Notes: generated by a model not told the origin, from the sequence alone. Shown: positions 1 to 64,000, counted from the stretch's first letter. The stretch is 64,000 bases of DNA from Corallococcus sp. bb12-1 (GCF_026626765.1 NZ_JAPNJZ010000012.1:13012-77011); one strand, 5' to 3'. Program-made: numbers and translations.

Positions 1-1
1 C

Positions 2-166
2 AAGAAGGGCCAGCGCGTCTACCCGTGGGAGGCCGTGGCCCAGTGCATGGTCACCGAAGTGCGTGAGCGCACCTCCAACTGCATCCTGACCCGCTCGCTG
101 GTGGAGATCTCCGCGGGCGACCGCGCCACCATGCGCAAGTCCGGGACCCCCACCGCCAGCCGCTAG
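2..166 (+). CDS. 3' end of an upstream gene (partial, unknown function)
   Basis: Open frame running in from the window edge, ending at TAG 164-166 (...ATMRKSGTPTASR*); no recognisable motif. Confidence 0.35.
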   Translation, partial: KKGQRVYPWEAVAQCMVTEVRERTSNCILTRSLVEISAGDRATMRKSGTPTASR

Positions 167-312
167 GCGCGGGCTTCTGAACGGCAGGAAAGCTGCATTC
201 CGGCCCGCCCTGGAGGGGCGGGCCGCTTGACCACCGATGTTCCGGTGTTATGTGTCACGCCCCTCCCGGGCCCACCTCCTCTATATAGGTGGGAAACAGG
301 CGGGGGACGGGC

Positions 313-1437
313 ATGACAGAGACCGACACGGGCACACCCACCGGAGAACACCGCGCCTGCCTGGCGCTCTGGGCCATCCCTGGCCTGGGGCCCCGGACGT
401 TGGACGCGGTGCGTGCGTTCGCCGGGGGGCAGTTGTCCCGCCTCGCGTCCGCCCCGGTTCGGGACTGGGTGTCCGACGTTCCGGTGCCCGCACCCGTCCG
501 GCAGCGCCTGGCCGCCGTCGCTTCGCTGGACGACCTGGCCTCGCGGGTGGAGTCCGCCTGTGACGCCGCGGGCATCCGGGTGGCCTTCGCGAGCGCGCCA
601 GCCCATCCCGGCCGACTGGTGGGGCTGGAGGACGCGCCGCCGCTCCTGTTCTACCTGGGTGAGCCTGGACCTCCCCGGCGGAGGCTGGCGATGGTGGGCA
701 GCCGCCACCCCGACCAGGGCTTCCTGCCGTTCGCGCGCACCTTCGCCCGGCAGGTGGCGGAGGCCGGCGTGGGGGTGGTGTCGGGCGCGGCGGAGGGCGT
801 GGACCGGGCCTGCCACTGGGGCGCCCTGGACGCGGCAGGGGAAACGTGGGCCTTCCTGGGGTCGGCGTTGGACCAGTTGGATCCCGCCCAGGCCCGCCTG
901 CTGCCCCACTTCCTGGCTCGGGGCGGGGTGTTCTTCAGCGAACTGCCGCCCGGTGTCCGGGCGAGCACGACGACCTTCCCCCGGCGCAACCGACTCATCG
1001 CTGGGGCGTCGGATGCGGTGCTGGTGATGCGGGCCGGGCTGGAATCCGGGAGCCTGTACACGGCGGACGCGGCACGGACGCAGGGCCGTCCGGTGTTCGC
1101 CCTGCCCGGGGATGTCTGGCAGCCGGCGGCGGCGGGTTGCAACGCCCTGCTGGCGGACGGGCGGGCCCGGGCGTGCACGTCCGCTGAAGCGATCTGCGCG
1201 GTGGTGGGCGTTCATCCCGGCCGGGCGGTGCCCCCGGGGCGTGAAGGAGGTTGGTGGGAGGCGCTGTCCGTGGAAGCGCGCGGGGCTTATGGGCTGTTGG
1301 ACAGGGTTCCCCGGTCTTTCGACGAGGTGCTCGCCCAGAGTCCGCTGTCCCCCGCCGCGCTCACGAGCGCCCTGGTGGAGTTGGAATTGTCGGGGCTGGT
1401 GGTCCAGCACCCGGGTAAACGGTACGAGAAGGTTTGA
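313..1437 (+). CDS. dprA: DNA processing protein DprA/Smf (Rossmann-like DNA-protecting domain)
   Basis: Whole-length resemblance to DprA (…MVGSRHPDQGF…VVSGAAEGVDRACHWGALDAAGETWAFLGSALD…RRNRLIAG…). Classic dprA-topA pairing. ATG at 313 preferred over GTG at 289, which sits inside a TATATA-containing putative promoter; G-rich RBS upstream. Confidence 0.8.
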   Translation: MTETDTGTPTGEHRACLALWAIPGLGPRTLDAVRAFAGGQLSRLASAPVRDWVSDVPVPAPVRQRLAAVASLDDLASRVESACDAAGIRVAFASAPAHPGRLVGLEDAPPLLFYLGEPGPPRRRLAMVGSRHPDQGFLPFARTFARQVAEAGVGVVSGAAEGVDRACHWGALDAAGETWAFLGSALDQLDPAQARLLPHFLARGGVFFSELPPGVRASTTTFPRRNRLIAGASDAVLVMRAGLESGSLYTADAARTQGRPVFALPGDVWQPAAAGCNALLADGRARACTSAEAICAVVGVHPGRAVPPGREGGWWEALSVEARGAYGLLDRVPRSFDEVLAQSPLSPAALTSALVELELSGLVVQHPGKRYEKV

Positions 1438-1460
1438 AGGTAGTCCGAGGTAGGAGAGCC

Positions 1461-4097
1461 ATGGCCACGCGGAAGAAGACACAGGCGGCGCAGACGGAAG
1501 CGGCGGCGGAGGAGACGGCCAAGAAGGCGCCCGCGAAGAAGAAGACGGCGGCCAAGAAGGCGCCCGCCAAGAAGGCGCCCGCGAAGAAGAAGGCGGCGGC
1601 GAAGAAGGTGTCGGCCAAGAAGACGGCGGCCCGTCGCCGTGGCGCGGACGGCGAGGACCTGCCCACCGTGGACGCGGATGCCGACGCGGAAGAGGAAGTC
1701 CCTGAGCGCCGTGGCAAGGGCCCGCACTACCTGGTGGTGGTGGAGTCTCCCGCCAAGGCCAAGACGATCAAGAAGTACCTGGGCTCTGGCTACACGGTGA
1801 AGGCGTCCGTGGGGCACGTGAAGGATCTGCCCAAGAGCAAGATTGGCGTCGACGTGGATGACGACTTCAAGCCCGAGTACACGGTCATCAAGGGCAAGGA
1901 GAAGGTCCTCAACGAGCTGAAGAAGACGGCCAGGACGGTGGACCGCGTGTTCCTCGCGACGGACCCCGACCGCGAGGGCGAGGCCATCGCCTGGCACATC
2001 AAGGAGGAACTGGCCCACCCGGACTCCCTCCGGGTGACCTTCAACGAGATCACCAAGAAGGCGGTGCAGGAAGCCATCGCCAACCCGCGCGAGCTCAACC
2101 AGGACAACTACGACTCGCAGCAGACCCGGCGCATCCTGGACCGGCTCGTCGGCTATCAAATCTCGCCGCTGCTCTGGAAGAAGATCCGCCGGGGCCTGTC
2201 CGCCGGCCGCGTGCAGTCCGTCGCCGTGCGCCTCATCGTGGAGCGCGAGACGGAGATCAAGGCCTTCACGCCCGAGGAGTACTGGACGCTGGACGCGCTG
2301 GTGCAGGGCCCCCAGGGGCCTCCGCCCTTCAAGGCGAAGCTGTCCCGAGTGGACGGCAAGAAGGTGGAACTCAAGGACCGCGCCACCACGGACGGGCTGG
2401 TCGCGGAGCTGAAGGACGCGTCCTTCACCGTCACCAAGGTGGACCGCAAGGAGCGCCGCCGCAACGCGCCCGCGCCGTTCATCACCTCCAAGCTCCAGCA
2501 GGAGGCCGCCAACCGTCTGCACTTCACCGCCAAGAAGACGATGACGCTGGCGCAGAAGCTGTACGAAGGCGTGCCCCTGGGTGAGGAGGGCCAGACGGCG
2601 CTCATCACGTACATGCGTACGGACTCCACGCGTCTGTCGGACGACGCCGTCACGCAGGTGCGGGAGTTCATTGGCCAGAAGTACGGCGCGGACTACCTGC
2701 CGCCGGAGCCCATGGTCTACAAGAGCCGCAAGAGCGCCCAGGACGCGCACGAGGCCATCCGGCCCACGTCCCTGGAGTACCCGCCCGAGCGCGTGCGTCC
2801 CTTCTTCGACGCGATGGACGAGTCGGACATGTTCCGCCTCTACGAACTCATCTGGAACCGCTTCGTCGCGTGCCAGATGAAACCCGCCGTGTACGACCAG
2901 ACGGCCGCGGACATCACCGCGGGCCGCGCCACCTTCCGCGCGTCCGGCAGCACGCTGAAGTTCCCGGGCTACCTGGGCGTGTACGGCGCCGGGCTCACGC
3001 CGGAAGAGGAGTCCGAGCGCGACAAGGCCAAGGCCGCCGGTGAAGACGGCGCCGAGGACGTGGTGGGCGAACTGCCGCCCCTCAACGAGGGCGAAGTCCT
3101 GGCCCTGCACAAGCTGCTCAACGAGCAGCACTTCACCCAGCCGCCCCCGCGCTTCAGCGAGGCCACGCTGGTGAAGGAGCTGGAAGAGCGCGGCATCGGG
3201 CGTCCGTCCACGTACGCGGCCATCCTCTCCAACATCCAGGACAAGAAGTACGTGGAGAAGCTGGAGAGCCGCTTCCGGCCCACGGACCTGGGACAGATGA
3301 CCAACGAGCTGTTGGTGAAGCACTTCCCCCATGAGCTGGACGTGTCGTTCACGGCCAGCATGGAGGAGAAGCTCGATCAGATCTCCGACGGCGGCGCCAG
3401 TTGGAAGACCGTCCTCCACGACTTCTACGGGCCCTTCAAGGAGACCCTGGAGAAGGCCGAAGCGGAGATGCGCGACGTCAAGCGCGAGGAGATCAAGACC
3501 GACATCGCCTGCGAGAAGTGCGGCAACCCGTTCGTCATCAAGTTCGGGAAGATGGGCCACTTCCTCGCCTGCTCGAACTACCCCGACTGCAAGAACACCA
3601 AGGACTTCAAGCGGGACGCCGAGGGGAAGATCGTCATCGTGGAGGAGGAGACCACGGACGAGAAGTGCGAGAAGTGCGCCAAGCCGATGGTCATCAAGCG
3701 CGGCCGGTTCGGACGCTTCATGGCGTGCTCGGGCTACCCGGACTGCAAGACGTCCAAGCCCATCTCCATCGGGGTGAACTGCCCGGAGTGCAAGGTGGGC
3801 TACCTCACCGAACGCCGCAGTGGCCGGGGGAAGATCTTCTTCGGCTGCAACCGGTATCCGGAGTGCAAGTTCGCCGCGTGGGACCGGCCGCTCGCGGAGG
3901 CGTGCCCTCAGTGCGCGTCGCCGTACCTGCTGCAGAAGTACTCCAAGCGGGACGGCGCCTACATCTCCTGCCCGAACAAGGAATGCGACTACCGCCGCGA
4001 GGTGGTGGAGCAGGGTGGCCTGGGCGCTCCGGGAGAGGTCGCCGTGGGGGCTGCCGCCGAGGCACCGGTCGCTCCCCCGCCTTCTTCGGCGGCCTGA
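1461..4097 (+). CDS. topA: DNA topoisomerase I with N-terminal Lys/Ala/Pro-rich (histone H1-like) extension and four C-terminal C4 zinc ribbons
   Basis: GGAG RBS 4 nt before ATG 1461. TOPRIM (HYLVVVESPAKAKTIKKYLG), active-site region (…TYMRTDSTRLS…), four CxxC…CxxC zinc-ribbon repeats (e.g. CEKCGNPFVIKFGKMGHFLACSNYPDCKNT). N-terminal AKKAPAKK repeats. Confidence 0.9.
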   Translation: MATRKKTQAAQTEAAAEETAKKAPAKKKTAAKKAPAKKAPAKKKAAAKKVSAKKTAARRRGADGEDLPTVDADADAEEEVPERRGKGPHYLVVVESPAKAKTIKKYLGSGYTVKASVGHVKDLPKSKIGVDVDDDFKPEYTVIKGKEKVLNELKKTARTVDRVFLATDPDREGEAIAWHIKEELAHPDSLRVTFNEITKKAVQEAIANPRELNQDNYDSQQTRRILDRLVGYQISPLLWKKIRRGLSAGRVQSVAVRLIVERETEIKAFTPEEYWTLDALVQGPQGPPPFKAKLSRVDGKKVELKDRATTDGLVAELKDASFTVTKVDRKERRRNAPAPFITSKLQQEAANRLHFTAKKTMTLAQKLYEGVPLGEEGQTALITYMRTDSTRLSDDAVTQVREFIGQKYGADYLPPEPMVYKSRKSAQDAHEAIRPTSLEYPPERVRPFFDAMDESDMFRLYELIWNRFVACQMKPAVYDQTAADITAGRATFRASGSTLKFPGYLGVYGAGLTPEEESERDKAKAAGEDGAEDVVGELPPLNEGEVLALHKLLNEQHFTQPPPRFSEATLVKELEERGIGRPSTYAAILSNIQDKKYVEKLESRFRPTDLGQMTNELLVKHFPHELDVSFTASMEEKLDQISDGGASWKTVLHDFYGPFKETLEKAEAEMRDVKREEIKTDIACEKCGNPFVIKFGKMGHFLACSNYPDCKNTKDFKRDAEGKIVIVEEETTDEKCEKCAKPMVIKRGRFGRFMACSGYPDCKTSKPISIGVNCPECKVGYLTERRSGRGKIFFGCNRYPECKFAAWDRPLAEACPQCASPYLLQKYSKRDGAYISCPNKECDYRREVVEQGGLGAPGEVAVGAAAEAPVAPPPSSAA
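1519..1635 (+). repeat. Low-complexity AAGAAGGCGCCCGC(G/C)AAGAAG codon repeat encoding the KKAPAKK tail of TopA
   Basis: Direct reading of the reiterated AAG/GCG/CCC codon units. Confidence 0.6.
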
Positions 4098-4116
4098 GCG
4101 GAAAGCTGAGTCATTC

Positions 4117-4142
4117 CAGGGGGCTGGCTTCAGCCCCCTGGC
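4117..4142 (+). terminator. Perfect 10-bp GC-rich hairpin just after the topA stop (no U-tract)
   Basis: ccagggggct-ggcttc-agccccctgg, 20 nt after topA TGA. Confidence 0.35.
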
Positions 4143-4261
4143 TTGACACCCTCTCGGGCGAAGTCCTACAAGTCCGGATTGCTCCCGGCCCGTGATCGCA
4201 AGCCTCCTGCCCGTTCGCGGCAGGGGTGCGCGCGGGGGGCAGCGAAAGGACGCACTCCGCG

Positions 4262-5014
4262 ATGAATCCCTCCGTGAACGCGTTGTTGAGCATGGTGTTG
4301 GCCGAGGCGGCTCCCGCGGCTGGCCACGCTTCGTCGGGAGGCCTGGTGGATTTCGTCTTCACCGCGTTCGACGCCGGCGGCCACTTCATGCTGGTGAACC
4401 TGTTCTGGCTGCTCGCCTCGCTGGCGGTCATCGGGGAGCGCGCGGTGACGCTGCTGTACCGCTACCGGCTCAACGCGAGCGCGTTCATCGAACAGGTCCA
4501 CAAGATGGTGCGCAGCGGCAACCTGGACCGCGCGGTGAAGTTCTGCGGCATGGCGCCGCGCTCGCCGCTGGCCCGCGTCATCCGCGCGGGGCTCATCAAC
4601 GCGAACCGTGGTGAGCTGGAAGTGGCCAAGGCCGTGGAGGAGGCGCTGGCCGAGTACACGCCGCACGTGACGCGCCGGGTGCAGTGGCTGTGGTCGCTCG
4701 CGAACATCGCGACGCTGGTGGGGCTCGTCGGCACCATCGTGGGCCTCATCGGCACCTTCCGCGCGCTCGGCAACGTGCCGGCGGAGCAGAAGCAGGCGCT
4801 GCTCTCCAACGGCATCTCGGAGGCCATGTACAACACGGGCTTCGGGCTCTCCATCGCCGTCATCTGCATCGTGGCGCACCTGTTCTTCCACACGTACGCG
4901 AAGAACATGGTGGAGTCGGTGGAGTTGAACGCGCTGAAGCTGGAGAACCTGCTGTCGCGGCGCGGCTCGCTGGAAGTCGTCCCGGCGGATTCCGACGTCC
5001 GGGCGGCGTCGTAG
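4262..5014 (+). CDS. MotA/TolQ/ExbB-family proton-channel protein (AglR-like motor subunit candidate)
   Basis: Three C-terminal TM helices with the family's conserved region (…WLWSLANIATLVGLVGTIVGLIGTFRALG…SEAMYNTGFGLSIAVICIVAHLFF…); first of a TolQ + TolR + TolR trio. Confidence 0.75.
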   Translation: MNPSVNALLSMVLAEAAPAAGHASSGGLVDFVFTAFDAGGHFMLVNLFWLLASLAVIGERAVTLLYRYRLNASAFIEQVHKMVRSGNLDRAVKFCGMAPRSPLARVIRAGLINANRGELEVAKAVEEALAEYTPHVTRRVQWLWSLANIATLVGLVGTIVGLIGTFRALGNVPAEQKQALLSNGISEAMYNTGFGLSIAVICIVAHLFFHTYAKNMVESVELNALKLENLLSRRGSLEVVPADSDVRAAS

Positions 5015-5039
5015 TCCCCGCTGGCTTCCGGAGCCACGC

Positions 5040-5567
5040 ATGGCGTTCTACTACTCCCGCCGCAAGCTGAAGCCGAGGGAAGAGGAAGAGGGGGGCGAGC
5101 TGAACATCGTCCCGTACCTCGACATCCTCATGAACCTCATCATCTTCATGCTGCTGTCCATCACAGGCCTCACGGCCTTTGGCGCGCTCAACGTGTCCGC
5201 GCCCACGTATGGCGGCGCCTCCGCCAGCGGGGGCCAGGCGGATCCGGACGCGCCCAAGCTGATGCTCCAGGTGCTCATCTCCGAGAAGGGCCTCTACGTC
5301 CGGGGCAACGGCAAGGAGGCCGCGGCGCCGGAGGGGGATGCGCCCACGTTGCCGGTGCTCGCGGGTGGCACCTATGACTACGCGGCGCTCAATGAGCGGC
5401 TGGTGAAGATCAAGGCGGAGTTCCCCCAGGAGACGAAGGTCATCGTGGCGGCGGATCCGAACGTCCCCTACGAGGCCCTCATCCACACGATGGACGCCCT
5501 GCGCGAGACGGCGGGCCCCACCGAGCGCAAGCTGCTCTTCCCCGACGTCACCCTGAGCACCCTGTAG
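5040..5567 (+). CDS. ExbD/TolR-family stator-like protein (single TM with conserved Asp; AglQ-like candidate)
   Basis: N-terminal ELNIVPYLDILMNLIIFMLL TM segment with the family's conserved Asp, then a periplasmic domain; 26 nt after the TolQ-like gene. Confidence 0.7.
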   Translation: MAFYYSRRKLKPREEEEGGELNIVPYLDILMNLIIFMLLSITGLTAFGALNVSAPTYGGASASGGQADPDAPKLMLQVLISEKGLYVRGNGKEAAAPEGDAPTLPVLAGGTYDYAALNERLVKIKAEFPQETKVIVAADPNVPYEALIHTMDALRETAGPTERKLLFPDVTLSTL

Positions 5568-5569
5568 CC

Positions 5570-6154
5570 ATGTCCGAAACCGCGCCTCCGACCGCCGCCG
5601 AAGCCGAACAGCTCGCGCGCATGCGCTACCGCCGGGCTCTCGCGCGCAAGAAGCGCAAGGAGCGCGAGGCCGCGTCGGAAGTGAAGGAGCTCAACATCAC
5701 CGCGATGATGGACATGATGACCATCATCCTGGTGTTCCTCCTGAGGTCCTTCGCGTCGTCCTCCGCGGCCGTCACCGCGTCCGAGGACGTCCGTCCGCCG
5801 GTGTCCTCCACGCGCGCGACGCCCAAGGACACGGTGGCCATCACCATCACCCCCAAGAACATCCTGGTGGGGGACCGCGAGGTGGTGCGGCTGAAGGACG
5901 GACGCATCCCGGAGTCGCAGTTCCCCGAGGGCAACAATCGGCTGGTGCTGGGGCTGGATGAGCAGCTGAAGAAGGAAGTGAAGAAGCTCAAGTTCATCGC
6001 CGAGCGCAACCCGGCGGCGCCGTTCAGCCACGAGCTGTCCGTCATCGCGGACAAGGCCGTGCCGTACGACCTGCTCGTCACCGTGCTCTACACGGCGGGC
6101 CAGAACGAGCTGGAGAACTACCGCTTCATCGTGCTCCAGCGCGACGCCAACTAG
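5570..6154 (+). CDS. Second ExbD/TolR-family protein (AglS-like candidate) with basic N-terminal extension
   Basis: KELNITAMMDMMTIILVFLL TM with conserved Asp; starts 3 nt after the previous stop. Confidence 0.7.
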   Translation: MSETAPPTAAEAEQLARMRYRRALARKKRKEREAASEVKELNITAMMDMMTIILVFLLRSFASSSAAVTASEDVRPPVSSTRATPKDTVAITITPKNILVGDREVVRLKDGRIPESQFPEGNNRLVLGLDEQLKKEVKKLKFIAERNPAAPFSHELSVIADKAVPYDLLVTVLYTAGQNELENYRFIVLQRDAN

Positions 6155-6178
6155 GCGCCCAGTCGCCGGACACACGAC

Positions 6179-6209
6179 TCCCCCGCGCGGGATGGACGCA
6201 CGGGGGAGC
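6179..6209. terminator. 8-bp GC hairpin in the convergent gap between the ExbD-like and DksA-like genes
   Basis: ctcccccg…cgggggag inverted repeat. Confidence 0.3.
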
Positions 6210-6223
6210 GCCTGACGGCTTCG

Positions 6224-6616
6224 CTAGAGGGACAGGCTGCCCGTGTGGCGCGCGGCGTCGCGCGTCTCCTGCTCATGCAGGGCGGCATCTTCCTCGCAGC
6301 GGATGGCGAAGGGCATGGCCTCCAGGCGGTCCATGGAGATTTCGTTCCCGCAGTCCACGCACTCGCCGAACACGTCCGTGTCCATGCGGCGCAGCGCGGC
6401 GTCAATGAGCATGATCTCCCGGCGCTGGGCTTCGATGAGGGTGGAGAGCGTGTAGTCCGCCAGCTCCGCCTGCGCCTGTTCCTCGTACTCGGGATCGCGC
6501 TCCTGATCCTTCAGCGCCATCAACTCCCGGCGAGCGCCCGCCTGGGCCTCCTCGGTCGTCTTGCGGCGTTTCTGCAGCAGTTCGCGGATCCCCAACAAGT
6601 CCTTGGCTCGGCTCAT
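6224..6616 (-). CDS. DksA/TraR-family C4-type zinc-finger protein
   Basis: C-terminal [22 protein letters not shown] zinc finger plus coiled-coil-like N-terminus; start taken at [13 protein letters not shown] (the longer ORF start is probably spurious). Confidence 0.7.
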
Positions 6617-6915
6617 GGCGGCGTCACTCCCATCCCGGTTCACGGTTGAACGGCGCTCGCGGTCGGCGGTGTCATCCCGGCGCGAAGACCGCGAGAAACC
6701 TAGGGTTGGATCCCAGGTGGGGAAACCTCGCCTTCCTTCCGGCACGCATGGTGGGAAGCAGGGCAGGCGGGCAGCCGTGGGCAGGCCGGGAAGTGGAAAG
6801 AGAACGCGGGGTTGCCGCGCTGCTTTCGCGGCTGGGAAAGGGCGCGACCTTCCTGCTAACAGGGACGCCCGGGGTGCCCTGGAGTGCCAGACGCCCCCGG
6901 TGCGCAGGAGGTTGC

Positions 6916-8301
6916 ATGTCGGACGTGAAGCAGCGGGTGACGGTGATTGGCGGGGGCCTGGCGGGCACCGAGTGCGCGTACCAGCTCGCGCGGCGTGGCG
7001 TGCCAGTGGTGCTGCGCGAGATGAAGCCGCACAAGCGCTCCCCCGCGCACAAGTCGGACACGCTCGCGGAGCTGGTGTGCAGCAACTCCTTGCGTTCGGA
7101 CAACCCGGAGAGCGCCATTGGCCTCCTGCACGCGGAGCTGCGCGCGCTGGGCTCGCTGGTGCTGGGCAGCGCGGACCTGCACCGCGTGCCCGCTGGTGAC
7201 GCGCTGGCGGTGGAGCGCGAGGGCTTCTCCCGCGAAATCACCACCCGGCTCCAGTCCGGCGTGGGCGTGGAGATTGTTGGCGGCGAGGTGGAGCGCATCC
7301 CGGACGAGGGCGTGGTGGTGGTGGCGACCGGGCCGCTGACGTCGGATGCGCTCACGGCGGAGCTGGAGCGCCACGTGGGCACGAAGCTCTACTTCTACGA
7401 CTCCATCGCGCCCATCCTGTCCGGGGACTCGATCGACATGGAGGTGGCGTTCCGCCAGAGCCGCTACGGCAAGGGCGGCGGGGACGACTACCTGAACCTG
7501 CCGATGACGCGCGACGAGTACTACCGCTTCGTCAACGAGGTGAAGGCGGGCCAGAAGCTGGTGCCGCACAGCTTCGAGGAACCGAAATACTTCGAAGGGT
7601 GTCTGCCCATCGAGGTGATGGCGGAGCGCGGAGACGACACGCTGTCCTTCGGGCCGCTCAAGCCGGTGGGGCTGAAGGACCCGCGCACGGGGAAGGACCC
7701 CTACGCGGTGGTGCAGTTGCGCATGGAGGACAAGGCGGGCACGGCGTGGAACATGGTGGGCTTCCAGACGCGCCTGACGTGGGGCGAGCAGAAGCGCATC
7801 TTCATGTCCTGCATCCCGGGCCTGCAGAACGCGGAGTTCCTGCGGATGGGGCAGATCCACCGCAACACGTTCATCGACTCGCCGCGCCTCCTGGCGGAGG
7901 ACCTGTCGCTGAAGACGGAGCGGCGGGTGTTCTTCGCGGGGCAGGTGACGGGGGTGGAGGGGTACGTGGAGAGCGCGGCGTGCGGCTACCTGGTGGCGCT
8001 GGCGGTGCATGCGCGCCTCACCGGCACGGCGTTCGTTCCGCCGCCGGCGACGACGGCGCTGGGGTCGCTGTACCGGCACGTCACGGGGGAAGCGCACCCG
8101 CCGGATCATCCGCACCAGCCCACCAACGTCATCTACGGCCTGTTCCCGCCGCTGTCCGGGCGGATGAAGAAGGCGGACAAGCGCGCGGCCTACTCGGCGC
8201 GGGCGAAGCAGGACCTGGCGGCCTGGCTGCCCCACGCGGGCGTCGTGGAAGCGGGCGCGGCCCAAGCAACGGACCCGACGCAAGAACAGAGGAGCGCATG
8301 A
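6916..8301 (+). CDS. trmFO: Methylenetetrahydrofolate--tRNA-(uracil-5-)-methyltransferase TrmFO (Gid)
   Basis: AGGAGG RBS 5 nt upstream. N-terminal FAD fold [21 protein letters not shown] with full-length TrmFO-like sequence. Sits in the topA-gid-xerC-hslVU arrangement known from Firmicutes. Confidence 0.85.
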
Positions 8302-9920
8302 AGCGACCTGGGATGTGGGGCCTCGTGGCCCTGCTGACGGTGGTGGGGTGCAGCAAGAAGAGCGACGACGGCGCCGCTCCGTCTCAGCGCAGCGCCGCCA
8401 AGGACGACACGGTCCGCAGCGCGGCGAAGGGCGCGGCGTTGGTGGGCGGGCAGGGGCAGCAACTGGCCGCGGGCCGCGCGGCGGACCTTCGCCTGTCCCC
8501 GGACGGGCAGTTCGCCACGTACCTGCTCAACGGACAGAAGCCCCGGCTGGACGGCATCCCGCCCCAGATGCTGGTGGGCGCGCTGTACGTGGTGCCGGTG
8601 GCGGGCGGCAAGCCGCGCGAGCTGGGCAACGGTGTGACGAACGTCCCCGGCAGCCTGCTGTTCTCCGCGGACTCCCGGCACCTCTTGTACGTGACGGGCT
8701 ACAACCCGGCCTCGCAATCCGGTGAGCTGCACGCGCTGGCCGTGACGGACGCGGCGGCGCAGCCGGTGACGTTGGGCACGGCGGTGAGCTACCTGCTGCC
8801 CTCGCCCGACGGCGTCAGCGTGGCGTTCGTGGACGCGGGCGTGCTGAAGCTGGGCCCGCTGCCCGCGGGGCCTTTCGAGGACGTGGCGGCGGAGGTGAGC
8901 ACCGCGCAGTTCACGTCGGACGGCAAGACGCTGCTCTTCAAGCGCCGGTTGTCGGCCGCGAGCGGCCTGGCGGCGGTGACGGTGGGGTCCAAGGAGCCGC
9001 CGCGCAAGCTGGCGGATCAGGTGGGCGACTACCAGGTGTCTCCGGACGGCAAGCGCGTGGCGTACCAGGTGCGCAGCGAGTCCGTGCGCAGCATGTATGA
9101 TCTGTACCTCGCGGAGGTGCCGGCGCTGAAGGGCCAGCGGCTCGCGGTGGGCTCGAAGGTGTTCGGCTTCTCTCCGGACGGCCAGTGGCTGGCGCGCACG
9201 GAGAACGGCAAGCCGGAGCTGCTGGGCGACCTGTACGTGGGGCCTGCCTCCGGTGGGCCGGGGCGCAAGGTGGGCGAAGCGGTGGAGGAGATGGCGTTCG
9301 CGCCGGACTCCAAGGCCGTGGGCTTCCTGGAGAAGTACGACCAGCCGTCGCGCGCGGGGGCGATGACCGTGGCGTCGCTGCCGGACGGCGCTCCGAAGCG
9401 CGTGGGGGACCGGGTGCCCAACTTCGTGTGGGGTTCGGACAGCCGCTACGTGGCGTTCCTGTCGCGCTTCGTGAAGCCGGTGTTCTCCGTGGACCTGATG
9501 CTGTACGCGCTGGGCCAGGAGAAGGCGGAGAAGGTGCAGCCGGGTGTGTTCGGCTACGGCTTCACGCCGAACAACGGCGCGGTGGTGTTCCGCACCAACT
9601 GCATCCGCAACGGTCGCGCGTGCGACTTCAAGGCGCTGGAGCTGGGTGAGAAGCAGGCCGAGGCGAAGACGTGGATGCAGGGCATCTTCAGCTACAAGAT
9701 CTCCAACGATGGGGCCCGCATCCTCGCGACGTACGCGCGCATGGACTCGGACACCTATGACGTCGCTGTCTATGACGTGAAGTCGGGGGCGCGGAAGACG
9801 CTCGACCAGGGCGTGCAGGTGCCCACGTACTTCGGGGGCAAGGACGACGCTCGCGCCGTCTACATCATCGGGCAGGGGCAGAACCCTGGCGTGTACAGCG
9901 CCATCGCGTCACCGCAGTAA
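8298..9920 (+). CDS. Lipoprotein with PD40/TolB-like beta-propeller repeats
   Basis: ATGA overlap with the trmFO stop. Signal peptide with lipobox (LLTVVGC). Recurrent (S/T)PDG…hh…Y/F repeats ([77 protein letters not shown]). Confidence 0.65.
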
Positions 9921-10036
9921 TCGGCAGTAGCCGTTGACCCGGGGGTGGAGGGCGGCCTCGCCTTCCGCCCCTTCGGGGCCGGCCGGTGCTGTTGAGGCGT
10001 GCACAGTCGGGGCGGGTGTGGTGTCTTGCCCGCCGA

Positions 10037-12292
10037 ATGGCACAACTCGTCTATCGGCGCTACGGCGGCTCCCTCCAGGTCGACATCCCCGACTTCCACA
10101 CGCTCACCGAGGCGGTGCGGATTCCCGCGACGCAGTGGATGGCGCTCGCGTGTCCGCTGGAGGGCATCGCGTGCGACCCGCGCTTCCTCACGCTGATGGA
10201 CGCGGACGGCAACGGCCGCATCCGGGTGGAGGAGCTGCGCGCCGCGGTGGACTGGACGGCGGCGCGGCTGAAGGACGCGAAGGGCGCGGACGCGGGCAGC
10301 GACGTGCTGGATCTGTCGGCGCTCTCCGACACCGCGAACAACCTGCGCGGCGCGGCGGAGCTGGTGCTGCGCACGCTGCACGCGCCAGACGCCACGCGCC
10401 TGTCCCTGGAGCAGCTTCGCACCAGCGACAAGGCGCTGCGCGACGCGGGTTCCAATGGCGACGGCATCATCGCGCCCACGTCGCTGCCGGAGCGGCTGCG
10501 GCCCCTGGCGCAGGCCATCATCGCGGCCTTCCCGGCGGTGACGAACCGCGCGGGGCTGGTGGGCGTGGACGCGGCGCTGGTGAAGCGCTTCCGCGAGGAG
10601 CGGACGGCGCTGCTCGCGCACCTGTCCGGACGGGACGCGGTGTTCACCTGGGGCACGGCGAGCCTGGAGCAGGCGAAGCGCATCCACGACGTGGCGCCGC
10701 TCCTGGACGGCTACTTCGTGCAGTGCCGGCTCGTCGCCGCGCAGCCGGAGGCCGCCGCCAGCCTGCGCCTGCGCGCGGAGCGGGTGGAAGGTGCGTTGGG
10801 GGACGTAGGCGCCATGGGGAAGGCCGCGGGCGAGCTGCCCATCGCGTTGCCGGATCCGTCGGGCGTGCTCGTGTGGGCGCGGCTGTACCGGGGCCCCGGC
10901 TACGAGCGGCTTGAGGCCTTCCACCAGGAGGTGGCGACGCCGCTCCTGGGCGACGGTGTGAAGCTGACGGACACCGCGTGGAAGGAGCTGTCCGCGAAGG
11001 CGGAGGCCATCCTCGCGTGGCAGTCGAAGCGGGACACGCACGCGCTGCACGCGGTGGCGGACACGCTCTCCACGGTGTCGGACGAGGAGCTGGACGCGCT
11101 GGAGGCGGCGAGCCGCGAGGACCTTTCGCTCAAGGGCACGCTGGACGTCATCGCGGAGCTGGAGCGGCTGGTGTTGTACCAGCGCTGGCTCCTGGTGTTC
11201 GCCAACAACTTCATCAGCATGCCCAGCCTGTACCTGCCCAAGCGGCGGGGGCTGATGGAGCGGGGCACGCTCATCCTGGCCGGGCGCAAGTACACGCTGT
11301 CGGTGCTGGTGAAGGACCGGGCGGGGCACTCGGCGCTGACGGGGCAGGGCACCACGTGCATCCTCTACGTGAAGGTGCTGCCCAAGGACGGCGCGGAGGG
11401 CTACGAGGTCGCGGTGCCCGTCACGGCTGGCCGCAGCACGGAGCTCGTCGTGGGCAAGCGCGGCGTGTTCTACGACGTGGACGGCGTGGAGAGTGACGCC
11501 ATCGTCACGCAGGTGGTCCGCCAGCCGGTGTCGCTGTGGGAGTCCATGACGATGCCGTTCATGCGCATCGGCGCGTTCATCTCCGGCAAGGTGGAGAAGC
11601 TGGCGGCGTCGGGCGAGAAGGACTTCGATTCGACGCTGGAGCACGGCTACACGCAGACGGTGACGGCGCCCCCGGCCGGTGCGGCTCCCGTGGCGGCTCC
11701 GGCGGCTCCCGCGGCGGGAGGACTCGCTGGAGTGCTCGCGGCGGGTGGCATCGCGTTCGCGGCGCTGGGTTCGTCGCTGGCGTTCATCCTCACGCAGGTC
11801 AAGTCGCTGACGCTGGTGGACGTCATCACCGCGGCGACCATCCTGGCCATCGTGGTGATGGCGCCCGCGGGCCTGCTCGGGTGGATGAAGCTGCGGCGGC
11901 GCAACCTGGCGCTGCTCTTGGAAGGCTCCGGCTGGGCGCTCAACGACCGGCTGATGCTCACCCGGGGAGTGGCGACGCTCATCACCCGCCGTCCGAAGCT
12001 GCCGAAGAACGCGCGCGTGGACCGCTCCGACCTGGTGCGCGGGGCGCTGCGCCACACGCAGGACGACGACGAGAGCGACGGCATGTCCCTGGGGGCCCGC
12101 ATCGGGCTGACGCTGCTCGTGCTGTTCATCCTGCTGTGGCAGGTGCGCGTGTCCATCACGGAGTGGATGTGCACGCATCAGTGGCTGTCCGAAGACAGTT
12201 GCCGGGTGTTCCTGCCCAAGCTGGTGCCCTCTGAACTGCCGGGGGCGCCGGCGGTGGTCCCCGCCGCTCCGGCCCCGGTGCCCGCGAAGTAG
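10037..12292 (+). CDS. Large hypothetical membrane protein with EF-hand-like Ca-binding loop (DADGNGRIRVEE) and C-terminal TM helices
   Basis: Coding-like composition against an Arg/His-rich antisense frame. EF-hand consensus D-x-D-x-N-G-x-I-x-x-x-E near the N-terminus. Pro/Ala linker then 2-3 hydrophobic helices. An alternative GTG start at 9986 is possible. Confidence 0.55.
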   Translation: MAQLVYRRYGGSLQVDIPDFHTLTEAVRIPATQWMALACPLEGIACDPRFLTLMDADGNGRIRVEELRAAVDWTAARLKDAKGADAGSDVLDLSALSDTANNLRGAAELVLRTLHAPDATRLSLEQLRTSDKALRDAGSNGDGIIAPTSLPERLRPLAQAIIAAFPAVTNRAGLVGVDAALVKRFREERTALLAHLSGRDAVFTWGTASLEQAKRIHDVAPLLDGYFVQCRLVAAQPEAAASLRLRAERVEGALGDVGAMGKAAGELPIALPDPSGVLVWARLYRGPGYERLEAFHQEVATPLLGDGVKLTDTAWKELSAKAEAILAWQSKRDTHALHAVADTLSTVSDEELDALEAASREDLSLKGTLDVIAELERLVLYQRWLLVFANNFISMPSLYLPKRRGLMERGTLILAGRKYTLSVLVKDRAGHSALTGQGTTCILYVKVLPKDGAEGYEVAVPVTAGRSTELVVGKRGVFYDVDGVESDAIVTQVVRQPVSLWESMTMPFMRIGAFISGKVEKLAASGEKDFDSTLEHGYTQTVTAPPAGAAPVAAPAAPAAGGLAGVLAAGGIAFAALGSSLAFILTQVKSLTLVDVITAATILAIVVMAPAGLLGWMKLRRRNLALLLEGSGWALNDRLMLTRGVATLITRRPKLPKNARVDRSDLVRGALRHTQDDDESDGMSLGARIGLTLLVLFILLWQVRVSITEWMCTHQWLSEDSCRVFLPKLVPSELPGAPAVVPAAPAPVPAK

Positions 12293-12355
12293 GTCGTGCT
12301 CGCGCGCCGTCGTGAATCTTGCGAGGCTCGGGGAGGCCCCTAGGCTTCCCCGACC

Positions 12356-13258
12356 ATGTCGACCCTGTCTCCGCTCCTCGAGAAGTTCCGCGCCCACCTG
12401 GAAGACGAGAAGGACGCGTCACCGCACACGGTGCGCAACTACCTCATCGACCTGGTGGACTATGAGCGCTACCTCGTGGAGCGGATGAAGACGTCGCTCC
12501 TGGCCGGCACGCACGCGGCCATCCGGGGCTACCTGGGCACGCTCAGCGTGGACCACGCCCCCGCCAGCCGCGCGCGGCGGCTGGCGAGCATCAAGTCGTT
12601 CTACAAGTACCTGGTGCGGCAGAAGCTCCTGTCCGCCAGTCCCGCGAAGCTGGTGAAGAGCCCCAAGCTGCCCAAGACGCTGCCCAAGGTGCTGCCGGTG
12701 GAGGAGGTGTTCGCCATCCTCGACATTCCGGACGTGAACACGGTGCTGGGGCTTCGCGACAAGGCGATTCTGGAGATGCTCTACGGCGGCGGCCTGCGCA
12801 TCAGCGAGCTGTGCGGCCTGTCGCTGCTGGGCGTGGACCGCAGCAGCCGCATCGTCCGGGTGATGGGCAAGGGCAGCAAGGAGCGCCTCATCCCGCTCAA
12901 CGCGAAGTCCATCCGCGCGCTGGAGGCGTACCTCGCGAGGCGCGGCGAGCTGCTGGCCACGGTGCACGCGGGGCAGGATCCGGACGCGCTGTTCCTCAAC
13001 TTCCGGGGCGGCCGGTTGACGCCCCGGAGCATCGCGCGGCACCTGGATGCGTACGTGCTCCAGCTCGCGCTGGCGCGCAAGGTGAGCCCGCACGCGATGC
13101 GCCACTCGTTCGCCACGCACCTGCTGGGCGGCGGCGCGGACATCCGCAGCATCCAGGAGCTGCTGGGTCACGCGAGCCTGTCCACCACGCAGAAGTACAC
13201 CCACGTGACCTTCGAACAGTTGCAGGAAGTCTACGACGCCGCGCACCCTCGCGCGTGA
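12356..13258 (+). CDS. xerC: Tyrosine recombinase XerC/XerD family (chromosome dimer resolution)
   Basis: Catalytic R…HxxR…Y region (HAMRHSFATHLL…GHASLSTTQKYTHV) and conserved placement upstream of hslVU. Confidence 0.8.
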   Translation: MSTLSPLLEKFRAHLEDEKDASPHTVRNYLIDLVDYERYLVERMKTSLLAGTHAAIRGYLGTLSVDHAPASRARRLASIKSFYKYLVRQKLLSASPAKLVKSPKLPKTLPKVLPVEEVFAILDIPDVNTVLGLRDKAILEMLYGGGLRISELCGLSLLGVDRSSRIVRVMGKGSKERLIPLNAKSIRALEAYLARRGELLATVHAGQDPDALFLNFRGGRLTPRSIARHLDAYVLQLALARKVSPHAMRHSFATHLLGGGADIRSIQELLGHASLSTTQKYTHVTFEQLQEVYDAAHPRA

Positions 13259-13302
13259 CGAACCGTGGGGATGCCCTCACGTGCAGGCCGGGTGGAGAAG
13301 CC

Positions 13303-13680
13303 ATGAACTCGTTGAGCATGTCGATTCATGACGCCGCGGTTGTTGGCATCCATTCCAACCTTGATGACGAAGCATTGACCCTCGACCTCGTGCTTGAGGA
13401 CAAGAGGGAACTCCTGCTCGAGTTCAAGGGCGCTCAGCATTGGAACCTGGAGGGATACAGGCCCCAGAATGTGCTGTTCGGTATCTACGAGTGGCGGGCT
13501 GGCGAGGAAAAGACGGCCCAGGTCTGCGAGGAGCTGGGGTTGAGTGAGGGCTGGGTCGAGAGCATCCTGGCCGGTGAACTCGTGGTTTTCGAACTCGACC
13601 CTTCCGTGGGGTTGGGTGGCTATGTGCTTGCGCGTTCCATGGAGGTGCGGCCCGCTTCATCTCCCAAGGAGAACCGTTGA
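13303..13680 (+). CDS. Small hypothetical protein (125 aa), lower-GC insert between xerC and hslV
   Basis: ATG at 13303 with an ORF to TGA 13678-13680; no recognisable motif; third-position GC lower than neighbours. Confidence 0.4.
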   Translation: MNSLSMSIHDAAVVGIHSNLDDEALTLDLVLEDKRELLLEFKGAQHWNLEGYRPQNVLFGIYEWRAGEEKTAQVCEELGLSEGWVESILAGELVVFELDPSVGLGGYVLARSMEVRPASSPKENR

Positions 13681-14069
13681 TGTCGAACCGGAACGAAGAG
13701 GTGGAGCAGTACATGGCGGCGCTCGAACATCCGCTGAAGGCGGAGATTGAAGCCGTGCGCAGCGCCATCCTTGCCTCCGACAAGACGCTCACCGAGCGCA
13801 TCAAGTGGAAGGCCCCCAGCTTCTGTCACGGCGGCGATGACCGGGTGACATTCCGGCTGGCTCCCAAGGGCATCTTCCAGGTCATCCTGCACCGGGGCGC
13901 GAAGGTGAAGGACGCGACGGGCTTCGCCTTCGAGGACGACTCGGGGCTGGTGGAGTGGGCGGCCGTGGACCGGGGCGTCGTCACGCTCAAGGACGCGAAG
14001 GACGTGAAGGCGAAGAAGGCGGCCCTGGTGAAGCTGGTGGGCCGTTGGATCCAGGCCACCGTGGCCTGA
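13680..14069 (+). CDS. DUF1801 (YdhG/YdeI-like) domain protein
   Basis: Pattern …YMAALEHPLKAEIEAVRSAIL…ERIKWKAPSF…GDDRVTFRLAPKG… typical of DUF1801; TGATG overlap with the previous gene. Confidence 0.55.
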   Translation: MSNRNEEVEQYMAALEHPLKAEIEAVRSAILASDKTLTERIKWKAPSFCHGGDDRVTFRLAPKGIFQVILHRGAKVKDATGFAFEDDSGLVEWAAVDRGVVTLKDAKDVKAKKAALVKLVGRWIQATVA

Positions 14070-14150
14070 AGGGCCCTCTGAGGGTGAGGGAGCGGACAGC
14101 CGGGCCGTGTTTGCTGGTGGGGGAGGGGCGGGCTTGTTAAACCTCCCGCC

Positions 14151-14678
14151 ATGTTCCACGGCACCACCATCCTCTGCGTCCGCCGCGACCAGAAGGTCGT
14201 CATCGCGGGCGACGGCCAGGTCAGCCTCGACAAGACCATCATGAAGAACACGGCGCGCAAGGTGCGCCGCATTGGCGACGGGCAGGTGCTCGCCGGCTTC
14301 GCGGGCAGCACCGCGGACGCCTTCACGCTCTTCGAGCGCTTCGAGGCCAAGTTCAAGGAGCACCAGAAGAACCTGACCCGCGCCTGCGTGGAGCTGGGCA
14401 AGGACTGGCGCACCGACCGCTTCCTGCGCCGCCTGGAGGCGCTGCTCATCGTCGCGGACCGGGAGAAGACCTTCATCCTCTCCGGCGCGGGCGACGTCAT
14501 CGAACCCGACCACGGCATCGCCGCCGTGGGCAGCGGCGGTTCCTACGCGCTGTCCGCCGCGCGCGCGCTCCAGGCGAACACGCAGATGTCGGCCCGTGAC
14601 ATCTGCACGCAGTCCATGGCCATCGCCGCGGACATCTGCGTCTACACGAACTCCAACGTCACCTACGAAGAGCTCTGA
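14151..14678 (+). CDS. hslV: ATP-dependent protease subunit HslV
   Basis: N-terminal catalytic Thr right after Met ([13 protein letters not shown]…[13 protein letters not shown]…[14 protein letters not shown]). Confidence 0.9.
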
Positions 14679-14690
14679 GAGGACCGCCCC

Positions 14691-16088
<1,398 letters not shown>

Positions 16089-16196
16089 CGCGCTAGCGTC
16101 CCCGCCGTTGTCCCCCGCGCAGCACGAATCGTGAGGAAGACCGCCTTGTCGCAACCGTCGCCATCCCCCGTCGCCTCTCCTGGCAACGACGCCCTC

Positions 16197-17375
16197 ATGC
16201 AGAAGGCGAAGCAACACCTGCTGCAGAACTACAAGCAGCAGCCCATCGCCCTGGTGCGCGGGCTGGGCACGCGGGTGTGGGACGCGGACGGCAAGGCGTA
16301 CCTGGACTGCATCGGCGGCATCGCCGTGTGCGCCCTGGGCCATTGCCACCCGGAGGTCGTCGCGGCGGCGAAGGCGCAGTTGGACCTGCTGTGGCACGTC
16401 TCCAACGTCTTCTATTCGCAGCCGCAGATCGACTTGGCCGCGCAGTTGACGGACTGGGCGGGCCTGCCTCGCGCGTTCTTCTGCAACTCCGGCGCGGAGG
16501 CCAACGAGGCGCTCATCAAGCTGACCCGCAAGGTGATGAAGGACCGGGGCACGCCGGAGCGCTTCGAGCTCATCACCTTCGACAAGAGCTTCCACGGCCG
16601 CACCCTGGCCACCGTCACCGCCACCGGCCAGCCCAAGTACCACGCGGGCTTCGAACCGCTGCCCGCAGGCTTCAAGCACGTGCCGTACGGGGACCTGGAG
16701 GTGGTGCGCCGCGCCGTGGGCCCCTCGACCGCGGCCATCCTGGTGGAGCCCATCCAGGGCGAGGGTGGGGTGCGCATGTCGCCCCCGGGTTTCCTCCAGG
16801 GCCTGCGCGCGCTGTGCGACGAACACGGCCTGCTCCTGCTCGTGGACGAGGTCCAGACGGGCATGGGCCGCACCGGCCTGCCCTTCGGCTTCATGCACGA
16901 CGGCATCCAGCCGGACGCCATCAGCATCGCCAAGGCGCTGGGCAACGGCCTGCCCATGGGCGCCATGCTGTGCCGCGAGGAGCTGGCGAAGAGCCTCACC
17001 CCCGGCACCCACGGCTCCACCTTCGGCGGCAACCTGGTGTCCGCCGCCGCGGCCAATGCCGTCCTGCGCCTCTTGCGCCAGCCTGAGCTGCTGCCGGACG
17101 TGCAGGCGAAGGGCGAGCACTTCCTCGCGGGAGCGCGGACGCTCCAGGCCGCGCTGCCGGAAGGGCGCATCAAGGCCGTGCGGGGCAGGGGACTGTTGCT
17201 GGGCGTCGAGCTGGACCGGGAGGTCGCGCCCATCATCGCGAAGCTGCGCGATGCCGGACTGCTGGTGAACTCCGCGGGGGACACGACGCTGCGCTTCGCC
17301 CCTCCGCTCATCATCACCCGGCAGGAACTGGACGAAGCCCTGGGCATCCTCCAGCGTGTGCTGGCTTCCCTCTAG
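16197..17375 (+). CDS. argD: Class-III PLP aminotransferase, acetylornithine aminotransferase-like
   Basis: …FHGRTLATVTATGQ…LLLVDEVQTGMGRTG… (PLP-Lys region); start placed at MQKAKQHLLQNYKQ. Upstream in-frame ATG 16131 possible. Confidence 0.75.
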   Translation: MQKAKQHLLQNYKQQPIALVRGLGTRVWDADGKAYLDCIGGIAVCALGHCHPEVVAAAKAQLDLLWHVSNVFYSQPQIDLAAQLTDWAGLPRAFFCNSGAEANEALIKLTRKVMKDRGTPERFELITFDKSFHGRTLATVTATGQPKYHAGFEPLPAGFKHVPYGDLEVVRRAVGPSTAAILVEPIQGEGGVRMSPPGFLQGLRALCDEHGLLLLVDEVQTGMGRTGLPFGFMHDGIQPDAISIAKALGNGLPMGAMLCREELAKSLTPGTHGSTFGGNLVSAAAANAVLRLLRQPELLPDVQAKGEHFLAGARTLQAALPEGRIKAVRGRGLLLGVELDREVAPIIAKLRDAGLLVNSAGDTTLRFAPPLIITRQELDEALGILQRVLASL

Positions 17376-17412
17376 CCGCCTTCCCTTGAAGGGGCCCGTC
17401 ACATCCGGGGCG

Positions 17413-17442
17413 TTTGACGCCTTGCGTCCCGGACACCTACAC
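17413..17442 (+). promoter_or_regulatory. Candidate sigma70-type promoter (TTGACG-N18-TACACT) upstream of the J-domain/Hsp70 pair
   Basis: Read directly from sequence; about 27 nt before GTG 17469. Confidence 0.25.
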
Positions 17443-17468
17443 TTTGGGATTCGCCTGCCGCGGAACGT

Positions 17469-18752
17469 GTGACCTTGAGCGCGCCCAACCCCATCGTCGG
17501 CCTGGGGGGCCGGACCGACCACATCGCCACGGTGCCCCACCTGGATCCGTCCCGCCTCCAGCTCAGCTCGGAGGAGGGCTCGGTGCTGGCGCTGGTGGGC
17601 CGTGTCGAGCGCATCGACGCGGTGCTGTCCCGCTCCTCGCTGGGCGAGGCCCGCACCATCGCCGTGCTGCTGTCCCTGCGCGCCAAGGGCGCCATCGTCC
17701 CCGCGCGCGTGGTGCAACGCGCTACCCCCGCCGCCCCGGCCGTGGATGCCTCCATGGCGGAGGAAGTGGACCTGGAGCCAGAACAGAAGCGCGAAATCAT
17801 CGACCTGGAGCGCGCGCTGGACGGGATGGACCACCACGCGGTGCTGGGCGTGCCCCGGGGCGCCACCGCCGCGGAGGTGAAGCAGGCGTATTACAACGCG
17901 TCCCGGCGCTTCCACCCGGACCGCTACTTCGGCAAGAACCTGGGCAGCTTCCGAGCCCGGCTGGAGCGCATCTTCAAGCGCCTCACCGACGCCCAGAACG
18001 CGCTCAGCCGCGCGGAGCTGCCCCCTCCCGCTGCCGCCGCCCCCGCCACGTTGTCCTCGGCGCCCCGTCCGGTGCCCGCGGCCGTGGCGCGCCCACCGTC
18101 CGGGGCCTTTGCTTCGGTCCAGCCGCCCGCCGCCCCCGCGGAGCCCGCCCCCGGGCCCGTTGACGCGGAGTCGGAGGCCCGCCGCGCCGAGCGTCAGGCC
18201 CGGCTCGCGCGCCACCCGTACATGGCGCGCACCCACAAGCTCACGGAGCTCATCGCCCGGGGCAAGACGGCCATCGTGAAGGGTGACTTCGAGCGGGCCT
18301 ACCAGGACTTCAACCACGTGCTGGGCCTGGATCCGAAGAACCGCGAGGTCGCCGCGCTGCTCGTCGACGCGCGCCGCAAGCACGACCTGCACCGCGCGCA
18401 GGCCGAGGTGGAGCGGGGCCAGGAGATGGAGATGCGCGGGGACTTCGCCGGGGCGCACGCGGCCTACAAGCTGGCCGTGTCGCTCAACGGGGACAACGCG
18501 GAGGCGGCCTTCCAGGCTGCTCGCGTGGGCCGCGAGCTGGCGCATGACGCCAACGAGGTGCGGGCGCTCGCGCAGCGCGCGGTGGAATTGAAGCCGAGCC
18601 GTGGGGATTACCAACTGCTGGTGGCGCATGTGCTGCTGGCGGCGGGGCAGAAGAAGCAGGCCAAGCATCACTACGAGGAGGTCGTGCGCCTGGATCCGGA
18701 CAACGCGGAGGCCCGTGCGGCCCTCAAGAAGTTGCGTTGGACGTTCTCGTGA
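17469..18752 (+). CDS. J-domain (DnaJ-like, HPD motif) protein with C-terminal TPR repeats
   Basis: Central J domain (DHHAVLGVPRGATAAEVKQAYYNASRRFHPDRY). C-terminal TPR-like helices (…AYQDFNHVLGLDPKNREVAALLVDARRKH…AHAAYKLAVSLNGDNAEAAFQAAR…). Confidence 0.7.
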   Translation: MTLSAPNPIVGLGGRTDHIATVPHLDPSRLQLSSEEGSVLALVGRVERIDAVLSRSSLGEARTIAVLLSLRAKGAIVPARVVQRATPAAPAVDASMAEEVDLEPEQKREIIDLERALDGMDHHAVLGVPRGATAAEVKQAYYNASRRFHPDRYFGKNLGSFRARLERIFKRLTDAQNALSRAELPPPAAAAPATLSSAPRPVPAAVARPPSGAFASVQPPAAPAEPAPGPVDAESEARRAERQARLARHPYMARTHKLTELIARGKTAIVKGDFERAYQDFNHVLGLDPKNREVAALLVDARRKHDLHRAQAEVERGQEMEMRGDFAGAHAAYKLAVSLNGDNAEAAFQAARVGRELAHDANEVRALAQRAVELKPSRGDYQLLVAHVLLAAGQKKQAKHHYEEVVRLDPDNAEARAALKKLRWTFS

Positions 18753-18767
18753 GGTGCATGCTTCCCC

Positions 18768-20612
18768 ATGGCTGAGTCCGGACCGCTGATTGGCATCGAC
18801 CTGGGGACGACGAACAGCCTCGTCGCGACCGTGCAGGACGGTCAGCCGCTCATCATCAAGAACCGCACGGGCGCGCCCCTCACCCCGTCCGTGGTGGCGG
18901 TGTCGAAGAACGGCAAGCGGCTGGTGGGCGGCATCGCCAAGCGACAGGCCATCACCAACCCGCAGGACACGGTGTCTGCGGCCAAGCGCCTCATCGGCCG
19001 CAAGTTCTCCTCGCACCCCGTGCAGGACGCGTTGCGCGCCCTGACGTACCAGGTGGTCTGCGGCGCCCATGACGACGTGCGCATCCGGCTGGCCGGCCGC
19101 GACCTGGCCGTGCCGGAGGTCAGCGCGATGATCCTGGCCGAGCTGAAGGCGGACGCGGAGGCGCACTTCGGCCGGCCCGTCACCCAGGCGGTCATCACCG
19201 TGCCGGCCTACTTCAACGACGGCCAGCGGCAGGCCACCAAGGACGCGGGCCGCATCGCCGGGCTGGAGGTGCTGCGCATCATCAACGAGCCCACGGCGGC
19301 GGCGCTGGCGTACGGCTTCGGGCGCACGGTGAATGGGAAGATCGCCGTATTGGATCTGGGCGGCGGCACCTTCGACGTGTCGGTGCTGGAGATCAACAAC
19401 GGCATCTTCGACGTGGTGGCCACGGGCGGCGACACCTTCCTGGGCGGTGAGGACTGGGACCACCGCATCATCGAATGGATGGTGTTCGGCTTCGCCAAGG
19501 AACACGGCATCGACCTGCGCAAGGACCGCATGGCGTTGCAGCGGCTGAAGGACGCCGCGGAGAAGGCCAAGGTGGAGCTGTCGTCGGTGAAGGAGACGCA
19601 GGTGCACCTGCCCTTCATCTGCACGCCGCCGGGCGGAGGCGCCGCGCTGCACCTGCAGTCCACGCTCACCCGCGAGAAGCTGGAGGACCTGACGGCGGAC
19701 CTGGGCGAGCGCCTGGTGGGCATCACCTCCGAGGTGCTGGGCGAGGCGAAGGTGCGCCCCTCGGAGCTCAAGGAGGTCGTCCTCGTGGGGGGCATGTCGC
19801 GCATGCCCCGCATCGTGGAGCAGGTGCGCCAGTACTTCCGCCGCGAGCCCTGCAAGGGCGTGCACGCCGAGGAGGTGGTGGCCCTGGGCGCCGCCATCCA
19901 GGCGCACGCGCTGGTGGCGCAGGAGGGAGAGCTGCTGCTCCTGGACGTCACGCCGCAGAGCATGGGCGTGGCCATCGCGGGCGGCTATGTGCGCCGGCTG
20001 ATTCCGCGCAACACCACCGTGCCCACGTCCGCGACGGAGGTGTTCGCCACCTCCAAGGACTTCCAGCGCACGGTGAAGATCATGGTGCTCCAGGGCGAGC
20101 ACGAACTGGCGCACCACAATGAGTTGTTGGGCGAGTTCCTCCTCACCGGCCTGCGGGAGGCTCCGCGCGGTCAGGTGGAGATCGAGGTGACGTTCGACAT
20201 CAACGCTGAAGGCATCGTGTCCGTGTCCGCGAGGGACCGTGACACCGGCCTGCGCCAGTCCATCACCGTCACCGCGTCCAGCGGCCTCACGGAGGATGAG
20301 CTGCGCCGCATCATGGACGAGCAGCGCGACTGGCTCGTCACCGCGCGCGCCTCGGAGGAGCTGAAGACCAGGCGCGTGGAGCTGGACATCCTGGCCCGGG
20401 ACCTGGTGGACGCGCTCTCCCGCGTGCGGCTCCTGCCCGGGGCCGGAGGGCTGTCGCCCGACGTCGTCACCCGCGCCGAGCAGGCCCTGGACCAGGCGCG
20501 GCAGGTGCGCGGAGGCGAGGACGTGGGCGCGCTCACGCGAGCCTGCGAAGCGCTCTCCCAGAGCCTGCCGCTCTTGCGCTCGGCCAGTCCTCGCGGGACG
20601 CCGGGAAGGTAG
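18768..20612 (+). CDS. Hsp70-family chaperone (DnaK paralogue, 614 aa, lacks EEVD tail)
   Basis: [27 protein letters not shown] and [13 protein letters not shown] motifs; 15 nt after the J-domain gene. Confidence 0.85.
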
Positions 20613-20692
20613 CCGCGCATGTCCGGCCTTCACGCCCCGCACCGGCGATGTCTCCCCCAGCTCCAGGGCGTGGAGCCGCGTCACGCTCCGCG

Positions 20693-21493
20693 ATGGAGTT
20701 CCCCATGAACACGCTCCGGGCCAGACAACTGGTCGAAGCCGGGTTGCTGTTGCGACTGAGTGGCGACACGCCGGGCGCGGAGAAGCTCTTCGTCCGGGCA
20801 CTGGAGCTGGATCCCGCCAACACGCGCGCGCGCCAGTTGCTGACGCAGGCGGGCAGGGCTTCCGCTGCCCCGGCGAACGCGGCGGCGCCCGACCTGGAAG
20901 GGGACTGGGGTGCATGGGCGGATGCCGTGAGCCCCGGCCCCGCGGAGCCGCTGCCGGAGTCGGTGAACCTCCCGGAGGGGACGGGGACGCCGGGCGACGC
21001 GTTGGATCTCATCGCGGAGGCGCACCGCACCCAGGAGTTCGGCCTCCCGGAGAGCTTCTCCGGGATGGGAGCGCTGCCCCAGGGCTCGGAGGTGGAGACC
21101 CTGCTGCAGGGCGCGGAGGATCTGCTGACGCTGGATGACCATTCCGGCGCGGTGGACCTCTTGCGCCGGGCCCAGTCGCTGGCGCCGGAGGACCCGCGCG
21201 TGGAGGCGCTGCGCGACCGCAGCGAGCGCATCCTGGTGGGCATGTTGGAGGCCCGCCTGGGGGACTTGAACCGCATGCCCCGCGTGCGGTTGCAGCCGGA
21301 CGACATCATCTGGCTCAACCTGGATCACCGCGCGGGCTTCGTGCTCGCGCAGATCGACGGCGCGGTGAGCTTCGACGACCTCTTCGCCCTGTCCGGGATG
21401 TCGCGGCTGGACACCGCGCGCATCCTCGCGCAGCTGCTCGACGAGGGCATCATCGCCCCCGGCGAGTCGCCCGTGTCTACGCGGGGCGGATGA
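20693..21493 (+). CDS. Hypothetical protein co-oriented downstream of Hsp70
   Basis: ORF with coding-like codon usage; acidic/Pro-rich middle, conserved-looking C-terminal block (…IIWLNLDHRAGFVLAQIDGAVSFDDLFALSGMS…); no family recognised. Confidence 0.45.
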   Translation: MEFPMNTLRARQLVEAGLLLRLSGDTPGAEKLFVRALELDPANTRARQLLTQAGRASAAPANAAAPDLEGDWGAWADAVSPGPAEPLPESVNLPEGTGTPGDALDLIAEAHRTQEFGLPESFSGMGALPQGSEVETLLQGAEDLLTLDDHSGAVDLLRRAQSLAPEDPRVEALRDRSERILVGMLEARLGDLNRMPRVRLQPDDIIWLNLDHRAGFVLAQIDGAVSFDDLFALSGMSRLDTARILAQLLDEGIIAPGESPVSTRGG

Positions 21494-21959
21494 CGGCCGT
21501 CCACACGCCGCGCACCATGGGGTCCCCGTACGCGTTGCGCGACTCGGTGGTCACGACGAGGAAGTCCATCCCGGCCTTGCGGTACAGCTCGCTGATGTGG
21601 CCGGTGGTGGTGAGCACGTCGCCCACCCGCAGCGCGCCCAGGAACTGCAGCTCCTGCTCGCCGTGCACCAGCCGCACGCGGTCCACGCCCAGCTCCGGAT
21701 CCGCGATGGCGGCGCTGAAGGGGCGGATGGCGAACACCACCGCGAAGCTGGGGAAGGCGATGAGGTTGCCGTAGGGCCCCGCCTTCGCCGCGTCCTCGTC
21801 GTAGAGCAGGGGGCTGACGTGGGCCGGCGGCGCTCCGAAAGTGCCCGCGGAGGGCACGGAGCCGCCCAGGATGAGGGAGAACTCTCGCGATTTCTCCCGG
21901 CCGATTTCGTAGGTGAAGGGGCCGTACGAGCGGCCGATGAACTTCGGGTCCAGGGCCAT
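21477..21959 (-). CDS. MaoC-N-terminal-like hot-dog fold protein (non-catalytic partner, HadA-like)
   Basis: Hot-dog sequence lacking the D…H motif; starts 3 nt after the upstream hot-dog gene, a two-gene dehydratase arrangement. Confidence 0.6.
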   Translation of the reverse strand: MALDPKFIGRSYGPFTYEIGREKSREFSLILGGSVPSAGTFGAPPAHVSPLLYDEDAAKAGPYGNLIAFPSFAVVFAIRPFSAAIADPELGVDRVRLVHGEQELQFLGALRVGDVLTTTGHISELYRKAGMDFLVVTTESRNAYGDPMVRGVWTAVIRPA

Positions 21960-21961
21960 GG

Positions 21962-22357
21962 CTATCCGAGCGAGGTTTCAACGACGGCGCCCCGGAGGAC
22001 GGGCTCGCCGCGTTGGTTGGTGGCGGTGACTTCCGTGCTCAGCCGGCCATCCGCGATGGCGGTGACACGGCCCTGGAAGGTGACGGTGTCCTCGGGCAGC
22101 ACCGGCCGGGAGAAGCGCACCCGGACGCGGCGCACGAGGCCCGGGTCCCCCACGAAGACGGCCACGGCCTCCACGGCCCAGCCCAGCGTGCAGAGGCCCT
22201 GGAGGATGACGCCGTCGAAGCCGGCGAGCCTCCCCACCTCCGGGTCGATGTGGATGGGGTTGTAGTCCCCGGAAGCGCCCGCGTAATACACCGGCCGCAG
22301 CCGGTCGCACTGGCGGACGTGCGTGAAGGTGTCTCCCACCTGGAACGTGCGTGCCAT
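21962..22357 (-). CDS. MaoC-like (R)-specific enoyl-CoA hydratase / hot-dog dehydratase (catalytic subunit)
   Basis: Hot-dog catalytic motif …YAGASGDYNPIHIDPE… (Asp/His). Confidence 0.7.
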   Translation of the reverse strand: MARTFQVGDTFTHVRQCDRLRPVYYAGASGDYNPIHIDPEVGRLAGFDGVILQGLCTLGWAVEAVAVFVGDPGLVRRVRVRFSRPVLPEDTVTFQGRVTAIADGRLSTEVTATNQRGEPVLRGAVVETSLG

Positions 22358-22397
22358 GAGGCGGGCAAGCCTACCGCCCCCCGCGCACGGGTGTCCG

Positions 22398-22442
22398 GTG
22401 GAAAGAAGAGAGGGGCGGCTCCCGTGTCGGGAACCGCCCCTC
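22398..22442 (-). terminator. Rho-independent terminator of the protease gene
   Basis: On minus strand: 9-bp stem GAGGGGCGG…CCGCCCCTC followed by TCTTCTTTCC; about 40 nt after the protease stop. Confidence 0.5.
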
Positions 22443-22482
22443 GTTCACTTCAGGGCTTCAGGAGTCCGAAGCCTCAAGTGCC

Positions 22483-25400
22483 TTACGCCGACTTGCGACG
22501 GCGCAGCATGCCCATGGCCGCGAACAGCGCCATCAGCGGAGCCATCCCGCCCACGGAGCCGCCGGCGGACGAGCAACCGCCGCCGTCCTCTTCCTCGAAC
22601 TTCGGCACGTTGACCTTCACTTCGGCGGTGCTGGTGGCACCGGCCGCGTCCGTCGCCGTCACGGTGAAGGTGTAGGTCTCCGCGGTGTTCTTCTTCGCCG
22701 GCGTGAAGCTGGCTTCGGCCGTGTTGGCACCCGTGAGGCTCGCCGCGGAGCCACCCGTCTGCGCCCAGGCGTACGTCAGCGTCTCGTTGTCCGGGTCGGT
22801 GGACGTCGAGGCGTCCAGCTTCACCAACTCACCGCCACGCACGCCCGAGATGACCCGGGCCTTGGCGACCGGCGCCTGGTTCACGTTCTTCACCGTCACC
22901 GTGTAGACGAACGGACCGGCCGTCGCGCCGTCCGCGTCCTTCGCCACCAGGCTGAAGGCCAGGGCCGTGTCGGCCTGGACCTGCGGCGCGGTGAACGTCA
23001 GCTTGGACGTGCCGGCGCCCGTGGTGGCCACCGTGCTGCCGCCGACCTGGGTCCAGGTGAAGGTGAGCGCGTCACCGTCCGGATCCGTGATGCCGGAAGC
23101 GTCCAGCTCCACCGCGTCACCCTCGTTCACCGTGATGGTGGCCGGAGCCTCGCCCACCGGGTGACGGTTCGACTTGCGCACCGTGACGTTGACCAGATCC
23201 GTGGCGGACTGGCCACCCGCCGTCACCGTGAGGCGGAAGGTGAGCTCCGTGGGGGCATTCACGTCCGGCGTCGTGAAGCTCGCCGAAGCCGTGTCCGCAC
23301 CCGTCAGGGTCACCGTGTCGCCCGCGGTCTGCTCCCAGTGGAACGAGAGCGCGTCGCCGTCAACGTCCGCACCGGACCCGTTGAGCGTCGCCGAGGCGCG
23401 AGAGGCCGCCTCGAAGTCCGCGCCGGCGTTGGCCGTCGGAGCGCGGTCCACGTTCTTCACCGTGACGTTGACCGTGTCCGTGGCGGACTTGCCGGCCGCC
23501 GTCACCGTGAGCTTGAAGCTGAGCGTCGTGGTCCCGCTGACGTCCGGCGCCGTGAAGCTCGGCGCGGCCGTCGTGGCACCCGTCAGCGTCACTTCCGTGC
23601 CCGCCAGCTGCTCCCACTGGTACGTCAGCGCGTCGCCGTCCGCATCCTCGCCGGAACCGGCCAGCGTGACGTTCGTGCGCTCATCCGCCGTGATGTCGAC
23701 GCCGGCGTTGGCCGTCGGAGCGCGGTCCACGCCCTTCACCGTCACGATGACCGTGTCCGTGGCGGTCTGGCCGTTCGCCGACGCGGTGAGCGTGAAGGTG
23801 AGCGTCGTGGTGGTGGCGACGTCCGGAGCCGTGAAGGTCGGCTTGGCCGCCGTGGTGCTCGACAGGGTCACCGCCGGGCCCGTGGTCTGCGCCCAGAGCA
23901 GCGACACCGCGTCGCCGTCCGGATCCGTGCCCGCGCCGTCCAGGGCGGCCTGCGTGCGCGTGTCCACCGTGAAGTCCGCGCCGGCGTTGGCCACCGGGGC
24001 ACGGTCCACGCTCTTCACCGTCACGGAGACGGCCTTCGACACCGTCGCGGTGCCGTCCGACACGCTCACCGTGAAGGTCAGCTGCGTGTCCGACGTCACG
24101 TCAGGGGCCGTGAAGCGGGCCGTGGCCGTGGCCGCGCCCGTCAGCGTCACCTTGGGCGTGCCGCCCGTCTGCGTCCAGGCGAAGGTCAGGTAGCCCTGGT
24201 CCACGCGGTCCGCGTCGGTGGAACCGGAGGCATCCAGCGTCACGCCGGTGTCACGCTCGTTCACCGTCGCCGGCGCGGTGATCGCGATGACCGGCGCCTG
24301 GTTCACGTCGATGATCTCGATCTCCACCGTCTTCGGGACGCTCGTCTTGCCGGCCGCGTCGGTGACGACGAGCTGGAAGGCGAGGGTGTCCGAGTAGTCC
24401 ACGTCCGCCTTGAAGCTGGGCGTCGCGGTGTCCGCATCCGTCAGCGTCACGGGCGTGGCGCCACCGGTCTGCGTCCAGGCGTAGGTGAGGGTGTCACCCG
24501 AGGCGGCGTCCGGGTCGAAGCTGCCCGAGCCGTTCAGGATGATGTTCGTGCGGGTGAAGACGCCCCCGACGATGGTGCCCTCGGCGACCGCCGTGGGCCC
24601 CACGCGGGACGGACCCGGGTTGGCGACCGGGCGGAGGTTGCAGGCGCCCGCGGCGTCCGGCTGCCCCGCCTGCGACGGGAACACGGGCGTCGCGCCCGTG
24701 AACGTCACGTCATCCACGTCCAGGCCGTACGCGCCGACCGCCAGGTCAGCGCCCACGCGGAAGCGGAAGCGCACGTTGTACAGCTCCAGGTCCGGGAAGA
24801 ACGTGCCGAAGTTGATGCTCGCGGACGTGAAGGCCGGGAAGCCCGCGCTCGTCAGGCCCATGGCCGCGCGACCCTCGATGGGGTTACCGCCGCCTTCGGA
24901 GATGTAGTGCGTGTAGCCCGGATCCGCGTCCACCACCGGGTACAGATCCCAGGGGTCGATCCAGTCGATGCCGTCGACCGTGAACTCCAGCACCGCGCCG
25001 TCGTAGGCCGCGGGCACGGCGGAGTAGTCCTGCTCGAAGGAGTGGCGGTACTTGTAGCTGATGGTGAAGTCTTCCGCCTGCGCCACCGTCATCCAGGGGC
25101 TGGTGAGGGTGAGCTCCGACGCCACCTCCGGGTTGTAGCCGTGCGCGAAGCGGTTGGTCACCGTGCCGCCGAGGGTGAAGTCACCCGAGGACGACAGGTT
25201 CTCCGACAGCGTCCACGCCGACAGGCCGGACTCGAAGGACTCCGTGTTGCTGATCGACGGCACGTCGTCGTAGTTGACGCGGCCATCGAACGTTACCGTC
25301 TTCGCCGCGGCGGGGATCTCCGGGGAGTCGAAGACGATCTTCAGGCCCGCGCGGGCGTTGGCGTTGGACACCGCGGAGAGGTTCACCGGCACGGATACGG

Positions 25401-28200
25401 TGGCCTGCGCGCCGCGCGACAGCGCGGGGACGGAGATCGTCGTGCCGTTCGGGAAGGCCAGGGTGGCCGTGGTGCTGGAGCTGCTGACCGTGCCCGTGAA
25501 GGAGCTCAGTCCGCCGCCGCCCACGTTGCGCACGGTGACCTTGAGGGTCCCCTGCTCGCCGACGTCGAGGACGCCGTCGTGGTCGCAACCCGCCACGCTG
25601 TCATCCAGCTTGATGCTGGTGATCTCGATGTTGCCACCCGAGGCGAAGCTCTCCACCACGCCGATGTGGTCGGAGGAGTTGCGGTCCGGCGCCTTGGCGC
25701 CGAAGCCCGCGCCGCGCTTGGCGAACGCCGCCACGAAGCGGCTGTAGTCCGCCGGATCCGACGCCAGGGCCACGGCCCACAGCGCGTCACGCGCCTCCAG
25801 GTACGTGGGCGCGTTCGGGGTCGCCTTGTAGGCGGCGACCAGGTAGCGCTTCATGCGGTCCTGGGCCTCCTGGAAGGGGTGCGCGTTCAGGAGGCTGGCG
25901 TAGGCCTCCCACAGCATGGTCGCCCACACTTCACCGCTGTTGTGGACCTGGCTGTTGGATGCGCCCGTCGCCGCGCCCGCGATCTGGGCGGCCGGCAGCG
26001 GCTCCCAGTTGGCGATGTGCTTGAACGTCAGGCTGTTCTTGGCGAAGTCCGTCGAATAGGGGATGCGACGGATGCCGAAGTAGTAGCCGTTGTTCCGGCC
26101 ACCGCTGGAGGTGTAGCCGGCGTTGGTGTAGACGCCCTGGAAGTTGGCGTTGCCGGGCTTGGTCCGGTCGCTCTCACGCACCTGCATGATCTGCGCGTGG
26201 AAGTCGCCCCAGCCCTCGCCCATCGCGCGGCCCTGGTTGTTGACGAGGCCCGCGGCGTTACCGATGAGGCGGTTGCTGATGTAGTGGCCCCACTCGTGGG
26301 CGATGATGCCGTTGTCGAGCGTACCGTCGCGATCCAGGTCCGCCGAGCGGCGCATCCTCACCGTGACGGGCCCATTCGCCAGCTCGGTCCTCCACTGGGT
26401 GGCGGCCGCCAGGGTGATGGACAGCGTGGGGATGGTCACGGCGGCGTTCGTGCCGCCCAGGCCCGGAGCCTCGCCCGCCGCGTTGTTCGCGACGACCGTG
26501 GCGATGGCGCCCGCGTTCTGCGCGTTCAGCGCCTTGGCGGAGAAGTCGCAGGCACCGCGGTCGATGATGGCGATCTTCCCCGTGAAGGTGTCCGCCGGGA
26601 AGGCCACGCAGCCGTTGGTGGCGGCCGAGACGACGTCACCCGTCACCTCGAACACCTGCTTGCCGAACGACGCGGAGCCGGAGTCGTAGACGCCCGCGAG
26701 CGCCGCCGGAGCCGTCACGCTCAGCTCGGGCACGCCGTTGAACACGTACATCTGCATGCGCGGCGACGCACCGTCGGCCGGCGTGCTCATGTTCGCGTTG
26801 TTGCGGCCGCCGAAGTCCTGGCCCTGGGCCTGGATGGGGTCGCCTTCCACGCCGCCACGGCCGAAGTTGAACGACTGGGCGTTGCCAGCGGCCTCGTCGA
26901 AGCCGGCGTCGTAGAACCAGTCGTGAAGGAAGTTGTTCACGTAGAACAGGTTCACCACCGCCGCCTTGATCTGCGTCGGGCTGGCGTTGGGCGCCTTGGT
27001 CTGGTCGAAGACGTGGCCGAAGGTGTTGGCCCCCGTCGTCTCCGCGCGCAGGTCCGCGCTGCCGGGCGTGAAGCCATCCGGCCCCACGAGGTCCGCGTAC
27101 GCGTCCACGTTGTTGCCGAGCGTCTGTGACGCGTTGGCCGGCAGCCACGGGTCGTTCTTGGTGAACGGCGAGTTGGCGATGGTGATGTCGTGCTGCGGGC
27201 GGTTCAGGGGGATCTGGAAGCCGTCGCGCAGGCCCGTGGGGTGCGGGGTCGCGTCGTTGCCCTGGGGACCGTCCTCCGGGATGTACGGCGAGGTGACGTC
27301 CGCCCAGACCTTGTAGGTGAAGGGCGTGCCCGCGGCGTCCGAGGTCAGGTCGTTGCGGAAGAGCACCTTGCCGGTGGTCGCCGACACGACGTAGGCGAAG
27401 TACTGGCTGGAGCGCGCCGCCTTCGGGCCGGCGTTGACCTCCACGTACCAGGCGGGCTCGAGCGTGTCGGCCAGGGTGTAGAACACCTGACGGGCACGGG
27501 CCGGGATGGTCAGGTCCTGCGCCAGCGACGCCTTCGCGGACGGGGCCAGCTCGAAGAAGGTGTACTCGCCCTGCGTGCCGGTGTTGACGAACGAGGTGGC
27601 CTGCGTGCCGGAGCCCGTCAGGTCCTTGAACGCACCGGAGAGGGCATCCGCGGCGCCCAGGCGGAACGACGAAGCGCTGCGGGCCTTCAGGCGCGCGTTG
27701 AGCGTCAGGTCGGACGGGGCCAGGTAGCCGCTGACGGCCACCAGGCGCATGTCCTGCGCCATGATGACCTTGATCTCGTTGCGGAAGACCGGGATGCCGC
27801 CAACCGTCTGGTTGAAGGTGGCGATGATCGGGCCGGTGCCCGTGTTGTGCACCGCGCGCAGCGTGGCGCCGGAGACGTCATCCCGCGACAGGCGGTAGTT
27901 GTCCGCCACCGTCTGCAGGTGCGCGCGCGCCGCGCTCTCCGCCGTCATGCCATTGCGGATGACGGACTTGGACTGCGCGCCATCCTGCGCCGCCCACGCG
28001 AACGTGGGAACGCCGAGCCGCTGCTCGGTCTGCTCGACGCGAAGCCCGCGCGATACCGCCGTGTCGGGGTCCACGGCGAGCTGGCGCGACTCCTTCTGCT
28101 CCAGGAACGCGTCGAAGTTCGACCGCTCCTTGGCCCACGCGCTGGTACCCGCGATGGGCACCAGCAGCAGGCTGGTCAAAAGCTTTTCCCTGAGACGCAT
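22483..28200 (-). CDS. Secreted 1905-aa M36 (fungalysin)-like zinc metalloprotease with PA domain, about 8 PKD-like repeats and MYXO-CTERM sorting signal
   Basis: N-terminal signal peptide (MRLREKLLTSLLLVPIAGTSAWA). HEWGHYISNRLIG zincin motif closely resembling fungalysin HEYTHGLSNRL. PA-domain-like block GKIAIIDRGACDFSAKALNAQNAGAIATVVANN. C-terminal 95-aa repeats (…NAGADFTV…DGSGSxDPDGDALTYxWxQ…). Terminal …GGGCSSAGG…hydrophobic…RRRKSA matches the Myxococcales MYXO-CTERM tripartite tail. Confidence 0.8.
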   Translation of the reverse strand: MRLREKLLTSLLLVPIAGTSAWAKERSNFDAFLEQKESRQLAVDPDTAVSRGLRVEQTEQRLGVPTFAWAAQDGAQSKSVIRNGMTAESAARAHLQTVADNYRLSRDDVSGATLRAVHNTGTGPIIATFNQTVGGIPVFRNEIKVIMAQDMRLVAVSGYLAPSDLTLNARLKARSASSFRLGAADALSGAFKDLTGSGTQATSFVNTGTQGEYTFFELAPSAKASLAQDLTIPARARQVFYTLADTLEPAWYVEVNAGPKAARSSQYFAYVVSATTGKVLFRNDLTSDAAGTPFTYKVWADVTSPYIPEDGPQGNDATPHPTGLRDGFQIPLNRPQHDITIANSPFTKNDPWLPANASQTLGNNVDAYADLVGPDGFTPGSADLRAETTGANTFGHVFDQTKAPNASPTQIKAAVVNLFYVNNFLHDWFYDAGFDEAAGNAQSFNFGRGGVEGDPIQAQGQDFGGRNNANMSTPADGASPRMQMYVFNGVPELSVTAPAALAGVYDSGSASFGKQVFEVTGDVVSAATNGCVAFPADTFTGKIAIIDRGACDFSAKALNAQNAGAIATVVANNAAGEAPGLGGTNAAVTIPTLSITLAAATQWRTELANGPVTVRMRRSADLDRDGTLDNGIIAHEWGHYISNRLIGNAAGLVNNQGRAMGEGWGDFHAQIMQVRESDRTKPGNANFQGVYTNAGYTSSGGRNNGYYFGIRRIPYSTDFAKNSLTFKHIANWEPLPAAQIAGAATGASNSQVHNSGEVWATMLWEAYASLLNAHPFQEAQDRMKRYLVAAYKATPNAPTYLEARDALWAVALASDPADYSRFVAAFAKRGAGFGAKAPDRNSSDHIGVVESFASGGNIEITSIKLDDSVAGCDHDGVLDVGEQGTLKVTVRNVGGGGLSSFTGTVSSSSTTATLAFPNGTTISVPALSRGAQATVSVPVNLSAVSNANARAGLKIVFDSPEIPAAAKTVTFDGRVNYDDVPSISNTESFESGLSAWTLSENLSSSGDFTLGGTVTNRFAHGYNPEVASELTLTSPWMTVAQAEDFTISYKYRHSFEQDYSAVPAAYDGAVLEFTVDGIDWIDPWDLYPVVDADPGYTHYISEGGGNPIEGRAAMGLTSAGFPAFTSASINFGTFFPDLELYNVRFRFRVGADLAVGAYGLDVDDVTFTGATPVFPSQAGQPDAAGACNLRPVANPGPSRVGPTAVAEGTIVGGVFTRTNIILNGSGSFDPDAASGDTLTYAWTQTGGATPVTLTDADTATPSFKADVDYSDTLAFQLVVTDAAGKTSVPKTVEIEIIDVNQAPVIAITAPATVNERDTGVTLDASGSTDADRVDQGYLTFAWTQTGGTPKVTLTGAATATARFTAPDVTSDTQLTFTVSVSDGTATVSKAVSVTVKSVDRAPVANAGADFTVDTRTQAALDGAGTDPDGDAVSLLWAQTTGPAVTLSSTTAAKPTFTAPDVATTTTLTFTLTASANGQTATDTVIVTVKGVDRAPTANAGVDITADERTNVTLAGSGEDADGDALTYQWEQLAGTEVTLTGATTAAPSFTAPDVSGTTTLSFKLTVTAAGKSATDTVNVTVKNVDRAPTANAGADFEAASRASATLNGSGADVDGDALSFHWEQTAGDTVTLTGADTASASFTTPDVNAPTELTFRLTVTAGGQSATDLVNVTVRKSNRHPVGEAPATITVNEGDAVELDASGITDPDGDALTFTWTQVGGSTVATTGAGTSKLTFTAPQVQADTALAFSLVAKDADGATAGPFVYTVTVKNVNQAPVAKARVISGVRGGELVKLDASTSTDPDNETLTYAWAQTGGSAASLTGANTAEASFTPAKKNTAETYTFTVTATDAAGATSTAEVKVNVPKFEEEDGGGCSSAGGSVGGMAPLMALFAAMGMLRRRKSA
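22600..24900. repeat. About eight roughly 285-bp coding tandem repeats (PKD-like modules) within the protease gene
   Basis: Periodicity visible in both protein (APxANAG…VTVKxVDR units) and DNA; boundaries approximate. Confidence 0.55.
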
Positions 28201-28755
28201 GCGCCTTCCTTCTTGGGGGTGATGAACTGCCGGACGAGGGGACTGCGAGAGACGACGACGGTGGAGTGGAGCGCGCCTGGGGCGGCGGGCTCCCTACGGC
28301 TGATGGACCGTGGGTGGACAGCCCAATAGAGAACGCATCCCAACGTCCGGGGTCGCACGGAGGCGACAGCGGGACGTGATGCGGGAAGTCAGGGCGGAGA
28401 GGAAGAGCGCGGAGGGCGCGATGCGCTCCTCGGGGCCGGACAGGCGGAACGCCACACCCGCGTCTGGGGTGGCTGATGCGAATTCCGTGTCAACGATTCC
28501 TGGCAAAAGCTGCTCTCCAACTCACTGTTCCGAACGCGGTGCTGTTCACCGGATCGGATTCAAGTGGGAGCGCATGCTAACCAGGACACTGGATCGTTGA
28601 AAAGAGGGGGGGGCCCTCAACTTTGCGTTAGCAACCCAGTAACAATTGTCAGTCTGGAATAAGCCGCGCCCGAGAGGGAAATCCCCCTGCGGCCGGGCGA
28701 GCGTGGTGCCGGGAGCAACGCCGCGCCGTCCCTTGCTTCCGGCGCGCATCCCTGC

Positions 28756-29922
28756 TCAGCGGCGCGTGCGGGGCGCGGGACTGCTGTCCTCGACGGAGGG
28801 CAGGGGCGCGTGGTCGAGCGGATCATCCACGTCCGCGCCCTCGCGCCGCTGCTTGTACTGGTCACGCACGTACGCGACGAGTTGATCCAGATAGGTGGAC
28901 AGCGGCGGGCAGCGCACGCCGGTGCCGTCGAGCAGCTCCAGCGTGTTGTGGCAATTGTAGATGGCCAGGTGGTTCACGTAGCTGATGGCCGCGCGCTGGG
29001 GCCGGGCCAGCTTCTCCAGCAAGGGCAGCCGCAGCATCACGTCCGCGGCGCGCGCGGACAGGTTGAAGCGCGGCAGCTTCTTATGGGACTTCTCCGCGAT
29101 GAGTTCGTACACGCGCCGCGCGCTCATCGGGTTGGGGTCCACCAGGTGGAACGTGCGGCCCTTCGCGCGCTCATCCCGCGCCAGCCGCCACACCGCCTCC
29201 ACCACGAAGTCCACCGGCACCACGTTGAGGGGTGCGACGCCGTTGCCCGGCAGGGGCAGCGGCACCACCAGCGGCGACGTGACGAGCAGGATGCCCAGGT
29301 AGTAGGGGCCCTCGAAGCGATCAATCTCTCCCGTGCGCGAGTCACCCACCACGCTGGAGGGCCGGAAGATGGTGACGGGGAGGGTGGCGGCCGCGCGCTG
29401 CACCAGCCGCTCCGCCTGGAACTTCGTCTCCTCGTAGGCGTTGCGGAAGGACTGGCCGCGATCCAACTCGTCCTCGGCGATGACGCCCACCCGGTCGCCG
29501 GACACGTAGCAGGTGGAGAAGTGGCTGAAGCGCGACAGGTTCTCGCAGTCGCGCGCCAGCTCCAGCAGGTTGCGGGTGCCGTCCACGTTCACCCGCCACG
29601 CGGTCTCCTTGGGCACGCCCAATTGGGACACCGCCGCCAGGTGGAAGATGTCCGTCACCCGTTCGCACAGGCGCTGGTATTCCTCGCCGGACAGGCCCAG
29701 GTGCATGTCCACCGCGTCGCCGGTGAGCAGCTCCACCTTCGCGCCCTGCACCTTCGCCGCGAGCGTCTGGGCCTCCTTGAAGGCCTTGGGCTGCACCAGC
29801 GCGTAGATGTGGCCCTTCGGGTCCTCGCGCGCGATGTGCTCCACCAGCCGCTTGCCGATGAAGCCCGGGTAGCCGGTGATGAAGTAGGTGCCTGCGGGAC
29901 TCTTCCTGGGCGTGGCGCTCAT
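28756..29922 (-). CDS. SDR-family NAD(P)-dependent oxidoreductase (NAD_binding_4 / thioester-reductase-like)
   Basis: …TYFITGYPGFIGKRLVEHI… Rossmann motif and …YEETKFQAERLV… (YxxxK); start placed at MSATPRK, dropping the 77-aa low-complexity N-terminal extension of the ORF. Confidence 0.65.
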   Translation of the reverse strand: MSATPRKSPAGTYFITGYPGFIGKRLVEHIAREDPKGHIYALVQPKAFKEAQTLAAKVQGAKVELLTGDAVDMHLGLSGEEYQRLCERVTDIFHLAAVSQLGVPKETAWRVNVDGTRNLLELARDCENLSRFSHFSTCYVSGDRVGVIAEDELDRGQSFRNAYEETKFQAERLVQRAAATLPVTIFRPSSVVGDSRTGEIDRFEGPYYLGILLVTSPLVVPLPLPGNGVAPLNVVPVDFVVEAVWRLARDERAKGRTFHLVDPNPMSARRVYELIAEKSHKKLPRFNLSARAADVMLRLPLLEKLARPQRAAISYVNHLAIYNCHNTLELLDGTGVRCPPLSTYLDQLVAYVRDQYKQRREGADVDDPLDHAPLPSVEDSSPAPRTRR

Positions 29923-29948
29923 TCGCGGCGCAGCATACCCGCCCGGTG

Positions 29949-30545
29949 TCAGCCGTGGGCGAGCATCGCCCGCCATACCGCTTCCACCTGGGGACGGGTG
30001 GACTCCGGGGCACCACTGTTGTCGATGACCCACGTGGCGTGCGCGCGCTTGTCGTCCAGGGACAGCTGCGCGGACAGCCGCGCCTCCGCCGCCTGAGCGT
30101 CCAGCCCGTCGCGCGCCATCAGCCGCGCCTTCTGCACGTCCCGGGGCACCCACACCACGGCCACGCCCTCCATCGCGGTGTGCAGCCCCGTCTCGATGAG
30201 GAGCGGGACGTCATACACGGCGTGGGTGATGCCCTCCGCCTCCAGCGCCTGGAGCTTCGTGAGGAACGCGGCGCGCACCTGGGGGTGCACGATGGCGTTG
30301 AGGGCGGCGCGTTCAGCGGGGTCCGCGAAGATGTGGGTGGCAAGCCTCACCCGGTCCAGACGGCCGTCGGGGCCCAGCACGCCGGGGAAGCGCTCGGAGA
30401 TGCGCTGGAGGCCGGGCGTACCGGGCTCCACCACCTCCCGGGCGATGACATCCGCGTCCAGCACGCGCGCGCCCAATTCGCGCAGCATCCGGCTCACGGT
30501 GCTCTTGCCGGAGGCGATGCCGCCCGTCAGGCCGAAGACGTGCAC
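29949..30545 (-). CDS. coaE: Dephospho-CoA kinase
   Basis: MHVFGLTGGIASGKST…HPQVR…VYDVPLLIE…. Confidence 0.8.
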   Translation of the reverse strand: MHVFGLTGGIASGKSTVSRMLRELGARVLDADVIAREVVEPGTPGLQRISERFPGVLGPDGRLDRVRLATHIFADPAERAALNAIVHPQVRAAFLTKLQALEAEGITHAVYDVPLLIETGLHTAMEGVAVVWVPRDVQKARLMARDGLDAQAAEARLSAQLSLDDKRAHATWVIDNSGAPESTRPQVEAVWRAMLAHG

Positions 30546-30548
30546 GGG

Positions 30549-31031
30549 TTACTTCGCGGCCTTGGGCGTGGTGAAGACGAAGGATTGCACCGTCTTGCCG
30601 TCCTCGTTGAAGAAGATGGCCACGCCCAGCTTCACGTAGAGGAAGTAGGTGCGGAAGTCGTCGGTGAGCTTGCGCAGGTAGCAGGGCGTGGCGGGCGCGG
30701 CTCCGGCGGGGCAGGCGGGGCCGTAGCTGTTCTCGATGGTGTCCTTCTCGATGACGGGCGCGGGGAACACGTCGATGCGCTCCACCATCTGCGTGGCCGG
30801 GTCCACCTTGAACTGGGCCTGGGTGGTGCCCTTGATGGCCTCCTTGGCGAAGTAGGCCAGAATCTCCTTCCCGTCCTGGGACATGGTCCGGGACGGTTCG
30901 CCGAACTTCTTCACGATGTCCTCCTTCTTGGAGGACCCGGGTTCGATGCCCTGCCACGGCTTGGCGGAAGCAGGCAGGGAGACGGCGATGGCTGCGACAA
31001 CGACAAGGACGAAACTGACGGGGGTCCGCAT
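30549..31031 (-). CDS. Secreted hypothetical protein (signal peptide)
   Basis: MRTPVSFVLVVVAAIAVSLPASA signal peptide; 3 nt upstream of coaE; no family recognised. Confidence 0.5.
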   Translation of the reverse strand: MRTPVSFVLVVVAAIAVSLPASAKPWQGIEPGSSKKEDIVKKFGEPSRTMSQDGKEILAYFAKEAIKGTTQAQFKVDPATQMVERIDVFPAPVIEKDTIENSYGPACPAGAAPATPCYLRKLTDDFRTYFLYVKLGVAIFFNEDGKTVQSFVFTTPKAAK

Positions 31032-31166
31032 CTCGACTCCTCCCTAGCGGATCAGGCAGGCGCGCCTCAAGGTCCGTTCCCTAGAAGCAACGCGCGTGTC
31101 CACCCGGCATTCAATCACGAATGAGACGCCTTGCCCCCTCCGGGGGGCTCTGCTACGTGCTCAGGC

Positions 31167-31680
31167 CATGCGTTCTCGTGCCATCCGGGTCTTTTCCGCC
31201 CTCCTGCTCGCCGCTTCAGGCGGTCTTGCCGGGGCTGCGGACTTCACGGGTCCCGACAGCTGCAAGGGGTGCCACCCGGAGGCCTACGACGCGTGGATGA
31301 AGTCCAAGCACGCCCGGGCCACGGACACGCTGGCGGACGCGCAGAAGAAGGACGCACGCTGCCTGTCCTGCCATGCGCCGGACCAGGCGACGCAGACGCT
31401 GACGGCCGTCACCTGCGAGACGTGTCACGGGGGAGGGCAGTACTACTCTCCGTCCTACGTGATGAAGGACCCGGAGCTCGCGCGGCTGGTGGGGTTGGTG
31501 GACCCCTCCGAGAAGCAGTGCCGCACCTGCCATGACGCTTCGTCTCCCTCCCTGCGCCCGTTTGATTTCAAGGAAGCGCTGAAGGCCATTGACCACTGGT
31601 CCGCCGAACGTGCCCGCAAGCAGCAGACCCGCGCGGACGCGGCCCCCTCCACGCCGGCACCCGCCACGGCGAAGAAGTGA
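31167..31680 (+). CDS. Small tetraheme c-type cytochrome (4 CxxCH)
   Basis: Signal peptide then CKGCH, CLSCH, CETCH, CRTCH within about 110 residues. Confidence 0.65.
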
Positions 31681-31687
31681 CTTCTTC

Positions 31688-32308
31688 TTGATCAAGATCC
31701 TCGAATCCCGCTTTGTCACCACCGCCGTGGAATTGAAGGGCCTGCCCACGGACCACGCCGCGGAGGTCGCCTTCGTCGGCCGCTCCAACGTGGGCAAGTC
31801 GTCCATGATCAACGCCCTGACGAACCGGCGCAAGCTGGTGCGCGTGTCCAACACGCCCGGGCGCACCCGCACGCTCAACTTCTTCGACGTGGACCTGGAC
31901 CGCGACGGCCAGCGCCACACGGTGCGGCTGGCGGACCTGCCCGGCTACGGCTTCGCCAAGGCGAGCAAGGCGGACAAGGCCCAGTGGCAGGAGATGATCA
32001 CCTCCTACCTGAAGCACCGTCACCGGCTGGAGGTGGTGGTGAGCATCATCGACGCGGAGGTGGGGCCCTCTCCGGAGGACCTGCGCACGCTCGACTACCT
32101 CCAGGAGCACAACCGCCGCATCCTCGTGGTGGCCACGAAGATCGACCGGTTGACCAAGGCCCAGCGCAAGCCCCGGCTCACCGCCCTGTGCACGCAACTG
32201 GAGCTGCCCCGCGAGGCGCTGATTCCGTTCTCCTCCACCGAAAAGCTGGGCGTGGAAGAGGTGTGGGGCACGCTGCTGGACACCTTCGGCAAGGCCACCC
32301 GCGTCTGA
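31688..32308 (+). CDS. engB: Ribosome-biogenesis GTPase EngB/YihA
   Basis: GRSNVGKSSMINAL (G1), DLPGYGFA (G3), TKIDRL (G4); TTG start 31688 chosen to avoid overlap with the cytochrome gene (the ORF extends to 31589 in frame). Confidence 0.75.
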   Translation: MIKILESRFVTTAVELKGLPTDHAAEVAFVGRSNVGKSSMINALTNRRKLVRVSNTPGRTRTLNFFDVDLDRDGQRHTVRLADLPGYGFAKASKADKAQWQEMITSYLKHRHRLEVVVSIIDAEVGPSPEDLRTLDYLQEHNRRILVVATKIDRLTKAQRKPRLTALCTQLELPREALIPFSSTEKLGVEEVWGTLLDTFGKATRV

Positions 32309-32347
32309 GTCTCCCGGGTCCGGGCACGCTGTGGTAGCACCCCCGGC

Positions 32348-34006
32348 GTGTCCCAGAACAAGACGAACGGTGGTGCTTCGCCCCTCGCTCCCCGCGAGGT
32401 GCGTCAGCGGTTGATGCAGCTGTCCCCCCGCAAGCGCGTGGAGGCCCTCTTCGACGCGCAGGACACGGCCGCGCTGGTGCGCTCGCTGCCCGCGGAGGAC
32501 CTGTACGTCACCATCCAGGAAGTCGGCCTCGCGGACTCGACGGAGCTGGTGCAGCTGGCGTCCCCCGCGCAGTTCCGCACCTTCGTGGACCTGGGCGGAT
32601 GGGTGAAGGACAAGGTGGACCTGCACGCGGTGCTGACGTGGCTGCGTGCCGCGCGTGGGGATGAACCGGAAGACTTCATGCGCAAGCTGCACGCGGTGGA
32701 CCTGGAGGTGGTGGAGACACTCCTCAAGGAATTCACCACCGTGTACGACCTGGAAGAGGACCCGGACGCCAACCCCCAGGGCATGGCGGTGGAGACGCCG
32801 GAAGGGCGCTACCTCGTCGAAATCAAGCTCGAGGGCGTGGAGATGTCCGCGATGCGCGCCATCGTCAACGACCTCATCGCGGAGAACCCCTTCGAATCCG
32901 TGCGTCTCTTCGAAGCGGTGCGCTGGGAGATTCCCTCCGAGCTGGAGGAGACGGCCTTCCAGTTCCGCCGCGCGCGCCTGGCCGACCTGGGCTTCCCCTC
33001 GCTGGAGGACGCCCTGGCGCTCTTCAGCCGCGTGGACGTGCCGCCGCGCCCCACGGGAAATGCGGCCCCCGCGCTCACCGCCACCGGCGGGCACCTGGAC
33101 TACGTGGAGGCGGCCTTCCGCGACCTGTCCGACGTGGAGCGGATGAACGCGGAGGACGAGCTGCGCGAAGTGGCCAACGCGGTGCTCGTCGCGGAGCTGG
33201 GCGACCCCGGGGACCTGGACGCCGTGCGCCGCGTGGGCGAATGGGTTCGCGACTACCTGTCGCTGGGCCTGGAGCACCTGACGGGCGGGGACCCGAGCCG
33301 GTCGCCGGACGCGCTGCGCGACACGCCCCTGCGCCGCGTCTTCCAGGTGGGCTTCACGCTGACGCTCCAGCTCAAGTACCGCGCGGACCGGCTCTTCAAG
33401 CAGGAGTTCATGAAGCTGGACGACGTGCCGCTGGTGCTGCCGGAAGAGGCCGCGGCCCTGGAGGCCCTGCGCCGCAAGCGCCCCCGCCGTGCCCTGCGCG
33501 TGCCGGGGGCGGAAGCCGTGCCGTTCCGGTCGCTGCGGGAGGTGGCCGGTTCGGAGGTGCTGCTGGCGCGCGCCGAAGGACAGGTGGTCGCGCTGGGCGC
33601 GCTCTTGGGCGGCGCGGAGGCCCCGGCGCACACCGTGCTGGCGCGCTTCGGCGTGTCGCTGGACGTGCTGGGCGTGGAGCGGCTCTGGGCAGCGGGCGTC
33701 GCCATGGCCGTCCTGGAGGAGCGCGTGGACGTGCGGCCCGTGCCGCTGGGGCGCACGGTGGAGCTGGGGCAGCGCCTGTTCGAAGGCACCCCGGAAGCGC
33801 CCCGCCTGCGCCCGAGCGCGGTGGAGCGCGCGCTGGCCGCGCTGGGCCCGGCGGTGCCGGAGGGCGCCCGGGAGGAATTGCGTCGGGTGGTGAACGTCAC
33901 GCTGACGCGCCTGCTGTCGGAGCTGGGGACGCCCTGGCTTCGCGAGGGTCGGCTGGACCTGATCGCCTCCGCGGTGCTTCCGATGGAGAGCGCGCCGGTC
34001 CCGTAG
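32348..34006 (+). CDS. Hypothetical protein (552 aa)
   Basis: Long ORF with coding-like codon usage, acidic; no motif recognised. Confidence 0.5.
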   Translation: MSQNKTNGGASPLAPREVRQRLMQLSPRKRVEALFDAQDTAALVRSLPAEDLYVTIQEVGLADSTELVQLASPAQFRTFVDLGGWVKDKVDLHAVLTWLRAARGDEPEDFMRKLHAVDLEVVETLLKEFTTVYDLEEDPDANPQGMAVETPEGRYLVEIKLEGVEMSAMRAIVNDLIAENPFESVRLFEAVRWEIPSELEETAFQFRRARLADLGFPSLEDALALFSRVDVPPRPTGNAAPALTATGGHLDYVEAAFRDLSDVERMNAEDELREVANAVLVAELGDPGDLDAVRRVGEWVRDYLSLGLEHLTGGDPSRSPDALRDTPLRRVFQVGFTLTLQLKYRADRLFKQEFMKLDDVPLVLPEEAAALEALRRKRPRRALRVPGAEAVPFRSLREVAGSEVLLARAEGQVVALGALLGGAEAPAHTVLARFGVSLDVLGVERLWAAGVAMAVLEERVDVRPVPLGRTVELGQRLFEGTPEAPRLRPSAVERALAALGPAVPEGAREELRRVVNVTLTRLLSELGTPWLREGRLDLIASAVLPMESAPVP

Positions 34007-34087
34007 CTTTTTCAGCCTTGCCCGGCCCATCTGTCCGGGGCGATCTCGCAACCGCCCGTAGATACGGGCTTCTGCCGCCCCCGGTCC

Positions 34088-34104
34088 CTGGCACGCCTGC
34101 TGCT
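34088..34104 (+). promoter_or_regulatory. Possible sigma54 -24/-12 element (cTGGCACgcctgcTGCt) upstream of the WaaL-like gene
   Basis: GG and GC spaced 10 nt apart with a TGGCAC core; about 145 nt before ATG 34251. Confidence 0.25.
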
Positions 34105-34250
34105 TTGCCCATTGCCCGCTAGCGCACGGCTGGCACGCGGCCAGCACCTTGCTGGCCGTGTGCGCGTGGACCGCTAGCCAACGGCTTTCCAAGAGGGCCA
34201 GGGGCACGCGTGTGACGGGACGAGCGACCGACAGCGAAGGGGTGGAGTTC

Positions 34251-35534
34251 ATGGGACCGGGCGCACAGGGGCAGCGTCGCGACGTGCTGGCTTTCTTCCT
34301 GCTCGTGGGGTTCGCGGCGGTGATGTACGCGGTGCCGGGTGAGTGGATCCCCGCACTGGCGCCGCTGCGGTTGGCGCTGCTGACGTCGGGCCTTGCGGCC
34401 GGACTGATGGTGATGCGGCGGCTGGGCAAGGCGGAGCCGCTCTATTTCGACGGCGCGCGGGGCATCGCGCTCCTGGCGTTCTCGTCGCTGGCGTTCTGTT
34501 CGGTGGCGTGGTCCGTCAATCCGGACGTGACGCGCTTCCAGGGCGTGGAGCTGCTGAAGCTCACGGCCATCTACCTGACGCTCGTGAACGTCATCACCAC
34601 GCCCAAGCGGCTGGCGGCGATGTGCGCGGCCATGGTGGTGGGCGCCATCGTGACGTCCATTGGCGTCATCAACTGGTACATCGTCGGTGAGAACATGGTG
34701 GAGGGCTTCCGTTCGCGCTGGGTCGGCGTGTACGCGGACCCCAACCACATGGCCATGAACATGGTCGTCGTGGTGCCGCTCGCGGTGGCGTTCCTCGCGC
34801 GCAAGAGCACCCCGTGGTTCTTCCGCGCCCTCTGCGCCCTGGCCGCGGTGCTGTCGGTGGTGGCCATCGTGCTGTCGCACTCGCGCGGTGGTTTCATCGG
34901 CCTGTCGGTGGCGATGGCGCTGTGGGCCATCCGCGAGAAGCGCCGCATGCAGGCCATCGTGCTGGGCTCCATCTTCGTGCTGGGCCTGGTGGTCTTCGCG
35001 CCCAAGAGCTTCTGGCAGCGCAACGAGACGGTGGCGGCGTTCCACGAGGACGCGTCCGCGATGGGCCGCGTGTACGCGTGGCAGGTGGCCAGCCGCATCA
35101 GCCTGGACAAGCCGCTGCTGGGCGTGGGCGCGGGCGGCTTCCGCTACGCGTGGTTCGAATACGCGCCGCCGGAGGCGCACCGCGCCTACGTGGCGCACAA
35201 CATCTTCCTCGACGTCATCGGCGAGCTGGGCTGGATTGGCCTGCTCTTCTTCCTGGTGTTCGCGGGAGGGTCGGTGGGCGGCGCGGTGGCGGCGTCCTCG
35301 GATTCGGAGATGGGGTGGATCGCGCGAGCGCTGTTCGCGTCGGTGGCGGGCTACCTCATCTGTGACTTGTTCTCGGGCTACATCCTGTCCGCGCATTGCT
35401 ACGTGCTCTTCGGCCTGGCCGCGAGCGCGCACCGCATCGCGCAGGCACGGGAGAGAGCCCTGGCGGTGGGGAGGCAGCCGGCCCTGAATCAGACGCCGGC
35501 GGCCACGTGGGAGGGGTCTGGGCATGCGGCGTGA
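34251..35534 (+). CDS. O-antigen ligase (WaaL/RfaL) family polytopic membrane protein
   Basis: About 10 predicted TM helices with a large periplasmic loop carrying the …HSRGGFIGLSVAMAL… / …HAHNIFLDVIGELG… pattern typical of Wzy_C/O-antigen ligase domains. Confidence 0.6.
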   Translation: MGPGAQGQRRDVLAFFLLVGFAAVMYAVPGEWIPALAPLRLALLTSGLAAGLMVMRRLGKAEPLYFDGARGIALLAFSSLAFCSVAWSVNPDVTRFQGVELLKLTAIYLTLVNVITTPKRLAAMCAAMVVGAIVTSIGVINWYIVGENMVEGFRSRWVGVYADPNHMAMNMVVVVPLAVAFLARKSTPWFFRALCALAAVLSVVAIVLSHSRGGFIGLSVAMALWAIREKRRMQAIVLGSIFVLGLVVFAPKSFWQRNETVAAFHEDASAMGRVYAWQVASRISLDKPLLGVGAGGFRYAWFEYAPPEAHRAYVAHNIFLDVIGELGWIGLLFFLVFAGGSVGGAVAASSDSEMGWIARALFASVAGYLICDLFSGYILSAHCYVLFGLAASAHRIAQARERALAVGRQPALNQTPAATWEGSGHAA

Positions 35535-35544
35535 GGAAGCACGG

Positions 35545-36672
35545 ATGGGGCGGGAGCCCCTCCGACTGGTGCAGTTCACCCGGTCGTTCCACATTGGTGG
35601 CACCGAAGTGCAGGTGCTGGAGTTGCTGCGCGGCTTGCCGTCCAGCTACCGGTTGCAGGTGTCGGTGTTGGAGGACGCCGGGCCGCTCATCGGTTCGGTG
35701 TGGAAGCTGGGCCACGCGCCCGAGGTATTCTCCCTCAAGGGGACGCTCGCGCAGCCCAACACGCTGGTTCAAATCTACCGGCTGTCACGCTGGCTGAAGA
35801 AGCACCGCGTGCACCTGGTGCACGTGCACGACTTCTACTCCAGCATCATCGCGGTGCCGGCGGCGAAGCTGGCGGGCGCGAAGGTCATCGTCGGCCGGTT
35901 GGATTTGTCCCACTGGCAGGGCAAGGCCCGCCGCCTGCTGCACGCGCAGGTGACGCGCATGGCGGATCACGTCATCGCCAACGCGGAGGCCATCCGCACG
36001 CTGCTCGTGGAAGAAGAGGGGCTGCCCCGAAGCCGCGTCTCCGTCATCCACAACGGTCTGGACCTGGTCCGCTTCGATGCGCGAACGAAAGAAGGCCTCA
36101 AGGACCCGCTGCCCGAAACGCATGGCATCCCCACCGTCATCCACGTGGCCAACATGAGCCACCCGGTGAAGCGGCAGGAAGATTTGCTCCTCGCGCTTGC
36201 CATGCTGCGTCATGAAGGCACCCGGCTGAACGCCTGGTTCGTGGGAGACGGCCCGCGCCGGCCTGGACTGGAGAAGATGGCGCAGGAGCTGGGGGTGGCG
36301 GACGGGGTGCACTTCCTCAGGCACCGCACGGACGTTCCGGCCCTCTATGGCCAGGCCACCTTCGGCGTCCTGTGCTCCACGGCGGAAGGCATGTCCAACG
36401 CGGTGATGGAGGGCATGGCCGCGGGCCTGCCCATGGTCGTCACGAAGGTGGGCGGCAATCCGGACCTCATCGTGGACGGCGAGCGGGGGCTCCTGGTGGA
36501 CCCGGAGCGGCCCGCCCAACTCGCCCAGGCCTTCCGACGGCTGCTGGCCAACCCCCAGGAGGCGAAGAAGATGGGCAAGGCCGCCCGGGGCTTCGTCGCC
36601 CGCGAGCTGTCCCTGGAGAAGATGGTGCGTCAGCACGACGCCCTGTACCGCCAGGTCGCACATCTGCCCTGA
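35545..36672 (+). CDS. GT4-family glycosyltransferase
   Basis: …FHIGGTEVQVLELLRGL… and C-terminal EGMSNAVMEGMAAGLPMVVTKVGGNPDLIVDGERGLLV (E-x7-E motif). Confidence 0.75.
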   Translation: MGREPLRLVQFTRSFHIGGTEVQVLELLRGLPSSYRLQVSVLEDAGPLIGSVWKLGHAPEVFSLKGTLAQPNTLVQIYRLSRWLKKHRVHLVHVHDFYSSIIAVPAAKLAGAKVIVGRLDLSHWQGKARRLLHAQVTRMADHVIANAEAIRTLLVEEEGLPRSRVSVIHNGLDLVRFDARTKEGLKDPLPETHGIPTVIHVANMSHPVKRQEDLLLALAMLRHEGTRLNAWFVGDGPRRPGLEKMAQELGVADGVHFLRHRTDVPALYGQATFGVLCSTAEGMSNAVMEGMAAGLPMVVTKVGGNPDLIVDGERGLLVDPERPAQLAQAFRRLLANPQEAKKMGKAARGFVARELSLEKMVRQHDALYRQVAHLP

Positions 36673-37106
36673 GTCTGGAAACGGCCCTCCAGGGCCGGGA
36701 AATGTCAGACCGATCCGGATAATCCGAGCCCGTCCTCAAGCAATTGGGGGCGGGCGCGTTCGTATGGAGGAAGGGTGCTCCCGAAGAGGGTCGCACCTTG
36801 TGTGTTTTGGTTATAGATGGGAATAGCTCGTTTTTCGTGGAGATTGATGGAATGTCTGTGGTAATGGCGCCACAGACGTTGCCAGCAGCAAGCGGCGTGA
36901 CCACCCTGGTGGGCGTTGGATCAGGCGGGGCAGGAATCGCCGCTGACGTGAAGGGGTTTTGAAGGAAGCGGACGTCGAGCGCGGGGCCCGGAAGCACGGG
37001 ACGCGGGGCGGACGCGGAACATGAAGGTGGCGCGGGGTGGGCCCAAGGCCCTCATCCGTATCCGCCGCGACTTTACGAGGCCCTGCCTGTCGGCACGCGG
37101 CCCGGG

Positions 37107-37153
37107 GCGCTCGCCGGTAAAACTCCAAGGTGCCGGCGAGCGCTCTCTTTTTT
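37107..37153 (+). terminator. Orphan rho-independent terminator (11-bp perfect stem + U-tract) inside a 620-bp convergent intergenic region
   Basis: GCGCTCGCCGG-15 nt loop-CCGGCGAGCGC followed by TCTCTTTTTTGT; nearest upstream + strand CDS ends 435 nt away. Confidence 0.55.
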
Positions 37154-37296
37154 GTCCCCCTGCCAGCACGCCCGGCGCCCTGACAGGTCGCACGCGGCGT
37201 TCCGATGCTCCAGGTGGGACATGTCACCGGCCTTGGCTCCGCGGCCCGCGGCAACCTCTTCCGAGGTGCCAGCGGGCGCTCCGCCTGACCGCCGTG

Positions 37297-37515
37297 CTAC
37301 TTCAGGTTTCCAATCACCTGGATGGTGGTGTCGCTCTTGAGCAGGTTGGAGACGTAGGCGACGGTCTCCTGCTGCTTCTGGAGCATGATCTGGGCTTCGG
37401 CGCGGGTGCGGTCGTCGCCGGTGAGGCCCTGGAGCATCCGCTGCTCCACCGTGTTCAGGCGCTGGTGGGTGTTCATCGCGTCCATCGGCGCCGATTTCGG
37501 AATGTTCAAGCCCAT
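37297..37515 (-). CDS. Small hypothetical protein (72 aa)
   Basis: GGAGG RBS 6 nt before ATG; sequence MGLNIPKSAPMDAMNTHQRLNTVEQRMLQGLTGDDRTRAEAQIMLQKQQETVAYVSNLLKSDTTIQVIGNLK; helical, Gln-rich, no family assigned. Confidence 0.4.
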   Translation of the reverse strand: MGLNIPKSAPMDAMNTHQRLNTVEQRMLQGLTGDDRTRAEAQIMLQKQQETVAYVSNLLKSDTTIQVIGNLK

Positions 37516-37621
37516 GCGAGCCTCCTGTCCTGGGCCGCCCGGCGGAGGACACCTCCGGGCGGAGAAGCGGGTGTAGGAGATTATCGCGAAATCCGGCGGG
37601 AGTTGCCCCCTCCCGAAAAAA

Positions 37622-38584
37622 TCAGGCGTCCCCGACGAGGTCGAAGAGCTGACCGACGCCCTTCGCCCGGGCCACGTCGTAGAGCGCGCGGGCCAGGGCC
37701 ACGTCCTGGACGGCCAGGCCGGTGGAGTCGAAGACGGTGACCTCGTTGCCCGTCCGCCCCGGCTTGCGGCCCGCGACGACCTCGCCCAGGGTGCCGGCGA
37801 GCTGCTCCTCCTTGAAGAGGCCGTCGTGCAGGGGCACGTTGACCTCACCGGAGTGGAGCGCCTGGTCCGCGTCGTCGATGAAGACGCGCCCTTCGACGAG
37901 CAGGCGCGGATCCAGCTCCTGCTTGCCGGGGGCATCCGCGCCCATGGCGTTGATGTGGGCCCCGGGCTGGACCCATTCGCGGCGGACCACGGGGGCGCGG
38001 GCGGGCGTGGCGGAGCAGACGATGTCCGCGCCGGAGGCCTCCTGGAGGCTCACCACGCGGCCGCCCTTCTCCTTCTGGAGGGCCTGGGCGGCGGCGTCGG
38101 ACACGTCCGCCATGAGCAGCTCCAGGTCCCCGAAGAGGGCGCGGTGCGCGTCGATGAGCACCCGCGCCTGCACGCCACAGCCCACGAGGCCCAGCGTGCG
38201 GGGCTGCTTCTTCGCCAGGTACTTGGACGCGATGCCGCCCGCGGCGCCGGTGCGCCACGCGGTGAGCAGGGTGCCGTCCAGGATGGCCAGCGGTGACGCG
38301 GTGTCCGGGTCGCTGAGGATGTAGACGGCGCGCACGGTGGGCAGGCCGTGCTTCTGGGGATTGCGGGGATGGGCGTTGACCCACTTCACGCCCGCGGCGC
38401 CGTCCAGGAACGCCGGCATGGCGCGGAAGTCGCCGTCGTACTTCGGCAGGGACAGGTACACCTTGGGGGGCATGAGCGCGTCGCCACGGCCATGGGCCAG
38501 GAAGGCGCGCTCCACGGCTTCCAGTCCAAGTTCGACGGTGTAGAGGCCGCGCAGCTCTTTCGCACTGAGGAGGAGGGTGGGCAT
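37622..38584 (-). CDS. Ornithine cyclodeaminase / mu-crystallin family (archaeal-type alanine dehydrogenase-like) protein
   Basis: …LGLVGCGVQA… Rossmann motif and family-wide similarity; start placed at MPTLLLSAKELRGL. Confidence 0.7.
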   Translation of the reverse strand: MPTLLLSAKELRGLYTVELGLEAVERAFLAHGRGDALMPPKVYLSLPKYDGDFRAMPAFLDGAAGVKWVNAHPRNPQKHGLPTVRAVYILSDPDTASPLAILDGTLLTAWRTGAAGGIASKYLAKKQPRTLGLVGCGVQARVLIDAHRALFGDLELLMADVSDAAAQALQKEKGGRVVSLQEASGADIVCSATPARAPVVRREWVQPGAHINAMGADAPGKQELDPRLLVEGRVFIDDADQALHSGEVNVPLHDGLFKEEQLAGTLGEVVAGRKPGRTGNEVTVFDSTGLAVQDVALARALYDVARAKGVGQLFDLVGDA

Positions 38585-38849
38585 GCCTGCCGCTATACCC
38601 AACCGCGAGCGCCCGCGCACGCGCCCTGTCGCCCCTTCCCCAAGGGCCGACACTTCGCGGCGCGGGGACGGGGCGGTGCCATCTGGGGGGCGCGGGATGG
38701 CTGGGATTGGCTTGCTTCTCAATCACTGCTCACGAGGAACGGGTGACGCCAGACGCCACGCCGCGTTGAGCGCGGGACGCCCGCCCGGACGCTGACCGTT
38801 CTGGCGGGGAAATCTGGAAAAGGACGGATGGCACTAGGATGCCCGGCCG

Positions 38850-41762
38850 ATGACCACCTCACGGCACCTCCCGGACACCGGGCCGTCCTCCCCGCCGAAC
38901 ACCGGCCGTCCCACGGGCGATGGCGGAGGCCTGTCGGAGCGGCCGCTTCATGCGACGCGGGTGGGGCGCTACGTGCTGCTCGCGCGGCTGGGGCGCGGTG
39001 GCATGGGCGAGGTGTTCGAGGCGTTCGATCCAGAGCTTCGGCGCACCGTCGCCATCAAGCTGCTGCACGAGCGCCGCCTCCCCGACGAGGAAGAGGACGC
39101 TCGCGCGCTGCGGCTGGTGCGCGAGGCGCAGGCCATGGCGCGCCTGTCGCATCCGAACGTGCTCACCGTGCACGACGTGGGGACGCACGACGGCCGGGTG
39201 TTCATCGCGATGGCCCGTGTGGAAGGCGGCACGTTGCGGCAGTGGTTGCGGGAAGGGCCGCACTCGCGACACCAGGTGCTGTCCGTGTGCCGGGCCATGG
39301 GCCGGGGGCTCGCGGCGGCGCACGCGGCGGGGCTGGTCCACCGCGACTTCAAGCCGGACAACGTGCTGCTCGGACGCGAGGGTGGTGTCTGGGTGACGGA
39401 CTTCGGCATCGCGTCGGATGCGAACGCGGAGGCCGGGCCCGGCGTGCCGGTGACGGCGCTGCTCGAAGCTCCCACCGATGCGCGGCTCACGGCGACTGGC
39501 GCGCTGGTGGGGACGCCCGCGTACATGGCCCCGGAGCAGTACGCGGGCCGGGGGCCGGACGCGCGCGCGGATCAGTTCAGCTATTGCGTGTCCGTCTACG
39601 AAGCCCTCACCGGCCAGCGCCCTTTCGAGGAGGGGACGCTGCGGCGCATGGCGGTGACGCTGCTGGATTCGCAGCGAGCGCCCCAGAGCGCCGTGACGCC
39701 CCGGGTGGAGCTGGAGCCGCCCGCGCATCCGTCCCTTCCGGGCTGGGTGCACCGCGTGCTCACGCAGGGGCTGGCGGTGGCGCCCGAGCAGCGCTTCGCG
39801 ACGATGGAGGCCCTGTTGGAGGCGCTGGAGCACGACCCGGAGGCCGGGCGGCGGAAGCTCGCGGGCCGGTCGCTGGCGGTGGCGGCCGGGCTGATGCTGG
39901 GGGTGGGGGTGGCGTGGGTGCGTCCCACGCCGTGCAGCGGGGCGCCCGCGCTGTTCGCCCAGGTGTGGGGATCCTCGCAGAAGGCGGCGGTGGCGGAGGC
40001 CTTCGAACGCAGCGGCGCGACGGACGCGGAGGGCGCCTTCGACCGGGTGTCGGGGGCCATGGATGCGTATGCGACGCAGTGGAGCCGGATGCACCGGCAG
40101 GCGTGCGAGGCCACGCGCGTGACGGGGGAACAGCCGGAGGCGCACCTGGCGCTGCGCATGGCGTGCCTGGACCGGCGCCTGCGGTCGGTGGACGCGCTGG
40201 GCACGGAGCTGGCGCACGCGGACGCGGAGCTGGTGCAGCGCAGCGCGGAGGCGGTGGACGCGCTCCGGGGCGTGTCCGGGTGCGCGAACGTGGAGGCGCT
40301 CTCCGCGGCGGTGCCCCCGCCGGAGGATGCGGCGGCCCGGGCCCGAGTGGAGGTGGTGCGCAAGGAGGTGACGCACGCGCAGGCGCTGCTCGACGCGGGC
40401 CGGTACGCGCAGGCGCTGCCCGTGGCCAGGGCGGCGGTCGACGCGGCGCGCGCCACGCACTACCGCCCGCTGGAGGCCGAAGCGCTGCACGTGCTGGGCT
40501 GGGCCCACCACCGCATGAGCCAGTCGCGTGAGGCGATGGCCACGTGGCACGACGCCATGGCCGCCGCCACGGCAGGCCGCCACGACGAGGTGGCGCTCCA
40601 GGTGGCCACGGAGCTGGTGCTCGGGTTGAGCGAGGCCCCCGAGTGGTTCCCGGAGGCGCACCTGTGGAGCGCGCAGGCGCACGCGTTGATTGAGCGGCTG
40701 GGTTCCGCGCCCGACCTGGAGGGGCGTCTGGCCAACCACGAGGGCATCCTCGCGCTGAGTGAGGATTCGCTCGACGCGGCTGCGGAGCACTACGCGCGGG
40801 CCCTGGCGCTGCGGGAGCGGACGCTGGGCACGCGTCACGTGGACACCGCGAAGGTCTACAACAACCTGGGCATGGTGCTGCTGCGGCAAGGAAAGCAGGC
40901 GGAGGCCACGGCCCTGTACCAGAAGGCGCTCGCCATCTACGAGGAGCGGCTGGGCCCCACGCACCCGCTGCTCGCGGGCACGCTCACCAACCTGGGCTTC
41001 GCGGAACAGGAGGCGGGACACCTGCCGCAGGCGCTCCAGTGGTTGCAGCGCGCGTACACGCTGCGCCAGCAGACGCTGGGGCCGCTCAATTCACAGACAC
41101 TGCTGTTGCTCCACGACCTGGCGCTCGTGCAGGAGTCGTTGGGCGCGCCGGACCGGGCGCTCGCGCTGCATCGGGAGGCACTGGAAGGCATGCGGCAGGG
41201 GTTCGGCGCGGAGAGCCGTGAGGCCATTGATTCGCTCAAGGCCCTGGCGGGCGCGGAGGAGCGCTTGGAGCGGGACGCGGATGCGCTCGCGCACTTCCAG
41301 GAAGGCCTGGCGCTCCAGCGCAAGGTGCTGCCGCCGGAGGAGTTCGCGGTGGACACGCTGGGGGAGGATGTGGGGCGGCTGCTCGTGGCGCAGGGCCGGC
41401 CGAAGGAGGCGGTGCCCCTGTTGCGCGAGGCGCTGGCGTCGAAGGCGCGTTCGCTGGGCGCGGAGCATGCTCGGACCGTCCACAGCCGCACGGCGCTGGG
41501 GCTGGCGTACTTCCAACTGGGGCAGGGCGATGCCGCGCGAGAACTGCTGGAGATGTCGGAGCGGGTGCTGGCCCCGCTGGGCTGGAATCCGACGGACGCG
41601 GCGATGACGCACTTCGCGCTCGCGCAGGCGCTCTGGAGTCACCCTGCGGAACAGGCACGGGCGCGGACGTTGGCGCAGAAGGCGGTCGACGGCTTCACGC
41701 AGGGCGGAGCCATGACCCGGCGCGAACTGGCGCAGGTGAAGCAGTGGCTCGCGAGCCGGTAG
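38850..41762 (+). CDS. Ser/Thr protein kinase (Hanks-type) with long C-terminal TPR-repeat region
   Basis: GRGGMGEVF, VAIKLL, HRDFKPDNVLL, DFGIA, PAYMAPE; C-terminal half with NNLG/TNLG…Y…AL TPR signatures. Confidence 0.8.
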   Translation: MTTSRHLPDTGPSSPPNTGRPTGDGGGLSERPLHATRVGRYVLLARLGRGGMGEVFEAFDPELRRTVAIKLLHERRLPDEEEDARALRLVREAQAMARLSHPNVLTVHDVGTHDGRVFIAMARVEGGTLRQWLREGPHSRHQVLSVCRAMGRGLAAAHAAGLVHRDFKPDNVLLGREGGVWVTDFGIASDANAEAGPGVPVTALLEAPTDARLTATGALVGTPAYMAPEQYAGRGPDARADQFSYCVSVYEALTGQRPFEEGTLRRMAVTLLDSQRAPQSAVTPRVELEPPAHPSLPGWVHRVLTQGLAVAPEQRFATMEALLEALEHDPEAGRRKLAGRSLAVAAGLMLGVGVAWVRPTPCSGAPALFAQVWGSSQKAAVAEAFERSGATDAEGAFDRVSGAMDAYATQWSRMHRQACEATRVTGEQPEAHLALRMACLDRRLRSVDALGTELAHADAELVQRSAEAVDALRGVSGCANVEALSAAVPPPEDAAARARVEVVRKEVTHAQALLDAGRYAQALPVARAAVDAARATHYRPLEAEALHVLGWAHHRMSQSREAMATWHDAMAAATAGRHDEVALQVATELVLGLSEAPEWFPEAHLWSAQAHALIERLGSAPDLEGRLANHEGILALSEDSLDAAAEHYARALALRERTLGTRHVDTAKVYNNLGMVLLRQGKQAEATALYQKALAIYEERLGPTHPLLAGTLTNLGFAEQEAGHLPQALQWLQRAYTLRQQTLGPLNSQTLLLLHDLALVQESLGAPDRALALHREALEGMRQGFGAESREAIDSLKALAGAEERLERDADALAHFQEGLALQRKVLPPEEFAVDTLGEDVGRLLVAQGRPKEAVPLLREALASKARSLGAEHARTVHSRTALGLAYFQLGQGDAARELLEMSERVLAPLGWNPTDAAMTHFALAQALWSHPAEQARARTLAQKAVDGFTQGGAMTRRELAQVKQWLASR

Positions 41763-41764
41763 GG

Positions 41765-41796
41765 GAGGCACCTCGGGCAGAGCCACGAGGTGCCTC
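41765..41796. terminator. 11-bp perfect hairpin in the 43-nt convergent gap between the kinase and methyltransferase genes
   Basis: gaggcacctcg-10 nt-cgaggtgcctc. Confidence 0.4.
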
Positions 41797-41805
41797 GGGA
41801 CGGCT

Positions 41806-42537
41806 TCACCCAGACGTCCTCAGTGGAGGCACTTCCGGGGAGTGCACCAGGAAGGCCTTGAACTGTAGCGAGGCGAAGAGCTGACGCGGCTGCTCCGTCA
41901 GTCCGGCCTCGCGCAGCAGTGCGAAGAACGCTTCATCGGAAGCGGGAATCTCAAGACTCGCGAGCTCCTTGCGCCGCCGCGCGAGCTTTTCGGGAGGGAC
42001 TCCAGACACGCGCAACTGCTCTTCTTCCACGGCCAGGAGGACGGGGTCGTTCCCAACGGACTCTCCGATGATGAAGGGCGCCCCGGGCTTGAGCCGACGC
42101 ACCACTTCACGCAGGAGTTCCAGGCGCGTTTGGGCTCCCGTCACGTGGTGGAGGACACCCACCATCTGGGCCCCGTCGAAAGGGGCGCTGGTGGGCAGGT
42201 CGTGAAGCGCCCCTTCGTGCAATCGCATCCGCTCGCCCATTCCCGTGCTGCTCAATCGCTCACGGGCCACGGCGAGCATGTGCGGTGAGGTGTCCGTCCC
42301 GGTGAAGCGCCACGTGGGCCTTCCATACCGGGAATAGGGCAGCAGCTCCTGCGCGGTTCCCACGCCCACGCAGAGGATCGAGGCGGAGTCGTTCCCTCTC
42401 AACACGGATGTCATCGTCGCCGCGATGAGTTCCTGCATGGCGTGGTATCCGGGCAGCGAGGTCGCCGTGCCCGCGTCGTAGCGGGCGGCGTGCTCCGCCC
42501 CGAAATGATGTTCGTGATGAGGCGCGTGTGAGTGCAT
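41806..42537 (-). CDS. Class I SAM-dependent methyltransferase
   Basis: Motif I ILCVGVGTAQE and post-I/II pattern (…LHEGALHDLP…VGVLHHV…LKPGAPFIIGE). Confidence 0.65.
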   Translation of the reverse strand: MHSHAPHHEHHFGAEHAARYDAGTATSLPGYHAMQELIAATMTSVLRGNDSASILCVGVGTAQELLPYSRYGRPTWRFTGTDTSPHMLAVARERLSSTGMGERMRLHEGALHDLPTSAPFDGAQMVGVLHHVTGAQTRLELLREVVRRLKPGAPFIIGESVGNDPVLLAVEEEQLRVSGVPPEKLARRRKELASLEIPASDEAFFALLREAGLTEQPRQLFASLQFKAFLVHSPEVPPLRTSG

Positions 42538-42690
42538 GGGAACTCCGTCGGGCCGGGGGAGGAGAACCGGCGCGTTGATGTGAAAGATACGCTTCGGATT
42601 CTTCGCCGCCAGAGCGGCCCTTCACGTCGAATCGGCGGCGCTTCCGGTGTCGTGGCGGGGGGCAGGTGACGCCCGCCGCGACATGGCTTT

Positions 42691-43461
42691 TCAGGCTGCT
42701 TCGCCCGCGCGCCGCCACCGCGCGGGTGTCTGTCCATGCACGCGGCGGAACTGGCGGATGAAATGCGTGACGTCCGCGTAGCCCACCTGCCGCGCGATGG
42801 TGTCCATGGGGGCGTCGGTGCCGCGAAGGCGGCGGCGGGCCTCGGCCATCCGCTGCGCGAGGATCCACTCGCCCACGGTGCGCCCCGTCTCACTGCGCAC
42901 CATGGTGGCCACGTGCGCTGGCGTGCGTGCCACGGCCCGAGCGACGTCGGACAACGACAGGGGCTGGAGCGCGCTCTTCTCCACGAAGGCGAGTGCCTGG
43001 CGCGAGAGGCTCGAGGCTTCGGTGCCCGAGCGCAGGGTGGAGGCGCTGGCACGCACGAGCTCCACGAGCACCAGTCGCAGGAGCGAGGCGAACGCCTCCT
43101 CCCGTCCCTCCTCGCTCCCCTCGCATTCCTCTTCGAGCGCCTGCATCCACTGTTCGAGGCGGCGGTGCTGCGCTGACGTGGGCCGCAGCACGGGGTGGCA
43201 CCCGCCGCGCACCTGCGAGAAGAGGCGCGTGGAGGATTCCGCCTGCTCGGGCCAGAAGGTCAGGGCCCAGCCCGTGGCCTGCTCGAAGTGCGCCTCCGCG
43301 TGTGAATCTCCTGGCGGAATGAGGTGCACGTCCCCTGGCCGTAGCTCCAGCGCGCCCGCATGCCGCACCCGCGAGCGGCCCCCGGTGAGCAGGACGATCA
43401 CTGCGTAGGGGTGCGCCCGCTTGCCGCCCGGACGCGCCCTGCCGTGGAGCCCCTGATGCAT
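42691..43461 (-). CDS. AraC-family transcriptional regulator with N-terminal cupin domain
   Basis: C-terminal double HTH (…LSLSDVARAVARTPAHVATMVRSETGRTVGEWILAQRMAEARRRL…VGYADVTHFIRQFRRVHGQTPARWRR); start placed at MHQGLHG. Confidence 0.7.
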   Translation of the reverse strand: MHQGLHGRARPGGKRAHPYAVIVLLTGGRSRVRHAGALELRPGDVHLIPPGDSHAEAHFEQATGWALTFWPEQAESSTRLFSQVRGGCHPVLRPTSAQHRRLEQWMQALEEECEGSEEGREEAFASLLRLVLVELVRASASTLRSGTEASSLSRQALAFVEKSALQPLSLSDVARAVARTPAHVATMVRSETGRTVGEWILAQRMAEARRRLRGTDAPMDTIARQVGYADVTHFIRQFRRVHGQTPARWRRAGEAA

Positions 43462-43544
43462 GTGACGCTCGAGGCGGGAGATGAAGAGGGGAGCGCGACC
43501 CTGCTGGAAGGCCACGAGGCCTGGAGGGCTGGGCGCATGGCTCG

Positions 43545-44474
43545 TCACGGGTGGGGAGGCTCCGCGTGGATGTTGAGGTCGTGCACCATCGTCCACCCCG
43601 TCAGCGCGCCCTGATACGCCGCCCCGATGGCGGTCTGCACGGGCGTCGTCACGTCCCCCGCCGCGAAGAGGCCCGGAATGGACGTCTCGCATTGGGGACT
43701 GACGCGAACATAACCCGCGTCATCGAGCGCGAGGCCGAGCGTGCGCACGAGCGCCGGCAGGTGCTGCTTCGGCTTGAGGAAGAGCGCGTCGAGCGGCACC
43801 GCCGTCCCGTCCATGCGCTGGGCTCCGCGCAGGACGCCATCCGTCTCCACGACGAGGCGCTCCAGCGGCCCCGTCTCCAGCCGCACGCCCGCGGCGGCCA
43901 GTCGCTCCCTCGCTTCGGGAGGGAGGGCCCATGCGCCGCGAGTCAAGGCGGTGACGTTCCGGGTCCAGCCGGTGAGCATGATGGCGAAATCGACGAGGGG
44001 GACGGAGTCGAGCAGCACGCCCCAGGCCTTTCCACGGATCTCCCAGCCGTGGCAGTGGGGGCACTGGAAGGCGCTGCGGCCCCAGGCTTCGCCCATGCCG
44101 GGCAGCGCGGGGGGCTCATCCACGGCGCCCAGGGCGAGCAGGACGCGCCGTGCACGCACCTGCGCGCCACCTTCGAGCATCACGTGGAAGCCGTCCTTCG
44201 GGCTCAGGGGCGTCACGGCCACCACCTGCTCCTCGCGGAAGGTGACGTCGTAGGGAGCGAGCTGCTCACGGCCGATGCGCCGGAACTCCTCGGGCGGTGT
44301 GCCGTCGCGGGTGACGAAGCCATGGATGTGCGTGGCCGCCGCGTTCCGCCGGGCCCCCGCGTCGCACAGCCACACCCGCTTGCACGCCCGCCCCAGCACG
44401 AGCGCCGCGCTCAAGCCCGCGGGCCCGCCGCCCACCACCACCACGTCCACCGTATCCATCTCTCGCTGTTCCAT
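43545..44474 (-). CDS. FAD/NAD(P)-dependent oxidoreductase (thioredoxin-reductase-like fold)
   Basis: VDVVVVGGGPAGLSAAL dinucleotide motif, …FAAGDVTT… C-terminal FAD motif. Confidence 0.7.
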   Translation of the reverse strand: MEQREMDTVDVVVVGGGPAGLSAALVLGRACKRVWLCDAGARRNAAATHIHGFVTRDGTPPEEFRRIGREQLAPYDVTFREEQVVAVTPLSPKDGFHVMLEGGAQVRARRVLLALGAVDEPPALPGMGEAWGRSAFQCPHCHGWEIRGKAWGVLLDSVPLVDFAIMLTGWTRNVTALTRGAWALPPEARERLAAAGVRLETGPLERLVVETDGVLRGAQRMDGTAVPLDALFLKPKQHLPALVRTLGLALDDAGYVRVSPQCETSIPGLFAAGDVTTPVQTAIGAAYQGALTGWTMVHDLNIHAEPPHP

Positions 44475-44640
44475 GCCGGAACGCTAAAGACGGGCCGACA
44501 GCATCCCCATGGCGGCGCATGGGAAAAAATCGGCGTCCCTTGGGGGGCGGGTGGGTGTGCCGCAAGCATCGCGCAGGCCCGCAGGTGCCACCGCGTCGCT
44601 GAAGTCGCCGGAGCAGAACAGCAGGGCGACCGTGCACGGT

Positions 44641-47600
44641 TCACCGGCGCTTGCGCGCAGGGGGCGGCGCTTCCCTTTCGACCCGGAATGCCGCGTCCAG
44701 GACGAAGGCGCGTACCTGGGCCTTTATCCGGGAGAGTTCCGTCGCTTGTTCCTCAAGGCACTGCCGTGCGCGGTCCTGGGTGATGACACCTCCCTCGGTG
44801 GGATGGGCCTGCGTCTCGTCCCAGTGAGCGCAGGCATACCAACCGACGAGGTAGATGCCATGCTGACAGGCGTTCTCCGCGAGGTAGCGCTCCACGAGTT
44901 GCTCCCGCATGGCTGTCCACAAGTCTGGATTCCAGCAGCCTTTGACCTCGATGATGACGCTGATGGGGGCTTCCCGCCCATCCGGACCTGCCGCCATCGC
45001 CTGGACGAGCAGGTCCGTGCGCTGCCCGGGGCGCAAGGGCTCCGTGGGACGGATCTCCACCTCGCGGTTCACGACGATGCGCCGGCCCGAGAGCTCTTGT
45101 GCGAGGTGGCGTTTGATCCAGTCCGAAAGGTGGTTCTCCTTCTTTGGTCTGAACCGGACCGGCTCATTCTTTTCCTTCCATTCGTTCCAGAGGAACTCGA
45201 GCGCGGGTGTCTCTCCATGGAGGTCCACCTGAAGGCGGCCAAGTGACTCCATGACGACATCGATGAGTTGGGCCGCGCTCTGGACGATGCGCGCCTGGGG
45301 CGAGCCCAGCAGCGCCAGCAGGTCGCGAGGGCCAGGAGGCCGCCAGTGCTCCGTGCGGAAGCTCTCCTGCGCCTGGATGAGCGCGATGCGCAGTCCTTTC
45401 CGGCCCGGGACTTCATGGTTCAGTCGCTCAAGGGCCCGACATGCGTCCCGGGAGGATTGCCTGAGCAAAAAACCCTCAATGTTGCCTTGGATGGAATGCA
45501 GGTCTCCGCCGGAGTTCATCACGGACAGAAACCGGCTCCCGCTCCGAGGGGCGCGTGCCCCTGCGTGCCGTTCGATCCAGAGATAGATGTCCGCGAGCTG
45601 TGCCGGAGAATAGGTGTTGAGGTGGATGGCGATCGGCAATCCCTGCTCCAGTGCGTCCATCACTGCCCGACCGAAAACCACATCCTGATGAAGGAGCGGC
45701 CAGACGCGCTCCCACGTATTTCTTGGAGCCCGCCAGAGAAGGGTCTGGGCGATCTGGATCCTGAGGTCCTGGGGCGTCCCCTGTTTCGCGTTGAGGCGTT
45801 GCTCCGCCTGGGGTTGGACCTCCGAAGGAACATGCTCTATCAGGATCCAGAGCAGGTGCAGCCAAAGTGTCTCCGTGAGGGCCGGACGGTTGAAGGCTTC
45901 CAGGGCCACGGAAACCAGCACGTCATTCCAACACAGTCTCAGACATTCGAGATAGGGCTCCGCTCCCGGACCGAACTCCTCGGCCGCCAGCTTGCGCCGG
46001 AAGCTGTTCTTCACGGTGTCGGGGGCGTGCCGCGTGGCGAGACTCACCACGTGCTTGCGAAGCTCGTGATTCGTGTCCGATTCCCAGTGGCGTGCGGTCA
46101 GGATCAAGGAGGCCCAGTTCCCCCAGACAGACGTGGGCAGGTCATCCAGTTGGACAGGTGCGACCCGGGCCAGCAGCATCAGGGCGGCGTACCCGGTCCA
46201 GGCCTCCCATGGAACCGGTCCTCCTTTTCGCAGCCAGGGTTCCTGCGGTGGCTTGATGAGTTTGATGTAGGTCGCGCCAGCCATCGCGATCCGCGACTGG
46301 AGCGCCCCAGGGACTGCGTTCCAATATTGATCTGAAGCGAAGAGATCGAACCTCGCCTTGGGCTCGGACAGGAGCTGGACGAGCTTGGGCCAACATCCTG
46401 GTTCGCCGCCCTCTATTCTCAGCAGCAGTTGTTCGCAGCGCTGGAGGCGCGGATCCTCCTTGGGAGGGTTCTCTGCTTTCCGGCCCAGGACCTCCGCGAA
46501 GGCGTGCGCGATCAACGGGTGCTGCTTCGTGGCCTCGTTGATTGCTGCTTCGAGGGTGGCGTCCTGCCCCGAAATGAATCCAGCCGCCAGCTCCGCCCAG
46601 GCGGATTGCTCCTCCGGCGACGAAGCCCCCAGGGCGCGCTGCAACAGCGGATGAAGGTCTCGCGGGAAGAAGAGGGGAGGGCGCACCTCCTTCAGCCGTC
46701 GCAAGTCCCCCGGAGCGGCTCGCGTCGTGGCAAGGCCATCAATGAGCAGCCAACGCTCCTGTTCTCCGCGAAGGTTCCATCCTTCAAGGGGGCCCATCTC
46801 CGCCCTGGCACCCGGAAGAACATCCTCCCTTCTTGTCACCTGGACCCATACGGCGGAGCAGAAAGCCTCGAAGACCTCCGCCACCTCCAGGTGCTGCCAT
46901 GCCTTCTGGAACAACGTCGTGCAGAGTTCCCTGTAGGCTAGGCTGTGACGTCCTGACTCGCCCTCCCTGGCAGGAGCCGCGATCTTCCGCAGGGCTTTCG
47001 GCAGGTCCGGAATCGGAAGGTGCTTTTCCCAGGCAGCCTGGAACCTCATTCCCAGATAGTCATTCCAGGGATGAGCCCGCGCCATGTCGATGATCTGCTC
47101 CGTGGAGACATGCCGGGGCCAGAGCAGGGTGAGCGCCTCCTCTCGCAACCGCCCTCTCTCTTCCCCATCCGCTTCTGACGACGACAGCGGCAGGAGCCGG
47201 GCCTGGGCCTCTTCATCCGCGAGTTCGCCCAGGACCTGGATGGCACGGAGACGTTCACTCGCACCGAACCTGGCATCCAACGCGATGTCCGCGCAGACGG
47301 GAGCCAGGGAGTGCTCCGCGCAGGCTCCGACGATGTCCAACGCGAAGGTGAGGACGCGAGCCTCGTCAGAGGGGGAGCGCAGATGGCGGCGGAGTTGTTC
47401 CCCGAGACCCGGATGCGCGAGCCTGTGGACATCCAGCCGGGCGTCCATCTCCCGTCCCAGAGACGTGCCCGTCGTGAGCGTGCCCAGAAGGGCATCCACG
47501 AGCCTCTCCCGGAGCAGGGGGCTGGCCGTGAGGGCGTCGCTCCGCAGCAGGACCCAGGGATCCGTCTCCAGGAGGAACTCGCGGAAGTCGTCGTCCTGGG

Positions 47601-48798
47601 ATGCCAGCCACGCGGCCACTTCCTGGAGCTGGGGCACGATGAGCTGGCCCGCATCCTCAGGATGCCGGAAGAGGCTTGCGAGCTGTTCACGCGGGAGCTT
47701 CCGCCGCATCAGGAAGAGGGCTGTCAGGAACTCCGCATAGGTGCGATGGGCCCAGACCGCGAGCCGTGGCCCGCCGGTGCCAAACAGCCCCGTGCTGAGT
47801 GCCTCCCGGAGGTTTTCTTCCGTGATGGGCACGCGCCGCCCGTCTGCTTCTTCCTCCTCTCCACCGGTCGCATCTCCCAGCCGGACTCCGTGGGACGCCT
47901 CGGCATCGAGGTCGGGCGGACCGAGCTGGATCGCGTCCCGGTTGGACAGCAGCGTCAGCGCCGCGAGACGCGAGGCAACGGCCAGCCGGGCGTCGGTTCC
48001 GAGGCGGCCTTGCTGCCCTGACTCCACACGGGATTCATCGTTCTCCTGCGCCAGGAGACCGCAGCCCTCCATGTAGAGGGTCCACCGGTCCGCGGGGAGC
48101 CGTCCCTGTTTGAACGCTCCCAGCAGGAAGCCGAGGGTCACCGGCCGGAGGGCGAGCGCGGTGGCATTCCGCTGAGCCACTTCCTGGAGGAACTTCGCTG
48201 CATCCACATGTCGGGCCTGGGCCAGTTGCTCGACATCCCGTCTGCGCAACGGCGCGAGTTCGACCGCCGCGAACGCTTCGTCCGTCCACAGCTCACGCAA
48301 CTGCTTTTCGAGGCTGCGCGGCCAGTGGGCGGGACGGCAGGCGATGAAGAGAAACAACCGCTCGCGGGGGAGTTCGCGAAGCTCGTGCAGGAGCACCTTG
48401 CTCAGTGTCTCGATGCGCAGGTGGCACTCATCGAAGCTGTCCAGGACGAGGTAGAGCGGAGCGTCCCCCTTCTTCCACTTCGCGATGACGTCCCCGTCGA
48501 AGAGCACCCGCGCGAGCCGCCCCTCATCTCCAAAGGCCGCCAGGTCATGCCACAGGAGGTGCGCGCCCAGGCGGTCGCAGTGACCCTGGATGGACTGGCG
48601 CTCCTGTCGCAGGGTGGTGGTCTTGCCCATGCCCGGCTCGCCGAGCAGTGCCACGCAATGCGTGGAGAGCAGCGCCTGCAAGGAGACGAGCTTCGAGGCC
48701 GCGTCCTGCCTGTCCAGCAGATACCCCTCATCGGAGAGGGCCAGCGCTTCGCCACGAGGGATCCAGAAGCGTTGCCACGGAATGGATTGGGTCGCCAT
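44641..48798 (-). CDS. STAND/NACHT-family NTPase (1385 aa) with central helical repeats and C-terminal PD-(D/E)xK nuclease-like domain; candidate antiphage defence protein
   Basis: Walker A GEPGMGKTT (aa 53-61), NACHT-type Walker B LYLVLDSFDEC (aa 116-125), FLFIACRP motif resembling NACHT TSRP/TTRP (aa 150-156). C-terminal …HLSDWIKRHL…IVVNREVEI…GQRTDLLVQ…ISVIIEVKGCW…QLVERYL = helix-E, beta, hD, ExK, Q restriction-endonuclease-fold signature (D1262, E1284, K1286, about nt 44941-45015). GC visibly lower than surroundings. Confidence 0.8.
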   Translation of the reverse strand: MATQSIPWQRFWIPRGEALALSDEGYLLDRQDAASKLVSLQALLSTHCVALLGEPGMGKTTTLRQERQSIQGHCDRLGAHLLWHDLAAFGDEGRLARVLFDGDVIAKWKKGDAPLYLVLDSFDECHLRIETLSKVLLHELRELPRERLFLFIACRPAHWPRSLEKQLRELWTDEAFAAVELAPLRRRDVEQLAQARHVDAAKFLQEVAQRNATALALRPVTLGFLLGAFKQGRLPADRWTLYMEGCGLLAQENDESRVESGQQGRLGTDARLAVASRLAALTLLSNRDAIQLGPPDLDAEASHGVRLGDATGGEEEEADGRRVPITEENLREALSTGLFGTGGPRLAVWAHRTYAEFLTALFLMRRKLPREQLASLFRHPEDAGQLIVPQLQEVAAWLASQDDDFREFLLETDPWVLLRSDALTASPLLRERLVDALLGTLTTGTSLGREMDARLDVHRLAHPGLGEQLRRHLRSPSDEARVLTFALDIVGACAEHSLAPVCADIALDARFGASERLRAIQVLGELADEEAQARLLPLSSSEADGEERGRLREEALTLLWPRHVSTEQIIDMARAHPWNDYLGMRFQAAWEKHLPIPDLPKALRKIAAPAREGESGRHSLAYRELCTTLFQKAWQHLEVAEVFEAFCSAVWVQVTRREDVLPGARAEMGPLEGWNLRGEQERWLLIDGLATTRAAPGDLRRLKEVRPPLFFPRDLHPLLQRALGASSPEEQSAWAELAAGFISGQDATLEAAINEATKQHPLIAHAFAEVLGRKAENPPKEDPRLQRCEQLLLRIEGGEPGCWPKLVQLLSEPKARFDLFASDQYWNAVPGALQSRIAMAGATYIKLIKPPQEPWLRKGGPVPWEAWTGYAALMLLARVAPVQLDDLPTSVWGNWASLILTARHWESDTNHELRKHVVSLATRHAPDTVKNSFRRKLAAEEFGPGAEPYLECLRLCWNDVLVSVALEAFNRPALTETLWLHLLWILIEHVPSEVQPQAEQRLNAKQGTPQDLRIQIAQTLLWRAPRNTWERVWPLLHQDVVFGRAVMDALEQGLPIAIHLNTYSPAQLADIYLWIERHAGARAPRSGSRFLSVMNSGGDLHSIQGNIEGFLLRQSSRDACRALERLNHEVPGRKGLRIALIQAQESFRTEHWRPPGPRDLLALLGSPQARIVQSAAQLIDVVMESLGRLQVDLHGETPALEFLWNEWKEKNEPVRFRPKKENHLSDWIKRHLAQELSGRRIVVNREVEIRPTEPLRPGQRTDLLVQAMAAGPDGREAPISVIIEVKGCWNPDLWTAMREQLVERYLAENACQHGIYLVGWYACAHWDETQAHPTEGGVITQDRARQCLEEQATELSRIKAQVRAFVLDAAFRVEREAPPPARKRR

Positions 48799-48893
48799 GC
48801 CCTGCCCGGACGGAGGAGCGCATCATGATAGCCTGACTGTCACTCCGTCTTGTCCTGCCTCCAGATATCGGCCCGGGTCCGTGGAGAAGTCAC

Positions 48894-50120
48894 GTGCGCC
48901 CCACCCCAGGTGAGGAGAAAAAGGGGCCCGATACGTTGTCGCCCTCCAGGGGCGCCACCGCGCCGGAGACCGTGGCGGTCTCCGATACCGACCGGCTCGT
49001 CCGCGGCCTCTGCGACAAGCGGATCGCGCTGCTTGGCGAGGACAGCCACCACGGAAGTGGCAGTACCCACGCCTTCAAGGCGGAATTGACCCGCAGGCTC
49101 GTGGAGGAATGCCAATACGATGCCTTCTTCATCGAGTCAGGCACCTATGACTTCCTCCACATCCAATCGGGGGTGGAGGAGGGCCAACCCGTCACCAACG
49201 GCGTCCTTGCGGCCGCGATTGGCGGCTTCTGGGCCAACGAGGAGACGGCGCCCCTGATTTCGTTCCTGTCCGAGCGGATCAATGCGGGCACCCTCGTCGC
49301 CGGTGGGATCGATGACCAGCTCAACCGGGGCACCTACGCATCCCGCCAGATGACGCGCGATCTCATGTCCTTCCTGGAGGGCCCGAGGCAGGCCGAGTGC
49401 ACGGAGAAGACCGAGCGGCACGTGTCATGGAAATACGACGACGCCTCCCTGCTCACGGTGGAGAGCCTGAAGTTCATCCTGGGCTGTTGGAAGGAGGTGG
49501 AGTCGGTGCTCTCCAGGCCCGGAGCGGCCGCGACAGCGCGGGCCGGGCGCCAACTGCAGATGGTCCGCAACCTGGAGCGGAACTTCATCCGGCAGGTCTA
49601 CCGGATGTCCCTGACTCCGGAGCAGAACAAAGGGGGTTGGGACTTGAAGGATTTCAACACGCGTGACCATTCCATGTTCATGAATCTGGAGTGGCTTCTG
49701 GCCCAGTCCCCCAAGCCTAGAAAAGCCATTGTCTGGCTTGCCACCCTTCATGCCGCCAAGGACCTCAAGGGCCTGGGGACGAACCATCGAAACAGGGTGC
49801 AGTTCGGAGCCCATGTTCAGGAAAAATTCGGCTCGCAATCATTCGCGCTTGGTTTTTCCGCGCTCTCCGGGCGCTATGCCCTCGGCCCCTCGGATCGCAC
49901 GCATACCCTCGCACCCGCACGGGCCGACTCCCTGGAGGCCTGGGCGTTTTCAAATCACACCTCGGACACCCGGTATCTGGATGGAAGCCAGCTTCGTGAC
50001 CTCGGGGCCAGGGTGGCACGTCCCCTGGATTACTCGTGGATGACGGCCTCCTGGGCAACGGTCCTGGATGGACTGCTGATCTTCCGGGAAGAGGCCCTCC
50101 CGCACCGGGTACCCTGGTGA
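48894..50120 (+). CDS. Erythromycin-esterase (Ere/ChaN-like, PF05139-type) family hydrolase
   Basis: …IALLGEDSHHGSGSTHAFKAELTRRLVEECQYDAFFIESG… and …KAIVWLATLHAAKD… resemble the two His-containing Ere motifs; GTG start; divergent from the NACHT gene. Confidence 0.5.
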   Translation: MRPTPGEEKKGPDTLSPSRGATAPETVAVSDTDRLVRGLCDKRIALLGEDSHHGSGSTHAFKAELTRRLVEECQYDAFFIESGTYDFLHIQSGVEEGQPVTNGVLAAAIGGFWANEETAPLISFLSERINAGTLVAGGIDDQLNRGTYASRQMTRDLMSFLEGPRQAECTEKTERHVSWKYDDASLLTVESLKFILGCWKEVESVLSRPGAAATARAGRQLQMVRNLERNFIRQVYRMSLTPEQNKGGWDLKDFNTRDHSMFMNLEWLLAQSPKPRKAIVWLATLHAAKDLKGLGTNHRNRVQFGAHVQEKFGSQSFALGFSALSGRYALGPSDRTHTLAPARADSLEAWAFSNHTSDTRYLDGSQLRDLGARVARPLDYSWMTASWATVLDGLLIFREEALPHRVPW

Positions 50121-50218
50121 GGTTCACGGCAGGGGACGCATCCACTCCGGACACCCATCCCCGCTCACTCCGCCCGCTTGCGACGCAGTGAGAGGTCCGA
50201 TTCGCCCGTGCGCGCATA

Positions 50219-50247
50219 TTGACATTTTATGCGCTGGCTGTTACAAT
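50219..50247 (+). promoter_or_regulatory. Consensus sigma70 promoter TTGACA-N17-TACAAT predicting a leaderless tetR-family transcript
   Basis: Exact hexamers with a 17-nt spacer; the ATG of the TetR ORF lies 7 nt after the -10 box. Confidence 0.55.
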
Positions 50248-50254
50248 GTTCCAC

Positions 50255-50812
50255 ATGCCAGCCGCCATCACAGATGAGGAGGCCGCCGAACGCCGCTTGA
50301 AGGTCCTGCATGCCGCACGGTGGTGCTTCCTGAACTTCGGCTTCTCGAAGACGTCATTCGAAGACATCGCGAAGCGCGCGAGTATCTCGCGAACGCTGCT
50401 CTACCGAATCTTCAAGGACAAGGAAGACATCTTCACGGCCGTCTTCGCGTACTGGCTGGTGGCGCGGCACCCGGAAGCGCAGCAGGTCGCCAACGGTCCG
50501 GGCAGCCCGTACGAGCGCTTGCTGAACGTGTGTCGGGTGATGGTGCTTGAACCCTGGTCCGACATGGTCGCGGCCCCGATGGGGACCGAGTTTTTCGACG
50601 TCTGCGCGCGGCTCGACCCGGGGATTGATGCGCACCATCGCAAAGTCGCACTCCAGTGCTTGGCGGCAATCCTGGGAGATGAAGAGAGAGCTGAAGTCTT
50701 CCTTCTCTCTCTCGAGGGCCTCCTTGCGGATGAACCCGCGATGGCAGTGCTCGAAAGACGGCTTCGAATTCTCGCGGGCCAGTTCGTTCGGCCAATGAAA
50801 TCTGATCAATAG
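50255..50812 (+). CDS. TetR/AcrR-family transcriptional regulator
   Basis: N-terminal HTH (…RLKVLHAARWCFLNFGFSKTSFEDIAKRASISRTLLYRIFKDKEDIF…). Confidence 0.75.
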   Translation: MPAAITDEEAAERRLKVLHAARWCFLNFGFSKTSFEDIAKRASISRTLLYRIFKDKEDIFTAVFAYWLVARHPEAQQVANGPGSPYERLLNVCRVMVLEPWSDMVAAPMGTEFFDVCARLDPGIDAHHRKVALQCLAAILGDEERAEVFLLSLEGLLADEPAMAVLERRLRILAGQFVRPMKSDQ

Positions 50813-50891
50813 CGTTGGTGGCGCGCGCTGACGGTCTCGTCGGCGCACCACGACGTTCAAGCCACGCAGCGCCATCCCCACAAAGGTTCTC

Positions 50892-51545
50892 ATGAAGATC
50901 ATCCTCTTCGGCTCATCCGGCATGGTCGGTGCAGGGACCCTGCGCGAAGCCCTCAATTCCCCCCAGGTCGAGTCCGTGCTGAGCATCGGGCGCCAATCGT
51001 GCGGCGTCACTCATCCCAAGCTGCGTGAACTCCTCTTGCCAGATTTGTTCGACTTCGCGGCCGTGGAGAACCAGCTCGATGGCTACGACGCTTGCCTCTG
51101 GGCCGTGGGCATCAGTTCGGTCGGGCTTGATGAGGCGGCCTACGCCAGGATGACCGAAGAGCTGACACTCGTCTGGGCCCGTGCCCTCTTGCGTCTCAAT
51201 CCCGAGTTCTCCTTCTGCTATTGCTCGGCTGGCGGTGCTGGCGGGAGGTCGATGTGGGCACGCGTGCGGCAGCGTGTCGAGGGCGCGCTCCAGTCAATGC
51301 CTTTCCGGTATGCCGGGGCGGTCAGGCCCACCTTCATACGGCCGGGCCCCGGCATTCGAAGCCGCACGCGGGCCTATCGGGTTGGAGCTGTCCTGCTGAC
51401 GCCGCTCTTTCCGTTCTTCGTCCGTGTCTTCCCAGCTCTGTTCACCACCTCCGAGACACTTGGCCAGGCGATGCTCCGCGTCGTCGAAGGACGCGCCGAT
51501 CGGTTCATCCTCGAGTCCGCGGACATCAATCGGGTCGGAGCATGA
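50892..51545 (+). CDS. NAD(P)H-binding (NmrA/atypical-SDR-like) oxidoreductase
   Basis: MKIILFGSSGMVGAGTL Rossmann start; 217 aa. Confidence 0.6.
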   Translation: MKIILFGSSGMVGAGTLREALNSPQVESVLSIGRQSCGVTHPKLRELLLPDLFDFAAVENQLDGYDACLWAVGISSVGLDEAAYARMTEELTLVWARALLRLNPEFSFCYCSAGGAGGRSMWARVRQRVEGALQSMPFRYAGAVRPTFIRPGPGIRSRTRAYRVGAVLLTPLFPFFVRVFPALFTTSETLGQAMLRVVEGRADRFILESADINRVGA

Positions 51546-52231
51546 GCCTGGTGACGCCGCGCTCCAGGCGCCACGCGAAGCTCGTGGCGGTCGTCCTGGT
51601 GCTCGTCACGCTCGCGAGCGCCTACCACTTCGGCGTCTTCGCGCAGGTCGCCGACCCGAAGCTCCTCGTCCAGACGCTGGTCGCGATGGGGCCGTGGGGA
51701 TATCTCGCGTTCGTCGTCGCCTATACCGTCTTGCAGCCGTTCGGCGTGCCCGGAACGGTCTTCGTCGTCGCAGCGCCGCTGATCTGGCCGTGGCAAACGG
51801 CGTTCGTGCTCTCGATGATCGGGACGATGTCCGCCAGCATCGTCGGCTTCTCGTTCGCGCGCTTTGTCGCAAAGGACTGGGTCTCGGCGCGCATCCCGGC
51901 GCGGCTGCGCAAGTACGACGACGCGCTCGAAAGGAACGCATTCCAGACTGTCGTCCTCCTGCGCCTTGTCCTCTGGATGCCGCAGATGCTGCACTATTTC
52001 TTCGGTGTCTCGAAGGTAGGGTTCTGGACCCACTTCTGGGGTTCGCTCCTTGGCTACATTCCGCCGCTCCTCCTCGTAAGTTACCTCGGCGCGGAGATGT
52101 TCGATGCGTCGGGGAGGATGCAGCCCGGTGCGTGGCCCGTTCTCGCCGGCTTGCTCATCGCTTCGCTGCTCATCGCCGTGCTCGCCCGAGTCTACGAGCG
52201 ATGTCTTCGTGCCCGCTGGAGTTCTCCCTGA
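51542..52231 (+). CDS. DedA/TVP38/SNARE-associated family membrane protein
   Basis: ATGA overlap with the previous gene; characteristic …LQPFGVPGTVFVVAAPLIWP… re-entrant region and 4-5 TM segments. Confidence 0.7.
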   Translation: MSLVTPRSRRHAKLVAVVLVLVTLASAYHFGVFAQVADPKLLVQTLVAMGPWGYLAFVVAYTVLQPFGVPGTVFVVAAPLIWPWQTAFVLSMIGTMSASIVGFSFARFVAKDWVSARIPARLRKYDDALERNAFQTVVLLRLVLWMPQMLHYFFGVSKVGFWTHFWGSLLGYIPPLLLVSYLGAEMFDASGRMQPGAWPVLAGLLIASLLIAVLARVYERCLRARWSSP

Positions 52232-52521
52232 AGCGCGACGCGGCGGAAAAAGGCATTCATCTCTCCCTCAATCCGTTGGACCAGGGGTTTGTGCTGAATA
52301 TTGTCCATGCGCTCGCGAAGCCCTTCTCAAGCACGCCAGAGCAAGGCGCCGACTCCCTCATCTGGCTCGCCACTTCGCCGGAGGCGGCCTCTCTGATGGG
52401 CGAGTACGTCTCAAAACGACGGCCGGTGAAGCCGCGGAAGCAGGCTCTCGACCCGAAGCTCGCGGCCGACCTCTGGACGCTGAGCGAGAAGCTCTGGTGC
52501 ATGGAAGGGTTCGCCAGGTAA
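52196..52521 (+). pseudogene. Orphan C-terminal fragment of a classical SDR (retinol-dehydrogenase/WWOX-like), probable gene remnant
   Basis: …PFSSTPEQGADSLIWLATSPEAASLMGEYV…LAADLWTLSEKL… matches SDR C-termini (…TPEQGAATTVY…A…LW..SE.L), but no TGxxxGxG/YxxxK part exists upstream (the upstream frame is non-SDR and overlaps DedA). Confidence 0.4.
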
Positions 52522-52615
52522 AATCCTTCCGCCGCCGCTCATGTGCTGTTCCCTTTTAAAGAAACATGACCTCCGCCAACGCGCATGAAACCCTCGCGGC
52601 GTGCCGCCTGCTGGA

Positions 52616-53767
52616 TCAACTCAGCCACCAGGCCGCCACCGCCGCCGCGAGCAGTCCGCCTGTCACGCCAAGAGCCATCCACCGGCGCGACGGCTGTTCC
52701 GGCGGCCTTGCCGTGAAGACCCGGGGGCCCACGAACTGGGTTGGTGACTCCGAGCGGGGCGAAGGCGCCGCCCGCTCCACGGGCCTCGTGGGCAGGGCCT
52801 CCGTGCGCATCACCTCCGTGGCAGGTGGAGGCACGGGCACGGGTGGGGCCTGCCGTGGTTTGGGCGGCATGGGGACGGGCGGCTCCATCAGCCGGGAAGG
52901 GAAGAGCGGGGGCTCGCCCAACGTGGCCAGCTCCGCGCGCAGCGCCTTGGCCACTTCGGTCGCCTCCGTGGGCCTCGCCCGGCGGTCCTTCGCGAGCAGC
53001 GTCTCCACCAGCGACACCAGCGACGCAGGAATCCCGGGACGCAGCGGTGTGAGCGGCGGGGGCGCGTCGTACAGCACCGACTCCATCACCGCCCGGCCCC
53101 GCTGGATGGGGAACGGCCTGCGTCCCGCCAGCAATTCGTAGAGACAGACACCCAGCGAGTACAGGTCCGCCCGCGCATCCAGCGGCTCGTCGCGGATCTG
53201 CTCCGGGGACATGTACGCCAGCTTCCCCATCACCACGCCCGATGTCGTCTGCGTGCCTTCGGACGTCTTCACGATGCCGAAGTCCGCGATCTTCACCGTG
53301 CCCGTGAAGGACAACAGCAGGTTGTCCGGCGACACGTCGCGGTGGATGAGCTCCATCCACTTGCCCGACTCCGGATTGACGAAGCGGTGCACGTACGCAA
53401 GCCCATCACACGCCTGCGCGATGGCATCCAGCACTGGCGCCAAGGGCAACAGCTCCGGCCGACTCGCCGCGTGGATGTGCGCCAGGCTGGAGCCCGCCAC
53501 GTACTCCATGGACAGGTAGAGCTGGTCGTCGATGACGCCCGTCTCCAACACCCGCACCACGTTGAGGTGATGCAGGCCCGCGGCCACCTCCGCCTCCCGC
53601 AACAGACGGCGGCGGAAGCGGATGTCGGCCGCGTGCTCGGAGTGGATGCGTTTGAGGACGACCGGGGCGTCCCAGTCCTCGCGCTCCGCGAGCGAGACGC
53701 GCCCCATGCCGCCTTCGCCAATCTCCCGCAGGATGCGGTACGGCCCCAGTCGCTGGACGTCATTCAT
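52616..53767 (-). CDS. Membrane-anchored Ser/Thr protein kinase (C-terminal TM) with atypical catalytic loop HRDVSPDN
   Basis: GEGGMGRV, VVLKRI, HRDVSPDNLLL, DFGIV, YMSPE; Pro-rich linker; C-terminal WMALGVTGGLLAAAVAAWWL TM. Confidence 0.75.
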   Translation of the reverse strand: MNDVQRLGPYRILREIGEGGMGRVSLAEREDWDAPVVLKRIHSEHAADIRFRRRLLREAEVAAGLHHLNVVRVLETGVIDDQLYLSMEYVAGSSLAHIHAASRPELLPLAPVLDAIAQACDGLAYVHRFVNPESGKWMELIHRDVSPDNLLLSFTGTVKIADFGIVKTSEGTQTTSGVVMGKLAYMSPEQIRDEPLDARADLYSLGVCLYELLAGRRPFPIQRGRAVMESVLYDAPPPLTPLRPGIPASLVSLVETLLAKDRRARPTEATEVAKALRAELATLGEPPLFPSRLMEPPVPMPPKPRQAPPVPVPPPATEVMRTEALPTRPVERAAPSPRSESPTQFVGPRVFTARPPEQPSRRWMALGVTGGLLAAAVAAWWLS

Positions 53768-53830
53768 TCCGGGGCAAGCCTACCGCCACTGACGCCAGGG
53801 CCGCTGGGGGGAAGACAGCTGTTCCTCGCG

Positions 53831-54505
53831 TCAGCCGTTCGACGCCACCCGGGAGCTGTCCTGGGGCGGGGCCGCGTCTTCCTCGGCGCCTTCGCGCGCC
53901 TGGGCGCCCTTCGAGTGCGTCGAGCCCGACTTCCGGCTGCTCTCACCCGTGGAGATCCGACCGCCGCGCGCGCCCTCGGCGGGCACCTCCGTCGGAGGAT
54001 CGGCCTGCATTGTCTTCATCAGCTCCGCCACGGCCCGGGCGATCTTGGAACCCCACTCCGTGCCGTTCGGCTTCGGCGCTGCTTCCTCCGCCTTCCCATC
54101 GGGTGGAACGAAGCTGGTGCACACCGCGCCGGAGTGTCCGCCGCCGCTTCCTCTCACGCTGGAGCCCGAAGCCAGAGGATCCAACCCGGCGTTCCGGGAC
54201 TGCGCGCCTTCATCAAAGGCATCCTTCGGCTTTCCGGCGGAGGTGTCCAGCTTCGAGGGGTCGAAGGCGTTGTCGGAATCCCATACGCTCTGGGTCCTGC
54301 GGGAGTTCCCGCTGCCGCCGACGAGGATGCTCTGGCCGGAGGCATAGTGGGGCCTCTCCGCCGCGTCGCTCGGCGGAGGCGTCCCCCGGCCGAAGAGGTC
54401 GGGCAGCTTCGTGAGCGGGCCTTCGGGGGCCCTGGACTCCGCCGGGGGCGCCGGCTGCGGCTGCACGGACGGCACGGCACTCGACAGCGGGCGGAGGATC
54501 TTCAC
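53831..54505 (-). CDS. Hypothetical low-complexity (Ser/Gly/Pro-rich) protein upstream of the kinase
   Basis: ORF with acceptable codon usage; no motif; could be non-coding. Confidence 0.3.
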   Translation of the reverse strand: MKILRPLSSAVPSVQPQPAPPAESRAPEGPLTKLPDLFGRGTPPPSDAAERPHYASGQSILVGGSGNSRRTQSVWDSDNAFDPSKLDTSAGKPKDAFDEGAQSRNAGLDPLASGSSVRGSGGGHSGAVCTSFVPPDGKAEEAAPKPNGTEWGSKIARAVAELMKTMQADPPTEVPAEGARGGRISTGESSRKSGSTHSKGAQAREGAEEDAAPPQDSSRVASNG

Positions 54506-54670
54506 GGAGCACCTCGGACGGCGGATTTCCCTCCCCCATCATCGTTCGGGGAGTGTCCGGAGTTTCCCCTGTCTCCCAGGAAATCAAACTTCCGCGTCCT
54601 ACCTGCCACGGCGGCCTGCGTCACTGCCTGCCGAGGAGGGAGACGCGCGGATCCGGATCAGGGTTTCCCC

Positions 54671-56194
54671 TCAGGCCGGAGGCGCGCGGATCCGTTCGAG
54701 CCTACCGGGCCTCGGGGGCCAGGGCAGGCAGGTGACGTTGGCGGGCATGGACCACAGGGAGTTGCCCGGGGGCCCGGCGTTGGCGACGAAGAAGATCCGG
54801 TGGCCGATGCGCGTGAACCCCTGGGGATTGGAGCCTCCGTCCGGGTTGATGTTGGCGACGCGACCCGTGCCGGCGACCGTGCCGTTCGTCACCCAGGGTT
54901 CCAGGCCATCGTCGGGGGCCTGGCTGCCGAAGAGGAGGGTGCCGCTGCCGGTGGCGAAGAGCGGAGAAAAGCCATCCTCTGATTGGCTGAGTTGATCGCT
55001 GAGCTGCCGGGTCCCCGCCGCCGTGCCGTCCGTCACCCAGAGGTACGACGCCTGGATCGCGGGCCCGCCGTTGTAGAAGATGCCCAGGGACAGGTAGATC
55101 TTGTTGCCCTCCTGCCGCACTTCCTGGAGGAAGGGCTGCGGGTCGGGCTGTCCCTCGAAGGGATTGGGCAGCGTCGTCACGGTCGTCTTGCCGCCGCCCG
55201 TGAGCAGCACGCTGGCCAGTTTGACCCGGTCATCCGCCGTGACGTAGGCCACGTAGACCCGGGAGCCGATGAGTCCGAGCAACGTCGCGGAGTGCCCGAA
55301 GGTCTCCAGGCGCACCGTGCCCGCTGGCGTGCCATCCGTCTTCCAAATCTCCGTGTTGGGCCCGGTGTCCCGCAGTGTGAACAGGGTGGTGCCGCCCACG
55401 GCGCGCACGTCGGCCACCAGGGGCGTGCCCCGGTCCAACGACTTGACGAGGACCGTGCCGCCGGCCGTGCCATTCGAGCGCCACAGTCGCGTGCCGTTCA
55501 CCGCATCCTGGAGGAAGAACAGCCGCTGGCCGTCCGCCCGGAGGATGCTGCTCTCGACAGTCGACTGCGTCCCCAAGTCCACCGTCCGGACCGTCCCGGC
55601 CGCGGTGCCGTCCGACTTCCACAGCTCCAGCCGGCTCCCGGTGGGCGTCAACGACACCGTGCGGAAGAAGCTCAGCGCGCCGCCCACCTGTGCGGGGAAC
55701 GACAACTGCGTGCTCGCGGGCCCCGGGGTCAGATCCACGACGAGCCGCGTGCCCGCCGTCGTGCCGTTGGTGATCCACAGCTCCCGCCCGATGACCGCGT
55801 CATCGATGGTGAAGAAGAGCTGGGAACTCACGGCGGTGAAGTCGGCCAGCTGCCGGTAGCCGTTGGTGCCCTGCGAGGGGAACTCCTTCACCGGGACGGT
55901 CCCGGCGGTCGTCCCATTGCTCTTCCACAACGTCGACTGTCCGCCGAGGACGTCCACCGCGAAGAAGAGCGTGCCCTGCAGCTCCGACAGACCGTAGGGA
56001 CTCTGGAGCCCGGGCGGCGGCGGCGGCGTCCCCGGAGCGATGACGTCCTTCACCTTCACGGCGACCCCCGGGGCACACGCCTGGGCCTGGACCGTTCCTT
56101 CCGCAGGTGCGACGTCCACCCCGGTTTCCGGTTCCACTCCGCCGCACCCCACCAGCCCCACACTGACCAGGGCCCACCAGGCCTTCACGCGCAT
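54671..56194 (-). CDS. ELWxxDGT-repeat lipoprotein
   Basis: Lipoprotein signal (MRVKAWWALVSVGLVGCGG) and at least 8 repeats of (E/T)LW(K/R/I/V)(S/T)(D/N)GT(A/T)AGT (ELWKSDGTAAGT, TLWKSNGTTAGT, ELWITNGTTAGT, RLWRSNGTAGGT, EIWKTDGTPAGT, YLWVTDGTAAGT, EPWVTNGTVAGT). Confidence 0.65.
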   Translation of the reverse strand: MRVKAWWALVSVGLVGCGGVEPETGVDVAPAEGTVQAQACAPGVAVKVKDVIAPGTPPPPPGLQSPYGLSELQGTLFFAVDVLGGQSTLWKSNGTTAGTVPVKEFPSQGTNGYRQLADFTAVSSQLFFTIDDAVIGRELWITNGTTAGTRLVVDLTPGPASTQLSFPAQVGGALSFFRTVSLTPTGSRLELWKSDGTAAGTVRTVDLGTQSTVESSILRADGQRLFFLQDAVNGTRLWRSNGTAGGTVLVKSLDRGTPLVADVRAVGGTTLFTLRDTGPNTEIWKTDGTPAGTVRLETFGHSATLLGLIGSRVYVAYVTADDRVKLASVLLTGGGKTTVTTLPNPFEGQPDPQPFLQEVRQEGNKIYLSLGIFYNGGPAIQASYLWVTDGTAAGTRQLSDQLSQSEDGFSPLFATGSGTLLFGSQAPDDGLEPWVTNGTVAGTGRVANINPDGGSNPQGFTRIGHRIFFVANAGPPGNSLWSMPANVTCLPWPPRPGRLERIRAPPA

Positions 56195-56314
56195 GTCCGC
56201 TCCTTGCTTCCAGGAAACCGACGGACGTTGGGGGGCCTCGGGGTGAAGAGACACCCGCCCTGAAAGGCATGTGGGCGCGGGATGTCCGACGCTGCCGTGC
56301 CTGGAGCGGTGCGG

Positions 56315-57412
56315 CTACGGGGACGTCGCGACAGGCGCGCCCGGATGGGCGTCCACGCCAATCACGTCGCGCACGGTGGCGAAGCCGTCGCGGGCCAGCA
56401 GCGCACCCAGGTCACCCAGGATGCGGCCCACCATGCCCGGGCCTTCGTAGATGAAACCCGTGTACACCTGCACCACGGTGGCACCCGCGCGCAGCTTCTC
56501 GTAGACGTCCTGGGCGGTGAAAACGCCGCCCACGCCGATGAGGGGCAGGGTGCCCCGGCTGCGCTGGTACGCACGGCGGATGACGGCGTTGGACAGCTCG
56601 CGCACGGGGGCGCCGGAGAGTCCTCCGGCCTCCCTCGAGTGCTTGTGTTCGAAGGGGCGGGTGATGGTGGTGTTGGTGGCGATGAGGCCCGACAGCCCCC
56701 GCTCCACCGCCACGTCCACCACCTCGTCCACGGCCTCCGGGGTGAGGTCCGGGGCGATCTTCAGGAACAGCGGGGTGCCCGGCGCGACCTGGCCCATCCG
56801 CTCCTGCACCGCGCGCAGGAGCGCGGACAACTGCTCCGGCTCCTGGAGCGTGCGCAGGCCCGGCGTGTTGGGCGAGGACGCGTTGACGACGACGTAGTCC
56901 CCCAGCGGCGCGAGCGCGTCCACGCACGCCACGTAGTCGTCCACCGCGCGCTCCAGCGGCGTGTCCTTGTTCTTGCCGATGTTCACGCCCAGCGGCCCGG
57001 GCTTCCACGCGCGGCCCGTCAGGTGCGACGCGGCGGTGGCCGCGCCGTGGTTGTTGAAGCCCATGCGGTTGATGACCGCGCGGTGCTCCGGCAGGCGGAA
57101 CAGGCGCGGCTTCGGGTTGCCGGGCTGGGGCTTCGGCGTGACGGTGCCAATCTCCACGGCGGAGAAGCCGCAGGCGAAGAGCCCGTCCACGGCCTCCGCG
57201 TCCTTGTCCAGCCCGGCGGCGAGCGCCACCGGGTGGGCGAAGCGCAGCCCGGCCAGCTCCACGGACAGGTCCATGGGCGCCTTGAGCAGGGTGCGCTCGC
57301 GCATCGACTGGCAGAGGGACGGCATGCGCCCCAGGGCCGCCAGCCCGGACATCCCCAGCCGGTGGGCGGGCTCCGGGGGCAGCGTGAAGAGCAGCGAGCG
57401 CGTGAGGCCGTA
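56315..57412 (-). CDS. pyrD: Dihydroorotate dehydrogenase (quinone), class 2
   Basis: Full-length similarity (…GFNNHG…NVSSPNTPGLR…IGVGG… ). Confidence 0.85.
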   Translation of the reverse strand, partial: YGLTRSLLFTLPPEPAHRLGMSGLAALGRMPSLCQSMRERTLLKAPMDLSVELAGLRFAHPVALAAGLDKDAEAVDGLFACGFSAVEIGTVTPKPQPGNPKPRLFRLPEHRAVINRMGFNNHGAATAASHLTGRAWKPGPLGVNIGKNKDTPLERAVDDYVACVDALAPLGDYVVVNASSPNTPGLRTLQEPEQLSALLRAVQERMGQVAPGTPLFLKIAPDLTPEAVDEVVDVAVERGLSGLIATNTTITRPFEHKHSREAGGLSGAPVRELSNAVIRRAYQRSRGTLPLIGVGGVFTAQDVYEKLRAGATVVQVYTGFIYEGPGMVGRILGDLGALLARDGFATVRDVIGVDAHPGAPVATSP

Positions 57413-57420
57413 CATGCGCG

Positions 57421-58413
57421 TCAGGCCGGGATGAAGGACGCCTCGCGCGCCCACGCGAGTGACTGGTCCACCTGCTCGGTGGTGAGCAGGCCGTTGGACT
57501 CGACGATCTCAATCTCCCGCCGCATGTCCGTCTCCAGCAGGTAGGGGCCGTCCGTGTTGATGGTGAACTTCACCTTACGGTCCCAGAACGTCTGCATGAT
57601 GTGCTTGAGCTCGGCCAGGTCCGCCACCGCCTTGGTGTGGATGTTGGACGTGGGGCACAGCTCCAGCGTGATGTTGTTCTCACGCAGCACCTTCATCGCG
57701 GACTCGTCGTAGGCGGCGCGGATGCCATGGCCGATGCGGTGCGGCTTGAGCTTCTCCACCGCCGCCATCAGGCCCTCGGAGCCCGTGCCGGCCGTCTCGC
57801 CGGTGTGCACGGTGCACTTGAGGCCGCCCTTGCGCGCGCGGGCGTACAGGTCCTCGTACTCCGCGAGCGCGGGCTTGTGCTCCATGGCGTCGCGCTCCGT
57901 GCCGGCCAGGTCGATGCCGTACACGCCGCGCGAGCGGTACTTGATGGCCTTCTCCACGATGATGCTGTTGAGCTTGTGGTCGAACTCGCGGGCCAGGCAG
58001 AAGATGAAGCCCACCTTCACGCCATACTCCAGCACCGCGCGGTCCATGCCCCGCAGCGCCGCGTGGATGATGTGGTCCAGGTCCAGTTCGGAGGACAGGT
58101 TGCGCTTCATCGGGTTGAAGCGCAGTTCAATCTGCGTGACGCGGCTGCCCCGGTACTCCTTGCCAATCACCTCGTACACGGAGCGCTCGATGGCGCTGGG
58201 AGAGGATTGGATCTTCTCCGTCCAGGTGTGGAGGATCTTCAGGTAGTCGTCGAGGCTGCCCACCTTGCCCGGACGGGAGGTGATGAGCTCGACGAAGTCG
58301 AAGTAGCTTTTGACCGGGAGCTTGAAGCCCTGCTGGTGGGCAATGGACCACAGGATGTGCGGAGCTACCGCGCCACCCACGTGGATATGAAGGTCGATGA
58401 GGTCGCGAACCAT
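57421..58413 (-). CDS. add: Adenosine/adenine deaminase family metallo-hydrolase
   Basis: LHIHVGGAV… zinc-binding HxH start, …CTVHTGE… and …INTDGP… motifs. Confidence 0.8.
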   Translation of the reverse strand: MVRDLIDLHIHVGGAVAPHILWSIAHQQGFKLPVKSYFDFVELITSRPGKVGSLDDYLKILHTWTEKIQSSPSAIERSVYEVIGKEYRGSRVTQIELRFNPMKRNLSSELDLDHIIHAALRGMDRAVLEYGVKVGFIFCLAREFDHKLNSIIVEKAIKYRSRGVYGIDLAGTERDAMEHKPALAEYEDLYARARKGGLKCTVHTGETAGTGSEGLMAAVEKLKPHRIGHGIRAAYDESAMKVLRENNITLELCPTSNIHTKAVADLAELKHIMQTFWDRKVKFTINTDGPYLLETDMRREIEIVESNGLLTTEQVDQSLAWAREASFIPA

Positions 58414-58449
58414 GGCGGCATGTATGCACAGCCACGGCCACGCGTAAAG

Positions 58450-59151
58450 CTATCGGCGCAGCAGCACGTACACCGCGCCCGTCCCACCGTCCTGCGGGCG
58501 TGCGCTGGCGAACGCCAGCACCAGCCGCTCCATCCGCTTCTGCGACAGCCACACCTTCATGCCCTCCTTCAACACGGGCACCTGGTCCTTGGAGTTCAAA
58601 CCGCGCCCGTGAACGATGAGGACGCAGCGCTTCTTGGAGCGCTGGCTGTCGGACAGGAAACGTTCCACGGCGCTCCGGGCCTCGGCGGCCGTCTTGCCGT
58701 GCAGGTCCAACGTGTCCTGCACGGAGAAGTCGCCCCGGCGCAGCGAGCGCAGCAGGTTGCGGTCGACGCCGGGCGCGGCGCCCTCGATGAACTCGTTCGA
58801 GTCCGCGACGTCGAAGCCGCCCTCGCCGGCGACGAGCTCCGACAGTTGGGCCAGGGCCTCCGCGTTGTCGTCGATGAGCTCCGGCAGGCGCGGGTTCGTC
58901 TTGGGGGCTTCTCCCCGGTGGGTAATCTGGTGCACGCCGTCCATGGCGGAGAAGAAGAGGCCGACATCGTCGTCCTCCGGCCGGGCCTTGGCGGCCTTCA
59001 CGGGCTTCGCGACGACCTTCTTCTTCGCGGCGGCCTCCACGGCGGCCTTCTGCTGTTCCTGCTTCTCCTGGTCCTGGAGCGTCTTGATGGCGGACTTGAA
59101 GGGGTTGTTCTGGAAGGCCGCTTCCTTCTTCTTCGGGGGCTGCTTGCTCAT
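58450..59151 (-). CDS. Smr-domain protein with Lys-rich N-terminus
   Basis: C-terminal LDLHGKTAAEARSAVERFL…CVLIVHGRG Smr signature. Confidence 0.65.
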   Translation of the reverse strand: MSKQPPKKKEAAFQNNPFKSAIKTLQDQEKQEQQKAAVEAAAKKKVVAKPVKAAKARPEDDDVGLFFSAMDGVHQITHRGEAPKTNPRLPELIDDNAEALAQLSELVAGEGGFDVADSNEFIEGAAPGVDRNLLRSLRRGDFSVQDTLDLHGKTAAEARSAVERFLSDSQRSKKRCVLIVHGRGLNSKDQVPVLKEGMKVWLSQKRMERLVLAFASARPQDGGTGAVYVLLRR

Positions 59152-59175
59152 GGGATTCCCTGGTTTCTAACCCGG

Positions 59176-60018
59176 CTACAGGTCGCGCAGCTTCCGGATC
59201 GTCTCGTAGGCGTCGCGGACTTCCTGGAACCGGCGGGCGGCCTTCTCGGCGGCCTTGGGGCCCAGCTGGGTGAACTTGTCCGGGTGGTGGGCGGCGGCGA
59301 GCTTGCGGAAGGCGGCCTTCACCTCCGCGTTGGTGGCGTCCGGCTTGAGGCCCAGGCTGGCGAAGTGGGGGGTGGCGTCGCCCAGGTACTTGCGGGCCAG
59401 GGTCTGGATCTGCTCGTCGGGGATGCCCAGCCCGTCCGCGATGCGGCGCAGCACCTCCGTCTCCGAGCGCTGCATGTGCCCGTCCGCCAGGGCCATCTCG
59501 TAGAGCGCGTCCAGGAGGCGCAGCCGCTCGTCCGCGGGGAGGGCTTCCTGGCAGGCCTTGAGCGAGGCGGGCGCTTTGAGCGAGGCGGGCTTGGCGATGA
59601 ACGCCTTCAGGTACCGGCCCACCGCCTGGACGGTGTGTGGGTCGGCGTGGAGGACCTCCTCGAAGTAGCGGCGGATCTCCCGGACCTCCTCGCGGCGCAG
59701 CTCTCCGTCCGCGCGGGCCACGTCCATGAAGAGGGCGACGATGTCGCGGTCGAGCGGGTCCTCCGGCGGGGTCTCCACGGCGCGGTGTTCCCCGGGCATG
59801 GGGCCGTCTCCCCGGGGGGCGGGGCGCTTGGAGGCGGTTGGGAAGTCGGAGAAGTCGGAGAACAGCTCCGGGTTCGAGGGGGGAGGGGCGTTCTGTTCGT
59901 CGAAGTAGTGGCCGACGGCGATGCCCGCGATGAGGGCGAGCACGATGGCCAGGGGCCCGCCTATGAGGAGGCCGACCACGAGTCCAACCATCGCCCCGAG
60001 AACTTTTCCTGCGCCCAT
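59176..60018 (-). CDS. DjlA-like co-chaperone (N-terminal TM + TerB-like domain + C-terminal J domain)
   Basis: N-terminal hydrophobic helix, TerB-like ADGELRREEV…MALADGHMQRSE, C-terminal J domain with HPD (…AAFRKLAAAHHPDKF…); start placed at MGAGKVLG. Confidence 0.65.
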   Translation of the reverse strand: MGAGKVLGAMVGLVVGLLIGGPLAIVLALIAGIAVGHYFDEQNAPPPSNPELFSDFSDFPTASKRPAPRGDGPMPGEHRAVETPPEDPLDRDIVALFMDVARADGELRREEVREIRRYFEEVLHADPHTVQAVGRYLKAFIAKPASLKAPASLKACQEALPADERLRLLDALYEMALADGHMQRSETEVLRRIADGLGIPDEQIQTLARKYLGDATPHFASLGLKPDATNAEVKAAFRKLAAAHHPDKFTQLGPKAAEKAARRFQEVRDAYETIRKLRDL

Positions 60019-60069
60019 GGCTTCGCTTCGCTCCCTTGAGTCCGCCCAGTTTTGCATAAGGTGAGCCGC

Positions 60070-60921
60070 ATGACGGCCCAGTTGATCGACGGCAAGGCAG
60101 TGGCGGCGCGCGTGCGGGCGGAAATCAAGGAGGAGGTGACGCGGCTGAAGGCGGAGCGCGGCATCACCCCCGGGCTCGCGGTGGTGCGTGTAGGTGAGGA
60201 TCCCGCCTCGAAAGTCTACGTGACGGGGAAAAAGAAGGCCGCCGAGGAGGTGGGCTTCAACTCCTGGGAGCACCACCCGGATGAGAACATCACCCAGGAG
60301 GAGCTCCTGGCGCTGGTGCACCGGCTGAACGAGGACCCGGCGGTGCACGGCATCCTGGTGCAGTTGCCCCTGCCCAAGCACCTGGACGCGGACGCCATCA
60401 TCTCCGCGGTGAAGCCGGAGAAGGACGCGGACGGCTTCCACCCGCTGAACGCGGGCAACCTGCTCCTGGGCCGGCCGGCGACGCGCGCGTGTACGCCCTG
60501 GGGCGTGATGCGGCTGTTGGAAGAGGTGGGGTGCAACCCGGCGGGCAAGCGGGCGGTGGTGGTGGGCCGCAGCAACATCGTGGGCAAGCCCCAGGCGCTG
60601 ATGCTGCTCCAGAAGGACGCGACGGTGACGGTGTGTCACCGCAAGAGCGACCTGCCGGCGGAGGTGGCCCAGGCGGACATCCTGGTGGTGGCCGTGGGCG
60701 TGCCGGAGCTGGTGAAGGGCGCGTGGATCAAGCCCGGCGCGGTCGTCATCGACGTGGGGATGAACCGCAAGGCGGACGGCAAGCTGGTGGGTGACGTGGA
60801 GTTCGCCGCGGCGGCCGAGCGCGCGTCGTTCATCACGCCGGTGCCGGGCGGCGTGGGCCCGATGACCATCGCCATGCTGATGAAGAACACGCTGGAAGCG
60901 GCGCAGCGCGCCGGGAAGTAG
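60070..60921 (+). CDS. folD: Bifunctional methylene-THF dehydrogenase/methenyl-THF cyclohydrolase FolD
   Basis: [19 protein letters not shown]… through …[19 protein letters not shown]; canonical FolD throughout. Confidence 0.9.
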
Positions 60922-60972
60922 CGCGCGCCGTGGACCTCCCTGCCCGGTGTGAGGGCAGGGAGGCGTGAATGG

Positions 60973-61296
60973 CTAATACGGACAGACGAGGGGGCCGCCG
61001 TGGTTCTTGCAGACATCGCGCGGGATGCACCAGCCATCCGGCGTGGAGTGGGCGAACATCTGGATGCCGCTGTTGCACTGGACCTTGTCGCTGAAGACGC
61101 GACACCATCCGATGTCGACGTTCTCATCACAGCTGTCGGGTGGGGCCATGGCATGGACCCGTCCGTCTGTCGTTGAGGCTTCGGTCGACGGTGTTTCGTC
61201 TGGCTGCGTTTCCGGTACACCGGGCCCGCATGCCAGACACAGCATCCCCGCGCCCAACATCATGCCTACGGACTTCATCAGCGTCTGCCTTCGCAT
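60973..61296 (-). CDS. Small cysteine-rich lipoprotein, paralogue A (6 Cys in mature part)
   Basis: GGAGG RBS; signal/lipobox MLCLACG; mature CDENVDIGWC…CNSG…WCIPRDVCKNHGGPLVCPY. Confidence 0.5.
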   Translation of the reverse strand: MRRQTLMKSVGMMLGAGMLCLACGPGVPETQPDETPSTEASTTDGRVHAMAPPDSCDENVDIGWCRVFSDKVQCNSGIQMFAHSTPDGWCIPRDVCKNHGGPLVCPY

Positions 61297-61343
61297 GAGT
61301 CTGCCTCCGTTGATTTCAAGAATTGTCCTGCCATCCCTGCCTG

Positions 61344-61655
61344 CTACCAGTTGGGGCAGATGACGGGGCCCCGGTGGTTCTTGCAGATGTCGCGCTCGAT
61401 GCACCAGCCATCTGGCGTGGAGTAGGCATACATCTGGAATCCGTCCGCGCACTGGACCCGGCTGCTGCGCACGAGGCACCAGTCCAGATCGACGCTCGGG
61501 TCACAGCTGGTGGGCGGCGCCATGGCACGAACCTCCTGATCGGAAGTCGCGGCTTCGGCCGGCGGTGGCTGCGCCGCTTCGGGGCCGCAGGCCAGCAACA
61601 GCATTCCCGCACCGGACACCATTCCCATCCACTGTATCCGCGTCTGCCTTCTCAT
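61344..61655 (-). CDS. Small cysteine-rich lipoprotein, paralogue B (tandem duplicate of A)
   Basis: GGGAGG RBS; MLLLACG lipobox; mature CDPSVDLDWC…CADG…WCIERDICKNHRGPVICPNW; about 70% nucleotide identity to A over the Cys-rich half by eye. Confidence 0.5.
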   Translation of the reverse strand: MRRQTRIQWMGMVSGAGMLLLACGPEAAQPPPAEAATSDQEVRAMAPPTSCDPSVDLDWCLVRSSRVQCADGFQMYAYSTPDGWCIERDICKNHRGPVICPNW

Positions 61656-61816
61656 GAGGGGGCCTCCCTGGGAAAGGAAACTGCAAGCGAAGTGTAGCCT
61701 GTATTTCCTCGCTATCGCGAGACATGCGGGCGCACCCTTGGGGATGAGCGTGAGATTGGAAAATTCGCTGTCAGGAGAGGTTTTCGACGGGCGCCCCCTG
61801 GATTAAAGAGGTTGGA

Positions 61817-62752
61817 ATGATGAGCCGCGAAGAGCACCTGTCGGGAGGGCTGTATGGCCTGCTCATTGGTGATGCCCTGGGCGTCCCGTATGAGTTTCAC
61901 GGTCCTGAAAGGATTCCACCGCCGGAGGCCATCGAGTACACACCGCCCCCGGGGTTCGACCGTGCGCACGATGGCGTACCGCCCGGCACCTGGTCGGATG
62001 ATGGCGCCCATGCACTGTGCCTGCTGGATTCGCTGACCTACCAGACGCGGCTCGACTGTGAGGACCTGGGTCGGCGTCTGGTGAACTGGTACGAATGGGG
62101 ATACCTCGCCGTGGACGGTGAGGTGTTCGACGTGGGCATCCAGACGCGCAACGCGCTGGGAAGGCTCCGGGATGGTGCTCCCGCGCTGCTCGCCGGGCCG
62201 GATGGAGAGAAGGACAACGGCAACGGCTCACTGATGCGCGTGCTGCCCCTGGCGCTGTGGCACCGGGGCACGGATGCGGCGCTGGCCTCGGATGCGATGG
62301 CGCAGTCGCGCGTCACGCATGGGCACCTGCGCTCGCAGGTGTGCTGCGCGGTGTACTGCCTCTGGGCGCGCCGGATATTGGAAGGCGCGGCGGACCCGTG
62401 GACGGAGGCCGTGGCCACCTTTCGCGCTCTGTACCCGGAGGAGTTCCCCGCGCGAGCGGAGCTGGACACGCACATCCGTCCGGAGGACCTGACGCCAGGG
62501 AAGGGGAGTGGCTACGTCGTGGACTGCCTGCGCTCCGCCCGGGACTGCGTGGCGCAGGGCCGCACCTTCGAGGAGGTCGTCAAGGCAGCCATCCGGCTGG
62601 GCCACGACACGGACACCACGGCGGCGGTGGCGGGTGGCATCGCGGGCCTCCAGTACGGCCTGAAGGGGATCCCGCACCGCTGGCGTTCAATGCTGCGCGG
62701 CGAGGAGCTGGTGGAACCGCTCCTCGCCCGGTTGCTGAAGTCCGCTCCCTGA
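61817..62752 (+). CDS. ADP-ribosylglycohydrolase (ARH/DraG) family protein
   Basis: …GGLYGLLIGDALGVPYEF… N-terminal signature and …GHDTDTTAAVAGGIAG… C-terminal metal-binding signature. Confidence 0.75.
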   Translation: MMSREEHLSGGLYGLLIGDALGVPYEFHGPERIPPPEAIEYTPPPGFDRAHDGVPPGTWSDDGAHALCLLDSLTYQTRLDCEDLGRRLVNWYEWGYLAVDGEVFDVGIQTRNALGRLRDGAPALLAGPDGEKDNGNGSLMRVLPLALWHRGTDAALASDAMAQSRVTHGHLRSQVCCAVYCLWARRILEGAADPWTEAVATFRALYPEEFPARAELDTHIRPEDLTPGKGSGYVVDCLRSARDCVAQGRTFEEVVKAAIRLGHDTDTTAAVAGGIAGLQYGLKGIPHRWRSMLRGEELVEPLLARLLKSAP

Positions 62753-62761
62753 CCGCGAGCC

Positions 62762-63817
62762 TCAGTCCGGGAAGATTCCCAGCACGTCCTTCAGCATCGC
62801 GGCGCCCGTGCCCCGGGCGCCCTGCTCCGCGTTGATGATCGTGTTCACGCCGTGGAGGTCGCTGCGGAACACCGCGCCCATCTCCATCGCGCCCAGCCGG
62901 GACAGGGGATGGGCCGCATCCACGACGGTGGGCCGCACGCTCCACTCCCACCGGCCAGCGCCCAGCGGCTCCGCGCGCGCCAGCAGCAGCACCTGCCCGC
63001 CCTTCGCCCGCGCCGCGTCCTGCTCCGCGCGCGTCACGCCACGCATCCCCGTTACCGACACGTCCTTCAGCGTCGTGGGCACGCGCATCACCGCGTTGGC
63101 CAGGATGACCAGCTTGCTCGCCGTGTCCCAGCCGTCCACGTCCAGCGACGGATCCGGCTCCGCGATGCCCAGCGCCTGCGCTTCCTCCAGCGCCGCATCG
63201 TATGTCCGGCCCTCCGCCATCCGGCTCAGGAGCAGTTGGCTGGTGCAGTTCAGCACGCCCTCGAACCGGCCCAGCTTCCCCAGGGCCAGGTCCCGCATGC
63301 CCATCGTCACCAGCGGCATCGCCGCTCCCGCCGCGCCACTGAAGCGCAAGGGAGGCCGGCCCGGTGACTCCAGGTCGCTCAGCGCCGCCAGCTCCTGGTA
63401 ACCCAGCACCAGCGGCCCCTTGCTCGCGAGCACCGCTGGAATGCCCCGCATCAACGCGTCCCGCGTGATGTCCAGCCCGGGCTGCCCGTCCTTCAGGCTC
63501 GTGGGCGTGGCCTCCAGGAGCAGGTCCGCCTTCACCTCGCGCACCAGCGCCTGCCCGGTCATCCCCGGACGGCCCACCACCGGCAGCGACGCCACCGAAC
63601 ACTTCGCCCGCTTCGCCGCCAGCACCGCCGCCACGTCCAACCCGTGCGGTGACACCGCGGCCCCGCCGGAGTCCGCCATTCCCACCGGCAGCAGCTCCAG
63701 CCGGTAGCGCTCCATCAGCAGCGACGCGCGCGACTGGAGGATCTCCAGCAGGGGCACGCCCACGTGCCCCACGCCCGTCAGCAGGAAGCGCACCGTGCGC
63801 ACGGCGCGGGGGCTCAT
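62762..63817 (-). CDS. Homoserine dehydrogenase family protein (short form, no ACT domain)
   Basis: …FLLTGVGHVGVPLLEIL… NAD fold and …GVLNCTSQLLLSRMAEGRTYDAALEEAQALGIAEPDPSLDVDGWDTASKLVILA… catalytic-domain signature. Confidence 0.65.
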   Translation of the reverse strand: MSPRAVRTVRFLLTGVGHVGVPLLEILQSRASLLMERYRLELLPVGMADSGGAAVSPHGLDVAAVLAAKRAKCSVASLPVVGRPGMTGQALVREVKADLLLEATPTSLKDGQPGLDITRDALMRGIPAVLASKGPLVLGYQELAALSDLESPGRPPLRFSGAAGAAMPLVTMGMRDLALGKLGRFEGVLNCTSQLLLSRMAEGRTYDAALEEAQALGIAEPDPSLDVDGWDTASKLVILANAVMRVPTTLKDVSVTGMRGVTRAEQDAARAKGGQVLLLARAEPLGAGRWEWSVRPTVVDAAHPLSRLGAMEMGAVFRSDLHGVNTIINAEQGARGTGAAMLKDVLGIFPD

Positions 63818-64000
63818 GGCTCGAAGGCCTCGCGCACTCCGTCCCGGCGCAGCGTGAAGAGCATCCACGTCGCCACCGGCACCCCCACGAAGCACCCGGG
63901 CGTCAGTGTGTACATGGCGCAGATGGCGCCCACCATGGCGAGCCCGTACCCCTTGAGGTTCATCGCGCTCCAGGCGCCCCAGACGGCCAGCACCCCGCAG
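63814..64000 (-). CDS. 3' end of a membrane protein gene (partial), translationally coupled to the homoserine-dehydrogenase gene
   Basis: Open minus-strand frame from the window edge (…AMVGAICAMYTLTPGCFVGVPVATWMLFTLRRDGVREAFEP*); its TGA overlaps the downstream ATG (ATGA). Confidence 0.35.
   Translation of the reverse strand, partial: CGVLAVWGAWSAMNLKGYGLAMVGAICAMYTLTPGCFVGVPVATWMLFTLRRDGVREAFEP

Follow-up and report, generated by a model that had tools for sequence, protein, structure and literature searches.

We identified, in a 64,000-nt stretch of Corallococcus sp. bb12-1 DNA (the window), a gene whose product is probably a single-polypeptide, NLR-like antiviral STAND protein. It would belong to a large sister clade of EruA and HyoA, antiphage proteins validated by experiment that we take from their names to be Erebus and Hypnos, and a single-gene defence role is the best reading. 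Its domains were identified, its invariant motifs were intact, both ends of the protein were homologous to EruA and HyoA, and its relatives showed a patchy, mobile distribution with no conserved partner.

Gene and domain organisation of the Corallococcus protein

The features were located as follows.

44641..48798, minus strand: whole ORF, 1385 aa plus stop codon (44641-44643), ATG start
48658..48798, minus strand: N-terminal extension, residues 1-47, short and conserved
48199..48657, minus strand: P-loop nucleotide-binding domain of the NACHT module, residues 48-200 (Pfam and structure model)
48616..48642, minus strand: Walker A GEPGMGKTT, residues 53-61 (G58 and K59 invariant)
48424..48456, minus strand: Walker B LYLVLDSFDEC, residues 115-125 (D120, D123 and E124 invariant)
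48331..48345, minus strand: sensor-1 block IACRP, residues 152-156 (R155 invariant)
47629..48198, minus strand: helical domain and winged-helix domain of the NACHT module, residues 201-390 (model and conservation)
47719-47754, minus strand: winged-helix motif WAHRTYAEFLTA, residues 349-360 (H351 invariant)
45382..47628, minus strand: all-alpha HEAT/TPR-like solenoid, residues 391-1139 (AF2 model and Foldseek)
44644..45381, minus strand: C-terminal domain, residues 1140-1385, helical lead-in and predicted PD-(D/E)xK restriction-endonuclease-fold core
44899..45138, minus strand: putative catalytic core, residues 1221-1300 (conservation and model)
48799..48893, no strand: divergent intergenic region of 95 bp between the NACHT gene and an Ere-like esterase gene

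The ORF product was identical to WP_267574650.1 / MCY1042766.1 of Corallococcus sp. bb12-1, labelled 'NACHT domain-containing protein'. Opposite-strand shadow ORFs (for example 45268-46335) were dismissed as high-GC artefacts, since full-length homologues of the minus-strand ORF number in the hundreds. An earlier reading of the same DNA from sequence alone (the sequence-only reading) had listed Walker A, Walker B, IACRP, RTDLLVQ, VIIEVKG and QLVERY motifs, and all of them were found where it had placed them. Across 119 full-length homologues, whose overall identity was mostly just 30-35%, G58, K59, D120, D123, E124, R155 and H351 of the NACHT module were invariant, as were E1221, R1245, E1246, D1262, E1284, K1286, Q1300, Y1305, Y1316 and W1320 towards the C-terminus. 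The invariance of key residues at such identities shows that the motifs are not due to chance.

The protein had been described as having essentially no N-terminal domain, and the P-loop domain does reach its first strand after just 47 residues. These residues carry no separate effector domain, and W8, R10, W12, R15 and G25 were each at least 87% conserved in the homologue alignment.

The N-terminal part is a NACHT-type STAND module

The Pfam NACHT profile (PF05729) matched residues 48-197 with 29.5 bits, above the gathering threshold of 26.7. The AF2 model of residues 1-1190 (pLDDT 86, pTM 0.78) contained five parallel strands in the P-loop domain and, in the winged-helix region, a beta-hairpin (339-349) leading into a helix. 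The sensor-1 block reads IACRP in the Corallococcus protein against a family consensus of IACRT. In NLRs, the conserved winged-helix histidine sits in a motif of the 'FxHxxxQEFLAA' type, and H351 corresponds to the site that, when mutated, hyperactivates bNACHT25 and NLRC4. A Foldseek search with the model returned Avs3, NLRC4, NLRP3 and NLRP7, together with HEAT solenoids, at E-values of 5e-6 to 3e-4. The profile, the motifs, the winged-helix histidine and the fold thus agree that the Corallococcus protein is a NACHT-clade STAND NTPase, as had been proposed.

The C-terminal domain carries a predicted PD-(D/E)xK nuclease fold

In a model of the C-terminal domain, the alpha-beta-beta-beta-alpha-beta core of the PD-(D/E)xK superfamily was present. 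E1221 opens helix 1, N1244-R1245-E1246 lie on strand 1, D1262 opens strand 2 (RTDLLVQ at 1260), E1284-V-K1286 lie on strand 3 (VIIEVKG at 1281) and Q1300 lies in the next helix (QLVERY at 1300). This arrangement has the catalytic layout of the superfamily, with an acidic residue in helix 1, the strand-2 D and the strand-3 (D/E)xK. N1244 was 97% conserved among the 119 homologues, and the other listed catalytic-core residues were invariant. Pfam searches with this domain from the query and 38 homologues gave no meaningful family (PDDEXK_3 was touched by 1 of the 38, E 0.0069), and searches of PDB sequences with the whole protein or a C-terminal profile found no relative, returning noise alone. 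The assignment is therefore based on fold and motifs, since neither a curated family nor a PDB sequence matched. Together, alignment and model support a PD-(D/E)xK fold with an intact, invariant catalytic signature, in line with the sequence-only reading, and the domain is presumed to be the effector.

PD-(D/E)xK folds are sometimes catalytically dead, and a domain of that kind might only bind DNA or mediate oligomerisation in a non-immune STAND signalling protein or regulator. We consider this reading very improbable. It would be consistent with the interleaving of defence and non-defence STAND clades (PMC13581612), but the E...D...ExK...Q set was invariant across the 119 homologues at 30-35% identity, and Pfam detected no HTH or other output domain. 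The gene is also non-syntenic among relatives and present in just ~0.24% of species genomes, as detailed below, which further argues against a regulator.

The protein is a distant relative of Erebus and Hypnos

The NCBIfam model EruA (NF058535) matched the protein with 256.4 bits (E 7e-76), below its 1000-bit equivalog cut-off, and HyoA (NF058534) matched with 181.1 bits (E 2.6e-53), below its 1200-bit cut-off. The alignment was collinear: residues 116-635 corresponded to positions 71-583 of the EruA profile, and the last 245 aa, scanned on their own, matched EruA 1118-1316 of 1318 (5.5e-23) and HyoA 1286-1413 of 1430 (4.3e-10). Seven other clade members scored 254-322 bits on EruA, and in the family member P0034, residues 182-1399 aligned to HyoA 200-1413 in a single stretch. 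Because the scores are far below the equivalog cut-offs, the function is transferred from distant relatives. Erebus and Hypnos were reportedly named by van den Berg et al. in 2024; a literature search for EruA and HyoA returned unrelated uses of those words alone.

Lee et al. (Nature 2026; PMC13581612) grouped Erebus, Hypnos and bNACHT64 as Avs10, which is triggered by the HK97-fold major capsid protein and loses toxicity upon effector mutation; the tested representative is from Enterobacter hormaechei. In that work, which distinguished 589 clades and 684 sensor clusters, the Avs10 cluster was defined by sensor structure (Foldseek 80% coverage, TM >=0.40). The protein had been proposed as an undescribed system. 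This claim fails because NCBIfam matches it collinearly to antiphage EruA and HyoA (Avs10/bNACHT64), C-terminal domain included, and, as a member of a sister clade of Erebus and Hypnos, the protein does not represent a new type of system. Like them, it is a single gene of ~1300-1430 aa with an N-terminal NACHT module, no N-terminal effector, a long helical sensor and a homologous C-terminal domain. It differs in that bit scores of the Corallococcus clade are at most a quarter of the equivalog cut-offs, and in its distal sensor (701-1150), which has no detectable similarity to either model. The hosts found for the clade are also different, comprising myxobacteria, cyanobacteria, Acidobacteriota, Chloroflexota, Planctomycetota, Bacillota and archaea, in contrast to the Enterobacter hormaechei origin of the tested Avs10.

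The long helical region that had been claimed to follow the NACHT domain was modelled by AF2 as an all-alpha solenoid, presumed to be the ligand sensor. It was the least conserved part of the protein, with 20-29% identity to distant family members compared to 40-49% at both ends, and conserved ends around a variable middle are the pattern expected of a sensor in an arms race. When residues 701-1150 alone were searched against NCBIfam, neither the EruA nor the HyoA model matched.

These data bear on whether the protein is a true Avs10 orthologue, with the same sensor fold and the same HK97-fold major capsid trigger behind a diverged sequence, which we regard as possible but doubtful. Equal length and collinear architecture favour orthology, as does the homology to EruA/HyoA, which runs from the NACHT module through the first half of the solenoid and resumes in the nuclease. 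Moreover, the Avs10 family of Lee et al. (PMC13581612) already unites Erebus and Hypnos, which are separate NCBIfam equivalogs, so it is broad. However, residues 701-1150, the most variable region, were unmatched on their own, and the eight family members scanned reached just ~250-322 bits on EruA. It is likewise no more than tentatively that we propose a distinct Avs-type family, in which the diverged distal sensor might see a conserved phage protein other than the major capsid protein, or the capsid proteins of phage groups outside E. coli screens, and the nuclease might form a BamHI-like lineage apart from Cap4/Mrr.

Comparison with other known systems

Avs1-4 (AVAST) and Avs7 reportedly stem from Gao et al. 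(2020, 2022) and Lee et al. (2026). The Corallococcus protein resembles them in that one polypeptide holds a STAND NTPase, a sensor of alpha-helical repeats and a nuclease of the PD-(D/E)xK type (Cap4 or Mrr in those systems), and in those systems ligand-induced oligomerisation switches the nuclease on. The Avs3 structure 8dgc was among the Foldseek matches (E 4.7e-6). A search of PADLOC-DB 2.0.0 (2023), including Avs1-5/AVAST, gave 0 families for the query protein at E up to 1, leaving the gene uncalled by PADLOC.

bNACHT25, on which Conte et al. are said to have worked in 2025, likewise joins a bacterial NACHT module to a restriction-endonuclease-fold DNase. It differs in sensing through DnaJ, and the Corallococcus nuclease lies at the C-terminus and is assigned to no family by Pfam. 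Kibby et al. (2023) described bNACHT25 as having an Mrr-like REase effector within an N-terminal-effector scheme, and explicitly described effectors placed C-terminally after the repeats. The domain order, which had been called unusual, is therefore not novel. The eukaryotic NLRs NLRC4, NLRP3 and NLRP7 likewise have a NACHT module of this fold with these motifs (Foldseek E-values of 8.5e-6 to 3e-4) and a repeat sensor on its C-terminal side, but their sensors are LRRs and their N-terminal adaptors are CARD/PYD, whereas in the Corallococcus protein an alpha-solenoid is combined with an enzymatic effector in one chain.

Proposed mode of action

By analogy with Avs1-4, Avs7, bNACHT25 and Avs10, we infer autoinhibition, ligand-driven oligomerisation, a DNA substrate and abortive infection. 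At rest, the NACHT module would be ADP-bound and the protein an autoinhibited monomer. The ~750-residue alpha-solenoid would wrap a conserved phage protein (in Avs10, the HK97-fold major capsid protein), and ligand binding would free the NACHT module for nucleotide exchange and oligomerisation. In the oligomers, the C-terminal PD-(D/E)xK domains may then assemble into an active nuclease that would degrade DNA and abort the infection.

A bare 'NACHT domain-containing protein' label can thus be replaced by the specific prediction of a pattern-recognition receptor of the Erebus/Hypnos type whose effector is a C-terminal domain of restriction-endonuclease fold, with defined residues to mutate (K59, D1262, E1284 and K1286). 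Myxophage or cyanophage proteins would be natural trigger candidates. The clade comprised ~1,900 clusters at 50% identity (E up to 1e-30), and neither PADLOC 2023 nor the EruA/HyoA equivalog cut-offs captured it. The experimentally studied Enterobacteriaceae and Pseudomonas representatives neighbour a much larger environmental clade, unlabelled by PADLOC-DB 2023 and NCBIfam equivalogs, that includes archaeal and conjugative-plasmid copies. The known picture of STAND-based immunity is extended, not changed.

Distribution and genomic context of relatives

Relatives were found in 446 of 185,579 species genomes (~0.24%), spanning at least 8 bacterial phyla and several archaea. Cyanobacteria and Myxococcota were heavily represented among the 80 best loci, and unicellular bacteria and archaea were also carriers. 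Plasmid-borne copies, some of them conjugative or mobilizable, occurred in Dolichospermum, Bradyrhizobium, Bacillus cereus and Nostoc. A tblastn search of 50,697 phage records gave no match, nor did a blastn search of E. coli genomes with a homologue from an Enterobacteriaceae MAG as query, which was aimed at a PGAP-annotated EruA or HyoA gene. Such a patchy and mobile distribution is typical of defence genes.

Myxobacterial copies at 74% and 46% identity had unrelated neighbourhoods, and the three myxobacterial loci shared no neighbours. This non-synteny and the depressed codon GC do not match a housekeeping regulator kept at the same locus with native GC. When 147 neighbours from 27 loci were compared all against all by BLAST, a single family recurred, consisting of a PIN-domain ORF found at 4 cyanobacterial loci; with no conserved partner among these neighbours, the gene is solitary, as the sequence-only reading had held. 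Strong PADLOC matches among the same neighbours included PD-T4-6, PDC-S56, HmaB/HmaC, CARF-HEPN, PDC-S03, MADS, AriA, DruE and BrxA, a raw tally without a matched control, from models that include generic domains.

The protein could instead act in another conflict or in self-directed cell death, such as anti-plasmid/anti-MGE restriction, the discrimination of kin, or cell death during the development of multicellular bacteria. The prominence of myxobacteria and filamentous cyanobacteria as carriers, with Cyanobacteria and Myxococcota heavily represented among the 80 best loci, the lack of defence genes near the window copy and the many plasmid-borne copies are consistent with such a role. We nevertheless consider it improbable: unicellular bacteria and archaea carry the family too, defence-type neighbours recur across loci, and the nearest characterised relatives are antiphage (PMC13581612).

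GC content and neighbourhood in the window

The gene had a GC content of 65.4%, with 62.6% in its lowest 500-nt window, compared to 72.1% in the left flank (38850-44474), 69.5% in 52616-58449 and 69.0% in the window. Its GC3 was 0.78 versus 0.88-0.93. The proposed drop of 10-15 points was thus correct in direction and holds at third codon positions, but the overall gap was just 4-7 points. Among relatives, gene GC was lower than flank GC in 49 of 56 loci. Of the proposed reduced-GC island, the depressed codon GC was confirmed, but no boundaries (tRNA, integrase or flanking repeats) were found. The window held no tRNA genes, the main neighbouring ORFs included no integrase or transposase, and the flanking repeats were just short and imperfect, consistent with chance.

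The window neighbours were not defence genes (kinases, methyltransferase, AraC, oxidoreductase, esterase, TetR and DedA). In an empty-site search, orthologues of the flanking oxidoreductase gene were used to look for the locus in other Corallococcus genomes. No named relative had a close one, the best matches being metagenomic at 76-78%, which showed just that the neighbourhood is accessory. No sigma-70 consensus promoter was detected in the 95-bp spacer, a scan expected to be uninformative for a myxobacterium. Divergent transcription from an Ere-like esterase gene was borne out by an Erythro_esteras-family gene at 48894-50120 on the plus strand (Pfam 9e-20) across this spacer. The low GC extended past the NACHT gene to ~52.5 kb, over the esterase, TetR and VTT/DedA genes (63.5% GC).

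Domain architecture of the NACHT protein

The query gene is an uninterrupted ORF with an ATG start, and its product is identical to RefSeq WP_267574650.1 ('NACHT domain-containing protein', Corallococcus sp. bb12-1). Every motif position quoted in the sequence-only reading was confirmed in this protein, as follows.

44641-48798, (-) strand: NACHT ORF, 1385 aa
Residues 53-61: Walker A, GEPGMGKTT
Residues 115-125: Walker B, LYLVLDSFDEC
Residues 152-156: IACRP
D1262: in RTDLLVQ
E1284 and K1286: in VIIEVKG
Q1300: in QLVERY

We aligned 119 full-length homologues with MAFFT, most of them only 30-35% identical to the query. The results showed that G58, K59, D120, D123, E124, R155 and H351 were invariant in the NACHT part, as were E1221, R1245, E1246, D1262, E1284, K1286, Q1300, Y1305, Y1316 and W1320 in the C-terminal part. 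Because this invariance extends across so diverged a set, the query motifs are under selection and chance matches are excluded.

Pfam recognised the NACHT domain at residues 48-197 (29.5 bits against a gathering threshold of 26.7). A confident AlphaFold2 model of residues 1-1190, built from a 60-sequence alignment (pLDDT 86.1, pTM 0.78), contained a five-stranded P-loop alpha/beta domain (strands 48-52, 80-85, 115-120, 148-154 and 176-181), a helical domain, and a winged-helix element in which a hairpin (339-349) leads into the helix that opens the motif WAHRTYAEFLTA, which bears the invariant H351 and resembles the NLR winged-helix signature. From about residue 390, the model continued as an unbroken all-alpha solenoid. 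Foldseek against the PDB matched the model to STAND immune proteins (Avs3, 8dgc, E 4.7e-6; NLRC4, E 8.5e-6; also NLRP3 and NLRP7) and to HEAT/ARM solenoids (CAND1, importin-beta and SF3B1, among others). TM-scores were low, which is to be expected when multidomain chains are long and flexible, and the search therefore backs the domain classes and not a particular relative. Identity to distant members was 45% in the P-loop domain, 40% in the helical and winged-helix domains and 49% in the nuclease core, and 20-29% in the solenoid; a variable solenoid between conserved ends is as expected of a sensor under diversifying pressure.

No Pfam family was recognised in the C-terminal domain, and no relative emerged from the PDB when its sequences were searched with either the whole protein or the C-terminal profile. 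The AF2 model of residues 1140-1385 (38 sequences; pLDDT 86.0, pTM 0.80) was likewise confident: after a helical lead-in comes an alpha-beta-beta-beta-alpha-beta core. In this model E1221 opens helix 1, D1262 lies just before strand 2, E1284-V-K1286 falls in strand 3 and Q1300 in the next helix. The modelled positions of these invariant residues give the canonical PD-(D/E)xK arrangement of a predicted nuclease.

Relation to EruA and HyoA

PADLOC-DB 2.0.0 (2023) held no match for the query. In NCBIfam release 20, the query matched two models of antiphage NACHT proteins, EruA ('NACHT domain-containing antiphage protein'; 7e-76, 256 bits) and HyoA (2.6e-53, 181 bits), which from their names we take to be Erebus and Hypnos, respectively. 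The NACHT systems Erebus and Hypnos were reportedly named by van den Berg et al. in 2024. We scanned the query in three pieces, namely the first 700 residues, residues 701-1150 and the last 245 residues. The first piece matched both models, and the last matched EruA positions 1118-1316 of 1318 (5.5e-23) and HyoA positions 1286-1413 of 1430 (4.3e-10), while the 450 residues between them, scanned alone, matched neither. Since both ends of the query match the corresponding ends of the models, the known proteins are also NACHT-first and nuclease-last, and the query shares this order with both, whereas neither model shows detectable similarity to its distal sensor. A single collinear alignment of another family member, P0034, to HyoA (P0034 residues 182-1399) confirmed full-length homology.

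The equivalog cut-offs lie far above the query scores (EruA, 1000 vs 256 bits; HyoA, 1200 vs 181 bits). Seven other family members, from an Enterobacteriaceae MAG, Anaerolineae, Melittangium, Paenibacillus, Azospirillum and two metagenome sources, scored 254-322 bits on EruA and 162-190 bits on HyoA. As these members score like the query and below the cut-offs, the query belongs to a coherent sister clade outside both named equivalogs. This large clade is left unlabelled by PADLOC-DB 2023 and by the NCBIfam equivalog cut-offs.

The sequence-only reading had proposed an undescribed system with an unusual domain order. Homology to EruA and HyoA, the C-terminal end included, contradicts the first point, and the second gives way because Kibby et al. 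describe effectors placed C-terminally, suggesting that the solenoid brings the effector back to its usual position. Part of the proposal held: the query very probably acts as a defence protein of the NLR-like, single-gene type, carrying a predicted C-terminal PD-(D/E)xK nuclease, and it joins the Erebus/Hypnos (Avs10-like) kind as a new, distant member.

Proposed mode of action

The analysis shows which domains are present, that their motifs are intact, how conservation varies along the chain and that validated antiphage proteins are homologous. The model best supported is the usual Avs/NLR scheme turned round, so that the effector sits at the opposite terminus; we infer all of its dynamic steps, its substrate and its trigger. 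The protein would rest as an autoinhibited, nucleotide-bound monomer; binding of a conserved phage protein by the solenoid would be followed by oligomerisation of the NACHT module, which would bring the C-terminal nuclease domains together in active form, and DNA would be degraded and the infection aborted. Erebus, Hypnos and bNACHT64 have been merged as Avs10, which is defined by a sensor structural cluster, at 80% coverage and a TM-score of at least 0.40 in Foldseek, and has the HK97-fold major capsid protein as its trigger, and mutation or deletion of the effector domain abolished cell death in all tested families (Lee et al., Nature 2026, PMC13581612). That the major capsid protein also triggers the query is rather doubtful, because its distal sensor diverges beyond detectable similarity to the EruA and HyoA models.

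Composition and neighbours in the window

The GC content of the NACHT gene, earlier put at 10-15 points below its flanks, was indeed lower, but by less than claimed (65.4%, compared to 72.1% at 38850-44474, 69.5% at 52616-58449 and 69.0% in the whole window). A gap of 10-15 points was present in GC3 (0.78 vs 0.88-0.93 in most long window ORFs). The low-GC3 stretch continued rightward of the gene to ~52.5 kb (63.5% GC, GC3 0.75-0.79 vs 0.88-0.93 in core genes); to the left, GC3 was also somewhat lowered in the genes for the methyltransferase and the AraC regulator. The neighbouring features were as follows.

38850-41762: Ser/Thr protein kinase, 970 aa, large TPR array, native GC3 (left side)
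43545-44474: oxidoreductase just downstream of the NACHT gene, GC3 0.89 (native)
48894-50120: erythromycin-esterase-family gene, in the low-GC3 block 48894-52521
50219-50812: TetR regulator, same block
50892-51545: ORF without Pfam match, overlapping the VTT/DedA ORF, same block
51221-52231: VTT/DedA membrane protein, same block
52616-53767: Ser/Thr protein kinase, native GC3 (right side)

The boundaries of the low-GC region in the window were not marked by tRNA genes, integrases, transposases or convincing flanking repeats, and neither mobility genes nor boundary repeats were found for block 48894-52521. The divergent arrangement with an Ere-like esterase was borne out (Pfam 9e-20; 95 bp between the genes). 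The neighbours in the window (kinase with TPR repeats, methyltransferase, AraC regulator and oxidoreductase on the left; esterase, TetR, DedA and another kinase on the right) included no defence genes. No link was seen between the NACHT gene and the two bracketing kinases; such kinase genes are typical of myxobacterial genomes. The oxidoreductase had its best matches in metagenomes (76-78%) and Hyalangium (57%), and among named Corallococcus species it lacked a close orthologue, so the whole neighbourhood looks accessory.

Neighbourhoods and distribution of the family

We scanned 147 neighbours at 27 loci with PADLOC. Strong matches comprised PD-T4-6, PDC-S56, HmaB/HmaC, CARF-HEPN, PDC-S03, MADS components, AriA, DruE, PtuA and BrxA, which is only suggestive of defence-gene neighbours across the family, as the PADLOC models include generic domains and the scan had no matched control. 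Clustering of the same neighbours revealed no conserved partner gene, which supports the description of the gene as solitary. The sole recurrent neighbour family was a PIN-domain (VapC-like) ORF of 134 aa at 4 of the 27 loci, all cyanobacterial, on the same strand as the NACHT homologue and ~260 nt downstream; rather than being a partner gene, it is probably what is left of a toxin-antitoxin system on a shared island.

L018:10953-11354: PIN-domain ORF
L033:10963-11364: PIN-domain ORF
L038:10963-11364: PIN-domain ORF
L056:10952-11353: PIN-domain ORF

At L087:805-9713, the locus of a biogas-metagenome homologue, three genes directly upstream form a module that encodes an SNF2-type helicase carrying a NOV_C domain, a DUF1156 methyltransferase-like protein and a DUF499 protein; a DUF4365 fragment and a gene for a MazE antitoxin lie farther upstream. 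This context looks like a defence island. Another homologue is followed immediately by an HNH gene, with a phage integrase ~9 kb beyond.

The C-terminal domain profile, searched among 1.84 billion proteins, matched 3,892 cluster representatives (50% identity) at E <=0.001 and 1,943 at E <=1e-30. The domain stood at the extreme C-terminus in 150/150 matches listed, and complete proteins were ~1,400 aa. With one genome scanned per species, relatives occurred in 446 of 185,579 species, including a few Myxococcota, many Cyanobacteria, Acidobacteriota, Chloroflexota, Planctomycetota, Bacillota, Bacteroidota and Nitrospirota, as well as archaea such as Methanosarcinales and Ca. Argoarchaeum. Plasmid copies were present in Bradyrhizobium, Dolichospermum (conjugative), Nostoc PCC 7120 and Bacillus cereus.

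The closest myxobacterial homologues, in Corallococcus sp. M7 (74%) and Melittangium boletus (46%), had neighbourhoods unlike each other and unlike the window. Among 58 homologous loci (within L003-L082), 56 had measurable flanks, and homologue GC was below the flanks in 49 of these, by up to 16 points, in genomes of 38%-69% GC; the depression is therefore a family property and not peculiar to the window. A housekeeping regulator kept at one locus with native GC, the alternative named in the sequence-only reading, is ruled out by the unrelated neighbourhoods and by these 49/56 loci.

Two plasmid-borne relatives depart from the full architecture. WP_010994165.1 of Nostoc sp. PCC 7120 plasmid pCC7120epsilon (L091:3998-7903, 1302 aa) aligns only to query residues 3-1232 and ends in a weak zinc-ribbon match (below the Pfam threshold) in place of the nuclease core, which may reflect effector swap or loss; the genes on its flanks encode two other NACHT NTPases and a tyrosine recombinase. 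The distant relative WP_217580381.1 of Rhodococcus pyridinivorans plasmid pRJH1 (L090:3187-6621, 1145 aa), whose gene adjoins a tyrosine recombinase, starts as annotated at the equivalent of residue ~203, hence without the P-loop domain, and retains the helical and winged-helix domains, the solenoid and a nuclease core that still has D and ExK.
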